Positions 1 through 64,000 of a stretch of 64,000 nt of DNA are shown here, one piece after another (within the stretch, counting starts at the first letter, position 1; each line of letters starts with the position of its first letter). Position numbers and translations under genes: made by a program. This stretch comes from a virus (taxonomy: Duplodnaviria > Caudoviricetes): IMG/VR virus record IMGVR_UViG_3300042878_000198, positions 952 to 64,951 of that record; one strand, given 5' to 3'. The notes under the pieces are model-generated. The model was not told the DNA's origin. It was given only the letters and a program-made list of their open reading frames with translations, and ran no database searches.

Positions 1-3000
1 GGCAATGTTGTCTTTGTAGAAATCATACTCTCCATTTCTTAGGAAGTCAAGATACTCTTCATTGATTTTTTCAACTCCAAAGTTTATCATTCCTCTTACT
101 CCGTTGCCAAAATTCCTGCCTACGGTGTAGCCAATAAATACGTTAGCCAATCCTCTTCCAAGCATTTGAAAGAATGACTTCTCATCTACTTCCTCTTCGT
201 CTTCCCAATCAAATGCAAGTCCAAGAGCAGCTCCAACAACACCCGCCCCCATGTTGGCAACCATAACCTGATAGATTACAGACCTAGTTGTGATGCCAGC
301 AAGTACAGCAGCAGCCTTTTGCTTAGTCATGTATCCTTCGTTGAACAAATTATAGACCGCACTTCTTGCTGCAGCATAATCAAAGTTCATAAAGTTGGTC
401 ATGAAAGAATTAAAGTTGTTCCAAGCCTTTTGTGTAAAACTTTGGTCTGGCTTTAGCTTACCCTTGAGAACTCCCATAAACTCGTTGTTAGCGGCACCTG
501 AGTATACAGACTCTTGGTCAGCCTTTCTTGTAGCCTGCTCAATTGCATCTGCATTCTTTTGCATATAATCAAGGTCATTATTAATCATCATCTCCTGATT
601 AACTTCTTCCCCTGTTATTCTTTTGAACTCATTCATAAAGCTACCAAACCAAAGAGGCATCGAAACAACCTTATCTGGAGTGGTTAGCATGGTATCTGCG
701 ATGTATTCAACAGGGTTCTGAACTAACTTTTTTAGAGTAAGATTATAAATCTGAGTTGTTCTATTTAGTAAGGCACCTTTTGATACACTGCCCTTTATGC
801 CTGATGTTTGCTTTAGTATTTGAGGGTCAACCAATTTACCAGATAGAGCATCTGAAGAGTAAAGTCTAGACGTTTGTTTTGACTTTGCGTTCTTCATGAA
901 CTCATACCCATTTGCAGAAGCAATAAGCTTTGCGTTCATAATACCTGTCCCCAAAGCCTTAGGATTTATAATTAATGCGTTAGCAATGTTGGATAATAAC
1001 TCACCCTTGAATCTAACAGTTCCTGCCAAAGCAGTTCTATATCCTTGCTTCTGAATAAAGTCAATCACTTCATTGCCAAGAGCATCCTGAGAAATGCTGT
1101 TGGTTAATATATTCTGAAGAGCCTCTTCGTATGCATTGTTAATTGCATTATTAATATCTCTCTGCTGCTTAGGAATTATCCCTGTTATTTCATTTAATTT
1201 ATTTTCATCTGTCACTCCTTTTTTCTTAGCTTCATCTCTTGCTTTTTTATCTGCTACTTTTTGAAGATTCTTTTCTGCTTGAATCAAAGTCCTTCTAGCA
1301 GTTCGAATAGGAGAGGTCATATTGTAATCCAACAACACAAACTTGGCCCCCTTTTGAGTAGATGTAAACAAGTCAAAGTTAAGTGGAGTCAAAGCGTCAG
1401 TTCGCTCAATTAAAGACTTAGCCTTTGTTGAAGGCTTCATTGATTTACTGTAGCTGTTAGAGAACTCAGGAGCAGCGGTATCATCCATAGGGCTTTGCTC
1501 GTGCAAAACATTGTGGTGAAAATAATTGTCCATCAACTCAACCTTATTACCACGTATCACAGACGCAGTATAAGCAGCTTTCTCTCCTAGAGATTCGTTG
1601 ATTTCAGTCATGACTTTAATGGCATTCTTTTCTGCGTCATTAAATGTATTGTAGAATTTGTCCAAGTCAACTTCCCCCTTTGTGGTATAGCTTTCAACTT
1701 CTTCAAGTATCTTCTCTAGCTTATCAGCATCAGCATCTTTAAACACTGAATTGCCAATTCTTATATGCTTAATAGTAGCTTTAAGATAATCAGCGACAGG
1801 CTTAACGCCTTTCTTGCCTACGTTTGACTCGTACTCACGTTGCAACATATAGGTTGTCATTCTAAACTTAGACATTAGATACTTGTCAGGGTTCTGAGTA
1901 AATGATGCCAACACTTTGTTTTGAGCGGCCTCTATTTTTTGGTCTACTCTTTTTAACTCTGAGTTAAATCTAGACAAACCCTGAGCAGACTTTTCAAATA
2001 ATGAGTTAAATATGTCTCTAGTTTTAAAGTCACCAAAGACGTTATCTATATAGTATAGAGGGTTTGCTCTTATCAATTCATCTATTGTCTTTTTAAAAGC
2101 ACCTAATTTTGAATCCTTTAACTTTTCTTTTGCTCTAGAATATAGCTTAGAGAAAGCTAAAGGCTTAGCCTTTTCTATGGAGCCAGAAAGAACCTTACCA
2201 GACTTGATAGAATTAAGTTTCTCTACAACTATTTTAGCATAATGAGGAAGATACCCGTTATTGATGTTGTTGATAACCTTGATTATGTTTTTAAGGTCAG
2301 TCAAAGAAAGATTCATCAATTCCTCTACGCTTAACTCTTTGATGAGCTTTGCTAAATTTATTGCATCTTCTTTCTCATCACGGCTAGGCAATGGGAATTC
2401 CTTGTTATCAATCTTTAGAGCCTTTAATATTTCAATTTCCTTCTTTTTATCCGCTTCAATTTCCGCATCAGTCAAATCTACTTTTTCTACTTGAGGAAGT
2501 ATCTCAGACTTGTACTTTCTCATTAGGTCTGCTTCATCTACAGTGATGGACCCTTTATCTATCATGCTCTTGATAGTTTCAGAATAGTTAAGTTCACCAT
2601 CTTCGTTAAAGACTTTGTCGTTGTAGTTATTGAATCTATCGGCAAGAGCGTCTACTGAAGAACGCTCATTCTTTATTTCATCAAGTATTTCATTGACCTG
2701 CTTTAGCACCTTGACTCTGTCAGGGATACTAAGTACTGCTTTTCTTGCGCTAAAGTCTTCTAAGATACCCAAGTACTTCTCCAATTGATTTAAAGGAATA
2801 AGTGTTGGGTTGATTGATAGCAATTGATTCAATGGCTCAAATAGGTCCTGAGCTATACCAATCTTAGTCTTGATATTTTCTTTGGCCTTTTTGATTTGAG
2901 CTAATGCAGTAGTCATTTTACCAACATACTCTGCCTTAGAGAACACCTTAGCAACGTAGTCCACAAAGTTAGATATGGATGCCTCACTCAATGGATTCAT

Positions 3001-6000
3001 CTTGAGTGCTCTAACAGTAAGGCTAGTGGCTTGATTAAGCGTAATCTTACCATCTGTACCCATCTGCTTAATCTCATCTGCCAAGAATTTATTTGCCTCA
3101 GCTATAGACTTCTTAGCTGCAACCGCACCTTCAGCAAGTTCTTTGATTCGCTTTTTAAGAACCTGTGTTTCAGTCATGGTTATCTTAGTGATATCCTTTA
3201 GCTGACCAAGTATTCTCTTTGCGGTTGGTGCTGACTTTTGTCTTAGGCCAAGCATCTTACGGACATCACGTACTAGCTTTTCTTTCTGTACGTCAGTGGC
3301 TTCTGTGTATGTTTTTGAGTTCTTGAGCTTGCTTATTACTTCTTTGGAGTCAACACCATTTATAATAAGGTTCTCAATTCTTCCCATCAAAGAATCATAA
3401 CCACTAATTGTCTCTTCAGACAATGTTATTCTTCCTGCAGCAGGGACATCTTTTGCCATCGCTTTCTTGATGTCAGCCTTAGATACACCCTTTCCTTCAA
3501 GGAATGATTTTATTACCTCCTCAGAAAATCCCTGAGCTCTTGCTTGTTGTACTACCTTCTTTGCTTTGGCCTCAGTATTTAGTTGTGACTTTGATACAGG
3601 AAATTCTTTCTTGATATTCTTAACATCCTCTTGAAGCATCAAAGGAAAGTTGTCAAACATAATTTGGTCTTCTCTTGAGAATCCTTCTGTCTCAGAAAGC
3701 AGAGTTTTTCTTCTCTGCTCTGGAGTCATCTTTGCTCTTATCTCAACATTTTTAGCCTCAACTTCACCCGATACTCTTCGATAAAGATTATACCCATCTG
3801 CTTTTTTATTTAATTTTTTAAATATATCTGCTAATATTTTCTCATCTACTTTACCACCCTTTTCCTCTATTCTATAAGTTGCCTCTTTACGTATGTATTC
3901 TTTTTCTGCCGTAGTAAACTTTTCCTTTGAAAGCTCAACCATTCTTTTGTAAGTAGCCAATACGCTCTTATAAGAATCGGTCAATTTATTTAGGTCCTCT
4001 TTTACTATAGGTGATACATATTTTTTATATAACTTAATATCTTCTTTTGTTTTATCTACTAAATTTTTAGAGATATTTACAATTACTTTCATCATTGCTT
4101 CAGCATACTTAGGGTTTGAGCCCGTCTCAAATACCTCTATATTCTGAATGTAATGCTGAATTTCATGAAGCATTGTCATCTCTGCTTCATTTTTATTTTT
4201 ATTATAAAGGTCTAAGCTTATATTTATTTTATTTTGAGAAGGAATATATTCTCCTAAATCTTCATCATCAAGCTTCTTAAATTGAACGGTTATTTTTTTA
4301 GCGTCAGGATATGCAGCGAATAAATCAGGAGCAGAAAATATATCCCCCAATATAGCTACTCTAGATTCAGCATCATTATTTTGAATATCTAATTGTTTTT
4401 TTAAATCATTAAGGTCAATGTCCTTGAACTTACCATCGGGTATTTCATATCTCCATTTACCTTCTTTTCCCTTTTCCCATCCTGTAGAGTTTCTAATAAT
4501 CTGAGGACTGATTTTATTATCATCCATAGCCTCAGCTTCAATTAATTTTCTCTTAACTGTAGCAGATAGATTAGCATTCTTGCCAATCAATTGAGCCTTT
4601 GATATTGGCATCTCTTTCTCTATAGGCTCATTAAATTCTGCAACTTTAGGAATAGAACCTGCACTTGATGACACATTCTTTTTCTCAAAATTAGGTTCAT
4701 CAGCCTTTCTTGAAACCTCTTCACCTGACTTGTTATATTTAACATAATTGTCAGTTACATTGCTTGAATTATAAAATTGAGTAGGCTGATATATGCCATT
4801 TATTTTAGCTAAAATAGACCACCCAAATGATGGGTGATGGTCTAGTGCGCCTGCTTTTGTTTGAACTATCTGAAATGTTTTGGGGTCAAATTCAACAACA
4901 TTAATTATCTCCCCCCCCTTAACACCATCATTAAGAGGGTCCATTATTCTATTAAAGAACTCCTCTTTATTTTTTATACCTATAGCTTTCTGAAACGTCT
5001 TGTCTGCAGATATAGCATTGTTTAGAGCCTTCCTTAAGTTGGGTGAGTAATTATTTTTAATATCTAGCAGGTCGACTATCTGCTTAGGATTATCCTTGAA
5101 GGAATCAAAGTTAGATATATCTTTACCTGCCTTGGTTTTAAATGCATCAAAAGCCTTTTTGTTATCCTTGTTAGAGCTAATTGTTTTATTAAAAACATCA
5201 ATCAATTCAGAGTCACTCATTATTTTTTTATCTATAATCAAGTTCACAAGTTCTGCAAACGTATGCTGCTGAAATTGCCAAGATTCAGATAATGTTCCTG
5301 AGTGTGGCGCAAACAATGACGCTTGCCCTTGTATTGCATTACGTGCAAAGGATTCCGCTTGTGCCTTATTATTGAATGCGGCTAGATTAGAAACATCGCC
5401 TATCTTCTTGTCCTGTAGAGACATCATGTATGGAACATAGTTCTTGCCGCCAAGCATATTTATAGTAAACCCATTTCCCAAGTCGGTTACACCCGCATTG
5501 GTATAGTCATACATATTCGTGACAAACTTTTTTCCGCTAAAATCTCTTATGTCAACGTCCTGAACTAAGTCTTTTATAAACGACCTACTATCATTTGCTA
5601 CACTAGGAGCATCCTTTACATCTACCCTGCTTTTTGAACCAAAGTTAAATGTACCTACCTCTCCTCCTCCGTTTAACTCTATGTCCTCTCCTTGACGAAT
5701 TGAACTAGATATGCTGTTAAAGAAATCAACCAACTGCTTGGTGTCCTTGATATCTTGGAAAGGCTTAAATGTTCCATTGGTTAATTTTGAAACCACATCA
5801 TTTATAATAGCCGCAATTTTTTGAAACGTATTGACAGATAAAGTAGCTTCCTGTTGCTCTAAAACTGCCGTTAACTCTGCAAGGTATTCTTCGTAAGAAG
5901 CATCTTCATTATAGTTCTCAGAAAATTCCATCAACATATTGTTGGAACTTTCATTTAAAACCTTAGATATCCTGTCTCTAAATGACTTGTATAGTTCAGG

Positions 6001-8715
6001 CGTACCATTAAACGCCTTAGCCATGATTGCGTGAGCAACCTCGTGAGCTACGGTACTGCTATTGGCGCTGTTTAGATTAATGTCAATACGTCCTGAGCCA
6101 TCTTTATATATGGCAAAATTGCCTCTAGAATCTTTTGCTCCACCTATCTCATCCATTGCAGTATTAAAGCTTCCCTCCTCATCGTGTAGTACGATGTCAA
6201 AGTTTGGAAGTACAGACTTTAATGTCTTTAAAACTCGTTGAGCAGATTCAATGACCTTGACTCTTTGCTTGTCAGTTGTTTTTGTTTTTATATTATCAAC
6301 TGCAGACTTGTTAGTTACAGATACCCCTTGGTTAGCAGTTGTAGTAGGAGCCTCTTCCTCTGCAAACATCTGCTCCATACTAGCCATCTGCTGTTCTTGA
6401 GTAAGTTGAGATACAGCCGGAGTAGCCTCAGTCGCTGGAGATACACTTGAAGATACAGCTGGAGATATAGTCGCCTTAGTTTTTTTAGTTTTAGAGGGAG
6501 CCACAGGCCGCATTAATACTCTTCCCTCTCCTAATTTTTGTTTAACTTTAAATCCCCTTGCCTCCAGCATTTTTTGCATTACAGGATTTACCACATCCAC
6601 TTCTGTAATTGCCTTTGGATTTTCATCTTTAATATCAGAAGGCATTTTTAATACAGCATCAAGTAAATTAGAGCCAATACCCGTGCCTTCTTGACCTTCG
6701 TCAACCACTACATCAAAAGTATACTTATATCCATCGTACGATGTAAATGCACCACCAATGACATTGCCATCAGCATCTCTTGCAACATAGGCAATCTCTC
6801 TATCTGATGTAATACCAAGGTTTCTTTTCTTAGCTATATCTTTTACCTGTTCTTCAGCGTCATAATCTATTTCACCCTCTTCAGTTATAGCACTTTCTAT
6901 TACCACCCCTTCAGGTAGTTGCTTTTTAGTTACTACTTCTTCTTGGACACCCGCTTCGGTAGTGACTTGAGGTTCTGCTTGGGGTACTCCTTGCTCCACT
7001 TCTTGGCCAACTGTGGCTCCTGACTGAACAGGTACTTCACCTGCTGCTTGCTCTTGAACGGCATCTTGTTGTATGGTTTTAGGTTTACCAATAATTTTAT
7101 AAGTAGTAGGCTGATATGGGTCATCAGGTTCTACTTCTTGTATTTGAAAATCAATCTTCTTGTATGAATTTGCAAGGTTTCCAACAATACCCTGAGCTTG
7201 CTCCTCAGTTAGTGCATCATCTGCATACTCTAAATCACCTTTAGGAGATTCAATAAAGTTATAGTCAGCACTACCATAAGATAATTTTCTAAGTTTATTC
7301 TCCTCAAGAACTTTTACAGTCTCTTTTAAAGATTCATTATTAGAATCAACCTGAGCTATCTTCTTTTCTACATCTTTAATTGATTTGTCAATCTCTTCAA
7401 TCTCCTCATCAGATGTGGCTCTAGCTCTTCTTCCTAGCAACGCTGTAAGCACACCGTTCATGATTGCGCCTACTGTACCACCTACAGCAGCAGCCTCGCC
7501 TACGCCATCTAAGAAGCCTCTAGTGGTGCCATATATAGCATCTGCTGTTACGTTCTCATATACAGCCTGAACGCCTTCAGTGATTAATTCTTCGCCACCA
7601 CCAACTACTGCTCTCTTTAATATCTCTACCCCTTTGTTACCAACTAAAACATTATCCAGTCTCTTAAATAAATTATTTACTGGTAACATCTCTAGAGGAA
7701 AGGTCATCACTGCATTTTGAATAGCAAATCCAAGTGCTTCATTTTCCGTAGCCCCTTCCAGCTTTGCTTGTTTGTATGATGGAGCGGCTACCTGTGAAAT
7801 AGTTAAAACTCCTTGAGCCGTACCTATTCTAGAGACTATATTTTTACTATAGTTAGCAACAGCCTGCATTGAAATCCCTTTCTTTCCAGCCTCCTTAGCA
7901 ATAGCCATAGCTCCTCCTGACATTCCGCCAGTAAGTATTATTGGAACCATTTCACCTAAAGCATTGGAAACCTGACCCCAAAATCCGGACTCAATGTCTT
8001 TGTCTGTTGGAATAAAATCATTTATTAAATCCTTCCACTCACTAGCAGCTTGGTAAAGATTAACATTAGCTCCCAATGGAAGATTCACATTAAGTGCAGA
8101 AGTCTCATCAACTAAACCAGTCTTTGCAACTAAGTTTGTTGCTGCAGCGGTGGCTATTGCGGCAGTCTCTAAAACCCCAGCTGGGGACTTAATAGCTCCT
8201 TTAGCCAAAACTTTACCTATCTCTCCAAATACCTTAGGAATACTCTTCCCTATAAATTCAGGAGCTCTACCCGTAGTCTTAACCCCAGAGATGCCCATTG
8301 GGCCAAACATTACCTCTTCAGTATACGGGGGTTGTGTGGGCTGGTCAGGTTGAACAGATGGTATTTGCTCAGGCAAAGGCTTTCCGGGTTGATACCCGAA
8401 CTGAGCCATCTCAGGTTCAACTGATTCGGACGAAGCCAAAGAACCAAGTGCCGAAGGTAATGCCGTAGTATCTTCTTTTTTTTTTAACTCTGCTGACATT
8501 TCAGGTTCTTGACCTGAGGCTTTTATAGGGGATACACCCATCAATATTTTATAATCGTCTATTGATTTTTTGTATCCATTCTGTACGGATAAATTATAAA
8601 TATCATTTAAAGCATTTGAATTGGTAGAAAGCAATGTCTTAAATTCATCAACTGATTTCTTGTATCCATTCTGTACCGCTAGGTTGTACGAGTCTATAAT
8701 AGCCTGTTCGTTCAT
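1..8715 (-). CDS. Giant (>2,905 aa, 3' end outside window) virion-associated/ejected large polyvalent protein with a GNAT-like domain, two zincin HExxH motifs and an LPD23-like motif
   Basis: ATG at 8715 (MNEQAIIDSYNLAVQNGYKK...) is in frame with codon 1-3 (...FYKDNIA). No stop seen in manual translation, and the ORF track lists no terminated ORF in this frame. Motifs: VVDEGQEGTGIGSNLL (~6660-6710), HEVAH (6031-6045), TGWEKGKEGKWRYEIPD (~4440-4487), HEIQH (4153-4167), GEVEAKNVE (~3745-3770). Lies after the ejection-type genes. Confidence 0.88.
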   Translation of the reverse strand, partial: MNEQAIIDSYNLAVQNGYKKSVDEFKTLLSTNSNALNDIYNLSVQNGYKKSIDDYKILMGVSPIKASGQEPEMSAELKKKEDTTALPSALGSLASSESVEPEMAQFGYQPGKPLPEQIPSVQPDQPTQPPYTEEVMFGPMGISGVKTTGRAPEFIGKSIPKVFGEIGKVLAKGAIKSPAGVLETAAIATAAATNLVAKTGLVDETSALNVNLPLGANVNLYQAASEWKDLINDFIPTDKDIESGFWGQVSNALGEMVPIILTGGMSGGAMAIAKEAGKKGISMQAVANYSKNIVSRIGTAQGVLTISQVAAPSYKQAKLEGATENEALGFAIQNAVMTFPLEMLPVNNLFKRLDNVLVGNKGVEILKRAVVGGGEELITEGVQAVYENVTADAIYGTTRGFLDGVGEAAAVGGTVGAIMNGVLTALLGRRARATSDEEIEEIDKSIKDVEKKIAQVDSNNESLKETVKVLEENKLRKLSYGSADYNFIESPKGDLEYADDALTEEQAQGIVGNLANSYKKIDFQIQEVEPDDPYQPTTYKIIGKPKTIQQDAVQEQAAGEVPVQSGATVGQEVEQGVPQAEPQVTTEAGVQEEVVTKKQLPEGVVIESAITEEGEIDYDAEEQVKDIAKKRNLGITSDREIAYVARDADGNVIGGAFTSYDGYKYTFDVVVDEGQEGTGIGSNLLDAVLKMPSDIKDENPKAITEVDVVNPVMQKMLEARGFKVKQKLGEGRVLMRPVAPSKTKKTKATISPAVSSSVSPATEATPAVSQLTQEQQMASMEQMFAEEEAPTTTANQGVSVTNKSAVDNIKTKTTDKQRVKVIESAQRVLKTLKSVLPNFDIVLHDEEGSFNTAMDEIGGAKDSRGNFAIYKDGSGRIDINLNSANSSTVAHEVAHAIMAKAFNGTPELYKSFRDRISKVLNESSNNMLMEFSENYNEDASYEEYLAELTAVLEQQEATLSVNTFQKIAAIINDVVSKLTNGTFKPFQDIKDTKQLVDFFNSISSSIRQGEDIELNGGGEVGTFNFGSKSRVDVKDAPSVANDSRSFIKDLVQDVDIRDFSGKKFVTNMYDYTNAGVTDLGNGFTINMLGGKNYVPYMMSLQDKKIGDVSNLAAFNNKAQAESFARNAIQGQASLFAPHSGTLSESWQFQQHTFAELVNLIIDKKIMSDSELIDVFNKTISSNKDNKKAFDAFKTKAGKDISNFDSFKDNPKQIVDLLDIKNNYSPNLRKALNNAISADKTFQKAIGIKNKEEFFNRIMDPLNDGVKGGEIINVVEFDPKTFQIVQTKAGALDHHPSFGWSILAKINGIYQPTQFYNSSNVTDNYVKYNKSGEEVSRKADEPNFEKKNVSSSAGSIPKVAEFNEPIEKEMPISKAQLIGKNANLSATVKRKLIEAEAMDDNKISPQIIRNSTGWEKGKEGKWRYEIPDGKFKDIDLNDLKKQLDIQNNDAESRVAILGDIFSAPDLFAAYPDAKKITVQFKKLDDEDLGEYIPSQNKINISLDLYNKNKNEAEMTMLHEIQHYIQNIEVFETGSNPKYAEAMMKVIVNISKNLVDKTKEDIKLYKKYVSPIVKEDLNKLTDSYKSVLATYKRMVELSKEKFTTAEKEYIRKEATYRIEEKGGKVDEKILADIFKKLNKKADGYNLYRRVSGEVEAKNVEIRAKMTPEQRRKTLLSETEGFSREDQIMFDNFPLMLQEDVKNIKKEFPVSKSQLNTEAKAKKVVQQARAQGFSEEVIKSFLEGKGVSKADIKKAMAKDVPAAGRITLSEETISGYDSLMGRIENLIINGVDSKEVISKLKNSKTYTEATDVQKEKLVRDVRKMLGLRQKSAPTAKRILGQLKDITKITMTETQVLKKRIKELAEGAVAAKKSIAEANKFLADEIKQMGTDGKITLNQATSLTVRALKMNPLSEASISNFVDYVAKVFSKAEYVGKMTTALAQIKKAKENIKTKIGIAQDLFEPLNQLLSINPTLIPLNQLEKYLGILEDFSARKAVLSIPDRVKVLKQVNEILDEIKNERSSVDALADRFNNYNDKVFNEDGELNYSETIKSMIDKGSITVDEADLMRKYKSEILPQVEKVDLTDAEIEADKKKEIEILKALKIDNKEFPLPSRDEKEDAINLAKLIKELSVEELMNLSLTDLKNIIKVINNINNGYLPHYAKIVVEKLNSIKSGKVLSGSIEKAKPLAFSKLYSRAKEKLKDSKLGAFKKTIDELIRANPLYYIDNVFGDFKTRDIFNSLFEKSAQGLSRFNSELKRVDQKIEAAQNKVLASFTQNPDKYLMSKFRMTTYMLQREYESNVGKKGVKPVADYLKATIKHIRIGNSVFKDADADKLEKILEEVESYTTKGEVDLDKFYNTFNDAEKNAIKVMTEINESLGEKAAYTASVIRGNKVELMDNYFHHNVLHEQSPMDDTAAPEFSNSYSKSMKPSTKAKSLIERTDALTPLNFDLFTSTQKGAKFVLLDYNMTSPIRTARRTLIQAEKNLQKVADKKARDEAKKKGVTDENKLNEITGIIPKQQRDINNAINNAYEEALQNILTNSISQDALGNEVIDFIQKQGYRTALAGTVRFKGELLSNIANALIINPKALGTGIMNAKLIASANGYEFMKNAKSKQTSRLYSSDALSGKLVDPQILKQTSGIKGSVSKGALLNRTTQIYNLTLKKLVQNPVEYIADTMLTTPDKVVSMPLWFGSFMNEFKRITGEEVNQEMMINNDLDYMQKNADAIEQATRKADQESVYSGAANNEFMGVLKGKLKPDQSFTQKAWNNFNSFMTNFMNFDYAAARSAVYNLFNEGYMTKQKAAAVLAGITTRSVIYQVMVANMGAGVVGAALGLAFDWEDEEEVDEKSFFQMLGRGLANVFIGYTVGRNFGNGVRGMINFGVEKINEEYLDFLRNGEYDFYKDNIA
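6933..7064 (-). CDS. Nested/overprinted 43-aa basic protein MPFKSKQQVKYLFSQEPQLAKKWSKEYPKQNLKSLPKRVSKKK
   Basis: Alternative frame inside the giant ORF, with an A-rich context (ATACAACAAG-ATG) like that of the giant gene (CATACAAG-ATG). Resembles the MPFKS.KQ...AKKW small phage proteins (recalled, not searched). Confidence 0.55.
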   Translation of the reverse strand: MPFKSKQQVKYLFSQEPQLAKKWSKEYPKQNLKSLPKRVSKKK

Positions 8716-8737
8716 CTTGTATGCTTGTATGTATTAA

Positions 8738-10579
8738 TTAATATCCTCCCATAACTCCACCTGTTTTTCTGCTTGTCTTAGGAAATAAGCTTAGCACAGC
8801 TTCGGCTGCCATTTCTTGTTCCTCAGCAGTTCCTCCCTTAGCATAAGTTTTAATAATAAAATCCTGCATATTTTTAAGTGCAGTTTTATTTTTAGCTGGG
8901 TCTCCTACTTTATATCCTGCTGATTCTACTCCGTTAACATCGACAAAAACATTTCCTGCTGCATTATAATCAAATTTAACTCCTGACAGTTTTGGTGAAA
9001 TAAACTTGTTAAACTGCTCTGTCAAAGCTTCTCCGCTTGTAAGCTTTTGAAGATACGGAGTTAGTTTAGGAGTCTGAATGCTTTCAGAAACAATTGTATT
9101 TAGCTCATCTAATGGGGCTTGGTCGGAAGCTTGTGCTTCAAATCCTGTAGCCTCTGTAGTCTCATTTAAAGTTGCGCCTTTTGGAAGAAAATTCTGGAAT
9201 TCTCTAATTAACACATCTTGATTTATATCATATACCCTAGCAAGAGGTCCAACAAATGATTTCACGAATGAAGTTGGGTCAGCAAGAGTCTTACCATCTG
9301 CTCTAAATTTAAATTCTTGAAGATTTCCATTTTCATCTACAATACTAAATCCATTTTTTGTTTTATTAAAATCAATTCCTGTTAATCCACTTATAAATTT
9401 AGTACCTGAATTTGATTTATTCGCATCTCCAGTAAGAGCAAATACTAAATTCTCAGCTATGTTTTTAGCATCTGCTCGTGCTTTTTGCTCAGCATCCTCT
9501 CCAGTGCTATCCGCTCTTTGTCTAGAAACCTGACCACCTTGGTCAATAGTTTCTTTTCTAGTAATCATTCCTAGTAATTGACCTGTCATCCATTTCTCGG
9601 CAGCAGCATTTTGAGTATCATTAAATTTATATTCTGCTCTACCTGTGTCAGGGTCTGTTACTTTAAGAATTAAGTTAGGGTCTTTGGCAGCAGCCTCAGG
9701 GTCTGTTGTAGTTGTATAACCCAAGGTATCTCTAAGTAAAGATGCCTTCTGTAATGGGTTAGCCATAGCTGAATTAACAGAGCTTTTCATTGATGAGTAA
9801 AACTCAAATAGCACCTCCTTAGTAGCAGGGTCAATATCATTTCTTAGTCTAAGGTCTTCTACAGAAGTAATGCTTCCAAGCTTACTCATTGTAGCTGGGT
9901 CTATTGAAGCTTGAATCTCTGTACCTAAAGTATCAGCTATGCCAACCAATGCTTCTCTAGGTTTGAACTTATCAATCCTTCCAAAGATACCACCTTGTAT
10001 GTACTGCATTCCTCTAGTACTACCACTCTTTAGACCCATTACTTTTTGACCATCAATGTCTTGCTCTTCCTTTAAGCCAACATTAACTCTGCCTGTTGGT
10101 GAATCAATAAAGAATCCTGACTGTCTAAAGTTTCCGTATCCTTGAATTTCTTCTAAGTTTTCTATTTCTAGAAGTGAAGATTTATCAGTCTTTGCTCTTT
10201 CCATTAACTCAGCATACTTAGCTTGGAATTCTTTCATTGCACCAAACGCTTGTCTGGTTCCGTCAGTTAAATTCTGACGAGCAATCATATAGTCTCTAGG
10301 GTCTAACAACCCACTCTTTAATAGCTTCTCTTGTTGAAGCATATATTTAGTTGCTTGGTCAGCAAATCTTAAAGCTTCTGTACTTCCGGGTTCATGCTCT
10401 CCTTGAGGGGCATTTGATAACTCTTCGGCATATCTACGTGTAGCCTCATCAATAGCCGCCTTCTTCTCTTCTCTTACAGCAACTTCCTGACGGAGCATAT
10501 CCGTCATATCCTTGCCTATCTCAGCCCAATTGACCTGAGATTCAGCACTACGTTCAGCGTATTTATAAAATGTAGCCAT
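8738..10579 (-). CDS. Putative internal virion/ejection protein (613 aa)
   Basis: Long helical ORF between the pilot-like gene and the giant protein, the usual podovirus order. Confidence 0.6.
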   Translation of the reverse strand: MATFYKYAERSAESQVNWAEIGKDMTDMLRQEVAVREEKKAAIDEATRRYAEELSNAPQGEHEPGSTEALRFADQATKYMLQQEKLLKSGLLDPRDYMIARQNLTDGTRQAFGAMKEFQAKYAELMERAKTDKSSLLEIENLEEIQGYGNFRQSGFFIDSPTGRVNVGLKEEQDIDGQKVMGLKSGSTRGMQYIQGGIFGRIDKFKPREALVGIADTLGTEIQASIDPATMSKLGSITSVEDLRLRNDIDPATKEVLFEFYSSMKSSVNSAMANPLQKASLLRDTLGYTTTTDPEAAAKDPNLILKVTDPDTGRAEYKFNDTQNAAAEKWMTGQLLGMITRKETIDQGGQVSRQRADSTGEDAEQKARADAKNIAENLVFALTGDANKSNSGTKFISGLTGIDFNKTKNGFSIVDENGNLQEFKFRADGKTLADPTSFVKSFVGPLARVYDINQDVLIREFQNFLPKGATLNETTEATGFEAQASDQAPLDELNTIVSESIQTPKLTPYLQKLTSGEALTEQFNKFISPKLSGVKFDYNAAGNVFVDVNGVESAGYKVGDPAKNKTALKNMQDFIIKTYAKGGTAEEQEMAAEAVLSLFPKTSRKTGGVMGGY

Positions 10580-10585
10580 TAATTA

Positions 10586-11359
10586 TTAACCAAAATTGCC
10601 TCTTACCTTTTTTAATGTTGCTGCAGGAACGCCTAACATAAACTCTTTAAAAGCCTCTGGAGTTAATGTACCAACTTTACTAAAATCAAAACCATCAACC
10701 ACACCTTGTGTAGCTAATTTTTGTTGTATACCAGCTTGGTCTAACCCAAAGCCCTTGCCAGACAAAGTATTTGATATTTGTTGAGTTTGTTTAGCTGAAG
10801 CAGTCTTCTCAAATAATGGGGCCTGCTCAGCCAGCTGACTAGCCATACTAGTGACTCCTTGAAATCCTTGTTGAGTGGCTTGTGCCCCTAGCTCTTGTGC
10901 GTTAGCAGCTGCAAGCTGAGCTCCAGCTACTTCTTCAAGGTCTATTTGAATTCCAATGTCACGACTCCTTGCGTCCTCCTGTGCACTAATCATATTAAGC
11001 TGCTGAAGGTCTTGGTTCACTGCAGATGTAATTCCCTCTTGAGCTTTGTTTGAGGCCAATAAAACTTTACCTGCAGTAGCAGTAGCACCCCTTACGCTCT
11101 CAACACCAGCTTGAATAGCTTCAGATGCCGCAGCAGAGAAAGCCTCTCTCTGGTCTCTATATATGTCTTTGTTAATCCCTAACTTATCATATACGTTAAC
11201 GTCAAGCTCTTTACGGGCCAATTGCATAGCTTCGTCCGCTTTTTTATTGGCATCGTTCATATCGTTTCGCATTTTTGCTGCCTTACCAAAAGACATTGCG
11301 GTCGTGCCTGCGGTTACAGCTAATCCAATTCCTGCCGCTACTGTTGTAAATGCTGCCAT
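10586..11359 (-). CDS. Putative DNA pilot/internal virion protein (257 aa)
   Basis: Ala/Gly-rich hydrophobic N-terminus followed by an Ala/Gln-rich coiled coil; position after the tail genes. Confidence 0.6.
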   Translation of the reverse strand: MAAFTTVAAGIGLAVTAGTTAMSFGKAAKMRNDMNDANKKADEAMQLARKELDVNVYDKLGINKDIYRDQREAFSAAASEAIQAGVESVRGATATAGKVLLASNKAQEGITSAVNQDLQQLNMISAQEDARSRDIGIQIDLEEVAGAQLAAANAQELGAQATQQGFQGVTSMASQLAEQAPLFEKTASAKQTQQISNTLSGKGFGLDQAGIQQKLATQGVVDGFDFSKVGTLTPEAFKEFMLGVPAATLKKVRGNFG

Positions 11360-11360
11360 A

Positions 11361-11771
11361 TTATAAGACTTTTATCATTTCACTTGTGTATGAGTCTCCT
11401 TTGATATAGCCAAGACCCGCATAAGTATTTATTAAACTTTGATTTTTGATTAGTGCATAGATGTACTTACACCCAGCTAATCCACAGATTTCAGTCAATT
11501 TAAACACCAATAATTCAATGGCGTCTTTCCTTAGTTCCTTGTTGGTATAATACCTATTAGATATTATCCAGTCTACCCATCCAACCTTAGAGTTAGTAAG
11601 GTACATAAATCCTGCACAAACAGGAACATCACCGTCATAAACTATGATGCCACCTTTACCATTGTCAGGAAGGAAGTCCCTTTGAGGAGGAATCCATTTC
11701 CAGTCCTTCCACCACCCTACAAGAATGTCTTCGTAATCTGCTTCGCTTAACTCTCGTATTGTTAGTGCCAT
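11361..11771 (-). CDS. GNAT-fold acetyltransferase-like virion assembly protein
   Basis: LTIRELSEADY...PVCAGFMY...YAGLGY GNAT-like pattern; same position as T7 gp13-like genes. Confidence 0.6.
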   Translation of the reverse strand: MALTIRELSEADYEDILVGWWKDWKWIPPQRDFLPDNGKGGIIVYDGDVPVCAGFMYLTNSKVGWVDWIISNRYYTNKELRKDAIELLVFKLTEICGLAGCKYIYALIKNQSLINTYAGLGYIKGDSYTSEMIKVL

Positions 11772-11792
11772 GCTATAACAAAGATATTAATT

Positions 11793-12569
11793 TTAAGGGA
11801 AACTTTTCATTACGTCAGACTCGACAGTAAATAGCTCAATCTTTTCTGTGTCAGTATTCTCTAAGTTAAATACGCAGTAATGTCCTAGCACACCATGAGA
11901 CTCAGCAATTGAGTTTTTAATGTAAAGAAAATACGCATCCTGCACAGCAATAGGAGTGGTCCCAGATATCGTTGTATTGATAGTTATTTGGTTCACCCCA
12001 TTTGGTAGGTCAACTGTAATTGCCGTCACCTGTCCCCCAAGTAATGGGTCTCCTGTAAAGTTAGGGGCCAGTAGGAAATAAAATAAGTCTCCAATACTTA
12101 TGATGCTACCAATAGAAATGGTTAATGGAAACTTGATAACATTACCACCGACAACTTGTGAGCTTCTTCCTATACCATTTACACTTCTTAGATTTAGCTG
12201 ACCAACGGTATCGTTTCTAACAAAAGCAAAGAAAGTCCCCTCCTTTTTCTCAAAAAAATTGGCGCTAATAAATCCTGATACTTGTATGTCAGTTTGTAAA
12301 GTTACTGCCCAAGGAGAGTCTCCCTTTAGTGCTATGGTTTTAAATAGCTTGTTCTCCAATGGTGATACATTGAATACGCTTTGCAATGTAGATGTGGACT
12401 GAGTACCATAGAAGTTGTTTCTGGTCTCATTCACATTGTGACGAAACAAGTTGCCTCCACTGAAAGTGTAGAAATAGTTATTCATTCCTATCATCCAATC
12501 AGGATAGTAAGAATAGAAGGACACCCATCCGGGTGCCGCTTCGCTGTATGTTAGTGTATAATTTGCCAT
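11793..12569 (-). CDS. Tail/structural protein (258 aa)
   Basis: GWVSFYSY.PD.M and FEKKEG motifs resemble the C-terminal part of podovirus stabilisation proteins; lies in the tail operon. Confidence 0.6.
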   Translation of the reverse strand: MANYTLTYSEAAPGWVSFYSYYPDWMIGMNNYFYTFSGGNLFRHNVNETRNNFYGTQSTSTLQSVFNVSPLENKLFKTIALKGDSPWAVTLQTDIQVSGFISANFFEKKEGTFFAFVRNDTVGQLNLRSVNGIGRSSQVVGGNVIKFPLTISIGSIISIGDLFYFLLAPNFTGDPLLGGQVTAITVDLPNGVNQITINTTISGTTPIAVQDAYFLYIKNSIAESHGVLGHYCVFNLENTDTEKIELFTVESDVMKSFP

Positions 12570-12572
12570 AGT

Positions 12573-13781
12573 TTAACAAGGTCCCCCATAAGTTGATATA
12601 AATCCTAATGCGTCTACTTGAAAAGAATCTCCACTAGCAGGAGCTGACACAGTCTTATAGTGTGTATTGTTACCATTCAATGGTGTAGTAAGTCCCACGT
12701 TTGTGTATAACACCTTGCCTGCAAGAAAAACAGCATATAATGATGCTTCTGTTCCTACAATGTATACGGTCAAAGGAGTTCCTGTTCCTGCACAAGCAGC
12801 TACAGAACTTCCCCATCCGTAAGTATTAGGAGTTGTAGTCACATCAAAATATACTATGAATTGACTATACAAGCAATCACCAAAAGCAATGATAACCCCG
12901 TTGGCATCTACTTGAAACCACTCATTGGTACCTGCATCATTAGTCTGATAGTAGCCTACACCAAGTTTAAACTGCCCATTAACATCACTAAAAACCAAGT
13001 CATACAAACCTAAAGTACCGCCTGCTCCATTAACGTGAGCCACGTAGTACGTTTGGTTTATAGTAGCTGAACAAGCCGTTGAGCTATCAACATTAACTGT
13101 GCTTGATGAGAATGATGTAAGTGCAGCAGGGCATAATACAGACACATTAAATACCGTGCCTGAGCATGGACCTATAAAAGTAAGATTTAGAATAGATGGA
13201 GATGCCGATATCTTAGGTATAACCATTACACAATTCCCCGGTGCTGAGGCAGTAAGCTGCATTTGACCTGCAGCTACAGATACGCTCTCTGTAGTCCCTA
13301 ATGAAGCAAATATTGTCCCATTATACTGAAACTCATTAAGGGTATAAGGAGACCCTGCTACTATACCGCAATCAAAAGTTGTGTCACCAACGTAAGTAGG
13401 CAATCCCGCAGTCCCTTGTCTCCAGCCAAATGAAGGTGAAGAAAGACCGTTATAGATGACACTATTAAATAAAGCACTAATCCCATCAGGTACTGACAGT
13501 GGTTCAAACTCAACAATTACAGCTCCTGTGGGAGCACCAAGGTTTACGTTTAAATAGTATACACCTTGGTTCCCACTAGCACTTATACTTCCTCCACAAA
13601 CAATTGAACAAGAAGGACAGGTCTGCTGGGGAACAAGTACACATGACACTTGTTCTCTGACTATTACACCGTCCGAGTAGAAACCATTGGCGGCACATAC
13701 CGTTAAAGCTGCGTCTGTAAACACAGCCGTAGCGGAGCCTAGTGATGGGCCATTTAAATAATACATTGAACTTGTAGCCAT
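12573..13781 (-). CDS. Cys-containing beta-rich structural protein (402 aa)
   Basis: Repeated G.Y...FQVDA.G motifs; tail operon. Confidence 0.55.
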   Translation of the reverse strand: MATSSMYYLNGPSLGSATAVFTDAALTVCAANGFYSDGVIVREQVSCVLVPQQTCPSCSIVCGGSISASGNQGVYYLNVNLGAPTGAVIVEFEPLSVPDGISALFNSVIYNGLSSPSFGWRQGTAGLPTYVGDTTFDCGIVAGSPYTLNEFQYNGTIFASLGTTESVSVAAGQMQLTASAPGNCVMVIPKISASPSILNLTFIGPCSGTVFNVSVLCPAALTSFSSSTVNVDSSTACSATINQTYYVAHVNGAGGTLGLYDLVFSDVNGQFKLGVGYYQTNDAGTNEWFQVDANGVIIAFGDCLYSQFIVYFDVTTTPNTYGWGSSVAACAGTGTPLTVYIVGTEASLYAVFLAGKVLYTNVGLTTPLNGNNTHYKTVSAPASGDSFQVDALGFISTYGGPC

Positions 13782-13799
13782 TATATTTTATTTTTTATT

Positions 13800-16700
13800 T
13801 TAAACTACTGGACATCCACAGCAAGCATCTAGTGTAGTTGTACTAGAATAACACAATGTCAAAGGCACAGAATCTCTAAAATCCCAAATAAGATATAGGT
13901 AATCATCTAAAGCAGGGACAGTAAAATTCGCAAAGTTATTAATTCCACCTCCTTGATTTGGTGTCGCTATAGTAGACAGTCCTAGCAAAGTAGATATGTT
14001 TGCAGATGTGTTGGTGTACAATGTATTTGACATTAAATATCTAAACTTGTCTGTAGCAGGATTAAATACAAATGTGTCTGTAGATAACTTGTTAGCAATG
14101 ATACTCAATGTGCTTCCTGCAGGAGGAAATGCTCCGGGACCCACAGCTCCTGTCAAAGAGCTATATCTTGATACCAATGGATTATCGTTAGAAGATAAGA
14201 ACGTAGTGCCAACAGACTGCAATGGAGAAGTATAAGTTCCATTAACATATCTGTACTGCGTCTGAATAGTCTCTCCTGATTGGAAGTCATTTGTCACAAC
14301 CACTTGGACAATTGTCAAGTTAGTAGTAATTGTACATTCAGCCAGTACTGAAAGAACTATATCTCCAGTATAATCTATTGTTATTGTAGCTGTTTCAACA
14401 GAAATATTATCTTTAGTAAATGTCAGCGTTCCACTAGTGGTCTCAACTCCGGTGGCATAAGTGGTTCCATCGTAGACCACAGTAATTTCAAATGATGAAC
14501 CAGCACTAATTGTTTCAACTGTGTAATTAATATCAGAGGTTCCAATAACAGCACCTAAGTCTACGCAGTATTCAAAGCTATTTGATACAGATGGTAATGT
14601 GCTAAGAGTAAAAGTTTGTGATACCCCACAAGCCAAGCACTGAGGATTTGATGGAAGGTCTATATCGTTTGTAGATAACACGTACTCGTTCATGTATGGG
14701 TCAAACCCACCTAGCTTCTGAGTAGCGTATGACCTATTGAACTCGTCTCTAAACCATGTTCTCATTCCTAGTTCAGAAATAACTGCAAGCTGGTCATTAC
14801 TAGATGAGTCTCCTACAAGTTGAATAACAACTCCTCTCTTTATGTCAGTAAAGAATCTATTGAATCCCCACTGCACATAGCTCTCAGGATTAAAGCTAAT
14901 TCCATATCTTTCAGTTCTTGCAATCTGAGTTCCTAATATTTCAGGTACAGAAGATATTACACCACCACCTGTAGAGTCTGAAATCAAGTTCTTACTTGCA
15001 AGGACGTATGAAATCTTATCTTCTTGAAGCACTAACACATCAGTATTCCTACCATCCATTACGTAGATGTCTCCGAATGATGGCTCCAATACTTTATAGT
15101 TAAGCAAGCCAAGGTTAAACTCATTGAGCTTGTTTACGTTTGACTCTGCGCTATAGACACCACTATAGGTAATATCTGCAAATCTATCTGCGGCTTTGTA
15201 GTCCTGAGCAGAAACACTAGTCACTCTGTTGCCAAAGTTAAAGAAGTTGCCAACCAATGAGTCTCTAATCTTATAACTCTCAGCACCGTTTCCAAATGCA
15301 AAGCAGTTAAAGAACTTAGTGTCAACTATTGCAGGAGTACCCGTAGCAATGTTTTGGTTCTGAATATTTCCTTGATGGTTTCCATTCACAATAGCGAATG
15401 ACATCTCGTTCTCAAAGAATACATCAGGCAAAGACTCAGATGGTTCGGTCTCAAAGATTATAACTTTATCAGAACGGAACACAGTAATGTTTACCGATAC
15501 GTTTGAATCTCTTGCTCTTGGTTTAAATCCTGCCCCTGTACAAGCCTCAGTTCCTGTCACCATTAACTGAAGCTCATTAGTCACAGGGTCTCTATAGAAC
15601 TGATAGTAGTTTGTGCAAACAGCTGAAACAATAGCTGGAGTAATAGCTGGTGTAGCTGAAATTGCTGAATAAAATACATTTTGAATAGGACAACCGTTAC
15701 CACCAACAATCTTTATACCATCGTTTAAATACTGCTGAATATTTTCACCTACAAACCAATCATACATATTGTTGTATACGTTTGGAGATATAAAAGTTTG
15801 TTCAAAAGTATTTCTTCTTTCTTCACATCGACTACCCTCTCCTCCTCTGAATTGCTTTATTGACATTACAATTCTACTTCCCGCAGGAACATTGTAGTCT
15901 ACAAAATCCCAAGTAGGATTTGATGGGTCGGTTCCAGCTATATTCATAGGGTAGAATAGAATAGGATAATCTCCGCCTTGCTTCTCCTTTATCGTTATAG
16001 TTCCCGGAGCAATAATTGCATTTTCATCTTGAATAACATTAAAGCTATTTGGATTAATCTTAGCATATACTCCAGCAGGAACAGATATAAAAATCGTAGA
16101 GTCATTTTCACTCGGTATCTCAAGAAAACCTTCGGCCTGAGAAGACTTCTCAAGAACAGTGGCATAAACACAACTAGTAGTTGGTCCTTCTGAGTCTGCC
16201 TTCACGATAAATCTATCTCCAACCTCTACCTTTCTAGAGTTCTCTCCTTCCAATAAGAAGTAAGCATTATTACTATTTGGGTCTTCAAAAAATATGTTGC
16301 AATAAATCACCTCATAGTTCTCTTGGTCAGGCTTGATGACAAACTTGTATCTAGTAGCCCAAGCAGGAGGAGCCTGCTCAAAAGGTATTGTAACCTGAAT
16401 AGAGTTCTTGAAAGAAGACAATCCACAAGCCACGTGCTCAGTATTGTTTGGACTAACTAAAGCTGTTGAGGCCCTGTTAAAATCATCCATATAGACAATA
16501 CCAATCTCGTAGTCTCTATTACTATGAAGGCTTTGAGTATTTGCTATTTCTTGGAAAGATGCGTTAGCAAATGTGATGCTATAGTATTCGTATACTGTCT
16601 GAGTTGGAGTTGCAATATTGTTAACATATTTCATTGCCGGAATCTGAAGGCCAATCTCACTGCTAGCAGGAGATGTTAATATCCCAATAGCTTGACCAGC

Positions 16701-18242
16701 CGCACTAATTCCACTAGCTGTTTTAAACAACCCACTCAAAGTGTTTGGTAAATCACAGTTGAATTGGTCTGTAAGTGTAACTCCATCGCAAAAGGTTGCA
16801 AGAGGCTGAATATTCCCATCGGTCCCTATGGCCTCCTGAAACTCTGCACTAGACCCCAAATCATAGACCGAAGTAAAATCTCTAGGTAAAAAGAAAACAA
16901 AATTTAATCTTATGTTTTCTGTAGTTTCAGTTGGAAATGGAGAGTCTCCAGTGAATTGGGCGTGGTCTATAGTCAAATCCAAACTTATTGCTGAACCTGC
17001 AATCAATACCTTATCCACTAAATCAATATTGACTATTGAGTCAGGAATATTTTCAGCTCCATCAATAGAGTAATTCCCTGCCTCAACGCTAGTGTCTGTA
17101 TCTGTTAAGCCAATATCCTCAGATACTAATGACGTAAAGTACTCAAACATTATTGGCACACCGTTTTGGTCTACTAAGTCATATCCCTCCACGTAGTTGC
17201 CATACATCAATCTGTTGCCCATAATAGTCTGAGCCTTTGCAAATCGAGGCACATTATCGTACAGCCTTAATAGCTCTGACTCAGAAAGAATGGTAAAGAT
17301 TTTACTGTTTGTAAATGTGTATGGTTGTAGGACATTGTCAACCAATCCTAAGTTTTGCTTATCAAGCTTCTCAATTACTTTAATAATATTCCCATCAGAC
17401 CTCTTAAACAATAAGTCAATTCCAGTAACTAAAGAGCTTCCTGTATTATAAGTGATGACTGCTGAATTGCATAGATTAGTCATGCCCTCATTTAGATAGC
17501 TGTCAACACTAAAGCTAAAATTCTTAGGTATGAATGCAGGCTGAGACCATTGAGAAGTAGCACTATACTCTCCATCAATGTATCTGTATCTATAAGCGAA
17601 GCAAATGAATCGTGTCTCTAAGAAATTCTCTTGACCATTATTTACTATAGGCTGAACTGCAGGGGCCTCTAAAGGTGGCTTCTTTATTACCAGCAAAGAC
17701 TCAGCACTAACTTGGTCTATGTTAGCAACTGGATTAGGATAGTTTCTTTGAACATTTATTGTCCTTGGAGCATTGTAGTCGTCCGTAAAGAACAGCAGTT
17801 TATTATCCAAAATATCTACCCCTGTAATAAGGTAGCTTGGATTAAAATTCAAAATGGTATTGACACCACCCCCATCATTAATAGAGATGACATGGTAGGT
17901 CAAAATATTTGTGCTGACATTAAAAGAAACAATTAGGTCTAACTTACCTGTAGCTCCAACTGGAAAGTCAGGGTCATGTACAAACCAATAAAGTGTTTCA
18001 GTAACACTATTTTCAATAGCCCCTATACATCTTGCAAAAGCACTAAGAGGAGTCCCATCAAGATAAGACAGAGAAGTCAATGGTAGATTTCCCTTTGTAT
18101 TTTCAATAACACCAATTTCAGATTCTTCTGTAGAACCCATTCTGATGTTCATAGCATCAATGTATTCTCCGTCAGGAATGACTCTTTCGTCATAGACTTT
18201 ATTCATCCTTCCTTTTACGAAGTTTCTGCTAATCTTTGCCAT
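13800..18242 (-). CDS. Tail stabilisation/muzzle (tail tubular B-like) protein (1480 aa)
   Basis: N-terminal NFVKGRMNK...GEYIDAMNIR, FAYRYRYIDGEYSA and LMYGNYVEGY motifs typical of crAss-like/Bacteroidota podovirus stabilisation proteins. Confidence 0.75.
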   Translation of the reverse strand: MAKISRNFVKGRMNKVYDERVIPDGEYIDAMNIRMGSTEESEIGVIENTKGNLPLTSLSYLDGTPLSAFARCIGAIENSVTETLYWFVHDPDFPVGATGKLDLIVSFNVSTNILTYHVISINDGGGVNTILNFNPSYLITGVDILDNKLLFFTDDYNAPRTINVQRNYPNPVANIDQVSAESLLVIKKPPLEAPAVQPIVNNGQENFLETRFICFAYRYRYIDGEYSATSQWSQPAFIPKNFSFSVDSYLNEGMTNLCNSAVITYNTGSSLVTGIDLLFKRSDGNIIKVIEKLDKQNLGLVDNVLQPYTFTNSKIFTILSESELLRLYDNVPRFAKAQTIMGNRLMYGNYVEGYDLVDQNGVPIMFEYFTSLVSEDIGLTDTDTSVEAGNYSIDGAENIPDSIVNIDLVDKVLIAGSAISLDLTIDHAQFTGDSPFPTETTENIRLNFVFFLPRDFTSVYDLGSSAEFQEAIGTDGNIQPLATFCDGVTLTDQFNCDLPNTLSGLFKTASGISAAGQAIGILTSPASSEIGLQIPAMKYVNNIATPTQTVYEYYSITFANASFQEIANTQSLHSNRDYEIGIVYMDDFNRASTALVSPNNTEHVACGLSSFKNSIQVTIPFEQAPPAWATRYKFVIKPDQENYEVIYCNIFFEDPNSNNAYFLLEGENSRKVEVGDRFIVKADSEGPTTSCVYATVLEKSSQAEGFLEIPSENDSTIFISVPAGVYAKINPNSFNVIQDENAIIAPGTITIKEKQGGDYPILFYPMNIAGTDPSNPTWDFVDYNVPAGSRIVMSIKQFRGGEGSRCEERRNTFEQTFISPNVYNNMYDWFVGENIQQYLNDGIKIVGGNGCPIQNVFYSAISATPAITPAIVSAVCTNYYQFYRDPVTNELQLMVTGTEACTGAGFKPRARDSNVSVNITVFRSDKVIIFETEPSESLPDVFFENEMSFAIVNGNHQGNIQNQNIATGTPAIVDTKFFNCFAFGNGAESYKIRDSLVGNFFNFGNRVTSVSAQDYKAADRFADITYSGVYSAESNVNKLNEFNLGLLNYKVLEPSFGDIYVMDGRNTDVLVLQEDKISYVLASKNLISDSTGGGVISSVPEILGTQIARTERYGISFNPESYVQWGFNRFFTDIKRGVVIQLVGDSSSNDQLAVISELGMRTWFRDEFNRSYATQKLGGFDPYMNEYVLSTNDIDLPSNPQCLACGVSQTFTLSTLPSVSNSFEYCVDLGAVIGTSDINYTVETISAGSSFEITVVYDGTTYATGVETTSGTLTFTKDNISVETATITIDYTGDIVLSVLAECTITTNLTIVQVVVTNDFQSGETIQTQYRYVNGTYTSPLQSVGTTFLSSNDNPLVSRYSSLTGAVGPGAFPPAGSTLSIIANKLSTDTFVFNPATDKFRYLMSNTLYTNTSANISTLLGLSTIATPNQGGGINNFANFTVPALDDYLYLIWDFRDSVPLTLCYSSTTTLDACCGCPVV

Positions 18243-18243
18243 A

Positions 18244-19167
18244 TTATTTAATCATCTTGTCTAGACCTCTCATGTTCATCAATAGTCTTCCGGGATGGAT
18301 ATTGCTAATTCTTATTTTAGCATTCCTCAATAAGGCAGACCTTTCTTTACGAGCACGGGTAACAATATATTCCTGAACCCCCAACTTGCTACTTAAAATC
18401 TCACACTGAATGTAAGCATAAATGTACTTTTCAAATAACTTATTAACGGTAATCTTAGAATTATCTCCTTGCTCCATGCCGTCTGACACATACTCAACAA
18501 CACAAGACTCTCCTGCCATTGGTGAATCAAAATTAATTACTCCTGCTTTCCTGTCAATATTAAAGGTAGGATTAAAGTTTGCCGTCTCCGTGTTAAGACC
18601 ATAAGCCGCACCGATGTTGCCCTCAAAATACCACATTCCATCGTAGTTAAAGCCTTCGTTGCCATCAAACTGATTTGCTTGGTTCAAATAAATGCTCTTC
18701 TTAATTTTGCTTAATCTATCAAAATCAATATTAGAGTACTGAGGACTCAATGCATTTCCATCCTCGTCAAATAAAATGCGACCTGTATTGTCTTGAAGAT
18801 ATGCTCTAGATGATAACGTCTGAATATTCTCAGTCAATGGCCTTAACCATCCATCCTTATACATAGAAACTCTAACCCAGTTGACATAGTCAGATGGTAA
18901 TATAAATATCAAGTTGTCTGGAACGGTAAGCTGAAGAACTTTTATTTCTTTGAACGCATCGTAGTTAAGCTCTTGAACCGCTCTCTTTGCATGAAACAAT
19001 ATCTTATACCGCTCCTCATTGTTTACCAATGAGTGATTGCCTGAGTACATCAACAAGAAGTTGTTGACAACGTCCTGAAGACTGATATATTGATACGAGC
19101 CCCAATTGGCATCCTCAGGTGCCGCTCCTTCGTTCTCGTAGTATTGGTATTGTGATAAGTATGCCAT
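18244..19167 (-). CDS. Tail ring/head-tail connector protein (307 aa)
   Basis: AKRAVQELNYD, LPSDYVNWVRVS and LRNAKIRIS motifs; position. Confidence 0.65.
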   Translation of the reverse strand: MAYLSQYQYYENEGAAPEDANWGSYQYISLQDVVNNFLLMYSGNHSLVNNEERYKILFHAKRAVQELNYDAFKEIKVLQLTVPDNLIFILPSDYVNWVRVSMYKDGWLRPLTENIQTLSSRAYLQDNTGRILFDEDGNALSPQYSNIDFDRLSKIKKSIYLNQANQFDGNEGFNYDGMWYFEGNIGAAYGLNTETANFNPTFNIDRKAGVINFDSPMAGESCVVEYVSDGMEQGDNSKITVNKLFEKYIYAYIQCEILSSKLGVQEYIVTRARKERSALLRNAKIRISNIHPGRLLMNMRGLDKMIK

Positions 19168-19177
19168 GTGTTATTTT

Positions 19178-20116
19178 TTATGGATTCTGCTCCTGTTGTT
19201 CTTTAGCCATACTGAATTGAGTAACCTCTGACTCTCTAATTGAAACTCCACAGTATTGAAGTATTCTTGAAATCAACTTATACTCATCCTCAAGTGGCAA
19301 CTCAAAGTCCTGATAGTCACCTTGTGATTGGTCAAATACAGGCTCTCCATTTGTCAAAGTAATATATGTCCATTTTGGTGGCTCAGGGAATCTGAAATAA
19401 GTACACTCAACTTGTCCTTTGTTTTGAATAGAAGAAGGATACAATGTAATTACTTCTCCTTGCAACGTATAAGCAGGAAATTGAATTGTTGGGGCTGTAA
19501 GATTAGAATTATTTAAAAGTGCAATCTTTCCAACATTAACTTTTTCAGCTTGAACAATTGTAGCTGAAGAAATTATAGTGTATGAATTAGCAGACGCCAA
19601 GAATATGTTCGATTCTAATTGTATGGTGGTATTGCTGGATACTAAAACTACAGTGCTAACCAATCCTGTCGTAAGGTTGGTGACAACATCTCCCGGTACT
19701 ATACCCTTTGATAAGAATGCTCCTGCACTGTTGACTAAGTTACCTGCAGACACAGACGTGTTAGTTCCTGTCGCAAGAATAACTGGCTTACACTGTACGT
19801 CTAATATGTAGTAAGGGTAATATCCTGTAGTAGTAGGAGTTGGTGATGAGAACTTGTTGGCTGTAATCTTAGTAAGATAATCTGTTCTTAGAAAACCCTC
19901 CATTGTTTCTGACATAGGTTGCTCCAAATCAGCGTAGTCGGTGCCTGCCGTTCGAGTGTTCTCAGCATTTATTATTTTATTGTAGGCATCAAAATACTCT
20001 TCAAAGATTTGCATTTGCGCATTTAGAGCAAACAAATTAAAATCTGAAGGGGAGATGTAGCCGTAGTTGTTCTTGTTCAAAACGGATAGTACCGTGTTTC
20101 TAACAGAGTTTATCAT
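19178..20116 (-). CDS. Tail ring/adaptor protein (312 aa)
   Basis: LNKNNYGYISPSDFN and PKWTY...QDFELP motifs typical of ring proteins. Confidence 0.65.
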   Translation of the reverse strand: MINSVRNTVLSVLNKNNYGYISPSDFNLFALNAQMQIFEEYFDAYNKIINAENTRTAGTDYADLEQPMSETMEGFLRTDYLTKITANKFSSPTPTTTGYYPYYILDVQCKPVILATGTNTSVSAGNLVNSAGAFLSKGIVPGDVVTNLTTGLVSTVVLVSSNTTIQLESNIFLASANSYTIISSATIVQAEKVNVGKIALLNNSNLTAPTIQFPAYTLQGEVITLYPSSIQNKGQVECTYFRFPEPPKWTYITLTNGEPVFDQSQGDYQDFELPLEDEYKLISRILQYCGVSIRESEVTQFSMAKEQQEQNP

Positions 20117-20142
20117 TTTTTCGCCTTTTCACAAATATAAAC

Positions 20143-20171
20143 AAAAAAAAGGAGGCATTACAACGCCCCCT
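20143..20171 (-). terminator. Rho-independent terminator
   Basis: Minus strand GGGGGCGTT-GT-AATGCCTCC followed by T8. Confidence 0.7.
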
Positions 20172-20194
20172 TCTCCTCCAATCAATCAATCATT

Positions 20195-20935
20195 TTAAGC
20201 TAAAATTGCTTCTAACATTTTCAATGAATCAATCCCTTCATCGCTTTGCAAGAATCCTCCTGCTATTTCGTAAGGGTCTTCCCCGTAAGGAATAGACATC
20301 ATCTTCTTTTTGTTAGTCGAGGTGTTAAACCAAATCTCTTTGTCTCCGTTTCTCAAAACCAATAGTTTGTTTTCAAAAAACATTCTAATCTTTGCCTGAT
20401 ACTTTAGTTCAGGGTCATTTAATATATTTAGGAACTCTCTAGGGTCAGTCTTAGCAAACACTAAGATATCACGTCTCAATTCAGCAGTAGACACCATTGA
20501 TGGGTCCTTACCAAACATTACTCTAGTTAGAGTTTCAATCTGGTCAATAGTTAATTGACGAGCTTCTATTAACGCTTCTACTTCTAGGTTCAAATCCTCA
20601 ACCTCTTCAGCTGCTTCCTTTTCCTTATCTACTTCATTAAATATAATACCACTCAATGGGTGATAATGAAGGAATTGTTGCAGTACAGGGTTTTGTTTTG
20701 GAACCCTTAAAAACCCATCTTCAAAAATGATAGGTTCAATAATTGCATTCCCATCTTGCTCATCTTCAAAAGGAGACTTTTGATTAATGGAATATCTGAG
20801 AGCACGATTAACATTGTTCTTCTCATCAAACCACATTAGAGGAAATCTAGGGTGATTTCTTGAAGCCAATGTATAAGACAGTGGGCTTCCTATTTTTAGT
20901 TTGTAGACTTTGTCTACAGGGATATTCTTTGCCAT
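20195..20935 (-). CDS. Conserved protein downstream of the major capsid gene (246 aa)
   Basis: Long ORF in the head module (RALRYSINQKSPFEDEQ). Confidence 0.7.
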   Translation of the reverse strand: MAKNIPVDKVYKLKIGSPLSYTLASRNHPRFPLMWFDEKNNVNRALRYSINQKSPFEDEQDGNAIIEPIIFEDGFLRVPKQNPVLQQFLHYHPLSGIIFNEVDKEKEAAEEVEDLNLEVEALIEARQLTIDQIETLTRVMFGKDPSMVSTAELRRDILVFAKTDPREFLNILNDPELKYQAKIRMFFENKLLVLRNGDKEIWFNTSTNKKKMMSIPYGEDPYEIAGGFLQSDEGIDSLKMLEAILA

Positions 20936-20965
20936 TTTTTAATTAATTTAATTTGATTTAAAATT

Positions 20966-21003
20966 TAAAAAAAGAGAGTGTCCCTAAAGACACCCTCCCT
21001 TTA
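20966..21003 (-). terminator. Rho-independent terminator after the major capsid gene
   Basis: Minus strand GGGAGGGTGTC-loop-GACACTCTC followed by T7. Confidence 0.75.
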
Positions 21004-21010
21004 TTTATTA

Positions 21011-22429
21011 TCAACCGAATCTGAACAATACGAAGTTGTTTGCACCAAGGGTACATACACAACGCTCAGATAGGAAGTTAACCTCCATTGCATCAAGGTC
21101 GCTCGTAGCGGCACCACCGGCAGAACCTGTAATCCAAGTCTTGTAACGTCTGTCTTCAGCTTCAGAAGCTCTGTAACGTACGTGCAAGAATGGACGCTTA
21201 GCGTTCTTACCCATGATTTGGTCATACACTGAAGTAGAACCTGCAGGAACCAACAAACCAGTGATGGTCCCTGTTGCAGTAGCAGCAGCAGAAGCCAAAC
21301 CACCCCGCATAGTTGGGTCGTTCAAGTACTTCCAGTCAGACTTGTAGAAGTCATAACCTCTACGGAATCCTGTGAATCCAAGGTTTAACGCCATGTCAAC
21401 ATCATTGTCAAATAGACCATAAGATGCAGCACCTGCAGCACTACCTCCATTGTATCCATTCAAGGTAGCCAACATATTGTCGATGTCGAAGCTAAGACCA
21501 CGGTTAACAAATACTACGTTCTCTTCGATAGCACCTTGCTTGTCAAGACGAGAAACGATAGTATCCCAATCAGGAAGAGTAGTTGGAGTTCCACCACCCC
21601 ATACGTTACCTCTTGCGTTAACAACGTAGAAGATACCTTCAGAACCCATCATTCCAGCAACTTTAGCACCTGAAGCGGTAGCAGCAGGAACAGCTTCAAT
21701 CATTGCAGTCTCAAGATAATCTTCGAAACGAAGACGAGTCTCGTGCTCAGATTTCAAATACCAAAGATATCCAGTTGCTCCGTTCTCAGTAGTAACTTCA
21801 ATCCAACCGATTTGAGCCATGTCAGAACCGTTAACCGCATACTTATCTTTGATGATAATAGGGTTGTTAGAATAGATGTCATCCTCAGATTCCAAAGAGC
21901 CAACCATTCCAGTAGTACCTTTCTTAAACTCAGAACCGTAAATGAATACAGTACAAGCAGTAGATACAGCGAAAGCTTGACCTGCAGCCTCATAGTAAGC
22001 AACTGTAAAAGTAGTTGCAGAAGGAACAGCAGTAACGATTGCCTTGTTGAACACCCCTGAAGAGTTGTTCTGAATCATTAAAGTTTGTCCAACACGAATT
22101 GCGATATAAGTAACACCTGAGTCAGCAACTGTAAAGGTAGCTGTATTAGAAGCAGCAGCAGCAGCTGAAGTACAAGAGGTATACTTAATGTGTAGACGAC
22201 CTTGTTCTGCCCACTTAATCTGGTCAGAGTTAGAAGGCATCTCAGCTCCAACCATTCTTAGGAAGGAAGCGATGGTTCTATTACCATAACGCTCAAATTC
22301 TTTCTCGTAGGTATCAGGTAGATACTGGTTCAAGAAATCGAAGTTGGTAATGTAGTTTGTTTGCAACGCCACTTGCTCAGCACTCGGCTGTAGAGCGAAG
22401 GTGGGGTTGTTTAATAATGCACTTGCCAT
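21011..22429 (-). CDS. Major capsid protein (472 aa)
   Basis: Follows portal and scaffold; WAEQGRLH, SEHETRLRFEDYLE and GFRRGYDFYKSDWKYLND motifs; high-expression codon bias; own terminator. Confidence 0.85.
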   Translation of the reverse strand: MASALLNNPTFALQPSAEQVALQTNYITNFDFLNQYLPDTYEKEFERYGNRTIASFLRMVGAEMPSNSDQIKWAEQGRLHIKYTSCTSAAAAASNTATFTVADSGVTYIAIRVGQTLMIQNNSSGVFNKAIVTAVPSATTFTVAYYEAAGQAFAVSTACTVFIYGSEFKKGTTGMVGSLESEDDIYSNNPIIIKDKYAVNGSDMAQIGWIEVTTENGATGYLWYLKSEHETRLRFEDYLETAMIEAVPAATASGAKVAGMMGSEGIFYVVNARGNVWGGGTPTTLPDWDTIVSRLDKQGAIEENVVFVNRGLSFDIDNMLATLNGYNGGSAAGAASYGLFDNDVDMALNLGFTGFRRGYDFYKSDWKYLNDPTMRGGLASAAATATGTITGLLVPAGSTSVYDQIMGKNAKRPFLHVRYRASEAEDRRYKTWITGSAGGAATSDLDAMEVNFLSERCVCTLGANNFVLFRFG

Positions 22430-22449
22430 TGTTTTTTAGTTTTTAGTTT

Positions 22450-23541
22450 TTACATTTTTTTTGCGCTGCGAATTCTCAGATTTCTTCCTGAGTCAGGGTT
22501 TATCGCTTTCACCTGCATTCCTCCTGTAAACTTGCCAACCTCTGGAGCTCTACGCTCCGTCATGTTTATGTTCTTGATTTTACGAGTAACATCGTCAGTA
22601 GCATCTGACAATCCTTGCTCATAAAAGAACTTGGCAAACTTCTCAGGGTTCATAGCCATGGCTAGTGACCTGTGGTATCCCGATGCGTCTTTGACCATTC
22701 CGCTTTCGTCCAAGAATTTGTTTATAAAATTCTGTGGGGTAGATTGAATGTTTTTTAACTCATTGGCATCTCCCGGTGAAAACATGATTTTCTTATCGTT
22801 GATGTTGAACTCAAATCCCTTGAAATCTTTACTAAAGACCTCATCTGTTTTTTGGTCAAACCATCTACGCTTTCTATTAGTTTCCTCCTCTATAGTCTTC
22901 GCCTCTTTAACATATTGCTTATAGCTTTCGTAAATTTCTTTTTCTTCATTAGGAACAAATGCCGAACTTGACTCAAGTGGCACGTTATATTTTTCCTTCT
23001 GAGCGTTAAAGTATTTCTTGGCCTCAGCAATTATTTTTTTTCTAGCAATCTTAACTTTCTTAACGGTAGACTCATCATCTAAATCTTCATCAAATGAATA
23101 GTCATCCATTAAAGCCTCAATATCCTCACTGTCTAATCCTTCTTGAGTAGAGGTAAGGTAATCTTTAAGAAGCTGCTCTGGGTTCATTGAATCGAAATCC
23201 TTCTTCAATTGCAAGAAATCCTCAAAGCCTCTGCCTGTTTCTTTTTTATATTTCAAATAAGCAGACACATCATCAGGAAGGGGCTCTGCGTTACTACGCT
23301 CCGAAACCAAATCATCAAGAGAATTTATCTGCTTGTTATATCTTTTACCAAGGTATGAAAGAACGTCCTCATCTTTTAAATCAACCCCAGCAGGAACTGC
23401 TTCATTAGGGATGTTTTGACCAGATGATAAGTCATTGCCATTGTTTAACAGCGACTCCTCATGCTTTTCAATCAACTCATTCTCTACCTCTCTTACCCCT
23501 TTGGGCTCGATAACGTCTAGTGACCTTACTTTGATTTCCAT
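22450..23541 (-). CDS. Capsid scaffolding protein (363 aa)
   Basis: Acidic coiled-coil protein between portal and major capsid genes. Confidence 0.7.
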   Translation of the reverse strand: MEIKVRSLDVIEPKGVREVENELIEKHEESLLNNGNDLSSGQNIPNEAVPAGVDLKDEDVLSYLGKRYNKQINSLDDLVSERSNAEPLPDDVSAYLKYKKETGRGFEDFLQLKKDFDSMNPEQLLKDYLTSTQEGLDSEDIEALMDDYSFDEDLDDESTVKKVKIARKKIIAEAKKYFNAQKEKYNVPLESSSAFVPNEEKEIYESYKQYVKEAKTIEEETNRKRRWFDQKTDEVFSKDFKGFEFNINDKKIMFSPGDANELKNIQSTPQNFINKFLDESGMVKDASGYHRSLAMAMNPEKFAKFFYEQGLSDATDDVTRKIKNINMTERRAPEVGKFTGGMQVKAINPDSGRNLRIRSAKKM

Positions 23542-23587
23542 TTTATTAGATTTTATTTTTACAAACTTAATTAATTATTTTAACATT

Positions 23588-26023
23588 TTATCGAGGTTCA
23601 AATTCTGCCAAATCAAAGCCATCCAAACTGTCCTCGTTTGATTCAAAACTCAAAGGAGGAAGATTATTCTTTCTTTGATTAATTAATTTTGATTGCTCTG
23701 TGTTCTGCTGACTAATTCTTTTACCCTTAGCATCCTCCTTCATCTTGTCCCGCTGATTGAAGTCCTGAATTTCCATGCTTCTTAATTGAAGAGTATAGTT
23801 AAACTCTTCTCTCATTAACTGAGATTTAAGCATGGCCTCATTCTTGCCCTTCTCAATATCAAATGCCACCTCAGCTTGTTTGATTTGCATTTTAGCCTGC
23901 GTTTCCATCTCTATGGTCTTCATAGCTGTTTCTGCTGCCAACTGCTGGGACTGCATTTGTTGCTGAGCAATCATGGCCTGCTTTTGCATAGCCATCTTTT
24001 CCTCACGCTCTTGAGTTTTTACTCTCTTCAGCTTTAGCAATTGATTGGCAAGTTTCAAATTACGAATCTCACGAATATCAATTGCATCCTCAAGGTTAAT
24101 GTCTCCCTTAGACAAAGCTATTTGAATGTTGGCTTCAAGCTGAGACTTCTGCTCCTCATCAGGAGAAATCTCAATGAATATACCAAAGTCATAAATATAC
24201 AAGTCCTTAATCTCATTAAGGATTGATACGTTATACTTTCCTATTTGATTTGCAAACTCATCTGCAAAGTCAGAGTACTCTAATATGTCAGCTACTCTGT
24301 ATGTCAATGCTTCTGACATTGACCTAAACATATAGATAGAACCATCAAGGATGTGTCTTGTCGCTGTGTTCGAGTTAAGGGCCGCCAACTTCTGTAGACC
24401 AACCAAAGAATTCGGGTCAGGCATAGAGCCATCTCTTGCTTCATTAAGTCCTGTTACAGACCTAATCATATCAATGTAGTGGTTCATGTTGGTAATCAAC
24501 ATCTGCGTTTTAGCAGAGCCTGAATTAGATGTGAGCTGCTGAATAGGAACTCGTGCATTGTTGAACTCTCCGTCTTGAGTATAGCTACGACCAATAACAC
24601 TACCGGTCTGGAAGTATAGTCGTAGAGCATCCTCAGGATTGTAGGCGTTGCCTGTTCCCAAGTCAATCTCATTAAGACCATCGGCATCAATGAATACACC
24701 ATCAGGCACAGTACGTGCAATGACCTGCTGTAGTTTTAGGTGGGTGACTTGAATCAAATCCGCAAAAGGAATCATCCTTCTACACAATGACTCAATAGCC
24801 CCCTTATACATACGAGGAGCACAGGCCACATAGTTTGGTAATGCGTGTTGCGATGCTGAAGTAGGACGAACCATGTTCTCAGACATCCTCCATTGCAACA
24901 ACATATTGGTACCCATTACCATGATACCTTCGTACCATACGTCAATGGTCTTCTCAATCTTCTCGAAAGTCCCTTCCTCCATCATTTCTGGCGGAGGATT
25001 AAAGGTGTCGTCCTTCTCAATTACTCTAGAGCCACCGCCTTCAAAATTCTTTTTCTTATAGACAATCTTTTTGGTGGTCTTGTAATTGAAATACAATAAT
25101 GTACAGGTGTCTCTGTAGAACATACTGTTCTCATAAAACTGAGCGACATTATAGTAGTCATACCAAGATTGACTGTACTGCGTTATTTGTTGTAAGTCTT
25201 CATTCGTGAGCGATTGGTCAATCTTCATTAGCTCACCAATAGGAAGGGTCTTTATTTCTCCCCAATAAAAACAATCTTTAAAGTATGGGTCTTCAGTATA
25301 ACTGTAAACCACATTTGCTGGGTCCACATAAGAAATCTTAACACCAGCCCCCTGAAGGAACTCATGCTTAGCTATACCAATTCCAATTACAGTTAAGTCA
25401 TAGTCTATTCTTTTTCTGATGTCATCGTAATGATTCTCATCAAAGATTGTGTTGATGGCTTCTTCCTCAGCTATCTCAATTGCAGGCTTATAGTTAAGCT
25501 GCATAAAAAGTGATAGCTCATCATCTGTTTGAGGTAACTGGTCAGGCTCCATCATAAAAGGATTTGCACCTGACTCCTCTTGAATAATCTCAAGTATAGG
25601 CTTTGCTATCATCTGTCCCTCAATCAGGTCCTGATACTTGCTTCTCTTTGCTTGAGACATAGCGTCTTGAGCGTATGCCTTAACCTTGAATAAACGGTCA
25701 GACATACCATTGACAACTACATCAATAAACTTTGGTATAATAGGAACAGGAGTCCAATCTAAATTTAAATAAGATAGGTCTCCATCAATTGCTAACTCGT
25801 TTTTATATTTGCCAATTGGCTGCTCACCTCTTGCGTATAATCGTAATCTTCTAAAATCTTGCCATTGTCCGTAGTACCTACATGAGTTTCCGTCCTTACG
25901 AAACCACTCATATTGTATAGCTTGACCTATTTGTAAACCAAAGGTATCAGATGCCTTCTCAGCATCCGTAGCTATTTGACTAGGAAAAGACACTGAATTA
26001 ATTTGGATTGTTATATTCTTCAT
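23588..26023 (-). CDS. Portal protein (811 aa)
   Basis: Follows TerL; LRLYARGEQ and GLNEARDG motifs with a Gln-rich C-terminal coiled coil (P22/crAss-like portal). Confidence 0.85.
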   Translation of the reverse strand: MKNITIQINSVSFPSQIATDAEKASDTFGLQIGQAIQYEWFRKDGNSCRYYGQWQDFRRLRLYARGEQPIGKYKNELAIDGDLSYLNLDWTPVPIIPKFIDVVVNGMSDRLFKVKAYAQDAMSQAKRSKYQDLIEGQMIAKPILEIIQEESGANPFMMEPDQLPQTDDELSLFMQLNYKPAIEIAEEEAINTIFDENHYDDIRKRIDYDLTVIGIGIAKHEFLQGAGVKISYVDPANVVYSYTEDPYFKDCFYWGEIKTLPIGELMKIDQSLTNEDLQQITQYSQSWYDYYNVAQFYENSMFYRDTCTLLYFNYKTTKKIVYKKKNFEGGGSRVIEKDDTFNPPPEMMEEGTFEKIEKTIDVWYEGIMVMGTNMLLQWRMSENMVRPTSASQHALPNYVACAPRMYKGAIESLCRRMIPFADLIQVTHLKLQQVIARTVPDGVFIDADGLNEIDLGTGNAYNPEDALRLYFQTGSVIGRSYTQDGEFNNARVPIQQLTSNSGSAKTQMLITNMNHYIDMIRSVTGLNEARDGSMPDPNSLVGLQKLAALNSNTATRHILDGSIYMFRSMSEALTYRVADILEYSDFADEFANQIGKYNVSILNEIKDLYIYDFGIFIEISPDEEQKSQLEANIQIALSKGDINLEDAIDIREIRNLKLANQLLKLKRVKTQEREEKMAMQKQAMIAQQQMQSQQLAAETAMKTIEMETQAKMQIKQAEVAFDIEKGKNEAMLKSQLMREEFNYTLQLRSMEIQDFNQRDKMKEDAKGKRISQQNTEQSKLINQRKNNLPPLSFESNEDSLDGFDLAEFEPR

Positions 26024-28269
26024 TTGTCCAATTGACTTGTTACCCCTTCGTTCTTATATTTAGCGAAGTTAATAATTAATTTCGATTCTTTTTTTTCAGG
26101 AATGTAGAGGTGTTTTTGATTTGCCATGATAGCCAGCCCTGAGCTAATACAGGCATCAAATTTAGTTCTATCATTTATGTCAAACTTAGCCCAATCCTCA
26201 AGTGTTCTGGTGAATGGCATCGTGCCCATCAAGTCTGACTCCCTGTACTTGCCCTCTGAGTCTAAGCCTACGAATTTCTCAATGTAAGACTCAATAGCTG
26301 ATGCGTGTGATTGTTTGACATCTTCAGATGAGTTTGGTATTCCGCCTAACTCTCGTTCAGTCTTTGTCAGTTTAGCAAACTGTTTGTCCGGTCTGTTAAT
26401 TGAAAAACCTCTGTAGCCCCTGTTTTTTAAGTGATACAATAATCTTGGCTTATTGTTTTCAACCAAGATAGGCATCCCGTAAAACACGCAGGCCATCAGC
26501 ACTTCTTCGAAAAATATCTCAGCAGTTTGCGGTCTTGCAATGTACTCTAGAAAGAACTCATTTACAGGGGCATCGTCCATGTGAAACTTAGTCATTCCAT
26601 GTAGCGCTCCGTTAGAACCACGTCCGCCAACCACAGCAGATATATCGTATGAATCACATCCAAATGACCCAAGATGTTCATTTCCGGGGTAGTTAATTCC
26701 ATTACGTACATGAACATTGTTTTGCATGTGTTTAGGTGGTGCCCAGCTCATAGTAAATCTACCTCTTTGGTCGGGAGTCCAAATCACCTGAGTATCCTTA
26801 ATCCCATCCTTCCATGAGAAAGAACCTCTAGTAATATAGTGCTCCTTAATCATTGAGTCGTTGTAATCAATCTGCTGATATATCTTGGTCAGGTTAAATA
26901 TGGATGACTTGCTCTCGTCTCTAAATGCGTGCGACTCTGTGCGTGGAAACTGACGATAGAATTCATTCAATGCATCTGCGTCACTCTTTAATGAATCAAC
27001 CTCAGCATCCCAATAGTCTATTGCACCGTTCTTAATTAGATTGCCGTCAACGCCTTTTATAGGGGCCGTGGGCTTCTTAAATACAGGATGACCATAGATG
27101 TCAATGAAGCCTTCCATGTTCCACTCCATGGGTATAAATAAGGCGTAGAGCCCGCTCTTAGTTTGACCGTTAGCGTTCCTGTATTTTACGTTTGAGTCTT
27201 CGTAAATGTCTTTATAGTTCTGTCCACCTTTTGAAAGCGCATTGGATGTTGAGCCCATCATGCACTTGCCAATAATCTTACTACCTAATCGTAGACAGGT
27301 CTTGGTTACACGCCAATTCTCTTTGATGTTTACAGGCTTAGTCCATTTTGCAGATTCGTCATGGGCCAAGAACAATAGCTTCTCGCCATCATAAGAGTTG
27401 TCTTCAGTGTTCTTCCAGTCTATTGATGTATCAAGTCCATCGACATCAGTATCGTCAGTCTCGTACATATTCTTTTTAGTAATCTTTGCTGCCGGAACTC
27501 TGTATGCCAACTCAGTCTTTGGCTTATCCATTCCATCCATGATAGGCTTAAAAAAGAACGGAAGACGGCTATTGATTGGAACCACCTTGTCGGTAAACAT
27601 CTTCTTTGCATCAGCACCTGTCTTTGACAAGATGCCTATACGTGCGTCCCGGGCAAGAGTACCTATGTTCACGCATTCAGATGATGACATAAAAGAGAAT
27701 CCTGAACGTCTAATCTTTAGGTATATCATGCCAAAACTTCTATTGTCGGCTCTGCAGGCTTCCCAGAATATCCAATAGATTCGATTGGCTTCACGGAAGT
27801 CGGGGTATCCAATGTCAATACTAGACCACTGTAGATACATATAATGGGAGCCTGTGATGTAGGTTTTTACTCCATTGTTCATATACCAAAATCCTTGCTC
27901 TCTTCGGTCAAACTCCTGCTCAATGTAATCCACCCACTGGTCTTTAAACTCCTTTGGTTTTTCATTCCATTGAAATATAGACTGAATCTTAAATAAATCT
28001 CTTGGCAAATCTTCTCTCTCCCAGTGCTGCTCAGCTTTTGATGCGTGTCTTTCAAAACATTTATCAGGTGTAGGCGGAAGAGCAATTTTCAATCCTGATA
28101 TCTCTACTACCTGTCCTATCTTGCCGCTCTTAGATATCACAATGACATCGTACTGCTCGTTATACCCGTACAGCCAAGACATCACTCTATTCTTGTTAGA
28201 GATAACTGCAGGAGGAATGTAATCCTTTACTACCCTACACAGACTATTGTTTTGACCTTCGCTCTGCAA
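26020..28269 (-). CDS. terL: Terminase large subunit (start codon uncertain, TTG)
   Basis: Walker A LKIRRSGFS, Walker B LAHDESAKW, MGST coupling motif, nuclease motifs GCDSYD and ILVENN. Confidence 0.9.
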   Translation of the reverse strand: MQSEGQNNSLCRVVKDYIPPAVISNKNRVMSWLYGYNEQYDVIVISKSGKIGQVVEISGLKIALPPTPDKCFERHASKAEQHWEREDLPRDLFKIQSIFQWNEKPKEFKDQWVDYIEQEFDRREQGFWYMNNGVKTYITGSHYMYLQWSSIDIGYPDFREANRIYWIFWEACRADNRSFGMIYLKIRRSGFSFMSSSECVNIGTLARDARIGILSKTGADAKKMFTDKVVPINSRLPFFFKPIMDGMDKPKTELAYRVPAAKITKKNMYETDDTDVDGLDTSIDWKNTEDNSYDGEKLLFLAHDESAKWTKPVNIKENWRVTKTCLRLGSKIIGKCMMGSTSNALSKGGQNYKDIYEDSNVKYRNANGQTKSGLYALFIPMEWNMEGFIDIYGHPVFKKPTAPIKGVDGNLIKNGAIDYWDAEVDSLKSDADALNEFYRQFPRTESHAFRDESKSSIFNLTKIYQQIDYNDSMIKEHYITRGSFSWKDGIKDTQVIWTPDQRGRFTMSWAPPKHMQNNVHVRNGINYPGNEHLGSFGCDSYDISAVVGGRGSNGALHGMTKFHMDDAPVNEFFLEYIARPQTAEIFFEEVLMACVFYGMPILVENNKPRLLYHLKNRGYRGFSINRPDKQFAKLTKTERELGGIPNSSEDVKQSHASAIESYIEKFVGLDSEGKYRESDLMGTMPFTRTLEDWAKFDINDRTKFDACISSGLAIMANQKHLYIPEKKESKLIINFAKYKNEGVTSQLDK

Positions 28270-28537
28270 ACCCTTGTTTGGTATCTGTTCTACTTATGCC
28301 TTTGTCAATTGAATCTAAGTTTTCCTTCTCTGATTCTATTCTGTTTAGAATCTCAAAGGCATCGAATATAGCTAACTTTTTGGTGGCGGCTGCATTCTTT
28401 AATCTGTCAGCAGCAAGCTCACCTTCCTCATCCTTACTTTTTACTACGGTCTCTTCAGCAACCTTGATTAATTCATCAACGGCCTTATATCCTGCAGCAA
28501 TAATTCTGAGCTTTATTTCTTTGATATCTTTCATCAC
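28244..28537 (-). CDS. Putative terminase small subunit (97 aa)
   Basis: Helical protein immediately upstream of and overlapping terL; ends GFAERRSKQ. Confidence 0.55.
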   Translation of the reverse strand: MMKDIKEIKLRIIAAGYKAVDELIKVAEETVVKSKDEEGELAADRLKNAAATKKLAIFDAFEILNRIESEKENLDSIDKGISRTDTKQGFAERRSKQ

Positions 28538-29007
28538 TTAGACTTTAAGAACGCAACCTGAATTAATCTAGCTGACTCCTCTTCTCCAAAGTTTTCAAAT
28601 ATGTTTCTGGAGTGCAATAGGTTTGATTCAAACGCAACCATACGATTGAATTTAGAATAGACCCTGATTAGCGGCTTCTTCTCTTCATCGTATATTGTTG
28701 TTCCGTCTTCACTTGGAGACTCCTCATTCAAATACAATATGCAAGTTAGGTCTCCCATCATTTCATCGCTATGGATAAAGTTAGGTTCCTGCTGATTTAA
28801 CGGGGACTTCCTTACGAAGTTAAGCTCTACCTTATAATCAGGAAATAGTTTAGATACAAATTTGGCAAAGTCATCGTTGTCTCCTCTAGGCTGTATGTTT
28901 CTGAATATGTGCTGCTTATCGGCCACGTCCTGAAAACCGTGTAGGTGAATGTCTGATACATAATCTTTTGGATTTTCTAATACGTTATCAAATGTGATTA
29001 GGCTCAT
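28534..29007 (-). CDS. 2OG-Fe(II) oxygenase (DUF6445-like)
   Basis: HxD (IHSD), CILYLN, GTTIY, NRMVAF, distal His (LLHS) and RLIQV Arg: the DSBH facial-triad pattern. Confidence 0.8.
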   Translation of the reverse strand: MSLITFDNVLENPKDYVSDIHLHGFQDVADKQHIFRNIQPRGDNDDFAKFVSKLFPDYKVELNFVRKSPLNQQEPNFIHSDEMMGDLTCILYLNEESPSEDGTTIYDEEKKPLIRVYSKFNRMVAFESNLLHSRNIFENFGEEESARLIQVAFLKSK

Positions 29008-29567
29008 AATCTGATTGTTATTTGATGGTCATACATCCGATAAAGCTTTTCCTCATCCACAGTAAATTCATATTCACTGTCAGGGCTAAAGCAAACCGTG
29101 TCCCCAGCTTTGATGCCTTGCGTTAAGAGGTACTCATTTGGGTACTTCATAATGCCCATGAGAGGCTCTTCACTGAAAGGTTTTTTGATGTAGCTTTCTG
29201 TAGCTGCTATTGGCTTAATAAAGCAGTAGCGGTCATAGGCGTTCCAGTTACCATTCTGCTTGTACATAAAGAACTGCTCAGTTTCTATAAAAAATAAATC
29301 ATCCTTAAAGAATGACTTACCACTTTTCTGACGACCCTTTATGTCGTTGTAAAACTTAAATACATTATGATGAACTAGTAGGGTATCTCCAATTTCAATT
29401 GGGCCCTTGTATTGCAATGGAAGCTCAACGACTTCTGCAAACCGATTGGAGAACTTGTGGTCCTCTTCAGAGGTACTAACAATAAAATCAATCCCTCCTA
29501 TCTCTTTTGTGTTATCGTACCGCTTTCCATTCACAGGTTTTGCTATGAAATAGAACGGAGACCTCAT
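29004..29567 (-). CDS. GroES-like (double co-chaperonin fold) protein (187 aa)
   Basis: Two GroES-like halves: AEVVELP...IGDTLLVHH and CFIKP...GIKAGDTVCF...YEFTVDEEKLYRM. Confidence 0.6.
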   Translation of the reverse strand: MRSPFYFIAKPVNGKRYDNTKEIGGIDFIVSTSEEDHKFSNRFAEVVELPLQYKGPIEIGDTLLVHHNVFKFYNDIKGRQKSGKSFFKDDLFFIETEQFFMYKQNGNWNAYDRYCFIKPIAATESYIKKPFSEEPLMGIMKYPNEYLLTQGIKAGDTVCFSPDSEYEFTVDEEKLYRMYDHQITIRL

Positions 29568-29794
29568 TAGATATTTATGTTATATTCAATAGAAATGGGA
29601 ATAGTAGAGGTGAACTCCTTCCAGAGTACCACCTCTAACTTGTCGTTTATAATGAAGATTTGAATAGAATTCTTATCAGAGTTGACCCTGATTAAATGGA
29701 TTTCGTTGCTATCACCTAGAACCTTCTGCCCTACGAGGTAGTGCATAGCACCACCTTTGTAGTCAGGCCCTATTGATATTTTACGAATTTCCAT
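29567..29794 (-). CDS. Hypothetical protein (75 aa)
   Basis: Translationally coupled ORF (IRKISIGPDYK...MHY). Confidence 0.7.
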   Translation of the reverse strand: MEIRKISIGPDYKGGAMHYLVGQKVLGDSNEIHLIRVNSDKNSIQIFIINDKLEVVLWKEFTSTIPISIEYNINI

Positions 29795-30192
29795 TACAGT
29801 TCTTCTTCCTGCTCTTCAATAAATGGAATCCCTGTAGTCCAATCCTTGAGGAATAAAAATCCCTCTAGACCATTTGTATTGATAACTTCAATAGGCTTGA
29901 AATCAAATTCCTTCTCATTCAAGTCTTGAATGTTTTTGGTCAAGTTTTTAAGCCCTTCCTTATTGAATTTGTATTCTCCCTTTTCGTCTAACAGCAAGAT
30001 GCCCTTGTCATCAGTTGCTGCGTTGTCCAATCGAAACTCATCACGCTGAGCGCCATAGGACTCATGATGAGCCTTGAACTTCTCATAGATTTTAAAGAGC
30101 TTCTTCTGGATTTTTGTTTCCTGACCACCAATGACTGCATTGATTGAACCTACTAGAAGGTTGAGGTCCTTGTACTTTTTCTTGATTTCCAT
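29794..30192 (-). CDS. Hypothetical protein (132 aa)
   Basis: ORF with its own -7-like box (TAGCTTTA, 30215-30222). Confidence 0.65.
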   Translation of the reverse strand: MEIKKKYKDLNLLVGSINAVIGGQETKIQKKLFKIYEKFKAHHESYGAQRDEFRLDNAATDDKGILLLDEKGEYKFNKEGLKNLTKNIQDLNEKEFDFKPIEVINTNGLEGFLFLKDWTTGIPFIEEQEEEL

Positions 30193-30219
30193 ATTTAATT
30201 TGATTTAAGTTTCGTAAAG

Positions 30220-30567
30220 CTAAACAATCTCTCCTTCTTCTGCAATAGCCTGTTCAACAATCGGAGTAGGCTCAGGAGATGGTGGTACAGGCGGTAGATA
30301 GTCACCAGTGATGGTTAGGTTCAGCTGTGCTGCTACCCAACTCCATGCATAGGCATCGATTTCCCATTGAGTGTATGCTTCACCAGTCATGCTCAAGTTT
30401 CCTTGTGCCACTTGTTGAGATACATACCCCTCTGCTGTTTGAGAAAGTAGTTGATAATAGAATGTCGCACTTGTTCCTAGTGTAACATTTACAGCGTAAG
30501 CGTTCAAGATTGTAGCTTCTACTGTTTGTCCGTTGTCCCAGATTGCTACTGGAGAGATTGTTTTCAT
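30220..30567 (-). CDS. Tail-fibre-associated/assembly protein (115 aa)
   Basis: Follows the tail fibres; GNLSMTGEAY.QW...AW.WVAAQLNLTI motif. Confidence 0.55.
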   Translation of the reverse strand: MKTISPVAIWDNGQTVEATILNAYAVNVTLGTSATFYYQLLSQTAEGYVSQQVAQGNLSMTGEAYTQWEIDAYAWSWVAAQLNLTITGDYLPPVPPSPEPTPIVEQAIAEEGEIV

Positions 30568-30599
30568 TTGTTTGTTGTTTATAATTATTTAATCATTTA

Positions 30600-30628
30600 C
30601 GATGTCCCCGTATTCTTGCTCATTAGTT
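30600..30628. repeat. 29-bp direct repeat, copy 1 (copy 2 at 33275-33303)
   Basis: CGATGTCCCCGTATTCTTGCTCATTAGTT is identical at both sites. Confidence 0.95.
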
Positions 30629-33298
30629 AATATTGTTTTTGTCTAACTTTTCGTTTAGTTCTTGTATTGCTTTTACTAAAACAGGTATTAATTCAGTATA
30701 CTTAACACCTAAAGTCTGCATATCATCTCTTCCTACATCAATCAATTCAGGTAGTATTTCTTGAACATTTTGTGCGCTTAAACCAAAATATGCTTTTTTG
30801 TTTTCTAATTCAGAATCATATTTCCAATTAAACTTTAAGGTTTCTAATTTCAAAATAGATTCTAAAGCATTATCAATATCACTAATTTTATTTTTTAATC
30901 TAATATCAGAATCTGAAACAAAAGAAGTTGCGCCAATAGATAATTTAACACCACCAGTTGAACCTGCTCTAATATGAATATCAGCGTTATTACTTTGAAT
31001 ATATGGGTCATCTACAATATATGGGCTTGATGCTCCAATAAACAATAAAAGTCTATCAGCAGTAGTACCTCTTCGTAATGTTAACCCACTATTATTATTG
31101 TCTGAAACAATTAAATTACCTGAGCCACTTGTATCTGTACCTATTAAAACCTTTCCCTCCGAAGTGATGCGCATTCGTTCGGTTGGTGCAATACTTGGGT
31201 CTGTTCCATCTGTAGGGTTAGTACTAAAGGTAATTACACCTTTAAACCAACTTATTGGGTCATTTCTAAATAATATAGATGCCATTTGTGCAAGGTTATT
31301 TCCATAACCTCTCGCTTGCCCAATTATACCGCCTTGTATTGCGTTTACCACTCCATCAGCAGCGGTATTGGTTAAAAGAATATAGTTAGGTGCGCCATCT
31401 TGTAAATGTAATCTAGTTAATGGGCTAACTCCAATTCCAACGCTATTTGAAAAAGTAGCAACGCCTGTGGAGGCTAAAGTAAAAGTGCTTAAACTTCCTT
31501 TGTTCCTTATTGTTAAACTTCTACTCGATGGATAATCAATAAATCCATTAAAGGTTGATGGACTTAAAAACAAGTCTAATGTTTCAGCGTTAGCACTATT
31601 TTTTATTTCGTGGTCATTGCTTCTCAAAGTTCCACTAAACCGCCCAGTTCCGTTAACGTCTAGCTGATAACCAGAGTCCGTAAAAGTTCCAATTAATAAT
31701 CTACTATTATTTATTAATCTTAATCCATTCCCTGTTGATGTATATACTTGAAATGCTGATTGATTAGAGGTGCTACCACTCATATCAATAGAAACACCAT
31801 AAGACGCACTTCCACCATAATTCTTAAATGTTGCTACCCATTCGCCATCAGTTGTTTGGGTTGCAAATAATCTTGCTAATGTAGGAGCATTATTAATTCC
31901 AATATGTGTAGCTTGTAATGTACTACTAAAGGTAGCTGCGCCACTAGGAGCAATTGTTAAAGCATCTATTGAATTAGTTCCATCACTTCTTTGGGTGTTA
32001 AATAAAATACCTCCATTTGTTGAAGTATTAGCACCATAAGAAAAAAATCTTGAATAACCTCCTGAAAAATCAACTACATATCTACTTGCACCTAATCCAC
32101 CGGGGTTTGTTCCTTGGCCTGTTAAATACCCTCCAACTGTCACGCTACTTGAAAAGGTAGCTGCGCCACCTGTTGTTATTGATAAACTGCCTCCATCTGT
32201 TTTTAAATGTAAGCCTTTACCTATTCCTGAACGCATTTCAAAGTCGTCAAGAATACCTACGCCCATAACTCCAGAGTTTCCAATTGCTCCTATACTTACT
32301 CCGCTTCTTCTTAAACTTATAGCAGCACCTATGACACTTGTAGAATCAAAAGTTGCATAAAGAGTAGTTGTACCACCAACTTGTAATCTTGCTCCATTGT
32401 CGGCAGCAGATACTCCAACCAGTAAATTGTTTGTATCTCCTTTAACAAGTAAAGAAGCGGATAGTAGTGCGTCATTATAAATAGTAAAGTCACTTGTCGT
32501 ACCAAACATTGCAAAAGAAAACTTCTGCACTCCATTGGCATATAGTCCAACTCCAGCATTTGGCGTAGCTTGTGTTGAATCTATTCTTATTCTTGTAGCG
32601 GCAGCAGATGTTACAAGTAGCGGAAAACTAACTCCAGCGACTGGTGTAGGTGTAGCTGAGCTGCCTATTCCTAGTCTATCGTTTGTAGCATCCCAAAATA
32701 AATTACTCTCTCCTGTTATGGCTGAGCCTGATGACCAATAAGCTACCTGTCCCGCTGCGCCTGTTCCTGTTACTGGGTTTGTGATTGTACTCTGCTTGTT
32801 ATTAAAAGTTGTCCAATCTGCCGAACTTAAAACTCCTCTATTGCTTGCACTTGCCGTAGGCACGTTTAGCGTTATTACAGGAGTTGTAGTGCCTGTTGCA
32901 ACTGTACTTGATAGGTCTGTACCTGTTGTGCCTAGAGTTAAAGCAGCCACACTTGTAACTGTTCCTACTCCAGACCCTCCAACAAGAGCTACAGTTCCTG
33001 ATGAACTTGGGAAAGTATATGTTCTGCCGCCGCCCGGATTGTTAAATGCAAATTCACAATAGCCTTTACTGTTGCCAGAAAAATATAAATTATTATTCCC
33101 ATTGAATCCTAAGAAATTTGAACCAAAACTAACTATGCCAGCACCACTAACATTTTTTAAATTCGTTGGCGCTCCAGCCCCTACTTGTGGTACTTGTACT
33201 CCATCATTGGCATATATTATCCCTGCAACGCCTATAGCACCAAGTGAATATAAGTCAAAGTAGTTTATTAATTCCGATGTCCCCGTATTCTTGCTCAT
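30623..33298 (-). CDS. Tail fibre 2 with C-terminal peptidase S74 intramolecular chaperone (891 aa)
   Basis: Gly/Thr/Ser-rich repeats; SDIRLKNKI...GLSAQNVQEILPELI...YTELIPVLVKAIQEL. Confidence 0.9.
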   Translation of the reverse strand: MSKNTGTSELINYFDLYSLGAIGVAGIIYANDGVQVPQVGAGAPTNLKNVSGAGIVSFGSNFLGFNGNNNLYFSGNSKGYCEFAFNNPGGGRTYTFPSSSGTVALVGGSGVGTVTSVAALTLGTTGTDLSSTVATGTTTPVITLNVPTASASNRGVLSSADWTTFNNKQSTITNPVTGTGAAGQVAYWSSGSAITGESNLFWDATNDRLGIGSSATPTPVAGVSFPLLVTSAAATRIRIDSTQATPNAGVGLYANGVQKFSFAMFGTTSDFTIYNDALLSASLLVKGDTNNLLVGVSAADNGARLQVGGTTTLYATFDSTSVIGAAISLRRSGVSIGAIGNSGVMGVGILDDFEMRSGIGKGLHLKTDGGSLSITTGGAATFSSSVTVGGYLTGQGTNPGGLGASRYVVDFSGGYSRFFSYGANTSTNGGILFNTQRSDGTNSIDALTIAPSGAATFSSTLQATHIGINNAPTLARLFATQTTDGEWVATFKNYGGSASYGVSIDMSGSTSNQSAFQVYTSTGNGLRLINNSRLLIGTFTDSGYQLDVNGTGRFSGTLRSNDHEIKNSANAETLDLFLSPSTFNGFIDYPSSRSLTIRNKGSLSTFTLASTGVATFSNSVGIGVSPLTRLHLQDGAPNYILLTNTAADGVVNAIQGGIIGQARGYGNNLAQMASILFRNDPISWFKGVITFSTNPTDGTDPSIAPTERMRITSEGKVLIGTDTSGSGNLIVSDNNNSGLTLRRGTTADRLLLFIGASSPYIVDDPYIQSNNADIHIRAGSTGGVKLSIGATSFVSDSDIRLKNKISDIDNALESILKLETLKFNWKYDSELENKKAYFGLSAQNVQEILPELIDVGRDDMQTLGVKYTELIPVLVKAIQELNEKLDKNNIN

Positions 33299-33303
33299 TA
33301 GTT
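33275..33303. repeat. 29-bp direct repeat, copy 2 (fibre 1 stop / fibre 2 start junction)
   Basis: Identical to 30600-30628. Confidence 0.95.
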
Positions 33304-36300
33304 CTTACTTTTTAATTCGTCTAACTCTGATTTCAACTCTTGAATAGCTTTAATTAATGGTACCACTATTGTTGCATATCTTACGTTTTCTACTTGACCA
33401 GTCCTGTCTTCATTTTCGTAATCCGCTAAATATGGGGACACTTGCGCAACATCTTCAGCTATTAATCCTAAAAAGTCAATGTCTGCTTTATTATAATAAT
33501 CTTTTTTATACTTAAATGTTTTTGGTTTTAATGCTAGGATTGTATCCAAGCCATTTCCATCCCAATTTATAATATTTTCTTTAAATCTTCCAGAAGACGC
33601 AGTGCCTCTCTCTAATGTTCCACCTGCACTAACATAAAGGTTTGGAATTTGTGCAGATGTATTATTGTATGGTGACCCAGCAAGAGTACCAGTATTAATT
33701 ACTCCATCTCCTCTTACAAGAAAAGCGTTGGCCCCTGAACTATTTAAGCAATACAATGAAGATGAAAATGCAGTGTCAGTACTTGAATATACGGATAACC
33801 TTGTTGCGCCTGAAGCAGGTGATGTATTACCTATGGTTACAAGACCACTCGAAGTGATTGTCATACGAGGACTTGTAGTAGTTGGAGATGAAGATGTCCC
33901 TTGATTAGCAGTTCTAAAAATAATATTTCCTGCAAATGCTGACTCTATTGAAAGGCTATTCCCATCATTATATAAGCCCCATATATAATAGGTATTAGTG
34001 TATTGGTAAACATTTTCACCACTAGCAGTGATTTGAAATCTACTGCCACTTGGATTACCAAAATACTTAGTACCATCACTAGCAATAGTCATTCTGCTAT
34101 TCCATCCATTAGTAGGATTGTAAGTCCAAGTAGCTAATCCACCACTAGCGTCTAATTGTTGATTTGCTAAATATAAAGTGCCGCTTGTTGTCTCTAATAA
34201 ATAACCTGCTTGTACTGTATTTAAGCCATTTCTAGTTACGTTAAAATTAGAAGAACTAGTCACACTACTTGAAAAGGTAGCTGCTGCACCTGTCAAAGTA
34301 CCTACTACTTCAGCCCCTGCTGTAAATCTAAAATTTGCACCCGTAAATCTTACAGCACCTGCACCTGTAATTGACCTTTCAAGGTCACCATAAGTAGTCC
34401 CGTCAGCATTTAAAAACCTTAAATAACTTTCGCCATCCGCAGTTCTTATACTCAATGGATTTGTAGCACTTGCACCACCTAAAAGTGCGGTACCTGTGAA
34501 TGTAGCACTAGTCCCGTTTAAAGCACCTGTCAAAGTTACTGCACCTGCACCTGTAATGGTAACTCTAGTACCTCCACCTCCGCCTACATTTGTCCCAAAA
34601 GTGATGGGTGTATTCCCTTGAGAATTTATGTCAAAAGATGTAGGGCTAGCTTGAATTGTATTATATGCTCCACCTCCTGTATATGCTCCAAATCTTATTT
34701 GGCTTACATTGTCTGAAGTCCTTCCATTTAATAAAACACCAACTGCATTCGCTGGAGTGTTTAATGTAGCACTAACTGCTATTAAATCCCCGCTAAACGT
34801 AGCACTAGTCCCGTTCAAAGCACCCGTCAAAGTTCCACCTGCTAGGGGAAGGTATGCAGCTAAAGCAGCCGTTGAGGCCTTGTTATTAAAAGTTGTCCAA
34901 TCAGTTGAAGACAAATAGCCATTAACAGAAGTAGTAGCCACAGGAATAGAAATGGCAGGAGTTGTACCACCACTTGAAACAATTGGACTTGTACCTGTAA
35001 CACTTGTAACATAAGTACCTGCCGCCTGCTTCCCATTCAGCTGAGTCTGTATAGAGCTTGTCACTCCCTTAACGTAGCTTAGCTCAGTCAGTGATGGGTA
35101 GGTAGCAGTGGTTAAGCTCGCTATAGTCGTGGAGGCTGTGAAGTATGCCAACTCATTAGTCGTACCGCTTCCTGAGATGCTGTTCACAATCCCAGAGGTG
35201 TACTTAATAATGTCCACAATGTTGTTTACCATTGTCCCTACAGCAAGCACCACGGTAGTGCCGTTAGTAGCTGTATAGTCAGACGATGTCAATCGAACAC
35301 CGTTAATGAACACATCTACAAGCCCAACAGTATATCCACCTGTTACAGTGAACGTAGTCTGTGAAGCCGTAGCTATAAACGTCTCTATCTCTCTAGCAGA
35401 TGGGTTGACTGTTCCTGCATACTCAGGGATATTAAAAACTCCCGTGGTGTTATTATAAGTAGCAGGGCCACTAGACCCTGTAGTTGTTAAACTAATTGCT
35501 AGTCTACTTGTAGATGTTGCTTGGCTAAGCGTAATAAACTCATTGCTGTTGACAGCATTGCTACCTATCACACGTCCCTTGAAGTTAGCAACCACACCTG
35601 CTGGTAGGTCCGCAATCGCTCCAGTTGCAGCGTTAACAACACCGTTAGTCTCGCCAACAATAATGCTTGAAGCAAACTGCTGTACGCCTGTGTTGTATGC
35701 GTAGATAGGATATCTGCCACTAGGGTTATTACCGTAGTAGTCTAGAAGGTTTGTGTTTACAGATACAGATAGAAGTCTCTCGCCTGTAACAAGCACACCT
35801 CTAAAGAAAGATATAGGGGTTGTTTCAAGCCCTGTACCGCTACCGTTATTGAATGTATTTACAAAGCTCCATGTAGCCTCACCTGCTGGAACTAACTCAT
35901 TTTGATTGTAAGCTATCCTCAACCCATAAAGGGTGTCAACTCCAATCTTAAAGTTTAACACATCACCACTCCTAAGAATAGTCTTTAAAGCTGTAATGGT
36001 TTGAGTTGTATCAAGGGTAACATAGTTGCCAGCTGGCTGCTTACTATTGAACGTAGTCCAGTCCGCAGCACTTAGAGCACCTCTGTTAGTAGCAGAAGCT
36101 GTCGGTACATTTAAAGTTATTGCAGGAGTAGTAGTGCTATTGGTTACACTAGATGATAAGTCAGTACCACTTGACCCTAAACTAAATGAAACACTTGTAA
36201 CCGTTCCAGTCCCGTAAACAGTAGAATCTACACTACCATCAGCCTTTAAAAACTGAGAAGACGTTCCTCCCGATTTGATGAAAGCACCGCCATAAATATT

Positions 36301-39300
36301 CCCTGTGAAGTAATTTTGAGTTGTTAATGAATTGCCTATTGTTACAGTGTTGCTGCCAGACCCCGTTCCATTGTTACCAATGACAATCTCGTTTGAACCT
36401 CCGTTGGAATTAGGTCTTGAATTATTACCGATGTAAATAGATGAATTGGAGGTAGCATTTGCAGAACCAGAAATCACATCTAGTTTTCCTGCTGTACTAC
36501 CTATGGCAATATTGTTTGCTCCTGTAGTGATGTTTCTCAAAGCCTCACTTCCTAGTGCAGTATTTGGGAATCCTGTAGTGATTGACAACAAAGCCTGAGA
36601 ACCTACAGCAGTATTTCCTCCTATGCCTGCAAACACATCTCCACTACTTGCACCTCTGCCAACCATTACACCATTCACATCAATGTTTGAAGTGGTGGTT
36701 TTATTACCTGCAATAGTCTGTGACCCTGTAGTTACTAGCCCTCGATTTGTAGCTGAGGCACTAGGAATATTGAAGGTATGAGTAGCTACAGAACTTGATA
36801 TATTAAAATCAGTTCCTGAAGTGCCTGTAGCTAAATATTGAACCTGCTTAGTAAGTCCGTTAAGAGTAGTCAACCCTGTAGTGAACGTAGTAATGATTTG
36901 GCAAAGGTGACTATTCTCAGTATGTAGCGTAATTGTTCTTCCTGAGTTATTGACATACACTCTAATAGCAAGTCTATCAGTAATAGCCAACACAGTCTCA
37001 GGAACAGCCAGTGGTGAGAAATAAGGATTGATGATAGTTCCAAAAGCAATCAACTCAGGGTTAGCAGAATTGCTTGCAATCAAAGTAAATGTAGTACCAT
37101 CGTACTTATACAGCTCAACATAGAATGTTGGAGTCCCACCTGAACTTGAAGCAGAAAAATAAAACTCAAAGTTCCAGTTCCCTGCTGGAATTAATAATGA
37201 TTCAGGGTCATTAGCATTAGTAATAAACTGAGAAATGTATCCGTTTGTAGCAATATTAAAATCAGTTCCAGCTCCAAATATTGGAACCTTACTCATCTCA
37301 TAGTATGTGTTACCTACAAATGTCCCTTGATTTACAGAACCATTTAAGTAGTAAGATACAGATGAGCCTCCGCCTCCACCCCCACCGGGGAAGTCCCCAA
37401 GGCTACCATCACCTCTAACATACTGAGAGGCTAAACCTGCACCTACAACAGTAAGTGTACCAGCACTTGTTACAGGGCTGTTTGATACAGTAAATGCAGA
37501 TGGCATACTAATCCCTACACTCGTAACCGTACCTACAAATTGGTCAGTATAAGCAGGAATATTTAATGTGTTACCAATTAATGTAGATGCACCACTAGAG
37601 CCTGTAGTTGTAAGCGTTAACGCTCCTTGTTTATTATTAAATGTATTCCAATCAGTTGAAGAAAGATATCCATCTGTAGCTGCACCTGATTGACTAATGC
37701 TAAACGCTCCTGTCGTATTGTTATATGACAATGGAGCAGAAGCACTAAGTGAGCCTAGTACTATGTATGCGCTTGAATCAACACTACCATCAGCCTTTAG
37801 AAACTGAGATGATGTCCCTCCATTTTTAATTAACGAAGATGCTGTTAAGCTGTATATGCCTAGATTAACATTTTGAGTTGCTCCTGTATATGGTACGTAT
37901 CCTGTTAAAGAAGGGAACGTCTGTAGAGCTCCTGTGCCATCAATGTACTGAAGCGAATTCCCTGAGCCAGTAATAGCTATCGTGCCATTTGAAGTCAATG
38001 GAGAGTTTGTAACAGTAAATGCCGTAGGCATACTTACCCCTACCGATGTTAAACCTGTATCAATGTCGGACCAACTTGCAGTAATCGTTCCTCCGTCCTG
38101 CTGATTAAGCGTTAATGTCTTTGTTGCTGTGCCCGTAACTGCAGCACTTACAATTGAATCATTGTATGCTGTGTTCCAATTAGCTGAGTTGTCAGTGATA
38201 TATGAAATAGTTCCTCCAACAGACTTAACTAATCCAGTACCTCCTAATAATGCTTGCTTACTATTAAATATCAACCAATCAGCACTTGACAAGTATCCAT
38301 CTAAGCTGCTGCTTGACTGCTGTATTGATATGTCAGGAGTAGCTCCTCCTGTTGAAAACAATGGACTTGTTGCTGTAACAGATGACACACCTGCTGAAAT
38401 AGTCCAAGACCTATCAGCCGATAAATCAAAAGTAACGCCATTAATGGTAAGAGTCCGTGTCTGTGGTACCCCACCAAGCCCTGATAGCGTGTAGTTAGGG
38501 ACATTGATTGTAGAACCAATAAGAGTAGATGGACCGCTATTACCTGTTGTTGTTAAGATTATAGCAGTTTGCTTACCATCAAATGTTATCCAATCAGCAG
38601 CAGACAGAAATCCGCCCTGAGAAGCGTTTGCTTGCTGAATGCTAAATACGCCCGTCCCTGAGTTGTACAACAACGGTGAAGCAGCACTGTAAACAGGTAG
38701 ATTTATCCATCTAACACCAGTTACATTTGAAGATAATACTTGATTGTTAGTGCCAGCAGAGCTTAACCCATCTTTTAAAGTCCCAAGCAAAGTAAGGCTT
38801 GTGGAAATGGTAGATGTTAATAAGGCTGCGTTGTTAGCACTTAAATTACCTGTAAGGATTATGTTGTTTACAGCTGTATTCCCAGATGTTAATACCTGTT
38901 GTAGGTTGGGAATAATGGTTGGGATAGTGTACCACTCTACTTGAGTACCTGTACTTGTTAATACCTGACCTGCGGTTCCAATAGAATTTAATCTATCGAA
39001 TAACCCACCAGTAATTTTAGTTTGACCTGTTAAATTACTGTTTAATATATTTGCGGTACTACCTACGTTTAAGGTAGTGGTAGTAATAATTCCTGTAAGA
39101 TTAATGTTTTGAGTTGCCGTATTGCCAAAATCCAATACCCCCTGTAGCGTGTTTCCCGGAATATTTGGGATAAACAAGTTCAATAACTCAGCTAACGTAA
39201 AGTTATATGTTAAATCCTCGGGGTCTCCACCTACACTTGTGCCAATTAATTTATCAGCTAGTTTAGGTACAGGGACAACATCGTATATACTAATCTTGGA

Positions 39301-39303
39301 CAT
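33298..39303 (-). CDS. Long tail fibre 1 with C-terminal S74 chaperone (2001 aa)
   Basis: Five GxLSxxDWxxFxxK repeats, LQxVL motifs, and SSGRFKENI...GLIAEDV...LIKAIQEL. Confidence 0.9.
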   Translation of the reverse strand: MSKISIYDVVPVPKLADKLIGTSVGGDPEDLTYNFTLAELLNLFIPNIPGNTLQGVLDFGNTATQNINLTGIITTTTLNVGSTANILNSNLTGQTKITGGLFDRLNSIGTAGQVLTSTGTQVEWYTIPTIIPNLQQVLTSGNTAVNNIILTGNLSANNAALLTSTISTSLTLLGTLKDGLSSAGTNNQVLSSNVTGVRWINLPVYSAASPLLYNSGTGVFSIQQANASQGGFLSAADWITFDGKQTAIILTTTGNSGPSTLIGSTINVPNYTLSGLGGVPQTRTLTINGVTFDLSADRSWTISAGVSSVTATSPLFSTGGATPDISIQQSSSSLDGYLSSADWLIFNSKQALLGGTGLVKSVGGTISYITDNSANWNTAYNDSIVSAAVTGTATKTLTLNQQDGGTITASWSDIDTGLTSVGVSMPTAFTVTNSPLTSNGTIAITGSGNSLQYIDGTGALQTFPSLTGYVPYTGATQNVNLGIYSLTASSLIKNGGTSSQFLKADGSVDSSAYIVLGSLSASAPLSYNNTTGAFSISQSGAATDGYLSSTDWNTFNNKQGALTLTTTGSSGASTLIGNTLNIPAYTDQFVGTVTSVGISMPSAFTVSNSPVTSAGTLTVVGAGLASQYVRGDGSLGDFPGGGGGGGSSVSYYLNGSVNQGTFVGNTYYEMSKVPIFGAGTDFNIATNGYISQFITNANDPESLLIPAGNWNFEFYFSASSSGGTPTFYVELYKYDGTTFTLIASNSANPELIAFGTIINPYFSPLAVPETVLAITDRLAIRVYVNNSGRTITLHTENSHLCQIITTFTTGLTTLNGLTKQVQYLATGTSGTDFNISSSVATHTFNIPSASATNRGLVTTGSQTIAGNKTTTSNIDVNGVMVGRGASSGDVFAGIGGNTAVGSQALLSITTGFPNTALGSEALRNITTGANNIAIGSTAGKLDVISGSANATSNSSIYIGNNSRPNSNGGSNEIVIGNNGTGSGSNTVTIGNSLTTQNYFTGNIYGGAFIKSGGTSSQFLKADGSVDSTVYGTGTVTSVSFSLGSSGTDLSSSVTNSTTTPAITLNVPTASATNRGALSAADWTTFNSKQPAGNYVTLDTTQTITALKTILRSGDVLNFKIGVDTLYGLRIAYNQNELVPAGEATWSFVNTFNNGSGTGLETTPISFFRGVLVTGERLLSVSVNTNLLDYYGNNPSGRYPIYAYNTGVQQFASSIIVGETNGVVNAATGAIADLPAGVVANFKGRVIGSNAVNSNEFITLSQATSTSRLAISLTTTGSSGPATYNNTTGVFNIPEYAGTVNPSAREIETFIATASQTTFTVTGGYTVGLVDVFINGVRLTSSDYTATNGTTVVLAVGTMVNNIVDIIKYTSGIVNSISGSGTTNELAYFTASTTIASLTTATYPSLTELSYVKGVTSSIQTQLNGKQAAGTYVTSVTGTSPIVSSGGTTPAISIPVATTSVNGYLSSTDWTTFNNKASTAALAAYLPLAGGTLTGALNGTSATFSGDLIAVSATLNTPANAVGVLLNGRTSDNVSQIRFGAYTGGGAYNTIQASPTSFDINSQGNTPITFGTNVGGGGGTRVTITGAGAVTLTGALNGTSATFTGTALLGGASATNPLSIRTADGESYLRFLNADGTTYGDLERSITGAGAVRFTGANFRFTAGAEVVGTLTGAAATFSSSVTSSSNFNVTRNGLNTVQAGYLLETTSGTLYLANQQLDASGGLATWTYNPTNGWNSRMTIASDGTKYFGNPSGSRFQITASGENVYQYTNTYYIWGLYNDGNSLSIESAFAGNIIFRTANQGTSSSPTTTSPRMTITSSGLVTIGNTSPASGATRLSVYSSTDTAFSSSLYCLNSSGANAFLVRGDGVINTGTLAGSPYNNTSAQIPNLYVSAGGTLERGTASSGRFKENIINWDGNGLDTILALKPKTFKYKKDYYNKADIDFLGLIAEDVAQVSPYLADYENEDRTGQVENVRYATIVVPLIKAIQELKSELDELKSKN

Positions 39304-39315
39304 CCACTATGAGAT

Positions 39316-39585
39316 TTAAACGTGAACTATCTTCAATGCATCTCCTGTTCTGTAAAGGTTTCCTACCAACAATCCTGCTGCAACAGCCGCTGCGTTATCT
39401 GCATAGACAGGAACACTGGCTATCACTATAGCAGCAGCACTAAAATTGGCTTGATACAAAGCCAATAGTAATGCAGGAGTAAAATTAAAAGTAGCATTCT
39501 CGGGACTGCCTCCTGTTCTTGTTCCGATTAATTTATCATTTAATGCAGGAGTACTAATAACGGTGTAATCATTTATCTTTGACAT
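39316..39585 (-). CDS. Small tail-associated protein (89 aa)
   Basis: N-terminus (MSKI..Y....P.L.DKLIGT) parallels that of fibre 1; YADNAAAVAAGL motif. Confidence 0.65.
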   Translation of the reverse strand: MSKINDYTVISTPALNDKLIGTRTGGSPENATFNFTPALLLALYQANFSAAAIVIASVPVYADNAAAVAAGLLVGNLYRTGDALKIVHV

Positions 39586-39590
39586 AATAT

Positions 39591-39836
39591 CTATTTTTCT
39601 TTTTGAGTCACCTCTCCGGTTTGCATATTTATTACTGAATCAACACCGTACTTTTCAATGAGAATCTTTTCATTGGTAGTGAAAGCTTCAATGATACTGT
39701 TTGCGTGTTTAATTAATCCTTGCTTTTGTAGCTCAAGTTCTCCAAGGCTAATCTTAATCTTGGTGTATTCTGCTGAGCCGTTCTTGATGAAATCTAGTTC
39801 TTCGCTAGTCAATTTTAAGGATTCTTGAATTTTCAT
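39591..39836 (-). CDS. Hypothetical coiled-coil protein (81 aa)
   Basis: ORF ending EKYG..INMQTGEV; -7 box at 39861-39868. Confidence 0.65.
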   Translation of the reverse strand: MKIQESLKLTSEELDFIKNGSAEYTKIKISLGELELQKQGLIKHANSIIEAFTTNEKILIEKYGVDSVINMQTGEVTQKEK

Positions 39837-40348
39837 TTGATTCGATTTTTAAGTGTTCGACAAATATAGCTAATAATTGAATATGGATTTGGTAATAATC
39901 TCCTGAACTTGTAAGCCAAAAATAAAAAAAGTAGAAGTATCGGTAGCCAAAAATATTCAAAATAATTTATTTTCTTTTCTACCGACTTATCGTAAGTCTC
40001 TGTACTCTGCTCTTTGCTTACCTCAGTTTGCTTGTAGTCGCTAACTGCAACCGCAATTTTTGTAGAGTCCACAACCTCACGCTTAGTCTTTTTAATTTTA
40101 ACTGCAGCATTGAAGTACTCCTTGCCTGCAATGACTATAGGCTTTGTGTTATCTATTGGGACAACCTCAATCTCGTCAATGTCCTCCTTTATGCTAATAG
40201 CGTTCTGCTGAAAAGCTACGCTGTCCCTCTTCTCTACGACAACACTGTCAACCTTTGTCTCAACTAGAGACTTAGATATGGCTACTTTCTTCGTGGAACA
40301 CGAGAAGACTAAAAGACTAAGGAATATTAATGTAAGAAGTCTTACCAT
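39833..40348 (-). CDS. Lipoprotein with C-terminal TM helix (unimolecular spanin-like candidate)
   Basis: Signal peptide with lipobox VFSC and a C-terminal hydrophobic helix; adjacent to the endolysin. Confidence 0.55.
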   Translation of the reverse strand: MVRLLTLIFLSLLVFSCSTKKVAISKSLVETKVDSVVVEKRDSVAFQQNAISIKEDIDEIEVVPIDNTKPIVIAGKEYFNAAVKIKKTKREVVDSTKIAVAVSDYKQTEVSKEQSTETYDKSVEKKINYFEYFWLPILLLFLFLAYKFRRLLPNPYSIISYICRTLKNRIK

Positions 40349-40781
40349 TGGTGCGTACAGCTTTTAACTTTTGCTTTCTGTTCTTGCCTTTAGTATAAGA
40401 AACGTGTACCCAATCCGGGTTGGAATCCGTCCCAAATTCATGTATGCATTGGTCCCATTCTAAGTTAGCAACAATAAAGTCAAAGACCATCTTATTAGTA
40501 ACGCCACTGCTGCTTCCATCCATGTCGATGTCAATCGCTTCTCCCTTACAATGTTGGGAGGACGAACTTCCCTTAATCAAATCATTGAGAGCCTTGCTTC
40601 TGTACCCAGAGCTGATAAAAATAGGAACACCAAAGTGAGCACGGATAGGCTCGAATACTTTATCGGCCAATAGCTTAAAGTTTTCTAAATGAGCAGCAGT
40701 AGGAGTATTGTCAATTCCTTGACGCTTAGCCGTATCACTTCTAGTAATTTCGGCTAGATTAAGATTCGGGCTGATTTTCAT
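40317..40781 (-). CDS. Endolysin, peptidase M15A family
   Basis: ISSGYRS, SSQHCKGEAID and WVHVS zinc-peptidase motifs. Confidence 0.9.
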   Translation of the reverse strand: MKISPNLNLAEITRSDTAKRQGIDNTPTAAHLENFKLLADKVFEPIRAHFGVPIFISSGYRSKALNDLIKGSSSSQHCKGEAIDIDMDGSSSGVTNKMVFDFIVANLEWDQCIHEFGTDSNPDWVHVSYTKGKNRKQKLKAVRTNGKTSYINIP

Positions 40782-40785
40782 TTAC

Positions 40786-41145
40786 TTAGTTGTTAAGTGA
40801 GTCTAATCCAATAGAATCTATGCTTACTTTCTTCTTTCCCCAAAAATTCTTCTCCTCTTTTATGAAAATAGTATCTCGAATATAAACAATTGTTTTTTCA
40901 GCCTTAGCCAACTCAACCGCTTTCTTTGCTACAATTACTTCTGTCTTTAGCGTTTCAATTTTCTTGTCTACTTTTTCGACCATTTTTGTAAACTGTTTGT
41001 CTGACTTTGGTAATGTAATAGTAGCTTGCTTGAATAGGCTATCGCTTTTAACAAATAAGCTATCCGTTACCTGCTCTTCGATTACTTCTTCTTTTTTACC
41101 GCAAGAAGTCAAGACAAGTAGGAATAAAATAGGCAGATATTTCAT
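40786..41145 (-). CDS. Lipoprotein (spanin-like candidate)
   Basis: Lipobox LTSC after a hydrophobic signal, then coiled coil; lysis cluster. Confidence 0.55.
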   Translation of the reverse strand: MKYLPILFLLVLTSCGKKEEVIEEQVTDSLFVKSDSLFKQATITLPKSDKQFTKMVEKVDKKIETLKTEVIVAKKAVELAKAEKTIVYIRDTIFIKEEKNFWGKKKVSIDSIGLDSLNN

Positions 41146-41146
41146 C

Positions 41147-41437
41147 TTATTTGATTTTACCTAGTTCCTGTAAGGTTGTCAATTTTGCAAGTGATGCAGA
41201 CAACAAAGAATCTGAACGCTTTAGATTCATCGTAGCATTGTCAATCTTCAACTCCAATGCATCAATTTTTACTCCTTGCTTCTCAATTTGGCTAGTATAG
41301 TTTATTTTGCCATCAATATATAAGTAGCCGATTGCAATAATCACTAGGAATAGCATACCTTTTACCGGCTCTTTTGCAAATTCAGCAAAGCTAATTGGCA
41401 AAGGGTTTGCCTTAATCTCTTTTTTTTCTTCAGTCAT
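41147..41437 (-). CDS. Single-TM coiled-coil membrane protein (lysis-associated)
   Basis: TM helix MLFLVIIAIGYLYI plus coiled coil. Confidence 0.55.
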   Translation of the reverse strand: MTEEKKEIKANPLPISFAEFAKEPVKGMLFLVIIAIGYLYIDGKINYTSQIEKQGVKIDALELKIDNATMNLKRSDSLLSASLAKLTTLQELGKIK

Positions 41438-41672
41438 TTTCTTTTTTATTTGGGGTTTTAAATATCTTCTCAGCTGCCGTAATGCCTAAAGCAGCAGCGG
41501 ATAAAGCCGCAACAGAATAAACTAAAGCCTCTGATGGTTCGTTAGCCGAATCATGATTGGCGTACAAAGTGTAGCACAAAGCTATTGCAGCAAATACACC
41601 AACAAATCTTTTAGAAGATGCTTCTCCATTTTCAGATAAGAAGCCTTTTAACCAATCGAATAATTTTTTCAT
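41430..41672 (-). CDS. Holin-like two-TM protein
   Basis: SSKR motif, two hydrophobic helices and a charged C-terminus; upstream of the endolysin. Confidence 0.55.
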   Translation of the reverse strand: MKKLFDWLKGFLSENGEASSKRFVGVFAAIALCYTLYANHDSANEPSEALVYSVAALSAAALGITAAEKIFKTPNKKEND

Positions 41673-41806
41673 CTCCCTTGACCCTTATATGACTTCTTGT
41701 ACAACTTGCTTGACTTATTATTGCTAGTCTTGGTTTTGGCGGCTACGCCTTTACTATTCGACTTCTGAACGTATGAATTTGCAATTGAAATCTTCGCCTT
41801 CGCCAT
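41669..41806 (-). CDS. Small Lys-rich protein (45 aa, ...KLYKKSYKGQGR)
   Basis: Manual translation; fills the gap and has an ATGA overlap with the next gene. Confidence 0.65.
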   Translation of the reverse strand: MAKAKISIANSYVQKSNSKGVAAKTKTSNNKSSKLYKKSYKGQGR

Positions 41807-41807
41807 C

Positions 41808-42092
41808 CTACTTTAATATTTCAATGATTATTTTTAATGACCCCAATCCCACAAGTGTAACTAGTGCGTAAAAATAATTCTTGTATTTCTTTAATTCAGA
41901 CTTCAGCTCGTAAACTTCCTTCTTCATTGTCCTCAAATCTCCAATCATTCCATTAGAGTCCTTGTCAATAGGATTGCCTGAGAGTAAAGTGTGCATATCT
42001 TTGACGATAGCTTTCACTTCAGCAACGTCATTTTTCAACGAGTCCAATTCTGCTGCCATATAATCAAGCCTACTATTCTCGTGAGGGTTCAT
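41808..42092 (-). CDS. Coiled-coil protein with C-terminal TM helix (94 aa)
   Basis: ORF track; hydrophobic C-terminus. Confidence 0.6.
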   Translation of the reverse strand: MNPHENSRLDYMAAELDSLKNDVAEVKAIVKDMHTLLSGNPIDKDSNGMIGDLRTMKKEVYELKSELKKYKNYFYALVTLVGLGSLKIIIEILK

Positions 42093-42578
42093 TTACCAGA
42101 GAGCATTAATAAGTGTGGCCGTTGTCCCTGTTGACCTAAGTTTTACAACTTGAATAGGAAGTGTTGTGCCTGCAGGTACCCCATTAAACACAATAATATC
42201 CCCTCCTAATGTAACAACAGACACGTTGCCAGTCCCACCTACATACAAAAAGCAACCCGGATTACCCATGCCTGTTTGAGAAGACATTGCATAAACTGCA
42301 TAAACTTGAGCAGTTGATGTAAAGATGTCTGCATTTAAAGTAAGTTGAGTCTGACTATCAACAGATACTACAGTCGCTGCTGTTCCTGCCGTGTCATTGT
42401 GAACCACATCACCTGTCTTTACATTTTTTGTAATATATAGGGCAGCTGAATTAATTAATTTAAAAGCAGTTGTTGAAGTGTTTGACCCTCCTGCAATTTG
42501 ATTAGGGTAAGCAATATCAGCATTATCCGAAGGATGGGCTCTTAATGCTCTTGAGAAAGTTGTTTTAAAAACTGACAT
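42093..42578 (-). CDS. Capsid spike-base-like decoration protein with an inserted domain (161 aa)
   Basis: C-terminal LYVGGTGNVSV...FNGVPAGTTLPIQV..L..TGTTAT..ALW resembles the RcGTA Rcc01079 spike-base family. Confidence 0.6.
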   Translation of the reverse strand: MSVFKTTFSRALRAHPSDNADIAYPNQIAGGSNTSTTAFKLINSAALYITKNVKTGDVVHNDTAGTAATVVSVDSQTQLTLNADIFTSTAQVYAVYAMSSQTGMGNPGCFLYVGGTGNVSVVTLGGDIIVFNGVPAGTTLPIQVVKLRSTGTTATLINALW

Positions 42579-42583
42579 ATTTT

Positions 42584-42745
42584 TTATTGATTGTCTTGAT
42601 ATGGAAATGCTCTGTTTAATGCGTCTCTTCTAGCTTTACAGCCACAGTCTTTACCTGTTGCCTTTGATACGGCCTCTACTACTCTCTTGATTCCTGTCGC
42701 CTTTGTGACTTTCTCAATACTGTCTCCTAGCCCTTTGCTTTTCAT
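42584..42745 (-). CDS. Small basic protein (53 aa, GLGDSIEKVTKATGIK...DCGC)
   Basis: Manual translation; -7 box at 42755-42762. Confidence 0.7.
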   Translation of the reverse strand: MKSKGLGDSIEKVTKATGIKRVVEAVSKATGKDCGCKARRDALNRAFPYQDNQ

Positions 42746-42763
42746 AGATTTATACAAATATAA

Positions 42764-43102
42764 TTAAACTTTTGATACTCTATTTCCCATGCCAACTCTA
42801 GACTTCTCTGACTTCTTTGCAGATAATTTAGCTGGGCTAATCTCACTCTTGGTCTTCGGTGTCTTAGAAGACACTCGTGTAGTTGGTCTGCAGTATTCGT
42901 TCTTACCGCCAGCACCGCAAGCCTTACCGCTCTTGGTGTCTTGCCAGTTCTCCTTGTCCCAGCGTTTTAAGCTGGAGCCCTTCTCAGACTTAATAACATT
43001 GCCAGAAGACTTACGGCACTTGGCTATAGCCTGAGAGGCCCTAGCTGAAGGGAACACATCGTACGATGCCTTTACCTTTTTATAACAAGCATCCTTAGGC
43101 AT
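42764..43102 (-). CDS. Basic Cys-containing protein (DUF5872-like)
   Basis: LKRW.KENW.D...CG...YCRP motif. Confidence 0.65.
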   Translation of the reverse strand: MPKDACYKKVKASYDVFPSARASQAIAKCRKSSGNVIKSEKGSSLKRWDKENWQDTKSGKACGAGGKNEYCRPTTRVSSKTPKTKSEISPAKLSAKKSEKSRVGMGNRVSKV

Positions 43103-43103
43103 C

Positions 43104-43229
43104 TTACTTCTTTTTGATAGCTATAGAATTCTTCTTGGTCTTGCCTACGTTTCCTTTAAGAAACTTCATAGGCCCATCTAAGGACTTCTTAGATTCATAC
43201 TTAGCCGCTTCCTTGATACCGTATTTCAT
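43104..43229 (-). CDS. Small Lys-rich protein (41 aa)
   Basis: Manual translation MKYGIKEAAKYESKK...; fills the gap exactly. Confidence 0.55.
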   Translation of the reverse strand: MKYGIKEAAKYESKKSLDGPMKFLKGNVGKTKKNSIAIKKK

Positions 43230-43230
43230 A

Positions 43231-43356
43231 CTATTTTTTCTTTTTAGGAAGAACTCCCTTAGCAATCAACACATCCTTCTTGGTAACTTTACCGTCTCCA
43301 CTAACATCAGGGAATCCCTTCTTCTTGATAGCAGCCTTCTTAATGATATTTTTCAT
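43231..43356 (-). CDS. Small Lys-rich protein with an EF-hand-like loop (41 aa)
   Basis: FPDVSGDGKVTKKDVL; start at the internal ATG 43356 preferred. Confidence 0.6.
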   Translation of the reverse strand: MKNIIKKAAIKKKGFPDVSGDGKVTKKDVLIAKGVLPKKKK

Positions 43357-43512
43357 AGTTTTTCTTATTATTTTTGAATTCTTATAGAAACTTGAGTTAA
43401 AATCAAAGTCTTCTAAAAACCAACCCTTACAAGACTTTCTTTCTTTGCTCAGAATGAACTCCAATGTAGTACTTGCCATTTAAAATGCAAGTAGTCCTGT
43501 AAACAAAGTATC

Positions 43513-43785
43513 TCACTTTTTAGTGTTTGTTATTTTAGGACTGCTAGGACTCCATAATGACTTACAAGCCCAATGACGAGCGCTAAGTTTATCATTAGCT
43601 GTATCGCAACTATGTCTTGCTCGAAATGACTTTCTTGCCTCAGAGCTATAATTTGATTTATAGCCCTTTGCCCCAAAGTGGAGGAGCTTCTCCTCCCCTC
43701 CAGAACAACCCTTAACCATCTTCTTCTTTCCAGCTTTATCGGAAGGAACAGGACGGTTACACTGCATCTTTGACTTGTCAGCCAT
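43513..43785 (-). CDS. Basic protein with HFG...SFRARH.C...YW-type motif
   Basis: LLHFGAKGY...RKSFRARHSC...ARHWACK.LW, a common aquatic phage family. Confidence 0.7.
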   Translation of the reverse strand: MADKSKMQCNRPVPSDKAGKKKMVKGCSGGEEKLLHFGAKGYKSNYSSEARKSFRARHSCDTANDKLSARHWACKSLWSPSSPKITNTKK

Positions 43786-43790
43786 TTGTT

Positions 43791-43943
43791 TTATTTGCTT
43801 CTATAGGCTCTAGTAGCGTGACCCGGAGATACAGGTGCTTCCTCTACCTTCTCTTCCTGAACAACAGGAACATCTTTTACAACGGGAGATTTTACAACTA
43901 CCTCTTCCTCAATAAGCCCTGACTTTACTTCTTGCTTTGACAT
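43791..43943 (-). CDS. Small Glu/Val-rich protein (50 aa)
   Basis: Manual translation; fills the gap. Confidence 0.5.
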   Translation of the reverse strand: MSKQEVKSGLIEEEVVVKSPVVKDVPVVQEEKVEEAPVSPGHATRAYRSK

Positions 43944-43945
43944 GA

Positions 43946-44134
43946 TTACTTAGCTTTCTTAACGATACTAGCTACACCACCTGCTTTGATTGCAGAATTA
44001 GCGCTCTTAGAAGGAACCCCACCTGACATTGTCAACGGCTTTGCTTTCATTGGGTTCTTAATTGATGGACCCCCTCCACCTGCTGGTGGCTGCAATCTTG
44101 AAGATGCGGGAAGATTTGGAACTGATTTTTTCAT
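43946..44134 (-). CDS. Small basic low-complexity protein (62 aa)
   Basis: ORF track; A-rich start context. Confidence 0.6.
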   Translation of the reverse strand: MKKSVPNLPASSRLQPPAGGGGPSIKNPMKAKPLTMSGGVPSKSANSAIKAGGVASIVKKAK

Positions 44135-44156
44135 TTTCGTTTTTGTTTTAAAGTTA

Positions 44157-44408
44157 TTAATAATCTTTGTATTTCTGTTTAAATGTTTCCAGACGACCTA
44201 GTTTACCCAGTCCTGAGATTTTAGTAGTGCTACCAACTCTTCGCTCTCTGTTTTTGGAAAGCTTATCTTTAAGTCTTTGCTCACCCTTTTGCATAGCAGC
44301 AATGTCCTTGGCTTGCTTGTTTTTAAAAGTAATTGAATCCAATTCACTTCGAAGACTTTTTACCTCCTCTTCAGTGGTTTTTTCCTCAGGTTTCTTATTA
44401 GCCGCCAT
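44157..44408 (-). CDS. Basic hypothetical protein (83 aa)
   Basis: ORF track; first gene after the minus-strand -7 box at 44436-44443. Confidence 0.6.
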   Translation of the reverse strand: MAANKKPEEKTTEEEVKSLRSELDSITFKNKQAKDIAAMQKGEQRLKDKLSKNRERRVGSTTKISGLGKLGRLETFKQKYKDY

Positions 44409-44422
44409 AATTATAATTTATT

Positions 44423-44443
44423 TACCTTTGCTTTACAAATGTA
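44423..44443. promoter_or_regulatory. Overlapping divergent Bacteroidota -7 promoter boxes
   Basis: TACCTTTG (+, 44423-44430) and TACATTTG (-, 44436-44443). Confidence 0.65.
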
Positions 44444-44457
44444 ATAAAATAAAATCA

Positions 44458-44922
44458 ATGAAATCAAGCCCTTCAGACTACCTAAAGTTTTGGCGTGTAA
44501 TCAGATATTACGTAAAAGCCAAGCACCAAATAAGTCAGGCAGACCTTGACATTATCCTATTCCTATACACCGAAGGATATTTTGGTAAAGAAAAGTTTGA
44601 GCAATATGTGCAGCTAGTTAGCTGGGACAAAGACCGCTTCAACGACCTACTAAGAAACAAGTGGCTTGAACGCTTCAGAAGAAGAGGCACTGATGGCCGA
44701 GCCCTGTACTCTTTAAGCGACAAGGCAAAAAATTTAGTAAGAGACATCTATAGAAAACTTGAGGGAGAAGAGATTCCAACAAGCCTCTCCTTTAACCCCA
44801 TGTTTTTAAAGAACGTCTCCTACAATGATAAGGTCTATCGAAATATGATTCTTGAAATGAATGCCTACAACAGAGCAAACAAGTATCATACGCCAATCAA
44901 AGAGGATGACAATGATGGTTAA
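44458..44922 (+). CDS. Winged-helix (MarR-like) DNA-binding protein (154 aa)
   Basis: ISQADLDIILFLY...FNDLLRNKWLE.FRR....RALYSLSDKAK pattern; true start ATG 44458; only plus-strand gene in the late arm. Confidence 0.65.
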   Translation: MKSSPSDYLKFWRVIRYYVKAKHQISQADLDIILFLYTEGYFGKEKFEQYVQLVSWDKDRFNDLLRNKWLERFRRRGTDGRALYSLSDKAKNLVRDIYRKLEGEEIPTSLSFNPMFLKNVSYNDKVYRNMILEMNAYNRANKYHTPIKEDDNDG

Positions 44923-45176
44923 ATCACCACCACTACGTCACGCTCAGAAATAATTGTGTACTGCTTCTCGTTGATTAGCATGGTAAAGCTGTGCGACTTG
45001 TCATAGTACAGCTCATCACCCTCATCAATTACGTCAACATCAGTGCCTGTAGCCACCACCTCAGCTCTTTTGTATCGCAGTTGATTGGTATCTTCTCCCG
45101 ATAGTATAAGCCCGCTATGGGTCTTAATCTCCTCCTGTATGTCTTTAATAACAATGTACTTGCCGATGGGCTTCAT
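44919..45176 (-). CDS. groES: Co-chaperonin GroES (85 aa)
   Basis: MKPIGKYIVI, KTHSGLIL mobile loop, EVVATG, GDELYY and IISERDV. Confidence 0.88.
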   Translation of the reverse strand: MKPIGKYIVIKDIQEEIKTHSGLILSGEDTNQLRYKRAEVVATGTDVDVIDEGDELYYDKSHSFTMLINEKQYTIISERDVVVVI

Positions 45177-45187
45177 AGATTTTATTT

Positions 45188-45694
45188 TTATTTCCAATGA
45201 TTGTTCTCTCTCTCCCACCAAAATGTTAGGTCATGAGTCTCGTTGTTGTAGTACTTACCCACGTAGTCAGACTTATAAACTGAGCCTGTGTTCTCAAACA
45301 TGGACACAGAGTAAATGTCAGTAAGTCCACGATGTTTTAAGTGATTCTCTAAGAAGGTATAGTTGCCTCCTCGGATAACACCTGCCTCAACCATCAAGAT
45401 TCTCTTGTTGCCAATCTTATCTTGATAGATGTATAGTATTCTATTAAGCTCAATTACATAAGTTTCGTCCCAAATTTCGTCAGGATATGGGACATCTACC
45501 CCAAAGCCATCACAAATCTCACCATCAGCACTCAATAGGTGCCTAAGAGTCTGACCAATAATTGATGAGTAGTCTGTCGACACCGTTATGATGACAGTGT
45601 TATTGGCATTGAACCCATCTGTGATAAGCTCTGCCGCAATGTCCTCTATCAACAACTGCTCGTCATTGAAGGATACATTAAGTAGCTTTCTCAT
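45188..45694 (-). CDS. Type I phosphoribosyltransferase-like protein
   Basis: ILMVEAGVIRGGNY resembles a degenerate PRPP-binding loop; C-terminal DYVG...FWWE. Confidence 0.55.
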   Translation of the reverse strand: MRKLLNVSFNDEQLLIEDIAAELITDGFNANNTVIITVSTDYSSIIGQTLRHLLSADGEICDGFGVDVPYPDEIWDETYVIELNRILYIYQDKIGNKRILMVEAGVIRGGNYTFLENHLKHRGLTDIYSVSMFENTGSVYKSDYVGKYYNNETHDLTFWWERENNHWK

Positions 45695-45942
45695 ATTGTT
45701 CTTACAAATAAAGGAGTCTTTTCACCAACGTATGAGTTTAGAATATTGTAATCATAAAACTCAGAAGCCTCATCATAACTCATCCCGTCTTCCATTAGTA
45801 TTCTTATGATTTTGTCAACGTCATACACAAGTCTACCACTAGCATCGTCAAGGCCAATTATAGCATCATCATAACCGTCAGCTATCAAGAATTCCTCATC
45901 AGGCCACAACTCAATCATTTGCTCAATCTTAGTTCTGCTCAT
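45691..45942 (-). CDS. Conserved phage hypothetical protein (ADGYDDAIIG...YVGEKTP)
   Basis: Widespread small phage family motif; start at 45942 or 45918. Confidence 0.7.
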   Translation of the reverse strand: MSRTKIEQMIELWPDEEFLIADGYDDAIIGLDDASGRLVYDVDKIIRILMEDGMSYDEASEFYDYNILNSYVGEKTPLFVRTI

Positions 45943-47554
45943 AGCTACGTGCCATTGTAATGATGGCGTTAGTGGATAGAATTGTGACAGCAACACTGAC
46001 AGCGTTCTGCAATGCAGACCTAGTTACCTTTAATGGGTCAATAACACCCATGTCAATTAGGTCACCCATCTGCCCTGTCTTCAAATTGTAGCCATGTCCC
46101 ACCTGAACTGCATCTTTGTAGACATCACTCGGCAACAACCCTGCATTTGCAAGGATTTGTTGGAATGGAGCCATCATTGCGTTGACCATTATCTTTAATG
46201 CCGCCTCATGCTCATCACTAATGTTGAGGTCAACCATCTCAGCAAGCAAAGTAGCGCTCTCATCTACCAATGCTCTGCCAGCTCCGGGTAATATACCCTC
46301 CTCAAGTGCTGAACGCACCGCACAAACAGCGTCATCGACCCTGTCATACAGCTCCTTCTGCTCCAAGTCAGTCTGGCCACCCACAAATATGACCCCAATG
46401 CCGCCCGTTAATGACGCAATGCGCTCCAAAATAAAGTCTTTGTCCGCTTTGCGTGTACTTTGCTCATGTGATTGCCACAATTGTGCTACTCTCGAATCAA
46501 TTGACCCTTGGTCAACTTTAGCTGAGCTACGAATAATGATGGTTTTGTCCTTTGACACAATGACTTTTGCTGCATGACCCAAGTCACCATAGTTAATATG
46601 GCTCAAATCGTCACCAGTCTTCTCACTGAAGTAGGTTGCACCTACACTAATCGCAATATCTTGCATCAGCTCGTGCTGCTTGTAACCAAAATTAGGCGGA
46701 GCAACAGCACAAACCTTTAAATTACCCTTCATGCTGTTAGCAGCAAGCGTGTTTACCACGTTCACATTGCACGGTGAGATAATCAATAGCTTCTTACCCT
46801 CTGAAATGATGGGCTTCAACACGTTCTCAATCTGCAATATGTTCGCAATCTCCATGTCAGCCACTAATACCATCACATCATCGAAGATGCACTCGTCCTT
46901 CTTCATGTCATTAATGAACAGATTGCTCAAATAGCCCCTGTCAATCTTTAATCCCTTCGTAGTCTGGGAATATGTCTCACTAGTTTGGCTTCGCTCAACA
47001 GTAACTACACCGCTCTTGCCAACCTCCTTGTAAACCTCAGATATAATCTTCCCAATCTCCCGGTCGTTGTTAGCACTAAGAGCAGCAACATCCAATAACA
47101 TTGAAGTGCTTACCTTCTTGGACTTCTTGCGAAGCTTCTCCACCACCTTATTGCTGATGTCCACCATGTGTCTTAACACCTCGGTCCTATTCATTACCTC
47201 AGTGATATGCTCAAGCCCTCCAAGCACCAATCCTTCTGTCAATACAATCGCAGTTGTAGTACCGTCACCAGCAGTAGTAGCAGTGCGGTCAGCGGCCTCC
47301 TTCATCATCTTAACCGCAAGGTTCTCAACCGGGTCAATCAAGTCAATCGACCTAGCGACAGTTACACCGTCCTTAGTTACTGTGATACCATGCGTGTGAT
47401 TGGGGCTCTCTATTAACACCGTATTACCCGAAGGGCCTAGTGTTGACTTTACAGCCTTGGACATCTTTACGATGCCACTAATTAGTTTGGTTCTACCCTC
47501 GGTACCAAACTTTAAGTCCTTGGGCGAATAACCCAGTCCTGATGTCTCTACCAT
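45929..47554 (-). CDS. groEL: Chaperonin GroEL (541 aa)
   Basis: STLGPSG, VTKDGVTVA, AGDGTTTA, EEGILPGAG and GVIDPLKVTRSALQNA motifs; no GGM tail. Confidence 0.97.
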   Translation of the reverse strand: MVETSGLGYSPKDLKFGTEGRTKLISGIVKMSKAVKSTLGPSGNTVLIESPNHTHGITVTKDGVTVARSIDLIDPVENLAVKMMKEAADRTATTAGDGTTTAIVLTEGLVLGGLEHITEVMNRTEVLRHMVDISNKVVEKLRKKSKKVSTSMLLDVAALSANNDREIGKIISEVYKEVGKSGVVTVERSQTSETYSQTTKGLKIDRGYLSNLFINDMKKDECIFDDVMVLVADMEIANILQIENVLKPIISEGKKLLIISPCNVNVVNTLAANSMKGNLKVCAVAPPNFGYKQHELMQDIAISVGATYFSEKTGDDLSHINYGDLGHAAKVIVSKDKTIIIRSSAKVDQGSIDSRVAQLWQSHEQSTRKADKDFILERIASLTGGIGVIFVGGQTDLEQKELYDRVDDAVCAVRSALEEGILPGAGRALVDESATLLAEMVDLNISDEHEAALKIMVNAMMAPFQQILANAGLLPSDVYKDAVQVGHGYNLKTGQMGDLIDMGVIDPLKVTRSALQNAVSVAVTILSTNAIITMARSYEQN

Positions 47555-47610
47555 TTGATTTGATTTTATCTTTACACTTAACCTATACCATCCCTTGGGG
47601 TGGCATAGGG

Positions 47611-47618
47611 CAAATATA
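47611..47618 (-). promoter_or_regulatory. Bacteroidota -7 promoter box for groEL; equivalent minus-strand boxes at 11779, 20132, 23562, 39861, 42755, 44436 and 48334
   Basis: TAnnTTTG (TATATTTG, TATCTTTG, TAAGTTTG, TACATTTG), each just upstream of a gene start. Confidence 0.7.
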
Positions 47619-47625
47619 AGTATGA

Positions 47626-47896
47626 ATGTCGATTTTACAAGCCCATGTCGGTTTTATGCAGGTAATTCCAGACTAATGTCGATTAAGATGTTGATAAACA
47701 ACACGTTGTCAATAATGTCAGTTTATTTTCCCTACTTTCTCTATATATATATTCCTCCTTTATATTTTTTTTCCCCTTATATTTTCTCTTAAAATTCGAC
47801 ATTTTCGACATTAAAGAAATAAAGTATTAATAATCAATAAGTTAAGAAAAAAAAATCGACATAAAAATCGACATAAAACCATGTCAATAATGTCGG
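47626..47896. repeat. Iteron array A (ATGTC(G/A) left, TCGACAT right) around an AT-rich core; origin-like
   Basis: ATGTC-like units at 47626, 47645, 47676, 47688, 47706 and 47715; core TTCTCTATATATATA 47737-47751; TCGACAT at 47796, 47805, 47856 and 47868. Confidence 0.7.
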
Positions 47897-47971
47897 TTTC
47901 AACCGTAGACAGATTGTCTACAGTATATTGGGCATATTGTAGACTATCTATTGGGCAGTATACAGACCAGT

Positions 47972-48008
47972 AAAAAGAAAAGGGTGACCAATATGGACAC
48001 CCCTTTCT
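47972..48008 (-). terminator. Terminator hairpin after the 48077-48307 gene
   Basis: AGAAAAGGGTG...CACCCCTTTCT inverted repeat with a T-tract on the minus strand. Confidence 0.55.
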
Positions 48009-48076
48009 GGTACAAACACCCAAAACACTATGTGAATATCGGCAATTTATTTCAAAATTGCCATAATATAGTAGAC

Positions 48077-48307
48077 TTAATATTCTCCTTCCATCATGTC
48101 TTCTCTCATGTTGCCCATGGATACACCAGCAGCAATCACGTCAATCTTATCCATTCTCTTCATGGCCTTCTTGGCCACAGCAGCCTGAGCAATGCCAGAC
48201 ATACTATCAGGCCTGTTGTTAATCAGTCTGCCCCCTTGGACATCTAGTCCTTTGCCAATCATCATCTTGCTGGCATAAATCGAGTTACTCAATTTCAATC
48301 CTTTCAT
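48077..48307 (-). CDS. Hypothetical Met-rich protein (76 aa)
   Basis: ATG 48307 (MKGLKLSNS...GRLINNRPD); -7 box at 48334-48341. Confidence 0.65.
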   Translation of the reverse strand: MKGLKLSNSIYASKMMIGKGLDVQGGRLINNRPDSMSGIAQAAVAKKAMKRMDKIDVIAAGVSMGNMREDMMEGEY

Positions 48308-48659
48308 AATTATTTTTTTTAGTTGCAACTTCCCAAAGATAATAACTTTTAGATTAACAAAACTCTCACAAATACCAACCTATAGGTTGTCACAATTTTT
48401 TATAAACCCGTGACAAATTGGAACGCCTTGTTCGGATTAATTCCGATAAGGTTAAAGATATTTTACAAAAAGTATGATAATGTGCAATATATCGCACATT
48501 AGAAGCGTGTTCACGTAACATGAACGAGAGTCAAAAATGAACACGAGATAAATGTGGCCAAAACCTATTTTAATATTGACTTTTGGCAAGTTATAAAATA
48601 TCAGATAATTAGAGTGTGGGGGCTATATAGCAGTTTGACGCAGCGAGCTTGCTGCAGGA

Positions 48660-48850
48660 AACGACTTTTTTTTGATGGGGTGGGGGTCGGATTTGGTCGG
48701 CCCCTGTCCGATTTTTTGGCGTTTTGCCTAGCCTCTGGATAGCCCCGGGGCAGGGCCCGAGGCTCCCCCGGGGCTCCATGGCCCGAAGGCCCGAAGGCCC
48801 TAGCTACCTGCCTGCCTGCCTGCTTGCGCCATGGGGAGCACACGCCATGG
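48660..48850. other. GC-rich non-coding island at the strand switch; candidate genome terminus/packaging region
   Basis: Abrupt high GC with GGGGTGGGGG, (GGCCCGAA)x2 and (CCTG)x4 between the divergent arms. The functional call is inference. Confidence 0.4.
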
Positions 48851-48970
48851 AGAGTACAGGAGAGACAACAAGAGGGGTCTCTTTATACGTGCCTATTCCT
48901 TGTCACGCTAAAACTTCGTGCCCTAATAGTTGTCACGCTAACTAATTGACTATAAAAAAATTACAGGGAT

Positions 48971-49036
48971 ATTTAAAAAAAATTTAAAAATATTTTACAA
49001 AATGCTTGCATATGTACTAGTAATGTGCTAGAATTG
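48971..49036 (+). promoter_or_regulatory. Strong early host-RNAP promoter
   Basis: A/T-tract UP-like region, CTTG (49005-49008), 20-nt spacer, TAGAATTG (49029-49036); fits the Bacteroidota -33/-7 consensus with mismatches. Confidence 0.6.
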
Positions 49037-49147
49037 TACATGCATTCAGCGACAGACCCAAACGGGGCCCTAGCGTGCACGGGTGTTCGGCACTCTCCCG
49101 CGTGTAGTTACGTAGGGCAACCGACAGCTCCAAAGAGGGAGCATATA

Positions 49148-49189
49148 TAGGGCGTGCTGGCTTATATGGGTTCGATTCCCAACGCCCTG
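49148..49189 (+). ncRNA. tRNA top-half mimic (acceptor stem plus T-arm)
   Basis: AGGGCGT/ACGCCCT stem, 11-nt linker, TGGG-TTCGATT-CCCA. Confidence 0.6.
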
Positions 49190-49225
49190 CTATTCAATCA
49201 ATAATCAATCAAAACCCCTAAAAAC

Positions 49226-49495
49226 ATGGAAAATGTATCTTTTGCTTACCTAGAATCAATTGGAAAATCTAAAATTTGGCAAGCCTATGCCGACAACTTC
49301 GCAGGCGAGGAAATCATGCAAGAAGGCTTCAATCCAAATTCTGGCTATGTATACATAGCTTTAGAAAATGGGATTTCGATTTGCAGTTTATTAGGTGGGA
49401 ACGTGGAATTTCTAGTTTCAGAACATGAGAACGGTGAGGAACTATTTTTTGATAGTTACCAAGAGCTAGAAAAATACCTTAATCCAGAAGATTAA
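49226..49495 (+). CDS. Early acidic hypothetical protein (89 aa)
   Basis: First ORF after the early promoter (GFNPNSGYVYIALENG). Confidence 0.75.
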   Translation: MENVSFAYLESIGKSKIWQAYADNFAGEEIMQEGFNPNSGYVYIALENGISICSLLGGNVEFLVSEHENGEELFFDSYQELEKYLNPED

Positions 49496-49499
49496 TAAA

Positions 49500-49604
49500 A
49501 TGCGAAAAGCTACTAAAGTACTCGGACAAATTATTTACACCATTCTAGCACTTAGCCCAATTTTATTTTTGGGCTACTTGCTAGGATTAAAAATACTTAA
49601 CTAA
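49500..49604 (+). CDS. Small single-TM protein (34 aa)
   Basis: Manual translation MRKATKVLGQIIYTILALSPILFLGYLLGLKILN. Confidence 0.55.
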   Translation: MRKATKVLGQIIYTILALSPILFLGYLLGLKILN

Positions 49605-49626
49605 ACCCCCAACCCCCCCCCAGAAA

Positions 49627-49845
49627 ATGGAAAATTTTATTAACACCGTTCTAATTATTGAGAAGTATTTTAAGCCCTCAATAGGCGCTTATACCTGTGC
49701 CTGTATGGCCATGGAGTTGGCACCATATTACGAAAAATTAGCCCTCCTAGAAGTCAATAATCCTAGCCTAGTACATGAAACAATTCTACACGATTACGAG
49801 GGGCTGAGAAGTGACAACGACTATTTTATTCCAAGACTAGCATAA
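49627..49845 (+). CDS. Early hypothetical protein (72 aa)
   Basis: ORF track. Confidence 0.65.
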   Translation: MENFINTVLIIEKYFKPSIGAYTCACMAMELAPYYEKLALLEVNNPSLVHETILHDYEGLRSDNDYFIPRLA

Positions 49846-49852
49846 AAAAATA

Positions 49853-49893
49853 CTCCCGCCACTAAGGGCGTGGCCTTCGATGGCAAGCGGGAG
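49853..49893 (+). ncRNA. Second tRNA top-half-like element
   Basis: CTCCCGC/GCGGGAG stem, 11-nt linker, (TG)GCC-TTCGAT-GGC(AA). Confidence 0.45.
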
Positions 49894-49929
49894 CAAACAA
49901 TTTTAATTTCTAACCAAAACACACACACC

Positions 49930-50460
49930 ATGAAAACTCGTTTCAGTTCAAATTCAGCTCTTGCCCAAGCATGGGCGACCCAAAGCCAACCCGAAGGTAA
50001 GGGTAATTCGATGTTTTTTGTCAATGAGAACGTATACTCCTACGGCTACCACTATGTGGCGGGCACTATTCTAGAAGCCAAGGATGGCCAAAAGGTTGCC
50101 ATCATCAATGGCACGCCCAATAGCATTACCACGGCCAAGCATGTGGGTGAAGTAATGTCGGCTTCAATTAAGATATACCACACCTTCAAAATCCCATTTG
50201 GCCGTTCATTTAGTGTAGACAAGTTGCCAGCCATCTTGGAAGTGATGACCAAGGATGTGGAGAAGTTGTCCGAGAAGCAATTGCGAGCACGTACATCAAC
50301 GCATAACTTCTACATGGCCTTGCACAAGGTGGATGACATTAAAGAGTTAAGCAGGCTCTTTGACCTGCCAGTGCCCAATACGTCAAGTTTTAAATACTTT
50401 GGTGAGGCATCTGCAAATGCATTTAATAAGCGTGCCAAAAGGTTAACTGACGAGTCCTAA
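49930..50460 (+). CDS. Early hypothetical protein (176 aa, YSYGYHY motif)
   Basis: ATG 49930 follows an AACCAAAACACACAC leader; the upstream GTG start in the track lies inside an RNA element. Confidence 0.75.
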   Translation: MKTRFSSNSALAQAWATQSQPEGKGNSMFFVNENVYSYGYHYVAGTILEAKDGQKVAIINGTPNSITTAKHVGEVMSASIKIYHTFKIPFGRSFSVDKLPAILEVMTKDVEKLSEKQLRARTSTHNFYMALHKVDDIKELSRLFDLPVPNTSSFKYFGEASANAFNKRAKRLTDES

Positions 50461-50492
50461 TTGGACGAAAGCCCCCTCGGGGGTTCTTAACC
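50441..50492 (+). ncRNA. Hammerhead ribozyme, type I; predicted cleavage after C50486 (UUC)
   Basis: Stem I GGTTAA/TTAACC, CTGACGA, stem II GTCC-TAATT-GGAC, GAAA, stem III GCCCC-CTCG-GGGGT, then TC. Confidence 0.9.
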
Positions 50493-50508
50493 AAAACACA
50501 CACACACT

Positions 50509-50721
50509 ATGGGAAGATTTATCACCGCCAGATTCAAAAGCGCTTGCGCTGAGACAGGCAAAACAATCAACAAAGGCGAGTCCATCTACTTTGATGGCAA
50601 GGCCTATTGCGTGGATTCTAAGGCCTACAGGGACAGAAAAGAGGCCAACCAGACCTTTGCCCACATCAAGGCAAATGAGGACGCTTACTATGACAATTTC
50701 TGTATTCAAAACAACATCTAA
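50509..50721 (+). CDS. Early Cys-containing protein (70 aa)
   Basis: ARFKSACAETGKTINKGE.I motif. Confidence 0.7.
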   Translation: MGRFITARFKSACAETGKTINKGESIYFDGKAYCVDSKAYRDRKEANQTFAHIKANEDAYYDNFCIQNNI

Positions 50722-50738
50722 CCAAACCCCTTTTAACT

Positions 50739-50933
50739 ATGTTTTACCAAATCAATTTCGAAAAGAGACGTGAGTTAATCCAAGACGTAATCGACCGCTT
50801 GACCCGTCTAAATGCCGAGCAAGGTGCTCAATATCTGCAGGAGTTAGAAAGCTTGCACGACAGGTTCAACCTAAATTTAAAAACGAACGCCATGGGTGTC
50901 CGACACTATCCAATTAACCAAAATCTAAAATAA
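50739..50933 (+). CDS. Hypothetical protein (64 aa)
   Basis: ORF track. Confidence 0.6.
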   Translation: MFYQINFEKRRELIQDVIDRLTRLNAEQGAQYLQELESLHDRFNLNLKTNAMGVRHYPINQNLK

Positions 50934-50934
50934 G

Positions 50935-51120
50935 ATGACCGACCTATTTGAAACAATGGAAGAACTACCTGAGCGAGTTCAAAAAATCCTGTGGGAATAT
51001 GCTTGGGAGGAAAAAAGCTATGAGGCGTGTGAGAGAATGTTAATCGACCTAGAAGCCGAGGGCTACACGTTTGAGTTTGGCCTAGATGCCGAGCCGTTTA
51101 ATCTAACTAAAATGGACTAA
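50935..51120 (+). CDS. Acidic hypothetical protein (61 aa)
   Basis: GYTFEFGLDAEPFNL motif. Confidence 0.7.
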   Translation: MTDLFETMEELPERVQKILWEYAWEEKSYEACERMLIDLEAEGYTFEFGLDAEPFNLTKMD

Positions 51121-51124
51121 GCAG

Positions 51125-51286
51125 GTGGAAAAGAAAATTTATTTCAGCGTCTGGATAAGCAAGGAATTGATTTGGGAGGGCTTAGCGTCCTCCTCATTTG
51201 AGGCAATTGACAGGGCGTACTCAAAATACGCCCACCTTGAGCCCCCTATAAATCGGTCCCAATTGTACGCAAAAGTAAAAAAATAA
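51125..51286 (+). CDS. Possible hypothetical protein (53 aa, GTG start)
   Basis: Manual translation MEKKIYFSVWISKELIWEG...; fills the gap. Confidence 0.4.
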   Translation: MEKKIYFSVWISKELIWEGLASSSFEAIDRAYSKYAHLEPPINRSQLYAKVKK

Positions 51287-51295
51287 AGCATTGCG

Positions 51296-51327
51296 CTTGG
51301 ATAAGTTCATATCTGGCACTATGTTCG
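51296..51327 (+). promoter_or_regulatory. Second early promoter candidate
   Basis: CTTG, 20-nt spacer, TATGTTCG (near TAnnTTTG). Confidence 0.45.
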
Positions 51328-51366
51328 CTTATAATTAGTTCAACATCCAATAAATCAAACAAAATC

Positions 51367-51567
51367 ATGGAAATCAAAATTATTGACGGCTTCGTCTGGT
51401 TAATCGTAACCCGACAGGCAAAAGAAGTATTCGAGTCAAACCTATTCGAGTTGTATGCAGTCTATGAAGATGGCTCTGAAGGGTTAATTTTCGACCTTGA
51501 AAGTCTAGAAAAGTGCATTGCAAACGGCACTAATATTGGTATCGAAGGAGGATTCATCAACACTTAA
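51367..51567 (+). CDS. Hypothetical protein (66 aa)
   Basis: ORF track. Confidence 0.7.
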   Translation: MEIKIIDGFVWLIVTRQAKEVFESNLFELYAVYEDGSEGLIFDLESLEKCIANGTNIGIEGGFINT

Positions 51568-51571
51568 AACT

Positions 51572-51805
51572 ATGTACGCATACAAAATCAACACCACGCC
51601 ATACAGCGAGGAGGGCTTCTTGCTTATTACAGACTTGACAGGACCAGAGGTCGAGGATGTAATTTATCCCATCGTACTAGCCGAGCGGGAGCAGGGCATA
51701 GACTATACCAACGAGCAGTTGGTTAAGGAGCTCAAGAAGAAATATCCAAAGAGTTCTATCAAGGCTTACTATTCGTCTCAAGACTTTATGGAGCTATCTT
51801 TCTAA
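51572..51805 (+). CDS. Hypothetical protein (77 aa), paralog of 52561-52785
   Basis: INTT..EE.F.L.T.LT...I.PIV..ER....YTN..LV..L...YP is shared. Confidence 0.7.
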   Translation: MYAYKINTTPYSEEGFLLITDLTGPEVEDVIYPIVLAEREQGIDYTNEQLVKELKKKYPKSSIKAYYSSQDFMELSF

Positions 51806-51837
51806 ATTACGGGAGGGGTGTCTTCAAAGACACTCCC

Positions 51838-51890
51838 TTCAGTCCATGGGTGTGTGCCCATGCTGATGAGACTAAAAAGTCGAAACTGAA
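51838..51890 (+). ncRNA. Hammerhead ribozyme, type III; predicted cleavage after C51844 (GUC)
   Basis: Stem III TTCAG/CTGAA, TC, stem I CATGGG-TGTGTG-CCCATG, CTGATGA, stem II GACT-AAAA-AGTC, GAAA. Confidence 0.93.
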
Positions 51891-51912
51891 ACCAAAATAA
51901 ACCATTTAACAC

Positions 51913-52152
51913 ATGAACAAACAAACAAAAGCAACCCATTGGGTACTCGCATACGGAAGGGATTGCGATGGCTACAATTCAGGACACATTTATGCATTCG
52001 ACAACGAGAAGGATGCCAATGATTGCGAGCGTGAATCGAACTATTCTTCTGATGGCCTAAGGTATTTTGCCACTAGCGTCTGGTCGGATGTCGAGGAGTA
52101 CTGCGATGATTACAACAAGGACTCATCAAGATACAAAACCATTACAACATGA
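51913..52152 (+). CDS. Hypothetical protein (79 aa, GRDCDG motif)
   Basis: ORF track. Confidence 0.7.
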   Translation: MNKQTKATHWVLAYGRDCDGYNSGHIYAFDNEKDANDCERESNYSSDGLRYFATSVWSDVEEYCDDYNKDSSRYKTITT

Positions 52153-52424
52153 AAAAAGAAATCAATTTCGACCACGATGCCAAGTCCCTAGTGGATGCGC
52201 TTGGCATTGAACCGCACGCATTTGCAACCCAGCTGGCAGCCGTGATGGCTATCTACGAGGCCAATGACGAAAACAAAGTGAGTAAACTTAGCCATCTGGT
52301 GCACTCATGCATTGACTACAAAATTATTTTGTTGATGGCCACTACCCAACTGGTTGGTGTTGTTGAGCGCTTCAACAACTCAAATGACATGGATGACTTG
52401 TTTAACACCCTATCAAAAAACTAG
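52149..52424 (+). CDS. Hypothetical protein (91 aa)
   Basis: ORF track; ATGA overlap. Confidence 0.7.
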   Translation: MKKEINFDHDAKSLVDALGIEPHAFATQLAAVMAIYEANDENKVSKLSHLVHSCIDYKIILLMATTQLVGVVERFNNSNDMDDLFNTLSKN

Positions 52425-52426
52425 CC

Positions 52427-52564
52427 ATGAATCGGTTCATGGCAATTACAGGGGAGTTGGCCAAATTCTTTTTTGTGTCACTTCCCTTGGCCATTGTGGT
52501 TTACATTGCGTTGCATATTGGCTTTATATTTTACATCATTTATAAAAAAATCAAACAATTATGA
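52427..52564 (+). CDS. Small membrane protein (45 aa)
   Basis: Manual translation with one TM helix; overlaps the next start. Confidence 0.55.
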   Translation: MNRFMAITGELAKFFFVSLPLAIVVYIALHIGFIFYIIYKKIKQL

Positions 52565-52785
52565 AAGCATTCGAAATTAACACTACGGCATGGGATGAGG
52601 AGAACTTTATCCTATTCACAAACTTGACTGATAGTCAAATAAAAAAAATAATTGAGCCAATCGTTTTTTACGAGAGGGCAGGCGGTGACGAGTATACCAA
52701 TGACTCACTAGTGGATGCACTCATAGATGCCTATCCAGATAATCAAATTTATTATTACACAACACCTAAACGAATAGAGATATGA
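52561..52785 (+). CDS. Hypothetical protein (74 aa), paralog of 51572-51805
   Basis: Alignment by eye. Confidence 0.7.
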   Translation: MKAFEINTTAWDEENFILFTNLTDSQIKKIIEPIVFYERAGGDEYTNDSLVDALIDAYPDNQIYYYTTPKRIEI

Positions 52786-52988
52786 AATTTACACCGACAA
52801 GCGAGGCTGCAAGACAAGAGGTCTTGGAGTACGCAATTAAAGAGATGGCTAACAACGAACATCAAGCCATTAAAAGAATGATTATTGAGAACTTTATGCT
52901 TTGGTATACAGGAGAGTTGACTGAAGAAATGCAGTGTTTTATTAATGAGTATGTAAAAGATGACCATGTAAACGAACTAACAAAATAA
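52782..52988 (+). CDS. Hypothetical protein (68 aa)
   Basis: ORF track; coupled. Confidence 0.65.
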   Translation: MKFTPTSEAARQEVLEYAIKEMANNEHQAIKRMIIENFMLWYTGELTEEMQCFINEYVKDDHVNELTK

Positions 52989-52992
52989 CTCT

Positions 52993-53427
52993 ATGGACAT
53001 CACTAGACTCAGAACCCTTACTTTAAAAAGTAAGGCGTTCTTTTACAACGACCCAAATTGGAGCGTTGAGAAACTGATTACTGATAAATCATTCATTGTT
53101 TTAAAAACATATTACGAGCAAGAAAAGATATCGTTTAATCAAGAGGTGCTTGATATTCTCAAGTCGAAGTATTCAAATTTTATTGAAATAGATAAGCCTT
53201 CAAAACTGAAAGGATGGCATGATATTATATTTAAAAACAACTATCATGAAATGACCTATGACAGGTTAAAAAAAATATGCATATACTATCGAATAAAATA
53301 CGGACGAGCCAATAAAGAAATATGGCTAATAATGAAAAAGAAAAAAAGCGAAATGATTAACACAGAATCAAAATCAAGAATGGTAATTTCAAAAAAAGAT
53401 TTACAGGGAAAAAATCACGGAAAATAA
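52993..53427 (+). CDS. Basic hypothetical protein (144 aa, AT-rich)
   Basis: ORF track. Confidence 0.65.
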   Translation: MDITRLRTLTLKSKAFFYNDPNWSVEKLITDKSFIVLKTYYEQEKISFNQEVLDILKSKYSNFIEIDKPSKLKGWHDIIFKNNYHEMTYDRLKKICIYYRIKYGRANKEIWLIMKKKKSEMINTESKSRMVISKKDLQGKNHGK

Positions 53428-53429
53428 TT

Positions 53430-53591
53430 ATGAAAATCAAAATCGAAATCGAGGTGCCCGAGGACATGGACTTGGAGCATACATTGGAATGCCTCACAGA
53501 TGCAATGTACTACGCTGACTGCGTTACAATCAAGGAGGAGGACCTAGTCATCCAAATCATTCAAGAGCTACAAAAACAAAAAGAGAAATGA
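53430..53591 (+). CDS. Acidic hypothetical protein (53 aa)
   Basis: Manual translation; ATGA overlap with the next gene. Confidence 0.6.
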   Translation: MKIKIEIEVPEDMDLEHTLECLTDAMYYADCVTIKEEDLVIQIIQELQKQKEK

Positions 53592-53977
53592 AATTAGAAA
53601 TCGAATTGAATCAAGAAATCTTAGAAGATATTTTTGTTACCGCACTAGAAGGCGGTAGCAACTATTGGTACTATATAGGCGAGGATACTTACAATCGAAT
53701 TAGAAAGGTGGTAAGTAAAGAAGATGAGCCGTACCTAGCCGTAGCAATGTTGAAGGCCGTGCTAGACCATGGTGTTGAGGTAGCAATCAACGATGTTGAG
53801 AGTGAGGAGGAGGAGATTGGTTGGATTAGCAAAGAGACCATGCAGGAGCGCCTGCAGGACCTATACAATAGCGAATACAGGTGGGCATTGGAGGCCCACA
53901 TGAATGAGGAGGGTGACTCCGAATCGGCTGACATCGTGTTTCAATACATAGTAATCGGAGAGGCCATATACGGATAA
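53588..53977 (+). CDS. Acidic hypothetical protein (129 aa)
   Basis: TALEGGSNYW...ADIVFQ....GE.IYG, a common phage family motif. Confidence 0.75.
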   Translation: MKLEIELNQEILEDIFVTALEGGSNYWYYIGEDTYNRIRKVVSKEDEPYLAVAMLKAVLDHGVEVAINDVESEEEEIGWISKETMQERLQDLYNSEYRWALEAHMNEEGDSESADIVFQYIVIGEAIYG

Positions 53978-54012
53978 TAAATATTTAAACAAAATTTAAT
54001 CAATTTAAAACT

Positions 54013-54255
54013 ATGGAAAATTTCAAAGATTGGCAAGACTCTGGTCGTTGCTACACCAGAAAACACTTTCTATCCCTTTTCCCGACAGCTGAATTGCTAG
54101 GAGCCTGTGATGAGGTGATGCTATACGATGGTGATTACTACATTCAAGGCTTATTCGGGGGCTCTTACTACTTTAGCAACACCAATCGGAGCAAGAGCAT
54201 CGAGGAGGTGGAGAAGAATTTATTTTTGGAAAAAGTCATGCAAAAGATAGACTAG
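54013..54255 (+). CDS. Hypothetical protein (80 aa)
   Basis: ORF track. Confidence 0.65.
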   Translation: MENFKDWQDSGRCYTRKHFLSLFPTAELLGACDEVMLYDGDYYIQGLFGGSYYFSNTNRSKSIEEVEKNLFLEKVMQKID

Positions 54256-54299
54256 TATTAAACATTTTAATACCTTTACAATTCATTAAATACAATCAA

Positions 54300-54602
54300 A
54301 TGAAACACGAAGTTTTTAATCAATACGTAGAAAGGGTAGTCAACCTCTTTGGGATAACCAAGGAGGCTTTCTTTTCGAAAACAAAGAAGCGAGAGGTAGT
54401 CGATGCTAGGCAATTGATTTACTACCTGTGCGCCAAGAGGCCGATGCAAATCACTTACATCGAAAGGTACATGAATGAGTCTGGATACGAAATCAAGCAT
54501 TCAACAATCATCCATGGCATAACTGCTGTAGAGAAAAGGATAGCAGAAGACAAGGACTACGTGTCAGTTGTAAAAGAAGTTGAGCGAGCAGTTTTTATCT
54601 AG
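54300..54602 (+). CDS. DnaA C-terminal (domain IV)-like HTH DNA-binding protein
   Basis: KKREVVDARQLIYYLC...HSTIIHGI motif; -7-like box TACCTTTA at 54271. Confidence 0.75.
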   Translation: MKHEVFNQYVERVVNLFGITKEAFFSKTKKREVVDARQLIYYLCAKRPMQITYIERYMNESGYEIKHSTIIHGITAVEKRIAEDKDYVSVVKEVERAVFI

Positions 54603-54607
54603 GAATC

Positions 54608-54868
54608 ATGTACAATTCAGAAGAGTTTTACGATGAGACGTTTGAGTTCAATTATGAGGACTCAGACTACATCTGGAAGGGTGACTACAGGGTCGAGTCC
54701 TACGATGAGGATGGAGACTACGATAGCCCTCCTGTTGGAGAAACAAAGGTTAAGCTAATCTATACCACAGAATTGCTTAAAACAAACAATGAGGGCGAGT
54801 ATGAGGCATTTGTGCTCGACCATGATTTAAAATATTTTATTACAGAATACATCAAAGAATCACTTTAA
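54608..54868 (+). CDS. Highly acidic hypothetical protein (86 aa)
   Basis: ORF track; D/E/Y-rich. Confidence 0.65.
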   Translation: MYNSEEFYDETFEFNYEDSDYIWKGDYRVESYDEDGDYDSPPVGETKVKLIYTTELLKTNNEGEYEAFVLDHDLKYFITEYIKESL

Positions 54869-54882
54869 ACACCCAAACAAAA

Positions 54883-55506
54883 ATGGAAAAGAAAAAATCA
54901 GTATTTGACAGGCTAAGTGCCATCAACGTCAATGAGCACGTTGAAAAGAAAAGCAACCTAACCTACCTATCATGGGCATGGGCATGGTCAGTAACAAAGA
55001 AGGAGTGCCCAGATGCAACCTACAAAATCCTGCCTACAGACTACGATGATTCTCTGGGCTTCATGTGTCAGACAGAGGTGACCATCGAGGGCGAGACGCT
55101 AGGTATGTGGCTTCCTGTCATGGACGGAGCAAACAGGTCAATGAAGAAGGGTGAGTATACTGGTAAGTACGGGAAGACAGTTGATGGAGCTACTACGTTC
55201 GACATCAACAAGACCATCATGCGCTGCTTGGTTAAGAACCTAGCCATGTTTGGCTTGGGCATCTACATCTATGCAGGTGAGGACGTTCCTGAGGGTGAGA
55301 CAATAGCGCCTACGCCTGCTCCTGCAAAGGCTAAGGTAAGCACAGGGCTAATTGACTTGTCGGTTGATGATTCCAATTGGAACGGAGTTGTCAAGTATGC
55401 CAAGGACAACAAGGCACTAGGATTTGACAAGATAGGTCAGCAGTTGGGCAGGAAGTACAACATGAACAATGAAGTGAAGCAAGCAATCGTAAACCTACTG
55501 AAATAA
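54883..55506 (+). CDS. Sak-type (DUF1071, Rad52-like) single-strand annealing protein
   Basis: LTYLSWAWAW, MWLPVMD and INKTIMRCLVKNLAMFGLGIYIYAGED. Confidence 0.85.
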   Translation: MEKKKSVFDRLSAINVNEHVEKKSNLTYLSWAWAWSVTKKECPDATYKILPTDYDDSLGFMCQTEVTIEGETLGMWLPVMDGANRSMKKGEYTGKYGKTVDGATTFDINKTIMRCLVKNLAMFGLGIYIYAGEDVPEGETIAPTPAPAKAKVSTGLIDLSVDDSNWNGVVKYAKDNKALGFDKIGQQLGRKYNMNNEVKQAIVNLLK

Positions 55507-56276
55507 TGAAGACACTACTGGAGACAATTGACCTAACAGGGGAGCCGAATATCTTGGCTCTCCTTACTGACGACAAGGAGTACTACAGCGGTATTGGAAA
55601 GAACTACCTATCCAACTCGGACATCGGAACGCTATTAAACAATCCAAAGGATTTTGGTAAGCCAAGAGAGGACAGCAAGGCATTCATGGATGGCAGGTAC
55701 TTCCACCAATTGATTCTGGAGCCCGAGAAGGCTAAGCTAACTCCATCCGTGGATGTGAGCACCAGAACCACCAAGGAGTACAAGAACTACTGCGAGACAA
55801 ATAATCTTCCGTTCTGTATGCTCAAGAAGGAGCAGGAGGAGGTAGAGGAATTGGTTGACATCATCAAGGGCAACATCACATTCTACGATGAGATTTTCAG
55901 AGAGGGCAATCAGTACGAGGTCCCTGCTGTAGGTAAGATTCAGGGCATGATGTGGAAGGGTAAGGCTGACATCGTTGGATGGGACTTCTTGATTGACCTG
56001 AAGACCACAGGAGACATCCAGAAATTTAAATACTCAGCCAAGGCATACAACTACGACTCGCAGTGCTATATTTATCAGCAATTATTTGGCAAGCCCTTGG
56101 TGTTTTACGTGATTGACAAGACCTCTGGTGTATTAGGCATTTTTAAGCCCACTGAGGACTTTGTACGCTCAGGTGAGTCCAAGGTAGCCAGAGCCATAGA
56201 AGTCTTCTCTAAGTACTTCGGAAGCACTCCTACGGACAACATCGAGAACTACTACATAGATGAATATTTACTTTAA
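55506..56276 (+). CDS. PD-(D/E)XK exonuclease (RecE/DUF3799-like)
   Basis: LSNSDI, G.YFH.LILEP, KGKADI, IDLKTT and YDSQ..IY. Confidence 0.85.
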   Translation: MKTLLETIDLTGEPNILALLTDDKEYYSGIGKNYLSNSDIGTLLNNPKDFGKPREDSKAFMDGRYFHQLILEPEKAKLTPSVDVSTRTTKEYKNYCETNNLPFCMLKKEQEEVEELVDIIKGNITFYDEIFREGNQYEVPAVGKIQGMMWKGKADIVGWDFLIDLKTTGDIQKFKYSAKAYNYDSQCYIYQQLFGKPLVFYVIDKTSGVLGIFKPTEDFVRSGESKVARAIEVFSKYFGSTPTDNIENYYIDEYLL

Positions 56277-56287
56277 TCAATAAAAAA

Positions 56288-56467
56288 ATGAAAATCAAAA
56301 TAGAATTTACAAATGATGGGTATGATTGGGAGAAGGGTGATAAAGGAATGCTTGTTAAATTAATTAATAAAGATTTTGTAATCCTTGCAGTAATTATCCT
56401 AAATAAGAATGGAAAATTTGTGACCTCTCATTTACACGAAAACAATTTTAAGGGGTTTGTTTATTAG
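56288..56467 (+). CDS. Small hypothetical protein (59 aa)
   Basis: Manual translation; AT-rich insert. Confidence 0.5.
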   Translation: MKIKIEFTNDGYDWEKGDKGMLVKLINKDFVILAVIILNKNGKFVTSHLHENNFKGFVY

Positions 56468-56549
56468 AGTAAGAGTACGGGAGGCTAAGGGACCCCACCT
56501 GCCTGCAATTGGGGTGTGAGGTGTTAGCAGGTAGTCTCCCTTTTAAAAT

Positions 56550-56657
56550 AGTCAGGTGGCGGAATTGGTAACGCACATATAACTAGAGTCCTGCAGGCTC
56601 GACCATAAAGATAATTATATGGTGGTATAAATACAGGTTCGAATCCTGTCCTGACTA
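56550..56657 (+). ncRNA. tRNA-like RNA with an expanded, non-decoding anticodon arm
   Basis: Acceptor AGTCAGG/CCTGACT+A, D-arm TGGCGGAATTGGTAACGC, T-arm ACAGG-TTCGAAT-CCTGT; anticodon stem CATATAA/TTATATG encloses 32 nt. Confidence 0.75.
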
Positions 56658-56731
56658 CAACTAACATTCACTTAGCCTCAGAGGTAGGTGTTGGTTCAAA
56701 TAGACTGAGGCATACAAAAACAATTTACACA

Positions 56732-57031
56732 ATGGCACAAGACGAAAAAATCTTTGCAGACGGCTTCTCCTTCAAGAGAAGCGAAAAGGCTCCTGAATTT
56801 GTAGTAGGGAGACTATCTTTAAAAGTTGACGATGCGGTATTATTCCTCAAGGAACACCAGAGGAACGGATGGGTCAACCTTAACGTGAAGACCGCTCGTA
56901 GCGGTAACCACTACGTTGAGCTGGACACGTACGAGTCACCAGCAGGAGCTAAGCCAACAGAAGTAAAGGCTAAGCCACAAGCAAAGGTTGTACTACCAGA
57001 GCCTGAGGATGATGGTGAGCTACCATTCTGA
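56732..57031 (+). CDS. Single-stranded DNA-binding protein-like (99 aa)
   Basis: Acidic tail EDDGELPF; APEFVVGRLS and GWVNL motifs; recombination/replication context. Confidence 0.7.
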   Translation: MAQDEKIFADGFSFKRSEKAPEFVVGRLSLKVDDAVLFLKEHQRNGWVNLNVKTARSGNHYVELDTYESPAGAKPTEVKAKPQAKVVLPEPEDDGELPF

Positions 57032-57043
57032 TGTAGCTAAAAC

Positions 57044-57072
57044 AAGGGGGAGACAATCTCTCCCTTTTTTTT
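57044..57072 (+). terminator. Rho-independent terminator
   Basis: AGGGGGAGA-CAA-TCTCTCCCT followed by T-tract. Confidence 0.8.
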
Positions 57073-57083
57073 GGCCTTTGTGC

Positions 57084-57251
57084 CTGACGAAAATGTCAAC
57101 ACGAAACCCCCATATTCTCTATATATATAATTTCTATTCTTTTATTTTTTTTTAATTAAAATTTAAGAAGAAAATTGACATTATTGACAGTAGTTTGATT
57201 ACCAGTAACTTACACGACATAAAATCGACACCCATTCAACATTTATGACAC
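57084..57251. repeat. Iteron array B around an AT-rich core, directly upstream of the primase-helicase
   Basis: ATGTCA 57093; TTCTCTATATATATA 57115-57129; TTGACA 57175 and 57184; ACGACAT 57214; TCGACA 57225. Confidence 0.7.
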
Positions 57252-59653
57252 AAGAAATAACCATATTTAAAAGTATCAAGGATACTGACACTCCGTTCCA
57301 CAGGGACGTGAGGATAATCCTTAATAGAATCAAGGATGGCACTGAGGCCACTAGGGACTTGGTTAAGCGCATTCGCTCAGAGAAGCGCAAGCCCGAGAGA
57401 CAGGAACTGAAGAAGCTACTGCCAGCAATATGCTTCAGTGGTACATTCAACAAGAGAACAGACGCATCCCTGATGCAGCACTCAGGTTTGATTTGCTTAG
57501 ACTTCGATGGATATACTAAATCCAAGGACTTGCTACAGGACAAGGAGACCTTATCCAAGAACAAGTACGTGTTTTCGGTGTTTGTCTCACCCTCTGGCAA
57601 TGGCCTAAAGGTATTGGTAAAGATTCCACAAGACGCTGATAACCACACCAATTACTTCAATAGCTTAGAGAAATACTTTAACAGCACATACTTTGATAAG
57701 ACCAGCAAGAACATCTCTCGTGTATGCTATGAGTCTTACGACCCACTCCTGCACATCAACGAGAACAGCAGCATCTGGGACTTGATTGAGGAGCCTGAGT
57801 ATACCGAGGTAAGCAAGACAAGAGACCATCCTACGATTCCAATCACGGATGAGAATAAGATTGTGGACATACTCATTAAGTGGTGGACAAAGAAGTATCC
57901 AATGAGTGAAGGACAGCGCAATCAGAACTGCTACGTTCTATCCATGGCATTCAATGACTTCGGCATCAACAAGGGTCTTGCATCCTATGTACTAAATCAA
58001 TACGCCTCTCAGGACTTCTCAACCAGTGAGATTAATCAAACTATTGACTCAGCATACAAGAACACCGCAAACTTCGGGACCAAGTACTACGAGGACGAGG
58101 AGCGGATAAATAACATCAGGGCCAAGCTCAGACGTGGTGTGTCAAAAAAAGAGATTCGCATCCAACTGCAGGACTCCCACTTGGAGAGCGATATCATCGA
58201 ATCAGTACTCAATAAGGTAGAAGAAGAGAACGCTAAGCAAACTTTCTGGGACAGAAACGATAAGGGAGTAGTAAAGATAATTCATATTCAGTTCAAGCAG
58301 TTCCTTGAGGACAATGGCTTCTATAAGTTCTGCCCTGAGGGAGGAAAGAACTACGTGTTTGTCAAGGTCACCAACAACTTGATTGACCATACATCTGACA
58401 AAGAGATTAAGGACTTCGTGCTGAACCACCTGCTGGAGCTGGATGACATTGGCGTATACAATTACTTTGCGGACCAAACTAGATTCTTCAAGGAGGAGTT
58501 CCTCTCTTTGCTGTCCACGATTGAGATTCACTTTATTGCAGATACCAAGGACGCATCATACCTGTACTACAAGAACTGCGCTGTAAGGATTACAAAGGAT
58601 GGAGTTACACTATTGGACTACATTGACCTTGGTGGGTACGTCTGGAAGGACCACGTGATTGACAGGACCTTTGTCAAGTGTAGCGTGTCTGAGTCGTTTG
58701 ATTTCAAAAAGTTTGTCAGCAACATCAATGGTGGTGACGAGGGAAGGATTCAATCTATGGAAAGTACGATGGGCTTCATGCTTCACGCATACAAGAACCT
58801 TGGCTTCTGTCCTGCAGTGATACTAAACGATGAGGTAATCAGCGACAACCCTGAGGGAGGCACAGGAAAGGGATTGATTATGAATGCCCTGAGCAAGATG
58901 AAGAAGCTAGTGGTGATTGATGGTAAGTCATTTGCTTTCGAGCGTAGCTTCGCCTATCAGCTCGTGTCAGCAGACACCCAGATACTATGCTTCGATGATG
59001 TGAGAAAGCACTTTGACTTTGAGAGGCTATTCAGTGTCATTACTGAGGGATTAACCTTAGAGAAGAAGAACAAGGATGCCATCAAGATTCCGTTCGCTAA
59101 GTCTCCAAAGGTTGCCCTGACAACTAACTATGCTATCAAGGGGGCAGGTAACTCATTCGCAAGACGTAAGTGGGAGCTGGAGCTACACCAATACTACAGC
59201 AAGGACTTCACGCCACAGGATGAGTTTGGCAGACTTATGTTTGGTGACTGGAACGATGACGACTGGTGTGAGTTTGACAACTACATGATTGGATGCTTGA
59301 AATCCTACCTGAGGACAGGACTAGTGAAAAGCAAATTCGTTAACTTGAAAATACGTCAGCTGTCTGCAGAGTCATGCCATGAGTTTATTGAGTGGTGTGG
59401 ATTGGTTGATAGTGCTGAGCGAAATGTGATGCTACAGGTTGACACTAGGCTGTACAAGAACGAGCTGTACTCAAACTTCGTGGAGGAGTACCCTGACTAT
59501 GGGCCTAGAGGAAGGATGAGCATCAGTAGGACTAAGTTCTACAAGTGGTTAATTGCTTACGCAATTTACAAGGAAGGGACGATGCCTGAGGAGGACAGAG
59601 ACCAACAAGGACGATGGATAATTATTAAAAGCAAAAAAGAAGATGAAGACTAA
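57245..59653 (+). CDS. Primase-helicase (BT4734/VirE-N primase-like N-terminus, PriCT, P-loop helicase, C-terminal wHTH)
   Basis: HSGLICLDFD, FVSPSGNGLK, EGQRN, Walker A EGGTGKG, Walker B LCFDD and TTNY. Confidence 0.85.
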   Translation: MTQEITIFKSIKDTDTPFHRDVRIILNRIKDGTEATRDLVKRIRSEKRKPERQELKKLLPAICFSGTFNKRTDASLMQHSGLICLDFDGYTKSKDLLQDKETLSKNKYVFSVFVSPSGNGLKVLVKIPQDADNHTNYFNSLEKYFNSTYFDKTSKNISRVCYESYDPLLHINENSSIWDLIEEPEYTEVSKTRDHPTIPITDENKIVDILIKWWTKKYPMSEGQRNQNCYVLSMAFNDFGINKGLASYVLNQYASQDFSTSEINQTIDSAYKNTANFGTKYYEDEERINNIRAKLRRGVSKKEIRIQLQDSHLESDIIESVLNKVEEENAKQTFWDRNDKGVVKIIHIQFKQFLEDNGFYKFCPEGGKNYVFVKVTNNLIDHTSDKEIKDFVLNHLLELDDIGVYNYFADQTRFFKEEFLSLLSTIEIHFIADTKDASYLYYKNCAVRITKDGVTLLDYIDLGGYVWKDHVIDRTFVKCSVSESFDFKKFVSNINGGDEGRIQSMESTMGFMLHAYKNLGFCPAVILNDEVISDNPEGGTGKGLIMNALSKMKKLVVIDGKSFAFERSFAYQLVSADTQILCFDDVRKHFDFERLFSVITEGLTLEKKNKDAIKIPFAKSPKVALTTNYAIKGAGNSFARRKWELELHQYYSKDFTPQDEFGRLMFGDWNDDDWCEFDNYMIGCLKSYLRTGLVKSKFVNLKIRQLSAESCHEFIEWCGLVDSAERNVMLQVDTRLYKNELYSNFVEEYPDYGPRGRMSISRTKFYKWLIAYAIYKEGTMPEEDRDQQGRWIIIKSKKEDED

Positions 59654-59810
59654 TGTAATCATTTGGAACTACGTGTTCCATTTCAATGAGTATACCAACA
59701 AGTGGTATGCGGTACACAGGGATAGCTACCTTGAATACTGGAGCGATAAGAAGGGCAGCTTCCTGAGTGATGATAGCCTAGATGAATTGATTAAGAAAAT
59801 AAAAGAATGA
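59643..59810 (+). CDS. Small hypothetical protein (55 aa)
   Basis: Manual translation WNYVFHFNEYTNKWYA; overlaps both neighbours. Confidence 0.6.
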   Translation: MKTNVIIWNYVFHFNEYTNKWYAVHRDSYLEYWSDKKGSFLSDDSLDELIKKIKE

Positions 59811-60208
59811 CAGAAGTTGTTACCAGAATACCTGCATATAGTAACAATTCAATGTTGCACTATTGTGAAACTCTTCTGTCAATACTTTCTAAGAGCCACA
59901 ACACTAAGGTTGGTCGAGGGAAAAAGGTAAAGGTTACTAAGGTATTCAAGCACAAGCAAGACCCAGATGTTATTGATAGATTAATCAATAGCATAGAACA
60001 CTATAAAAAATTAAATCAAATGAAAAATAGAAAAGTAGGAAGTTTCGAGATTATAAAATACAAAATTGTTATCCAATCAGGTAACCCCAAAATAGAAATC
60101 GAAATGATTAAGGTGCTGGATGAGGATGGTGAGTACATTAAGTTTGCTAGACTTAAAGATGTGATTGGATACTTATCCAAGTATCCCGTTACATTCAGGC
60201 CGATATGA
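59807..60208 (+). CDS. Hypothetical protein (133 aa)
   Basis: ORF track; coupled. Confidence 0.6.
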   Translation: MTEVVTRIPAYSNNSMLHYCETLLSILSKSHNTKVGRGKKVKVTKVFKHKQDPDVIDRLINSIEHYKKLNQMKNRKVGSFEIIKYKIVIQSGNPKIEIEMIKVLDEDGEYIKFARLKDVIGYLSKYPVTFRPI

Positions 60209-61440
60209 TAACCTTCAGAGATTATCAGGCAGACATAATCGAGAGAGGCTCTAAGATACTTATCGAGCACGATTTACTGTACCTAGCCATGGAGGTGAGG
60301 ACAGGCAAGACCCTGACGAGTCTAGGTATTGCCGAAAGTATAAATGCAGAGAATGTTTTATTTGTTACCAAAAAGAAAGCAATCAGTACTATTGAGGCTG
60401 ACTATAAATTGCTTAGTCCATCCTACAAATTGACCGTTATTAACTACGAGAGCCTTCACTTGGTAATGGATAACAAGAATTGGGACCTATTGATTTGCGA
60501 TGAGGCGCACAGCATGGGAGCTTTTCCTAAACCCAGCGGTAGAGCATCTTTAGTTGCTGAGGTGATAAGAAAGTATGTACCAATGGTGATACTGCTATCG
60601 GGAACACCAACCCCTGAGAGCTACTCTCAGATGTACCATCAGGTCTATGGGATACATAGTAATCCTTTCAAAGAGTTCGCAAATTTCTACAGATTTTGCG
60701 ACAAATATGTTAACGTAAAGCAGAAGATGATTAACGGCAGGCCAATGAATGACTACAGCCATGGGATAGATGCCATCATCGAGGATATGAAACCATACAC
60801 AATTAAATACACGCAAGCAGAAGCAGGGTTTAAGTCTAAAGTAAAAGAGGAAATCCTTTATGTTACCATGAAGGACTCAACCTACAGCATGATTAAGAGA
60901 CTCAAGCGAGACTTGGTTGTAGAGGGCAAGGAAGAGGTCATACTTGCGGATACTCCTGTGAAGTTAATGATGAAGGTGCACCAGATGTGCAGTGGAACAG
61001 TTAAGTTTGAGAGTGGCAACAGTATGGTGATTGATACCACCAAGGCGGAGTTCATTAAACAAAAATTTAAAGGAAGTAAGATAGGCATTTTCTATAAATT
61101 TAAGGAAGAGTACAATGCCCTGAAGCAAGTGTTTGGTGATGAGCTGACTAACGAGCTTAGTGTCTTCGAGGACACTAAAAAAAACATAGCTCTCCAGATA
61201 GTATCTGGGAGAGAGGGCATATCTTTACGTGACGCTAACTTCTTGGTGTACTACAACATTGACTTCAGTGCTACAAGCTATTGGCAGAGCAAGGACAGGA
61301 TGACAACCAAGGAAAGGCTAGAGAATCAGGTCTACTGGGTGTTCTCAGAGGGAGGTATTGAACGAGACATATACAAAGCAGTATCAAATAAGAAAGATTA
61401 CACACTTAATCACTTTAAAAAAGACTTCTATGACACCTAA
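60205..61440 (+). CDS. SF2 (SNF2-like) helicase
   Basis: FRDYQ, MEVRTGKT, DEAH, LSGTP, GREGISL and QSKDR motifs. Confidence 0.9.
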   Translation: MITFRDYQADIIERGSKILIEHDLLYLAMEVRTGKTLTSLGIAESINAENVLFVTKKKAISTIEADYKLLSPSYKLTVINYESLHLVMDNKNWDLLICDEAHSMGAFPKPSGRASLVAEVIRKYVPMVILLSGTPTPESYSQMYHQVYGIHSNPFKEFANFYRFCDKYVNVKQKMINGRPMNDYSHGIDAIIEDMKPYTIKYTQAEAGFKSKVKEEILYVTMKDSTYSMIKRLKRDLVVEGKEEVILADTPVKLMMKVHQMCSGTVKFESGNSMVIDTTKAEFIKQKFKGSKIGIFYKFKEEYNALKQVFGDELTNELSVFEDTKKNIALQIVSGREGISLRDANFLVYYNIDFSATSYWQSKDRMTTKERLENQVYWVFSEGGIERDIYKAVSNKKDYTLNHFKKDFYDT

Positions 61441-61675
61441 AGAAAAAGCAGAAGAGTTATTTGAGAAATTTAATAATCCTGACACCACACATCACCCATA
61501 TGTTCATAATGCTCAGCAATGTGCATTGATAGCAGTAGATGAGATAATAAATAGTAGAAATGATGATAGAGGATTTGACGATACTTTATCATCTGTAAGT
61601 AATGAATACTATACTTTACATCCAATGTATTTTACTTATTGGAAAGAAGTTAAACAAGAACTAGAGAAACTATGA
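61430..61675 (+). CDS. Hypothetical protein (MTPKEKAEEL...CALIAVDEI...YWKEVKQE)
   Basis: Common Bacteroidota-phage modular family; start ATG 61430. Confidence 0.7.
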   Translation: MTPKEKAEELFEKFNNPDTTHHPYVHNAQQCALIAVDEIINSRNDDRGFDDTLSSVSNEYYTLHPMYFTYWKEVKQELEKL

Positions 61676-61875
61676 AACAGACAGCAGTAGAATGGTTATA
61701 TGACCAGCTAACGTCAACTTGGTTTGACAAAGCAAGTGGTACAGATATTTTAAAGAAGGCCAAAGAGATGGAGAAGGAGCAAAGAATAATGGATTATAAT
61801 GTGGGCCATTCTGATGGTCTATGCAATCACATTAATGATGCAGATAATTACATAAATGAACAAAACTATGCCTGA
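61672..61875 (+). CDS. Hypothetical protein (MKQTAVEWL...AKEMEKEQ)
   Basis: Common Bacteroidota-phage modular family. Confidence 0.7.
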   Translation: MKQTAVEWLYDQLTSTWFDKASGTDILKKAKEMEKEQRIMDYNVGHSDGLCNHINDADNYINEQNYA

Positions 61876-62080
61876 TGTAACAATGTGCCCGGGGACAGAT
61901 TGTCCCCAGAAAGAAAAGTGCTATAGGTTTACAGCTAAGCCTAGCGAATATATGCAATCCTATTTCATGAAAGCCCCAATCAAGGATGGCAAGTGTGAAT
62001 ACTACTGGGGTGAGAATGCAGAAAGTATTTGGAATCAACTAAAAGACATAATGAAAGATGAAAGCGAAACTAATCTTTGA
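61868..62080 (+). CDS. Small Cys-rich protein (MPDVTMC...CP..E.CYRF)
   Basis: Four Cys, probably metal-binding. Confidence 0.7.
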   Translation: MPDVTMCPGTDCPQKEKCYRFTAKPSEYMQSYFMKAPIKDGKCEYYWGENAESIWNQLKDIMKDESETNL

Positions 62081-62279
62081 TTTACCCGAAGAAAGCCACG
62101 AGTGGGAAAACGCTCTACAAGGGTCTAAGATGCGCTCAACCCTATGGGAGTACGACCAATGGCTACGCAGCAAGATAAAGTATGAGGACCTGAACGATGA
62201 GCAGTATCAGGTATACCAAGGATGTAGAGACCAGCTGAGGACATTACTGATTGAGAACAGCTTAGATATAGACAGCTGA
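62058..62279 (+). CDS. Hypothetical protein (MKAKLIFDLPEE)
   Basis: ORF track. Confidence 0.7.
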   Translation: MKAKLIFDLPEESHEWENALQGSKMRSTLWEYDQWLRSKIKYEDLNDEQYQVYQGCRDQLRTLLIENSLDIDS

Positions 62280-62280
62280 T

Positions 62281-62499
62281 ATGGAAATTTATTTAAGAGA
62301 GTCGGCTAAAAAAATATTCTACAGTAGAGACATACCTATTAAATCAATGGGAATCTTTGAGTCTAACAAAGATGAGTGGGTATACTGGTACAAGGATGAA
62401 AAGATTTATGACACTGGTTTTGCCGACACAGAGGCAGAGGCAATTCAGAAAGCAAAGAGATACATTAAAATAATCAATTTAAATCTATTTCTTGAATGA
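62281..62499 (+). CDS. Hypothetical protein (72 aa)
   Basis: ORF track. Confidence 0.6.
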   Translation: MEIYLRESAKKIFYSRDIPIKSMGIFESNKDEWVYWYKDEKIYDTGFADTEAEAIQKAKRYIKIINLNLFLE

Positions 62500-62858
62500 A
62501 GTACTCAAGGAGCTTCAAGCATGACGTAAAGGTTGGACAATTGGGGGAAGATTGGGCAAAACAATTTTTCTCAGGAGAGTTTAAGCTTGAAGTTAAGTTT
62601 GACTCCATGGCCCACGCCTCAGGAAAGGTATTTATAGAGTACTATTCTAGGGGCAAGCCATCTGGGATAGCAGTAACAGATGCCGAGTATTACTTGTACA
62701 TAATAGCTGAGTTTAACTACGCTATTATATTGAACGTAGAGAATCTGAAGGAAAGGCTCAGGTATTACCACAAGCACAAGATGTACATAAGAAATGGAGG
62801 GGACGATGATACCTCAGTTGGCTTCTTAGTCCCTATACAAGAACTATTAACGGTATAA
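62496..62858 (+). CDS. PD-(D/E)XK-like nuclease-fold protein
   Basis: GQLGE, LEVKFD, GKVFIEY..RGKPSGI..T.A motifs. Confidence 0.65.
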   Translation: MKYSRSFKHDVKVGQLGEDWAKQFFSGEFKLEVKFDSMAHASGKVFIEYYSRGKPSGIAVTDAEYYLYIIAEFNYAIILNVENLKERLRYYHKHKMYIRNGGDDDTSVGFLVPIQELLTV

Positions 62859-62876
62859 AAAGGGTATGAAAAATCA

Positions 62877-63137
62877 ATGACCGAACAGCAGATACAATCA
62901 AAGCTAATTAAGGAGCTAGAGGGTAAGGGATACTATGTTATCAAGTTGATTAGCACCAACAAGAACGGTATCCCTGACCTGATAGCTATACCAAAGGACT
63001 CAGGCGTTGAGTTCTACGAAGTGAAGAGACCCAAGGGTAAGGTGTCAAAGCTACAGGAGTACAGATTAAAAGAGCTGCGTGCTCACGGAATTAAAGTTGA
63101 AATATATAAAGGAATCGAATCAAATGATATTGCATAA
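62877..63137 (+). CDS. VRR-NUC domain nuclease (Holliday-junction resolvase-like)
   Basis: EQQIQ, GIPDL, FYEVK...GKVSKLQ. Confidence 0.85.
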   Translation: MTEQQIQSKLIKELEGKGYYVIKLISTNKNGIPDLIAIPKDSGVEFYEVKRPKGKVSKLQEYRLKELRAHGIKVEIYKGIESNDIA

Positions 63138-63690
63138 GCACACCAAGATGGATACTCTGTCCCAGATAGTGAACAGAGAATTTGAAGCAAACATATTTAA
63201 TCATTCAAAAAAACAAAACAACGTAAACGCAAGGAAAGTGTTTTGTAAAATACTAAGTGACATCGGGTTCTCAAGCTGGGACATCTGTGACTTTCTAAAG
63301 AGAGACTACGGGGTTTATATGTACTACATGGGAGACATAGAAAACCTTTTAAAGTACAACGCTGATGTGAAGGAGAAGTACTTAGAGTCTAAAGATTTAT
63401 TCTTCATAACAATAAAGGAAGTTGTACAGGACCAACATGAGTATGTCCCCGACAGAAGCATAAAGATGGGCTACTCTGTTTGGGACAGAAATGGGTTAGA
63501 GAAAGTTGAAGACAAGTATGACAGGATAAGAAAGATTATCGAGCTTGTTGACATCAATACTCCATTGGGAAAAGAAGACTTAGTATTTGAGGGACTAGTC
63601 CAAGTGTTTGAAACTACCGTCAGACCATGGAAAGAAAACGAGAGAGAGAAAATGCTAGGGCAAATAGAATTGCCTCACGGGTTGGATTAA
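63124..63690 (+). CDS. Second DnaA-C-like HTH protein (188 aa)
   Basis: SKKQNNVNARKVFCKIL...ICDFLKRDY, a degenerate motif. Confidence 0.5.
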   Translation: MILHKHTKMDTLSQIVNREFEANIFNHSKKQNNVNARKVFCKILSDIGFSSWDICDFLKRDYGVYMYYMGDIENLLKYNADVKEKYLESKDLFFITIKEVVQDQHEYVPDRSIKMGYSVWDRNGLEKVEDKYDRIRKIIELVDINTPLGKEDLVFEGLVQVFETTVRPWKENEREKMLGQIELPHGLD

Positions 63691-63821
63691 ACCACGCCCT
63701 GTTGGCAAGTATTTATGAGAACGTAGTAGATAGGGACTTCAAGAAGGCTGAGATAGAGCTGAAGGAACTTATCTACGATTTAAGATTAATGTTAAAATCA
63801 ATTGAGGAAGATGATTTTTGA
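63627..63821 (+). CDS. Hypothetical protein (64 aa)
   Basis: ORF track. Confidence 0.55.
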   Translation: MERKRERENARANRIASRVGLNHALLASIYENVVDRDFKKAEIELKELIYDLRLMLKSIEEDDF

Positions 63822-64000
63822 AACGGACACAGACATTTTAAGGGAGAAGAAAGCAATTGATTTGTTCGTAAGTATTTTTGGAGGCTCCTATAAGAAGCTT
63901 GACCAGTTCGACATAGACTACAAGTTGTCCGATGATAGAGGACAACTGATTGCATACGTTGAGGTAGTTGGAAGGATAAGGACCATGAAGACATCATACC
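63811..64000 (+). CDS. Partial ORF, PD-(D/E)XK-like (MIFETDTD...DIDY...AYVEV)
   Basis: Open to the window end. Confidence 0.55.
   Translation, partial: MIFETDTDILREKKAIDLFVSIFGGSYKKLDQFDIDYKLSDDRGQLIAYVEVVGRIRTMKTSY

What the first reader, a model, noticed from the sequence alone, without database searches (positions are those of the whole stretch)
6933..7064. Small basic MPFKSK gene overprinted inside the giant ejection protein
Seen: a 43-aa Lys-rich ORF on the same strand in a shifted frame, with a start context nearly identical to the host gene's. The host frame here is an acidic linker (DAVQEQAAGEVPVQSGATVGQEVEQGVPQAEPQV). From recall, MPFKS..Q..Y.F...P..AK.W proteins occur as stand-alone genes in many environmental phages, so a chance match seems unlikely. 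Inference: true dual coding, or capture of a small gene whose alternative frame became a linker. The basic peptide could partner the acidic linker or condense DNA.
Basis: partly seen in the sequence, partly recalled or inferred. Interest (0 to 1): 0.75.

Follow-up and report, generated by a model that had tools for sequence, protein, structure and literature searches.

The report
Conserved microprotein gene nested in giant phage gene
A 43-residue basic protein gene sits in a shifted reading frame inside a giant virion-protein gene of a freshwater phage, and comparison with hundreds of related phages shows that the small hidden gene, not the big gene's own reading of that stretch, is what evolution preserves.

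Summary
The ORF is real: window 7064-6933, minus strand, 43 aa, in the +1 frame of a giant gene (1-8715, minus). Its length alone is not unusual; conservation is what counts. Giant-gene relatives were fetched through a distant host-frame core, independently of the peptide. Of those 80 loci, 64 carry a family member nested in the same +1 frame with an ATG start. Five have it as a separate gene just after the giant stop, one holds a decayed remnant, and nine show none (five are 5'-cut). Substitutions silent in the small frame but amino-acid-changing in the host outnumber the reverse 161:20 (neutral expectation about 0.76:1). The host frame is open in 52/52 nested copies, against 7/50 stand-alone copies. 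Upstream lies a conserved, unstructured, A-rich initiation region of Bacteroidia type. The family is large (4,701 clusters), uncharacterised, absent from Pfam, and occurs stand-alone, nested, or as an N-terminal module. The host's acidic "linker" is a by-product of reading this gene out of frame while avoiding stops. Verdict: a genuine nested gene, probably older than the overlap. Translation has not been shown directly and the biochemical role is unknown. The listed GenBank relatives do not annotate it.

The parts
6933..7064 (-). Nested microprotein gene: 43 codons plus TAG, in the +1 frame of the giant gene. It is a member of the MPFKS / phrog_1375 family.
   Evidence: It is the only family copy in the 64,951-bp phage record. 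The AF2 model has pLDDT 87, with helices at residues 6-15 and 17-26.
7065..7094 (-). Putative translation initiation region of the nested gene: A-rich, with no Shine-Dalgarno sequence. The window has A at -2, -3, -5, -6, -8, -10 and -13 to -16.
   Evidence: Across 52 unique nested loci, A frequency is 88% at -3, 88% at -6 and 80-84% at -11 to -13. The 40-nt folding energy is about -0.6 kcal/mol at -20 to -5, against -4.1 overall. The A positions match the positive determinants measured in Flavobacterium johnsoniae (PMC6847099, section 15).
1..8715 (-). Giant host gene. 2905 codons are visible and it runs off the window start. It encodes a mosaic, polyvalent-type, virion-associated protein.
   Evidence: LPD23 at 41.7 bits against a cutoff of 27; weak SprT-like and GNAT hits; phrog_32588, unknown function. 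The Elemovirus homologue is annotated 'structural protein'.
6930..7065 (-). Host-frame linker (host residues about 551-596, E/Q/V/A/G/T/P-rich) that overlaps the nested gene.
   Evidence: Amino-acid constraint here is weak: 161 of 236 substitutions are host-nonsynonymous but small-synonymous.
6550..6810 (-). GNAT-like acetyltransferase segment of the host protein (residues 636-722), directly downstream of the linker. It is specific to a few relatives.
   Evidence: below the Pfam cutoffs; shared with only 6-8 of 80 loci.
2536..3318 (-). Part of the conserved host core (residues 1800-2060). It was used as the peptide-independent probe for relatives.

Best explanation
Window 7064-6933 (minus strand) is a genuine protein-coding gene nested in the +1 frame of a giant virion-associated polyvalent protein gene. 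Ribosomes most likely start at the internal AUG on the giant gene's own late mRNA. They would use a conserved, unstructured, A-rich, Shine-Dalgarno-free initiation region of the kind used by Bacteroidia. The product is a free 43-residue basic protein: an N-terminal MPFKS motif, a two-helix hairpin, and a Lys-rich tail. The same DNA read in the host frame gives an acidic, low-complexity linker whose sequence is barely constrained. Selection there mainly keeps the frame free of stops. This forces G or C, and almost never T, at the small gene's third codon positions, which explains both the linker's E/Q/V/A/G composition and the local G+C peak. The small gene belongs to a very large, uncharacterised phage family. 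Members also occur stand-alone in structural and packaging modules, or as the N-terminal module of longer proteins. So the small gene is probably the older partner and the host's reading of it the younger one, arising by gene fusion, extension or recombination. Shown here: conservation, frame-specific selection, initiation-site features and family distribution. Inferred: actual translation, and the order of events. Role (inferred, roughly 30% confidence): a virion- or morphogenesis-associated basic microprotein that needs a free N-terminus and is made together with the giant protein.
For: (1) Peptide-independent retrieval through host core alignment A3 gave 159 confirmed loci, of which 80 were kept. 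An HMM scan of these found 64 of 80 with a family member nested inside the giant ORF, always in the +1 frame and always with an ATG start. Five of 80 have it 2-10 nt after the giant stop. One of 80 has a split giant ORF. Ten of 80 have none, of which five are 5'-cut and one (L141) is a decayed remnant.
(2) Frame-specific selection. Nucleotide diversity at small-frame positions 1/2/3 is 0.137/0.055/0.326 over 70 unique sequences. Among substitutions on a minimum spanning tree of the unbiased set, small-synonymous/host-nonsynonymous against the reverse is 161:20 for type A and 120:27 for type B. The neutral expected fractions are 0.194:0.254 and 0.165:0.238.
(3) The host frame is open in 52 of 52 unique nested copies but only 7 of 50 stand-alone copies. 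The Phe-3 codon is TTC in 52 of 52 nested copies against 21 of 50 stand-alone (TTT-AAR would give a host TAA). Third-position T is 3% against 19%.
(4) The flanking host protein is not homologous among relatives, whereas the island is: 63 of 80 loci hit the island against 4-22 for the neighbouring segments.
(5) Initiation region: A at -3, -6 and -11 to -13 in 80-88% of 52 loci, plus a structure-free window. This matches PMC6847099. The window's other genes also lack SD sequences.
(6) Real family: 603 called proteins and 4,701 clusters at E<=1e-3. 137 of the 150 listed matches start at residues 1-3. There are stand-alone copies in Synechococcus phage S-CBS2 (unannotated gap) and Streptomyces phage Vorvolakos gp48.
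(7) It is the only copy in this phage's complete record.
Against: There is no direct evidence of translation. No RNA run holds the sequence (a blank, not evidence either way), and no Ribo-seq or proteomics was available. The first retrieval was biased towards conserved peptides; this was remedied, but that kept only the best 80 of 159 confirmed loci. Substitution counts treat multi-hit codons one base at a time and use a spanning tree rather than a proper phylogeny. Sites synonymous in both frames are too few (0-9 events) for absolute omega values. Five 5'-complete relatives lack the gene (L106, L136, L137, L152, and the L141 remnant), so it is dispensable in some lineages. The function is unknown: no Pfam, PDB or annotated structural match.
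Confidence: 0.85

Rival explanations
1. The +1 frame is reached by programmed ribosomal frameshifting rather than by its own start. One version is a +1 shift from the host frame, giving the N-terminal 550 residues plus a basic tail. The other is initiation at the nested AUG followed by a -1 shift back into the host frame, giving an MPFKS-headed C-terminal giant protein. The second version would mimic the in-frame 'MPFKS + long protein' architectures seen elsewhere.
For: In-frame long proteins with this N-terminal module exist, for example 980, 498 and 1225 aa. About 57 of the 150 listed representatives exceed 100 aa. The tail is Lys-rich, and such tails can be slippery in some sequences.
Against: The initiator ATG is present in all 64 nested copies, with a conserved initiation-type context and an unstructured window. 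A +1 shift product would need neither. The window's tail reads AAG AAG AAG TAG and I saw no X XXY YYZ heptamer in the ORF (read by eye). Tail length and sequence vary widely among relatives. Stand-alone homologues end at the same point without any downstream frame.
Confidence: 0.05
2. The conserved island is a nucleic-acid element, such as a recombination hotspot or module junction in a mosaic gene, an internal promoter or an RNA structure. On this view the ORF is incidental.
For: The island sits between non-homologous host modules. Its peptide type is incongruent with the core tree: at least 8 and at least 6 changes are forced for types A and B on a quick tree, which fits recombination around it. 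It is a G+C island.
Against: Variation is concentrated at the third codon positions of the small frame, with a 6- to 10-fold excess of small-synonymous changes. Peptides stay recognisable at 40-50% identity with very different DNA, including in stand-alone genes of actinophages and cyanophages. The ATG and the stop-free small frame are kept in 64 of 64 nested copies.
Confidence: 0.03
3. The nested ORF is a small selfish or mobile cassette that inserts into, or recombines between, late genes and is merely tolerated. On this view it is expressed, but not for the benefit of the giant protein or the virion.
For: The same family is nested in the same relative frame in at least two other host contexts: a TerL-like ORF (L173) and a ~405-aa family (five loci in alignment A6, among about ten small-host nested loci). 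It also sits next to unrelated structural genes such as tail fibre, portal and TerL. Island type is shuffled relative to the host core. Losses occur.
Against: No mobility function can be encoded in 43 residues, and I looked for no repeats or target duplications at the island borders. Strong purifying selection on the peptide over deep divergence shows that the protein itself is useful to the phage. This rival concerns origin more than reality and partly overlaps the best explanation.
Confidence: 0.07

Closest known systems
phrog_1375 and related unnamed clusters of 40-60-aa phage 'hypothetical proteins' (for example Streptomyces phage Vorvolakos gp48)
   Same: Shared features are the N-terminal MP(F/Y)KS motif, Q8, P17, an aromatic residue at 23, an LP motif and a basic tail. 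14 of 44 family members hit phrog_1375 at E<=1e-3, with the best at 3.7e-7. The window peptide hits it at E=0.0045. BFVD fold matches with prob 1.0 are the same uncharacterised proteins.
   Different: Those members are free-standing genes. The window's copy is fully nested in another gene's +1 frame. It belongs to a sub-type (QQVKYLFSQ.P.LAKKW) seen here only in nested form.
Nested same-strand phage gene pairs: lambda Rz/Rz1 and T7 18.5/18.7 (spanins), and phiX174 A/B, D/E (recalled from general knowledge, not checked by a call)
   Same: A small gene lies wholly inside a larger one, on the same strand, in the +1 frame, with its own start.
   Different: The window's product has no lipobox cysteine or signal peptide (type A has no Cys at all), so it is not an o-spanin. 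The host is a ~3,000-aa virion protein rather than a lysis gene. Here the embedded gene is the widely distributed, probably older partner, and the host frame over it is an unconstrained linker.
Overprinting / de novo overlapping genes in viruses (reviews PMC8227390 and PMC3494269, seen only as search listing and abstracts)
   Same: Two frames of one DNA stretch are both kept open. There is asymmetric constraint and compositional distortion in the overlap.
   Different: In classical overprinting a new small ORF is born inside an old gene. The evidence here points the other way: a large ORF has come to read through an older small gene.
Pfam DUF3008 (PF11450)
   Same: Small basic proteins with a similar-looking N-terminal start. 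The similarity was my recollection. The Atlas gave it only as a weak lead (score 0.86, 15% of members of one cluster).
   Different: 0 of 44 family members match PF11450 at E<=1, and the window peptide has no Pfam hit at E<=10. It is not filed there.
Polyvalent proteins of phages and conjugative elements (the LPD domains; the Iyer et al. 2017 concept is recalled, the paper was not read here)
   Same: The host gene carries LPD23 above Pfam's cutoff, plus weak SprT-like zincin and GNAT segments, in a giant mosaic protein. Its modules are shuffled between relatives.
   Different: As far as my searches show, a conserved gene nested out of frame inside such a protein has not been described.

Membership tests
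MPFKS microprotein family (phrog_1375 and unnamed metagenomic clusters) | Significant profile match over the whole ~45-residue module | tested here: met
   A profile of alignment A2 gave 603 proteins at E<=1e-3. A profile of A4 gave 4,701 clusters, and the window's own genome matches at E=1.8e-20. The window peptile alone against phrog_1375 is only E=0.0045.
MPFKS microprotein family (phrog_1375 and unnamed metagenomic clusters) | The module sits at the extreme N-terminus, beginning with the initiator Met and then Pro | tested here: met
   137 of the 150 listed hits match from residues 1-3. All 64 nested copies start with ATG.
MPFKS microprotein family (phrog_1375 and unnamed metagenomic clusters) | Conserved positions M1 P2 (F/Y)3 K4 S5 Q8 P17 and LP36, plus a basic tail | tested here: met
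   Alignments A1, A2 and A4.
Nested (overprinted) functional gene pair | Both frames stay open across relatives beyond chance | tested here: met
   The small frame is open in 64 of 64 nested loci and in 71 of 72 unique sequences of the first set. The host frame is open in 52 of 52, against 7 of 50 stand-alone copies.
Nested (overprinted) functional gene pair | Purifying selection on the embedded frame | tested here: met
   (161:20 and 120:27, against a neutral ratio of about 0.7-0.8:1).
Nested (overprinted) functional gene pair | The embedded frame is translated | not testable with these tools
   Only indirect evidence is available: a conserved initiation context and an unstructured window. 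No RNA holder was listed and no proteomics was found.
Spanin o-subunit (Rz1-like nested lipoprotein) | Signal peptide with a lipobox cysteine | tested here: not met
   The window peptide and type A relatives have no Cys and no hydrophobic leader.
Pfam DUF3008 (PF11450) | Match to the Pfam model | tested here: not met
   0 of 44 at E<=1 and none at E<=10 for the window peptide.
Ribosomal protein bL38 (DUF4295) of Bacteroidia | Match to DUF4295 and a beta-hairpin fold | tested here: not met
   No Pfam hit. The model is all-helical. The bL38 description comes from passages of PMC11851116.
Polyvalent protein (host gene) | Presence of an LPD domain within a very large multi-domain phage protein | tested here: met
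   LPD23 at E=9.8e-11, 41.7 bits, cutoff 27.
Ejection / internal virion protein (host gene) | Shown to be in the virion and released into the host | not testable with these tools
   The only support is the depositor's label 'structural protein' in the Elemovirus records and neighbouring virion structural genes.

The most novel reading that the evidence does not exclude
An ancient, very widespread phage microprotein (more than 4,700 sequence clusters) has repeatedly been swallowed by neighbouring late genes, so that it is encoded out of frame inside them. The hosts seen are giant virion or polyvalent proteins, a TerL-like ORF and a ~405-aa family. It survives there as the selected frame, while the host reads it as a throw-away linker. 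This is 'reverse overprinting'. Gene callers systematically miss such a gene, so a common virion or morphogenesis factor of aquatic Bacteroidota phages is absent from current annotation. Its strict need for a free MPFKS N-terminus would explain why it is never fused in frame at internal positions.
Probability: 0.5. Interest if true: 0.8.

Novelty: new variant of a known kind. Interest (0 to 1): 0.72.

Why it matters
Nested genes in tailed phages are known from only a handful of textbook cases, and standard gene callers forbid them. Here one nested gene is conserved in most sampled relatives of a giant-gene lineage: 64 of 80 peptide-independent loci, and 382 tblastn-confirmed loci in IMG/VR through the peptide. 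None of the 40 listed GenBank records annotates it. It gives a clean natural example of asymmetric dual coding. One frame is under strong purifying selection and the other is only kept open. The effects on codon choice, G+C content and host-protein composition are measurable. It also suggests that the usual polarity of overprinting can be reversed. In practice it flags an uncharacterised microprotein family, linked to structural modules, as a target for experiments. The cultured Flavobacterium Elemovirus phages offer a tractable system, because a start-codon knockout can be made silent in the host frame.

Tried and rejected
- **Pfam.** The peptide gave no hit at E<=10. The 44 family members gave only chance hits at E 0.07-0.28 and no DUF3008.
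- **PDB by profile.** The hits were designer propeller repeats that add up many tiny per-repeat scores, so I judged them spurious.
- **PDB by fold.** 0 matches at E<=0.001.
- **BFVD by fold.** Only uncharacterised phage proteins of the same family.
- **ESM Atlas.** Unnamed viral clusters, with DUF3008 as a weak lead only. That lead was rejected.
- **bL38 (a small Bacteroidia ribosomal protein).** Considered after and rejected (no DUF4295 hit, and a helical model).
- **Fused long family members.** PHROG or Pfam annotation of 10 + 10 proteins gave only DUF5661 in two, weak AAA hits in one, and phrog_1375 itself. No functional clue came from this.
- **Literature.** Searches for the Elemovirus phages and the passages found in PMC7077304 gave no proteomics for these phages. 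Searches for MPFKS and phrog_1375 returned only unrelated papers. The search on overprinting and nested phage genes returned general papers, read as listing and abstracts only. On this basis I say the nested arrangement is not in print in the held library. Supplementary files were not opened.
- **Expression.** No RNA holder was listed for window 5500-8800, only DNA runs labelled lake water or freshwater metagenome.
- **The careful tree.** It did not finish, so the quick tree is what I cite. Of the 80 loci, 13 were dropped before tree building as identical or too short.
- **Frameshift idea.** I found no slippery heptamer by eye in the window ORF. I made no systematic scan of relatives.
- **The search of earlier findings.** It was closed.

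Full report
**Observation.** The minus strand of window 1-8715 is one open frame of 2905 codons that runs off the window start. Inside it an ATG at 7064-7062 opens a 43-codon frame that ends with TAG at 6935-6933. The small ATG uses bases 2-3 of host codon 551 and base 1 of codon 552, so it lies in the +1 frame. An ORF of this length in an alternative frame is not remarkable in itself: one search lists others of 36-43 codons nearby. The question is therefore whether the ORF is conserved and selected.

**Setting.** The window is bases 952-64951 of a 64,951-bp virus record rated complete. DNA runs labelled lake-water metagenome hold it. Its long ORFs have A-rich, Shine-Dalgarno-free start contexts. 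Its closest cultured relatives are the ~60-kb Flavobacterium podophages of the genus Elemovirus, in which the giant homologue (3694 aa) is annotated 'structural protein'. The giant protein carries LPD23 above Pfam's cutoff, with weak SprT-like and GNAT segments. It falls in a PHROG of unknown function, next to virion structural genes. 'Giant virion-associated polyvalent protein' is justified. 'Ejection protein' is an inference.

**First, biased, look at relatives.**
- The peptide found ten called proteins of 40-46 aa at 67-93% identity.
- Through back-translated motifs it found 382 confirmed loci in IMG/VR, of which 80 were kept.
- In every one of the 78 loci with the exact N-terminal motif, a giant ORF overlaps the small ORF in the same relative frame.
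- The small ORF is intact in 71 of 72 unique sequences; L003 is truncated.
- The host protein on both sides of the island is not alignable between many of these loci.
- tblastn with the window's giant protein hits the island segment in 63 of 80 loci, the neighbouring N-terminal segments in only 4-22, and a C-terminal core (residues ~1750-2900) in up to 50.
- Nucleotide diversity over 70 unique islands is 0.137, 0.055 and 0.326 at small-frame codon positions 1, 2 and 3. The host's own third positions are the least variable, the opposite of what host-only coding predicts.

**Unbiased census.** selected for the peptide, so I fetched relatives again through the host core alone. Alignment A3 covers window residues 1800-2060. 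It gave 159 confirmed loci, of which 80 were kept, at 37-89% identity. A family HMM was built from 119 called proteins and run over all six frames. Results for the 80 loci:
- 64 have a member nested in the giant ORF, always in the +1 frame and always starting with ATG. It lies 374-970 codons from the ORF start and 308-6410 nt before the core.
- 5 have it as a separate ORF beginning 2-10 nt after the giant gene's stop (L104, L158, L160, L162, L164).
- 1 has a split giant ORF (L143).
- 10 have none. Five of these are cut at the 5' end. One (L141) is a recognisable remnant: the C-terminal half and the upstream context survive, the N-terminal half is lost, and the host frame stays open.

Three peptide sub-types occur: the window's type A, a two-cysteine type B also found in Elemovirus, and type C, which occurs both nested and stand-alone.

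On a quick maximum-likelihood tree of the core the five 'downstream' loci form one group (support 87). Types A and B need at least 8 and 6 changes. The island and N-terminal modules therefore recombine independently of the core. The careful tree did not finish, 67 of the 80 rows were used, and the tree is unrooted, so I infer no direction.

**Selection in the two frames.** Differences were counted on a minimum spanning tree of unique unbiased sequences and classified in both frames.

| Set | Unique sequences | Substitutions | Small-syn / host-nonsyn | Small-nonsyn / host-syn | Neutral expected fractions |
|---|---|---|---|---|---|
| Type A | 24 | 236 | 161 | 20 | 0.194 vs 0.254 |
| Type B | 23 | 238 | 120 | 27 | 0.165 vs 0.238 |

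This is a 6- to 10-fold bias towards preserving the small protein at the expense of the host protein. Changes synonymous in both frames are too rare (0-9) for absolute values. In type B they suggest that the host segment evolves nearly neutrally at the amino-acid level.

The host frame is nevertheless kept open:
- It is open in 52 of 52 unique nested copies, against 7 of 50 stand-alone copies. At least one of those seven, L205, is really nested in another host.
- The third codon is TTC in 52 of 52 nested copies, because TTT-AAR would create a host TAA. In stand-alone copies it is TTC in 21 of 50.
- T at small-frame third positions is 3% in nested copies against 19% in stand-alone copies, although the nested genomes are more AT-rich (flank G+C 0.38 against 0.48).
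- Small-frame third positions are host first positions. Avoiding T there avoids all stops and enriches G-initial codons.

This accounts for the linker's composition (E 17%, Q 15%, V 11%, A 10%, G 10%) and for the local G+C peak of 0.50-0.55 against 0.36. The 'acidic linker' is thus a by-product of the overlap.

**Initiation signals.** Across 52 unique nested loci the 30 nt before the ATG are conserved and A-rich even where the host protein is otherwise unrelated. A occurs at -3 in 88%, at -6 in 88%, at -11, -12 and -13 in 80, 80 and 84%, and at -5 in 96%. Ribosome profiling and reporters in Flavobacterium johnsoniae identified A at -3, -6, -12 and -13 and weak structure as positive determinants of initiation (PMC6847099, abstract and section 15 read). 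The mean 40-nt folding energy over 55 loci rises to about -0.6 kcal/mol for windows centred -20 to -5, against -4.1 overall. The window itself has A at -3, -6 and -13 to -16. These features are what a real internal start in a Bacteroidia host should look like. They are indirect evidence only.

**The family.**
- A profile that included stand-alone examples found 603 called proteins at E<=1e-3.
- The exhaustive search found 4,701 clusters at E<=1e-3 and 851 at E<=1e-10.
- In 137 of the 150 listed hits the match begins at residues 1-3. About 57 of the 150 are longer than 100 aa, up to 980 aa, so the module also heads longer proteins. Some of these have Gly-rich hydrophobic segments or DUF5661.
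- Stand-alone genes occur in an unannotated gap of Synechococcus phage S-CBS2 and as Streptomyces phage Vorvolakos gp48, next to the holin gene.
- A scan seeded with stand-alone types gave 46 stand-alone, 30 nested (always the same relative frame) and 4 in-frame N-terminal cases among 80 loci.
- Stand-alone copies often abut the stop of the upstream gene. Among ten upstream genes checked, two were tail-fibre-like, one portal-like and one TerL-like.
- Other hosts of nested copies include a TerL-like ORF and a ~405-aa family in which the small ORF starts near host residue 58.
- The family has no Pfam model. Its only PHROG is phrog_1375, of unknown function.
- AlphaFold predicts a two-helix hairpin at pLDDT 87. 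It has no informative structural neighbour.
- This phage has a single copy, the nested one.

**Interpretation.** The nested ORF is a real gene under purifying selection. The host frame across it is a spacer whose only strong constraint is to stay open. The peptide family is far more widespread than the giant-gene lineage, and the host flanks are mosaic. The small gene is therefore probably the older partner, engulfed by fusion, extension or recombination of late genes. I did not establish the order of events with a rooted analysis. The family's module is almost always at the very N-terminus. That offers a reason why the gene is kept as a separate out-of-frame cistron rather than fused in frame: it may need a free N-terminus.

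Its role is unknown. The structural-module context, the basic tail and the co-expression with a giant virion protein make a virion or assembly-associated role my best guess, at about 30%.

**Limits.**
- There is no direct evidence of translation.
- Only 80 of the 159 core-confirmed loci were examined.
- Substitution counts are approximate.
- The tree is quick and unrooted.
- Literature coverage is limited to the held library, and no supplements were read.
- The listed GenBank relatives annotate only the giant gene under the match (40 rows shown of 73).

Noticed in passing
L081 (Flavobacterium phage elemoC_14-1A) around 8605-8640: A second, truncated copy of the island start lies 396 nt upstream of the intact nested gene. 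It has the same N-terminal motif followed by a stop after 10 codons, and the host frame again reads DAVQKQ. It may be a remnant of a duplicated island.
   Followed up: no
L141 8058-8147: A decayed remnant of the nested gene inside an otherwise intact giant ORF. The conserved upstream context and the C-terminal half are recognisable, but the N-terminal half is gone. It lies within a clade of type A carriers.
   Followed up: yes
L104, L158, L160, L162, L164 (just after the giant ORF stop): In five relatives the family member is a free-standing ORF that starts 2-10 nt after the giant gene's stop instead of being nested. These loci group together on the core tree.
   Followed up: partly
L215, L225, L231, L240, L205 (alignment A6); L173: The same microprotein family is nested in the same relative frame near residue 58 of a conserved ~405-aa protein of unknown function. 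It is also nested near residue 60 of a 678-aa ORF with TerL similarity. The host frame there again reads ...NAVQE....
   Followed up: partly
L083 2501-2608 (Synechococcus phage S-CBS2, between gp045 and gp046): An unannotated 36-codon family member sits in an intergenic gap of a published cyanophage genome.
   Followed up: partly
window 6933-7064 and homologous islands: The island is a local G+C peak (0.50-0.55 against about 0.36 in the flanks). In a composition scan it could be mistaken for foreign DNA. Here stop avoidance in the host frame explains it.
   Followed up: yes
window 1-8715 (giant protein) compared with L001-L164: The giant protein is strongly mosaic. The N-terminal ~1,700 residues, including the GNAT-like and LPD23/SprT-like parts, are shared with only 4-22 of 80 relatives. 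Residues ~1750-2900 are shared with up to 50. The island sub-type is incongruent with the core tree.
   Followed up: partly
L143 8074-9913: In this locus the giant ORF is interrupted between the island and the core: the core-bearing ORF starts about 613 codons after the nested gene. This could be a real split, a frameshift or an assembly error.
   Followed up: no
window, starts of 35 long ORFs: No Shine-Dalgarno motifs are present. The upstream regions are A-rich, with peaks at -5 and at -13/-14. This is consistent with a Bacteroidota host for this lake-water phage.
   Followed up: partly

What the first reader, a model, noticed from the sequence alone, without database searches (positions are those of the whole stretch)
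49148..51890. Early transcript punctuated by RNA cleavage devices: two hammerheads and two tRNA-elbow mimics, each just before a start codon
Seen: four intergenic RNA elements on the sense strand, each ending 16-36 nt before an ATG and followed by an A/C-rich leader. They are the minihelix 49148-49189, the minihelix 49853-49893, a type I hammerhead 50441-50492 and a type III hammerhead 51838-51890. Established: hammerheads self-cleave to leave 5'-OH and 2',3'-cyclic phosphate ends, and acceptor-plus-T-arm minihelices are RNase P/RNase Z substrates. Inference: this is an interchangeable RNA toolkit that cuts the early polycistron into units with defined, possibly nuclease-resistant ends, analogous to the T7 RNase III sites. 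Hammerheads alone are known in phages. The mixed, slot-equivalent use with tRNA mimics is the potentially undescribed part.
Basis: partly seen in the sequence, partly recalled or inferred. Interest (0 to 1): 0.85.

Follow-up and report, generated by a model that had tools for sequence, protein, structure and literature searches.

The report
Ribozyme and mini-tRNA punctuated phage operon
The early genes of this uncultured Bacteroidota-type phage are separated by two genuine self-cutting hammerhead RNAs and at least one stripped-down tRNA look-alike, which probably cut one long message into stable pieces. The ribozyme habit is already known, the mini-tRNA partner is not described, and no cutting has been shown.

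Summary
Both hammerheads are canonical. My descriptor finds exactly these two in the window, against 0.07 per shuffled window. A covariance model finds 52 type III copies in 22 of 81 related sources, all on the sense strand.

Minihelix 49148-49189 has true tRNA top-half geometry. Such acceptor-plus-T-arm elements run 55:1 sense to antisense in relatives. Minihelix 49853-49893 is a conserved three-way junction with two homologues, but it fails tRNA geometry.

The processing reading is supported only by comparison:
- 44 of 52 type III hammerheads directly follow a strong hairpin. The same hairpin motif precedes 12 tRNA-likes, typically by 4 nt.
- With a U-tract, that motif is the capsid-gene terminator.
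- A few gene families carry a hammerhead in one genome and a tRNA-like, or the other hammerhead type, in another.

No RNA ends could be examined. Clustered phage hammerheads have been known since 2011, and tRNA-like processing signals are known from plant mitochondria. I found no paper on their mixed use in phages. This scan's earlier notes report the same pattern in at least six other phage genomes.

The parts
49127..49142 (+). Hairpin 5 nt upstream of minihelix 1. It would become the 3'-terminal structure of the leader fragment if RNase P cuts at 49147/49148.
   Evidence: RNAfold of the 40 nt upstream gives -11.4 kcal/mol, and the hairpin ends 5 nt before the element.
49148..49189 (+). Minihelix 1, a 42-nt tRNA top-half mimic. 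It has a 7-bp acceptor stem, an 11-nt spacer containing GG, and a T arm with a TTCGATT loop. The discriminator is C49190 and no CCA is encoded. It lies in the leader of gene 49226-49495.
   Evidence: descriptor: 13 hits on + and 0 on - across 1.45 Mb, shuffles mean 1.6. GG in the spacer is invariant in 6 of 6 aligned minihelices; same-architecture elements with unrelated stem sequences occur in L006, L031, L038, L070 and L074.
49853..49893 (+). 'Minihelix 2', a conserved 41-nt three-way junction. A 7-bp closing stem encloses hairpin 1 and a 3-bp hairpin with a TTCGAT loop. Its tRNA likeness is doubtful.
   Evidence: Fold (z -1.9). blastn homologues in L006 (77% over 84 nt) and L047. Compensatory changes in the closing stem and the TTCGAT hairpin are visible. 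No Rfam hit at E<=10.
50441..50492 (+). Type I hammerhead with predicted cleavage 50486/50487. The stop codon of gene 49930-50460 (50458-50460) lies in loop II, so the ribozyme overlaps the last 20 nt of that gene.
   Evidence: Compact type I relatives in L022, L044 and L070. Variants in L003 and L005 sit before the same gene family as window 50509.
51811..51837 (+). Terminator-type hairpin without a U-tract (core GTGTC..GACAC). It lies between the stop of gene 51572-51805 and the type III hammerhead, which it abuts.
   Evidence: 44 of 52 type III hammerheads have such an abutting hairpin, and 35 of 52 have this motif. Background is 203 of 2362 for the hairpin and 23 of 2362 for the motif.
51838..51890 (+). 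Type III hammerhead with predicted cleavage 51844/51845, 22 nt before ATG 51913.
56550..56656 (+). It is a tRNA-like RNA with acceptor stem, Leu-type D arm and T arm, but a roughly 50-nt non-canonical middle. Discriminator A56657 follows it.
   Evidence: Rfam tRNA 46 bits over 56550-56657, with a 50-nt insert in the anticodon region. ARAGORN finds none in standard mode. Of the strand-biased acceptor-plus-T-arm elements in relatives, 37 carry this acceptor stem (32 upstream of the primase), at 1-4 copies per genome. 10 of those 37 are preceded by the same hairpin motif.
20966..21003 (-). Intrinsic terminator after the major structural gene 21011-22429. It uses the same hairpin core followed by a U-tract. 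I list it as the likely prototype of the early-arm hairpins.

Best explanation
The four elements are cis-acting punctuation marks of a long early transcript.

Shown here:
- Both hammerheads have complete catalytic cores.
- They belong to families that are conserved, covarying and strictly sense-strand in related phages.
- Minihelix 1 belongs to a strand-specific family of acceptor-plus-T-arm RNAs.
- Both kinds sit between a stop codon, often followed by a hairpin, and a short G-poor leader with an ATG.

Inferred:
1. The hammerheads self-cleave during transcription. The type III ribozyme cuts near its own 5' side. The upstream mRNA then ends in the terminator-like hairpin plus about 6 nt with a 2',3'-cyclic phosphate. 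The downstream mRNA starts with a 5'-OH and the folded ribozyme body.
2. The type I ribozyme cuts near its own 3' side, so the ribozyme itself becomes the 3' structure of the upstream mRNA. That would explain why type I copies lack the extra hairpin.
3. Host RNase P cuts at the 5' side of the tRNA-likes, typically 4 nt after the same hairpin, giving an equivalent upstream 3' end. RNase Z may trim their 3' side.

The net effect is transcription read-through with terminator-like mRNA ends, and gene blocks with separate stabilities and unstructured leaders. Minihelix 2 is probably a fifth kind of module whose cutter is unknown.
For: Hammerheads:
- Exactly 2 descriptor hits in the window, against 2 hits in 30 shuffles.
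- In 80 related loci the descriptor gives 40 hits on + and 1 on -. Of these, 35 type III and 3 type I are compact.
- Covariance model R1 gives 52 hits of at least 49.9 bits, all on +, in 22 of 81 sources. 16 of them were not in the training set.
- 13 of 17 pairs carry compensatory changes, and sliding the partners by 1-3 columns drops pairing from 94% to 33-43%.
- blastn alone finds the hairpin-plus-hammerhead cassette in 19 loci, up to 4 copies each.

Cassette anatomy:
- 44 of 52 type III copies have a strong abutting upstream hairpin, against 203 of 2362 background sites.
- Only 1 of 4 type I copies has one.
- The first ATG lies 15-51 nt after all 36 descriptor-found type III copies and 13-21 nt after the 4 type I copies.

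tRNA-likes:
- Strand counts are 55:1 (strict), 69:4 (relaxed) and 13:0 for minihelices, where shuffles average 1.6.
- GG in the spacer is invariant in 6 of 6.
- When the hairpin motif precedes a tRNA-like, the gap is 3-5 nt in 10 of 12 cases.

Swaps:
- The window-50509 gene family has type I in the window, L003 and L005, and type III in L007.
- The family holding window genes 51572 and 52561 has type I in L044 and type III in L010, L018 and L025.
- The window-51367 family has type III three times and a tRNA-like once.
- Downstream of window-51572 homologues there are 4 type III copies, 5 of element X, 1 tRNA-like and 27 with nothing.

Other:
- The same hairpin with a U-tract terminates the capsid gene.
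- The first strong terminator-like site on the + strand lies at 57044.
- Precedents, from passages read: PMC3088659 and PMC1920247.
Against: - No RNA-end data exist. No RNA run was listed.
- Rfam scores for both hammerheads are under the gathering thresholds (46.9 vs 48.5; 16.3 vs 34).
- The alignment used for covariation was selected by a descriptor that demands pairing, so 'per cent paired' is partly circular.
- 14 of the 16 model-only type III copies have U.U instead of G-C at 10.1/11.1. Perreault et al. used a mispair at this position as a rejection criterion, so some copies may be slow or dead.
- Only 15 of 37 class-A tRNA-likes and 7 of 17 short ones have an abutting hairpin.
- Direct hammerhead-to-tRNA-like swaps are few.
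- Most orthologous junctions (for example 27 of 37) carry no element, so the modules are dispensable.
- Minihelix 1 sits in the leader of the first gene, not between two cistrons.
- Minihelix 2 lacks tRNA geometry, and its homologues lack GG in hairpin 1.
- No CCA is encoded, and the host and its RNases are unknown.
- In Bacillus subtilis a 5'-OH end (the glmS product) is degraded by RNase J1 (recalled, not checked here), so a 5'-OH is not protective everywhere.
- The transcription unit is inferred, not mapped.
Confidence: 0.55

Rival explanations
1. The tRNA-like elements are not cut sites. They are tRNA-derived RNAs with their own job: decaying phage tRNA genes, decoys for host tRNA-targeting defence nucleases, or substrates for CCA-adding or aminoacylating enzymes. 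Their intergenic position only reflects where small genes fit. On this reading only the hammerheads process the mRNA.
For: - Class-A elements keep the acceptor stem, a Leu-type D arm, the T arm and discriminator A while the middle varies freely. That is what selection on tRNA identity elements, rather than on a cut site, would give.
- Some relatives carry true tRNAs in the same region, for example L042 tRNA-Met at 69 bits.
- Arrays of 3-4 copies occur in L003 and L043.
Against: - 40-42-nt minihelices have no anticodon domain at all.
- The 4-nt spacing after the same hairpin that precedes hammerheads, and the ATG 4-41 nt downstream in 19 of the 21 short elements listed, point to a role in the mRNA.
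- Any tRNA-shaped RNA inside a transcript is expected to be cut by RNase P whatever else it does. This is established for minihelix substrates and is recalled, not checked here.
Confidence: 0.2
2. The elements act by folding, not by being cut, at least the tRNA-likes and minihelix 2. They would be structural insulators that keep the following G-free leader unpaired for Shine-Dalgarno-independent initiation, or that block 5' or 3' exonucleases.
For: - Every element is followed by an unstructured, G-poor leader.
- Minihelix 2 has no recognisable nuclease signature.
- Many junctions, and 7 junctions of the GenBank relative MW202828.1, carry the hairpin alone.
Against: - The hammerhead cores are intact and conserved (the CTGA, GA and CGAAA columns are invariant in 36 of 36). 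That argues for catalysis rather than mere folding.
- The canonical T loop, stacking geometry and invariant GG of the minihelices are more than a generic insulator needs.
Confidence: 0.15
3. The conserved palindromic hairpin is a DNA or RNA site for a phage factor, such as a promoter or operator for a phage RNA polymerase. Each gene would then have its own start. The hammerhead or tRNA-like just downstream would trim the first nucleotides, removing the 5'-triphosphate, rather than splitting a polycistron.
For: - The motif is conserved at the sequence level and differs between genomes. One form recurs across many relatives, and another recurs 7 times in MW202828.1.
- No host-type TAnnTTTG promoter with a -33 element lies in the window's early intergenic regions.
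- The genome encodes giant virion proteins. In crAss-like phages such proteins include a virion RNA polymerase (recalled).
Against: - The outer extension of the hairpin covaries, and some cassettes use unrelated hairpins. That fits an RNA structure.
- The same hairpin with a U-tract stands at the 3' end of the capsid gene on the other strand, a terminator position.
- The hammerhead needs its 6-nt stem III strand, which starts 0-4 nt after the hairpin, so a start site would have to lie inside the hairpin.
Confidence: 0.08
4. The paired hammerheads at 50486/7 and 51844/5 release a 1358-nt RNA carrying about six genes, with 5'-OH and cyclic-phosphate ends. A host RtcB-type ligase would then circularise it.
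For: The end chemistry fits RtcB. Perreault et al. raised circular products as a possibility.
Against: Perreault et al. looked and found none. Relatives carry 1-4 hammerheads with no pairing rule.
Confidence: 0.02

Closest known systems
Clustered hammerhead ribozymes flanking genes in prophages and phages, and the HF1/HF2 halovirus hammerhead 13 nt before an early-gene start (Perreault et al. 2011, PMC3088659; passages read)
   Same: Several same-strand hammerheads lie between genes whose identities are not constant. Types I and III both occur. The paper proposes cutting of long phage transcripts into gene-length mRNAs. One example sits just upstream of an early start codon, with a mapped 5' end near the cut.
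   Different: - This is a Bacteroidota-type freshwater phage family with 52 type III copies in 22 of 81 sources.
- The cassette is fixed: stop codon, terminator-like hairpin, type III ribozyme, leader, ATG.
- tRNA-like elements share the same slots.
- One subgroup has U.U at 10.1/11.1.
Plant mitochondrial t-elements and tRNA punctuation of organellar transcripts (Forner et al. 2007, PMC1920247; abstract and passages read)
   Same: Non-canonical tRNA-like structures carry the GGTTCRANYCC T-arm motif, lie next to mRNA 5' or 3' ends, and are proposed (partly mapped) to direct RNase P/Z cuts. I used the same motif.
   Different: - The system there is organellar, not a bacterial virus.
- t-elements are cloverleaf-like. 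Here many are 40-42-nt top halves.
- Here they alternate with self-cleaving ribozymes and share an upstream hairpin.
- The ends are mapped there and not here.
Theta (HDV-like) ribozymes next to phage tRNAs (Kienbeck et al. 2024, PMC10879173; passages read)
   Same: Small self-cleaving ribozymes combined with tRNA-shaped RNAs in Caudoviricetes that infect Bacteroidota. A processing role is postulated.
   Different: Theta ribozymes are proposed to trim the 3' trailers of real (suppressor) tRNAs. Here the ribozymes are hammerheads that stand in place of tRNA-likes, not next to them, and the product of interest is mRNA. That paper does not mention hammerheads or tRNA-like elements (0 occurrences of either term).
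Engineered insulators and splitters: RiboJ (hammerhead plus hairpin) and polycistronic tRNA-spacer arrays; T7 RNase III sites
   Same: The logic is the same. A ribozyme or a tRNA placed between units gives defined ends independent of context, and a hairpin accompanies the ribozyme.
   Different: Those are synthetic devices or depend on RNase III. This is a natural family using both devices in one operon.

Membership tests
Hammerhead ribozyme, type III (Rfam RF00008) | Conserved core C3-U4-G5-A6-N7-G8-A9, G12-A13-A14, the A15.1-U16.1 pair, and a non-G at position 17 | tested here: met
   Window 51838-51890 has CTGATGA ... GAAA ... with the cut after GTC. The core columns are invariant in 36 of 36 aligned copies.
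Hammerhead ribozyme, type III (Rfam RF00008) | Three helices around the core, with stem III open and stems I and II capped, supported by covariation | tested here: met
   Stems are 7, 4 and 6 bp. 13 of 17 pairs carry compensatory changes, and slid controls fall to 33-43% paired. The sequences were chosen by a pairing descriptor. 16 further copies came from model R1.
Hammerhead ribozyme, type III (Rfam RF00008) | Score at or above Rfam's gathering threshold | tested here: not met
   46.9 bits against 48.5, with E 3.9e-7 for the whole window. The miss is marginal. The Rfam seed is dominated by plant-pathogen sequences (recalled).
Hammerhead ribozyme, type III (Rfam RF00008) | Self-cleavage giving 5'-OH and 2',3'-cyclic phosphate ends | not testable with these tools
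   No RNA run was listed.
Hammerhead ribozyme, type I (Rfam RF00163) | The same core, with stem I open and stems II and III capped | tested here: met
   Window 50441-50492 has CTGACGA, GAAA and the cut after TTC, with stems of 6, 4 and 6 bp. Relatives in L022, L044 and L070 have different stem II and III sequences.
Hammerhead ribozyme, type I (Rfam RF00163) | Score at or above Rfam's gathering threshold | tested here: not met
   RF00163 gives 16.3 bits against 34. RAGATH-1-hammerhead gives 30.2 against 56.3.
tRNA top-half minihelix / t-element (RNase P/Z substrate) | A 7-bp acceptor stem stacked directly on a 5-bp T stem, with a 7-nt T loop of the form TTCRANN | tested here: met
   Minihelix 1 (49148-49189) has 7 of 7 acceptor pairs (one U.G), 4 of 5 T-stem pairs, a TTCGATT loop, and no nucleotide between the T stem and the acceptor 3' strand.
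tRNA top-half minihelix / t-element (RNase P/Z substrate) | The same geometry in the second element (49853-49893) | tested here: not met
   The stem is 3 bp, the loop is 6 nt (TTCGAT), and 2 nt separate it from the closing stem. The descriptor does not find it.
tRNA top-half minihelix / t-element (RNase P/Z substrate) | D-loop-like GG available to pair with the T loop (the elbow) | tested here: inconclusive
   GG is invariant in the spacer of 6 of 6 aligned minihelices, including minihelix 1, and the descriptor did not require it. Tertiary pairing itself cannot be tested. The homologues of minihelix 2 lack GG in hairpin 1.
tRNA top-half minihelix / t-element (RNase P/Z substrate) | Cleavage by RNase P at position +1 and by RNase Z after the discriminator | not testable with these tools
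   No assay and no RNA data were available.
Canonical tRNA gene | Cloverleaf with an anticodon arm, called by tRNA finders | tested here: not met
   ARAGORN finds 0 genes in the window. The Rfam tRNA model hits only 56550-56657, with a 50-nt insert in place of the anticodon arm. Minihelix 1 gets only tRNA-Sec at 17.9 bits, E 4.8.

The most novel reading that the evidence does not exclude
This phage family runs a modular RNA punctuation system. A terminator-type hairpin without a U-tract is followed by any one of several interchangeable cutters: a type III hammerhead, a mini-tRNA or tRNA-like read by host RNase P, or the roughly 140-nt element X. A type I hammerhead supplies its own 3' structure. 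RNA polymerase reads through, yet each gene block still gets terminator-like ends.

That would be the first bacterial-virus counterpart of mitochondrial tRNA punctuation, used side by side with ribozymes. Element X would be a candidate new self-cleaving ribozyme class.
Probability: 0.35. Interest if true: 0.8.

Novelty: new variant of a known kind. Interest (0 to 1): 0.6.

Why it matters
The biological role of most bacterial and phage hammerheads is still open. The 2019 review PMC6765202 says so (passages read).

This family offers a concrete, testable model. Ribozyme cleavage next to a terminator-like hairpin would make stable mRNA 3' ends without stopping transcription. Host RNase P acting on mini-tRNAs would do the same job.

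If confirmed, three things follow:
- tRNA punctuation would extend from organelles to phages.
- It would explain why type III copies carry a hairpin and type I copies do not.
- It would supply natural, compact parts of about 40-55 nt for splitting operons in Bacteroidota, where Shine-Dalgarno-independent initiation makes leader structure critical.

Tried and rejected
- **Nearest DNA relatives.** blastn of 48900-52200 against GenBank phages gave no match. Relatives were reached through the primase protein instead.
- **RNA evidence.** No RNA holder was listed for 49000-52200.
- **ARAGORN intron mode** gave 13 implausible calls with kilobase introns. I discarded them.
- **First minihelix descriptor.** With 6 of 7 acceptor pairs and a spacer up to 75 nt it gave 26 hits per shuffled window. 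I replaced it with stricter ones.
- **A larger tRNA-like fold for 49112-49190.** Rfam tRNA-Sec gives 17.9 bits, E 4.8. It is not significant and I rejected it.
- **A core-like string at 57080-57110.** It has no stem II and is not a hammerhead (by eye).
- **Descriptor hits longer than 90 nt** (L007 type II, L019 type I, L061 minus strand). I dropped them as spurious before all counts.
- **Host-type promoters.** TAnnTTTG with a -33 TTTG is absent from the window's early intergenic regions, so the transcription unit stays inferred.
- **Element X.** It has no Rfam hit at E<=1 in L033 and L042. RNAalifold on 25 copies recovers only 10 pairs because of a variable insert, so the other helices were judged by eye.
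- **Alignments A3 and A4.** Their ends were shifted by my approximate coordinates, so I did not run pair counts on them.
- **attP or integration remnant for the T-arm motifs.** I rejected this because there are several copies per genome, each with its own 5' acceptor strand.
- **Literature.** Searches found no paper on mini-tRNAs alternating with hammerheads in phages.

Full report
**What the window is.** The window is bases 952-64951 of a 64,951-bp IMG/VR virus record rated complete. Large genes on the minus strand (portal, terminase, structural protein, GroEL-like chaperonin) fill 1-47.5 kb. A plus-strand arm of small genes begins near 49.0 kb and runs into recombination and replication genes: Sak-like annealing protein, exonuclease, and primase/helicase at 57245-59653. 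Leaders lack Shine-Dalgarno sequences and are A/C-rich. The nearest named relatives by primase are phages of Flavobacterium, Cellulophaga, Polaribacter and similar hosts. A Bacteroidota host is therefore likely but not shown.

**The observation.** Rfam scores 51837-51891 as a type III hammerhead at 46.9 bits, just under the 48.5 gathering score, with E 3.9e-7 for the whole window. For 50441-50492 Rfam gives only weak hits: type I 16.3 bits and RAGATH-1 30.2 bits.

I wrote a descriptor for the three hammerhead topologies. It requires the CUGANGA core, GAAA, the A15.1-U16.1 pair, a non-G at position 17, and minimum stem lengths. Thirty shuffles of the window gave two hits in all.

Minihelix 1 (49148-49189) has a 7-bp acceptor stem, an 11-nt spacer, a T stem with 4 of 5 pairs, a TTCGATT loop, and correct stacking geometry. 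Minihelix 2 (49853-49893) folds as a 7-bp stem enclosing two small hairpins. Its TTCGAT loop sits on only 3 bp and is offset from the closing stem, so it is not an acceptor-plus-T-arm helix.

**Relatives.** The primase found more than 590 related stretches in IMG/VR, and 80 loci were fetched with up to 10 kb upstream. The descriptor finds 40 hammerheads on the primase strand of these loci and 1 on the other strand. After dropping three hits longer than 90 nt, 35 type III and 3 type I remain.

The 36 type III sequences, window included, align with invariant core columns. 13 of 17 pairs carry compensatory changes, and sliding the partners by 1-3 columns drops pairing from 94% to 33-43%. This set was chosen by a pairing rule, so the percentage paired is partly circular. 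The compensatory changes and the strand bias are not.

A covariance model built from the alignment finds 52 copies of at least 49.9 bits in 22 of 81 sources, all on the sense strand. Sixteen were not in the training set. Fourteen of those have U and U at positions 10.1 and 11.1, where the others have G-C. blastn alone also recovers the cassette in 19 loci, with up to four copies per genome.

Type I relatives with the same stem I word as the window occur in L022 and L070. A more distant one occurs in L044. Variants with a C.A mispair at 10.1/11.1 in L003 and L005 sit directly before homologues of window gene 50509.

**Cassette anatomy.** 44 of 52 type III copies are directly preceded by a strong hairpin (dG of -8 or lower, ending within 8 nt). 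In 35 of them its core is GTGTC-N4-8-GACAC. At 2362 control sites the figures are 203 and 23. The outer extension of this hairpin varies in sequence but keeps pairing, and some cassettes use unrelated hairpins, so the conserved feature is an RNA structure.

An ATG follows at 15-51 nt for all 36 descriptor-found type III copies. The longer leaders hold a second small hairpin. Type I copies lack the upstream hairpin (1 of 4).

In the window the same hairpin core followed by a run of U stands right after the major structural gene on the minus strand. That is a normal intrinsic-terminator position. The early-arm copy (51811-51837) has no U-tract.

My reading, which is inference, is as follows. The hairpin is a terminator stem stripped of its release signal, and the ribozyme supplies the 3' end instead. 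A type III hammerhead cuts near its 5' side, so the upstream RNA would end in the hairpin. A type I hammerhead cuts near its 3' side and stays on the upstream RNA, so it needs no extra hairpin.

**tRNA-like elements.** The T-arm word GGTTCRANNCC occurs 69 times on the sense strand of the loci and 7 times on the other. Requiring a perfect 7-bp acceptor stem that abuts the T stem gives 55 against 1. A relaxed version gives 69 against 4.

One class (37 copies; window copy 56550-56656) keeps an acceptor stem, a Leu-type D arm and a T arm around a middle of 38-130 nt that varies freely. Rfam calls the window copy tRNA at 46 bits with a 50-nt insert, and ARAGORN does not call it.

A second class is short. 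The minihelix descriptor (spacer 4-22 nt) gives 13 hits on the sense strand, 0 on the other, and a mean of 1.6 per strand in ten shuffles of the whole 1.45 Mb. Four of the 13 are sub-alignments of longer tRNA-likes.

Six elements of 40-42 nt (window, L006, L031, L038, L070, L074) share the architecture but not the stem sequences. All six have GG at the same place in the spacer, which the descriptor did not ask for. An ATG follows at 8-37 nt.

Minihelix 2 has two homologues, in L006 and L047, with compensatory changes in the closing stem and the TTCGAT hairpin. It is a real RNA, but its tRNA likeness is not supported.

**Are the slots equivalent?** Three lines of evidence bear on this.
- **Same hairpin.** The hairpin motif that precedes hammerheads also precedes 12 tRNA-likes, at 3-5 nt in 10 of them. 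The distance from the motif to the hammerhead cut is 6-13 nt in 37 of 40. Both would leave the hairpin a few nucleotides from a new 3' end.
- **Same genomes.** Both kinds occur together in many genomes. Of 49 sources with at least 6 kb upstream of the primase, 23 have a hammerhead, 30 have some tRNA-like, 16 have both, and 9 have neither.
- **Same junctions.** I clustered 2420 plus-strand ORF products. The family of window gene 50509 is preceded by type I in the window, L003 and L005, and by type III in L007. A family that holds window genes 51572 and 52561 is preceded by type I in L044 and type III in L010, L018 and L025. The family of window gene 51367 is preceded by type III three times and by a hairpin-plus-tRNA-like once. 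Downstream of homologues of window gene 51572 lie 4 type III copies, 5 of element X, 1 tRNA-like and 27 with nothing. One further family has 12 type III, 1 tRNA-like and 6 with nothing.

Swaps between hammerhead types are therefore clear, swaps between hammerhead and tRNA-like are few, and most junctions are empty.

**What is known.** Perreault et al. 2011 (PMC3088659, passages read) reported multiple hammerheads flanking genes in prophages. They showed cleavage of about 2-kb transcripts in vitro and proposed processing into gene-length mRNAs. They also noted a halovirus hammerhead 13 nt before an early start codon. A 2019 review (PMC6765202, passages read) still lists the purpose as open.

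Forner et al. 2007 (PMC1920247) showed tRNA-like t-elements at mapped mRNA ends in plant mitochondria, using the same T-arm motif. Theta ribozymes sit next to phage tRNAs (PMC10879173), but that paper does not mention hammerheads or tRNA-like elements.

My six searches found nothing on mini-tRNAs alternating with hammerheads in phages. This scan's own earlier notes describe the same pattern in at least six other phage genomes. Those are unchecked AI notes, not evidence, but they mean the pattern has been found before on other DNA.

**Limits.**
- No RNA run was listed, so no cut is shown.
- The transcription unit is inferred from gene orientation, from the first strong terminator-like site lying at 57044, and from the lack of host-type promoters between the genes.
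- The host is unknown.
- The U.U variants may be slow or inactive.

**Verdict.** The hammerhead half is already known, and the mini-tRNA half and the shared hairpin cassette appear undescribed.

Noticed in passing
Not in the window. L033 4841-4990, L058 3912-4050, L021 1544-1676, L027 4269-4415, L037 6564-6703, L069 5947-6080, L042 3359-3491, L032 228-344; also L083-L113: Element X is a structured RNA of about 140 nt with long invariant stretches and several covarying helices. It starts right after a stop codon and ends 3-4 nt before a tRNA-like or tRNA, or before a leader and ATG. It occupies the same slot (after homologues of window gene 51572) as the hairpin-plus-hammerhead cassette. It has no Rfam hit at E<=1. 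Its core word occurs in 31 IMG/VR contigs, in 27 distinct versions. It is a candidate new processing RNA or ribozyme.
   Followed up: partly
window 56550-56656; about 37 copies in related loci: A tRNA-like family with a fixed acceptor stem, a Leu-type D arm, a T arm and discriminator A. The middle is freely variable at 38-130 nt and there is no canonical anticodon loop. Copy number is 1-4 per genome (arrays in L003 and L043), and the family is often preceded by the same hairpin. Because the identity elements are kept without an anticodon, a decoy or LeuRS-related role cannot be excluded.
   Followed up: partly
L006 3868, L007 5980, L008 5547, L010 5147, L011 5357, L017 1159, L018 2121, L019 3788 and 6555, L025 5771, L027 3322, L035 4886, L038 2611 and 4418: A conserved subgroup of type III hammerheads has U and U at positions 10.1/11.1 instead of the G-C pair. 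They may be slower or regulated ribozymes.
   Followed up: no
L082 (GenBank MW202828.1), 1062-6170; many loci: The palindromic hairpin alone, followed by a G-poor leader of about 15-40 nt and an ATG, marks many early junctions. It occurs at 7 junctions in MW202828.1 with a genome-specific variant of the motif. That record annotates no RNA features there. Sequence-level conservation within genomes hints at a protein reader.
   Followed up: partly
for example L007 2173-2220 and 4023-4073, L013 1647-1689, L017 2574-2620, L025 2749-2792: Some cassettes carry a second small hairpin (GGAGG..CCTCC type) between the type III hammerhead and the ATG. This lengthens the leader to 43-51 nt.
   Followed up: no
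window 56657-56731, and the same place in 42 loci: A conserved long hairpin lies between the class-A tRNA-like and the ATG of gene 56732. It belongs to the largest cluster of similar intergenic gaps, 62 gaps in 42 loci.
   Followed up: no
window 47600-49040: A stretch of about 1.4 kb lies between the two divergent arms and holds only ORFs of 98 aa or less on either strand. It contains a direct 10-nt repeat at 48900 and 48930 and a sigma-70-like TTGCAT-N17-TAGAAT near 49006-49034 (by eye). No Bacteroidota-type promoter was found. The nature of the early promoter is open.
   Followed up: no
window 50441-50460: The type I hammerhead overlaps the last 20 nt of gene 49930-50460, with the stop codon in loop II. 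In L022 and L070 the upstream ORF ends in stem I. A terminating ribosome could delay folding, so cleavage might be coupled to translation.
   Followed up: no
L011 7570-7623, L017 7254-7306 and 17 other loci; L013 6727-6795 and 10 other loci: Two further conserved intergenic families in relatives contain TAnnTTTG words, which resemble the Bacteroidota -7 promoter element. The early and middle arm of relatives may therefore hold internal host-type promoters.
   Followed up: no
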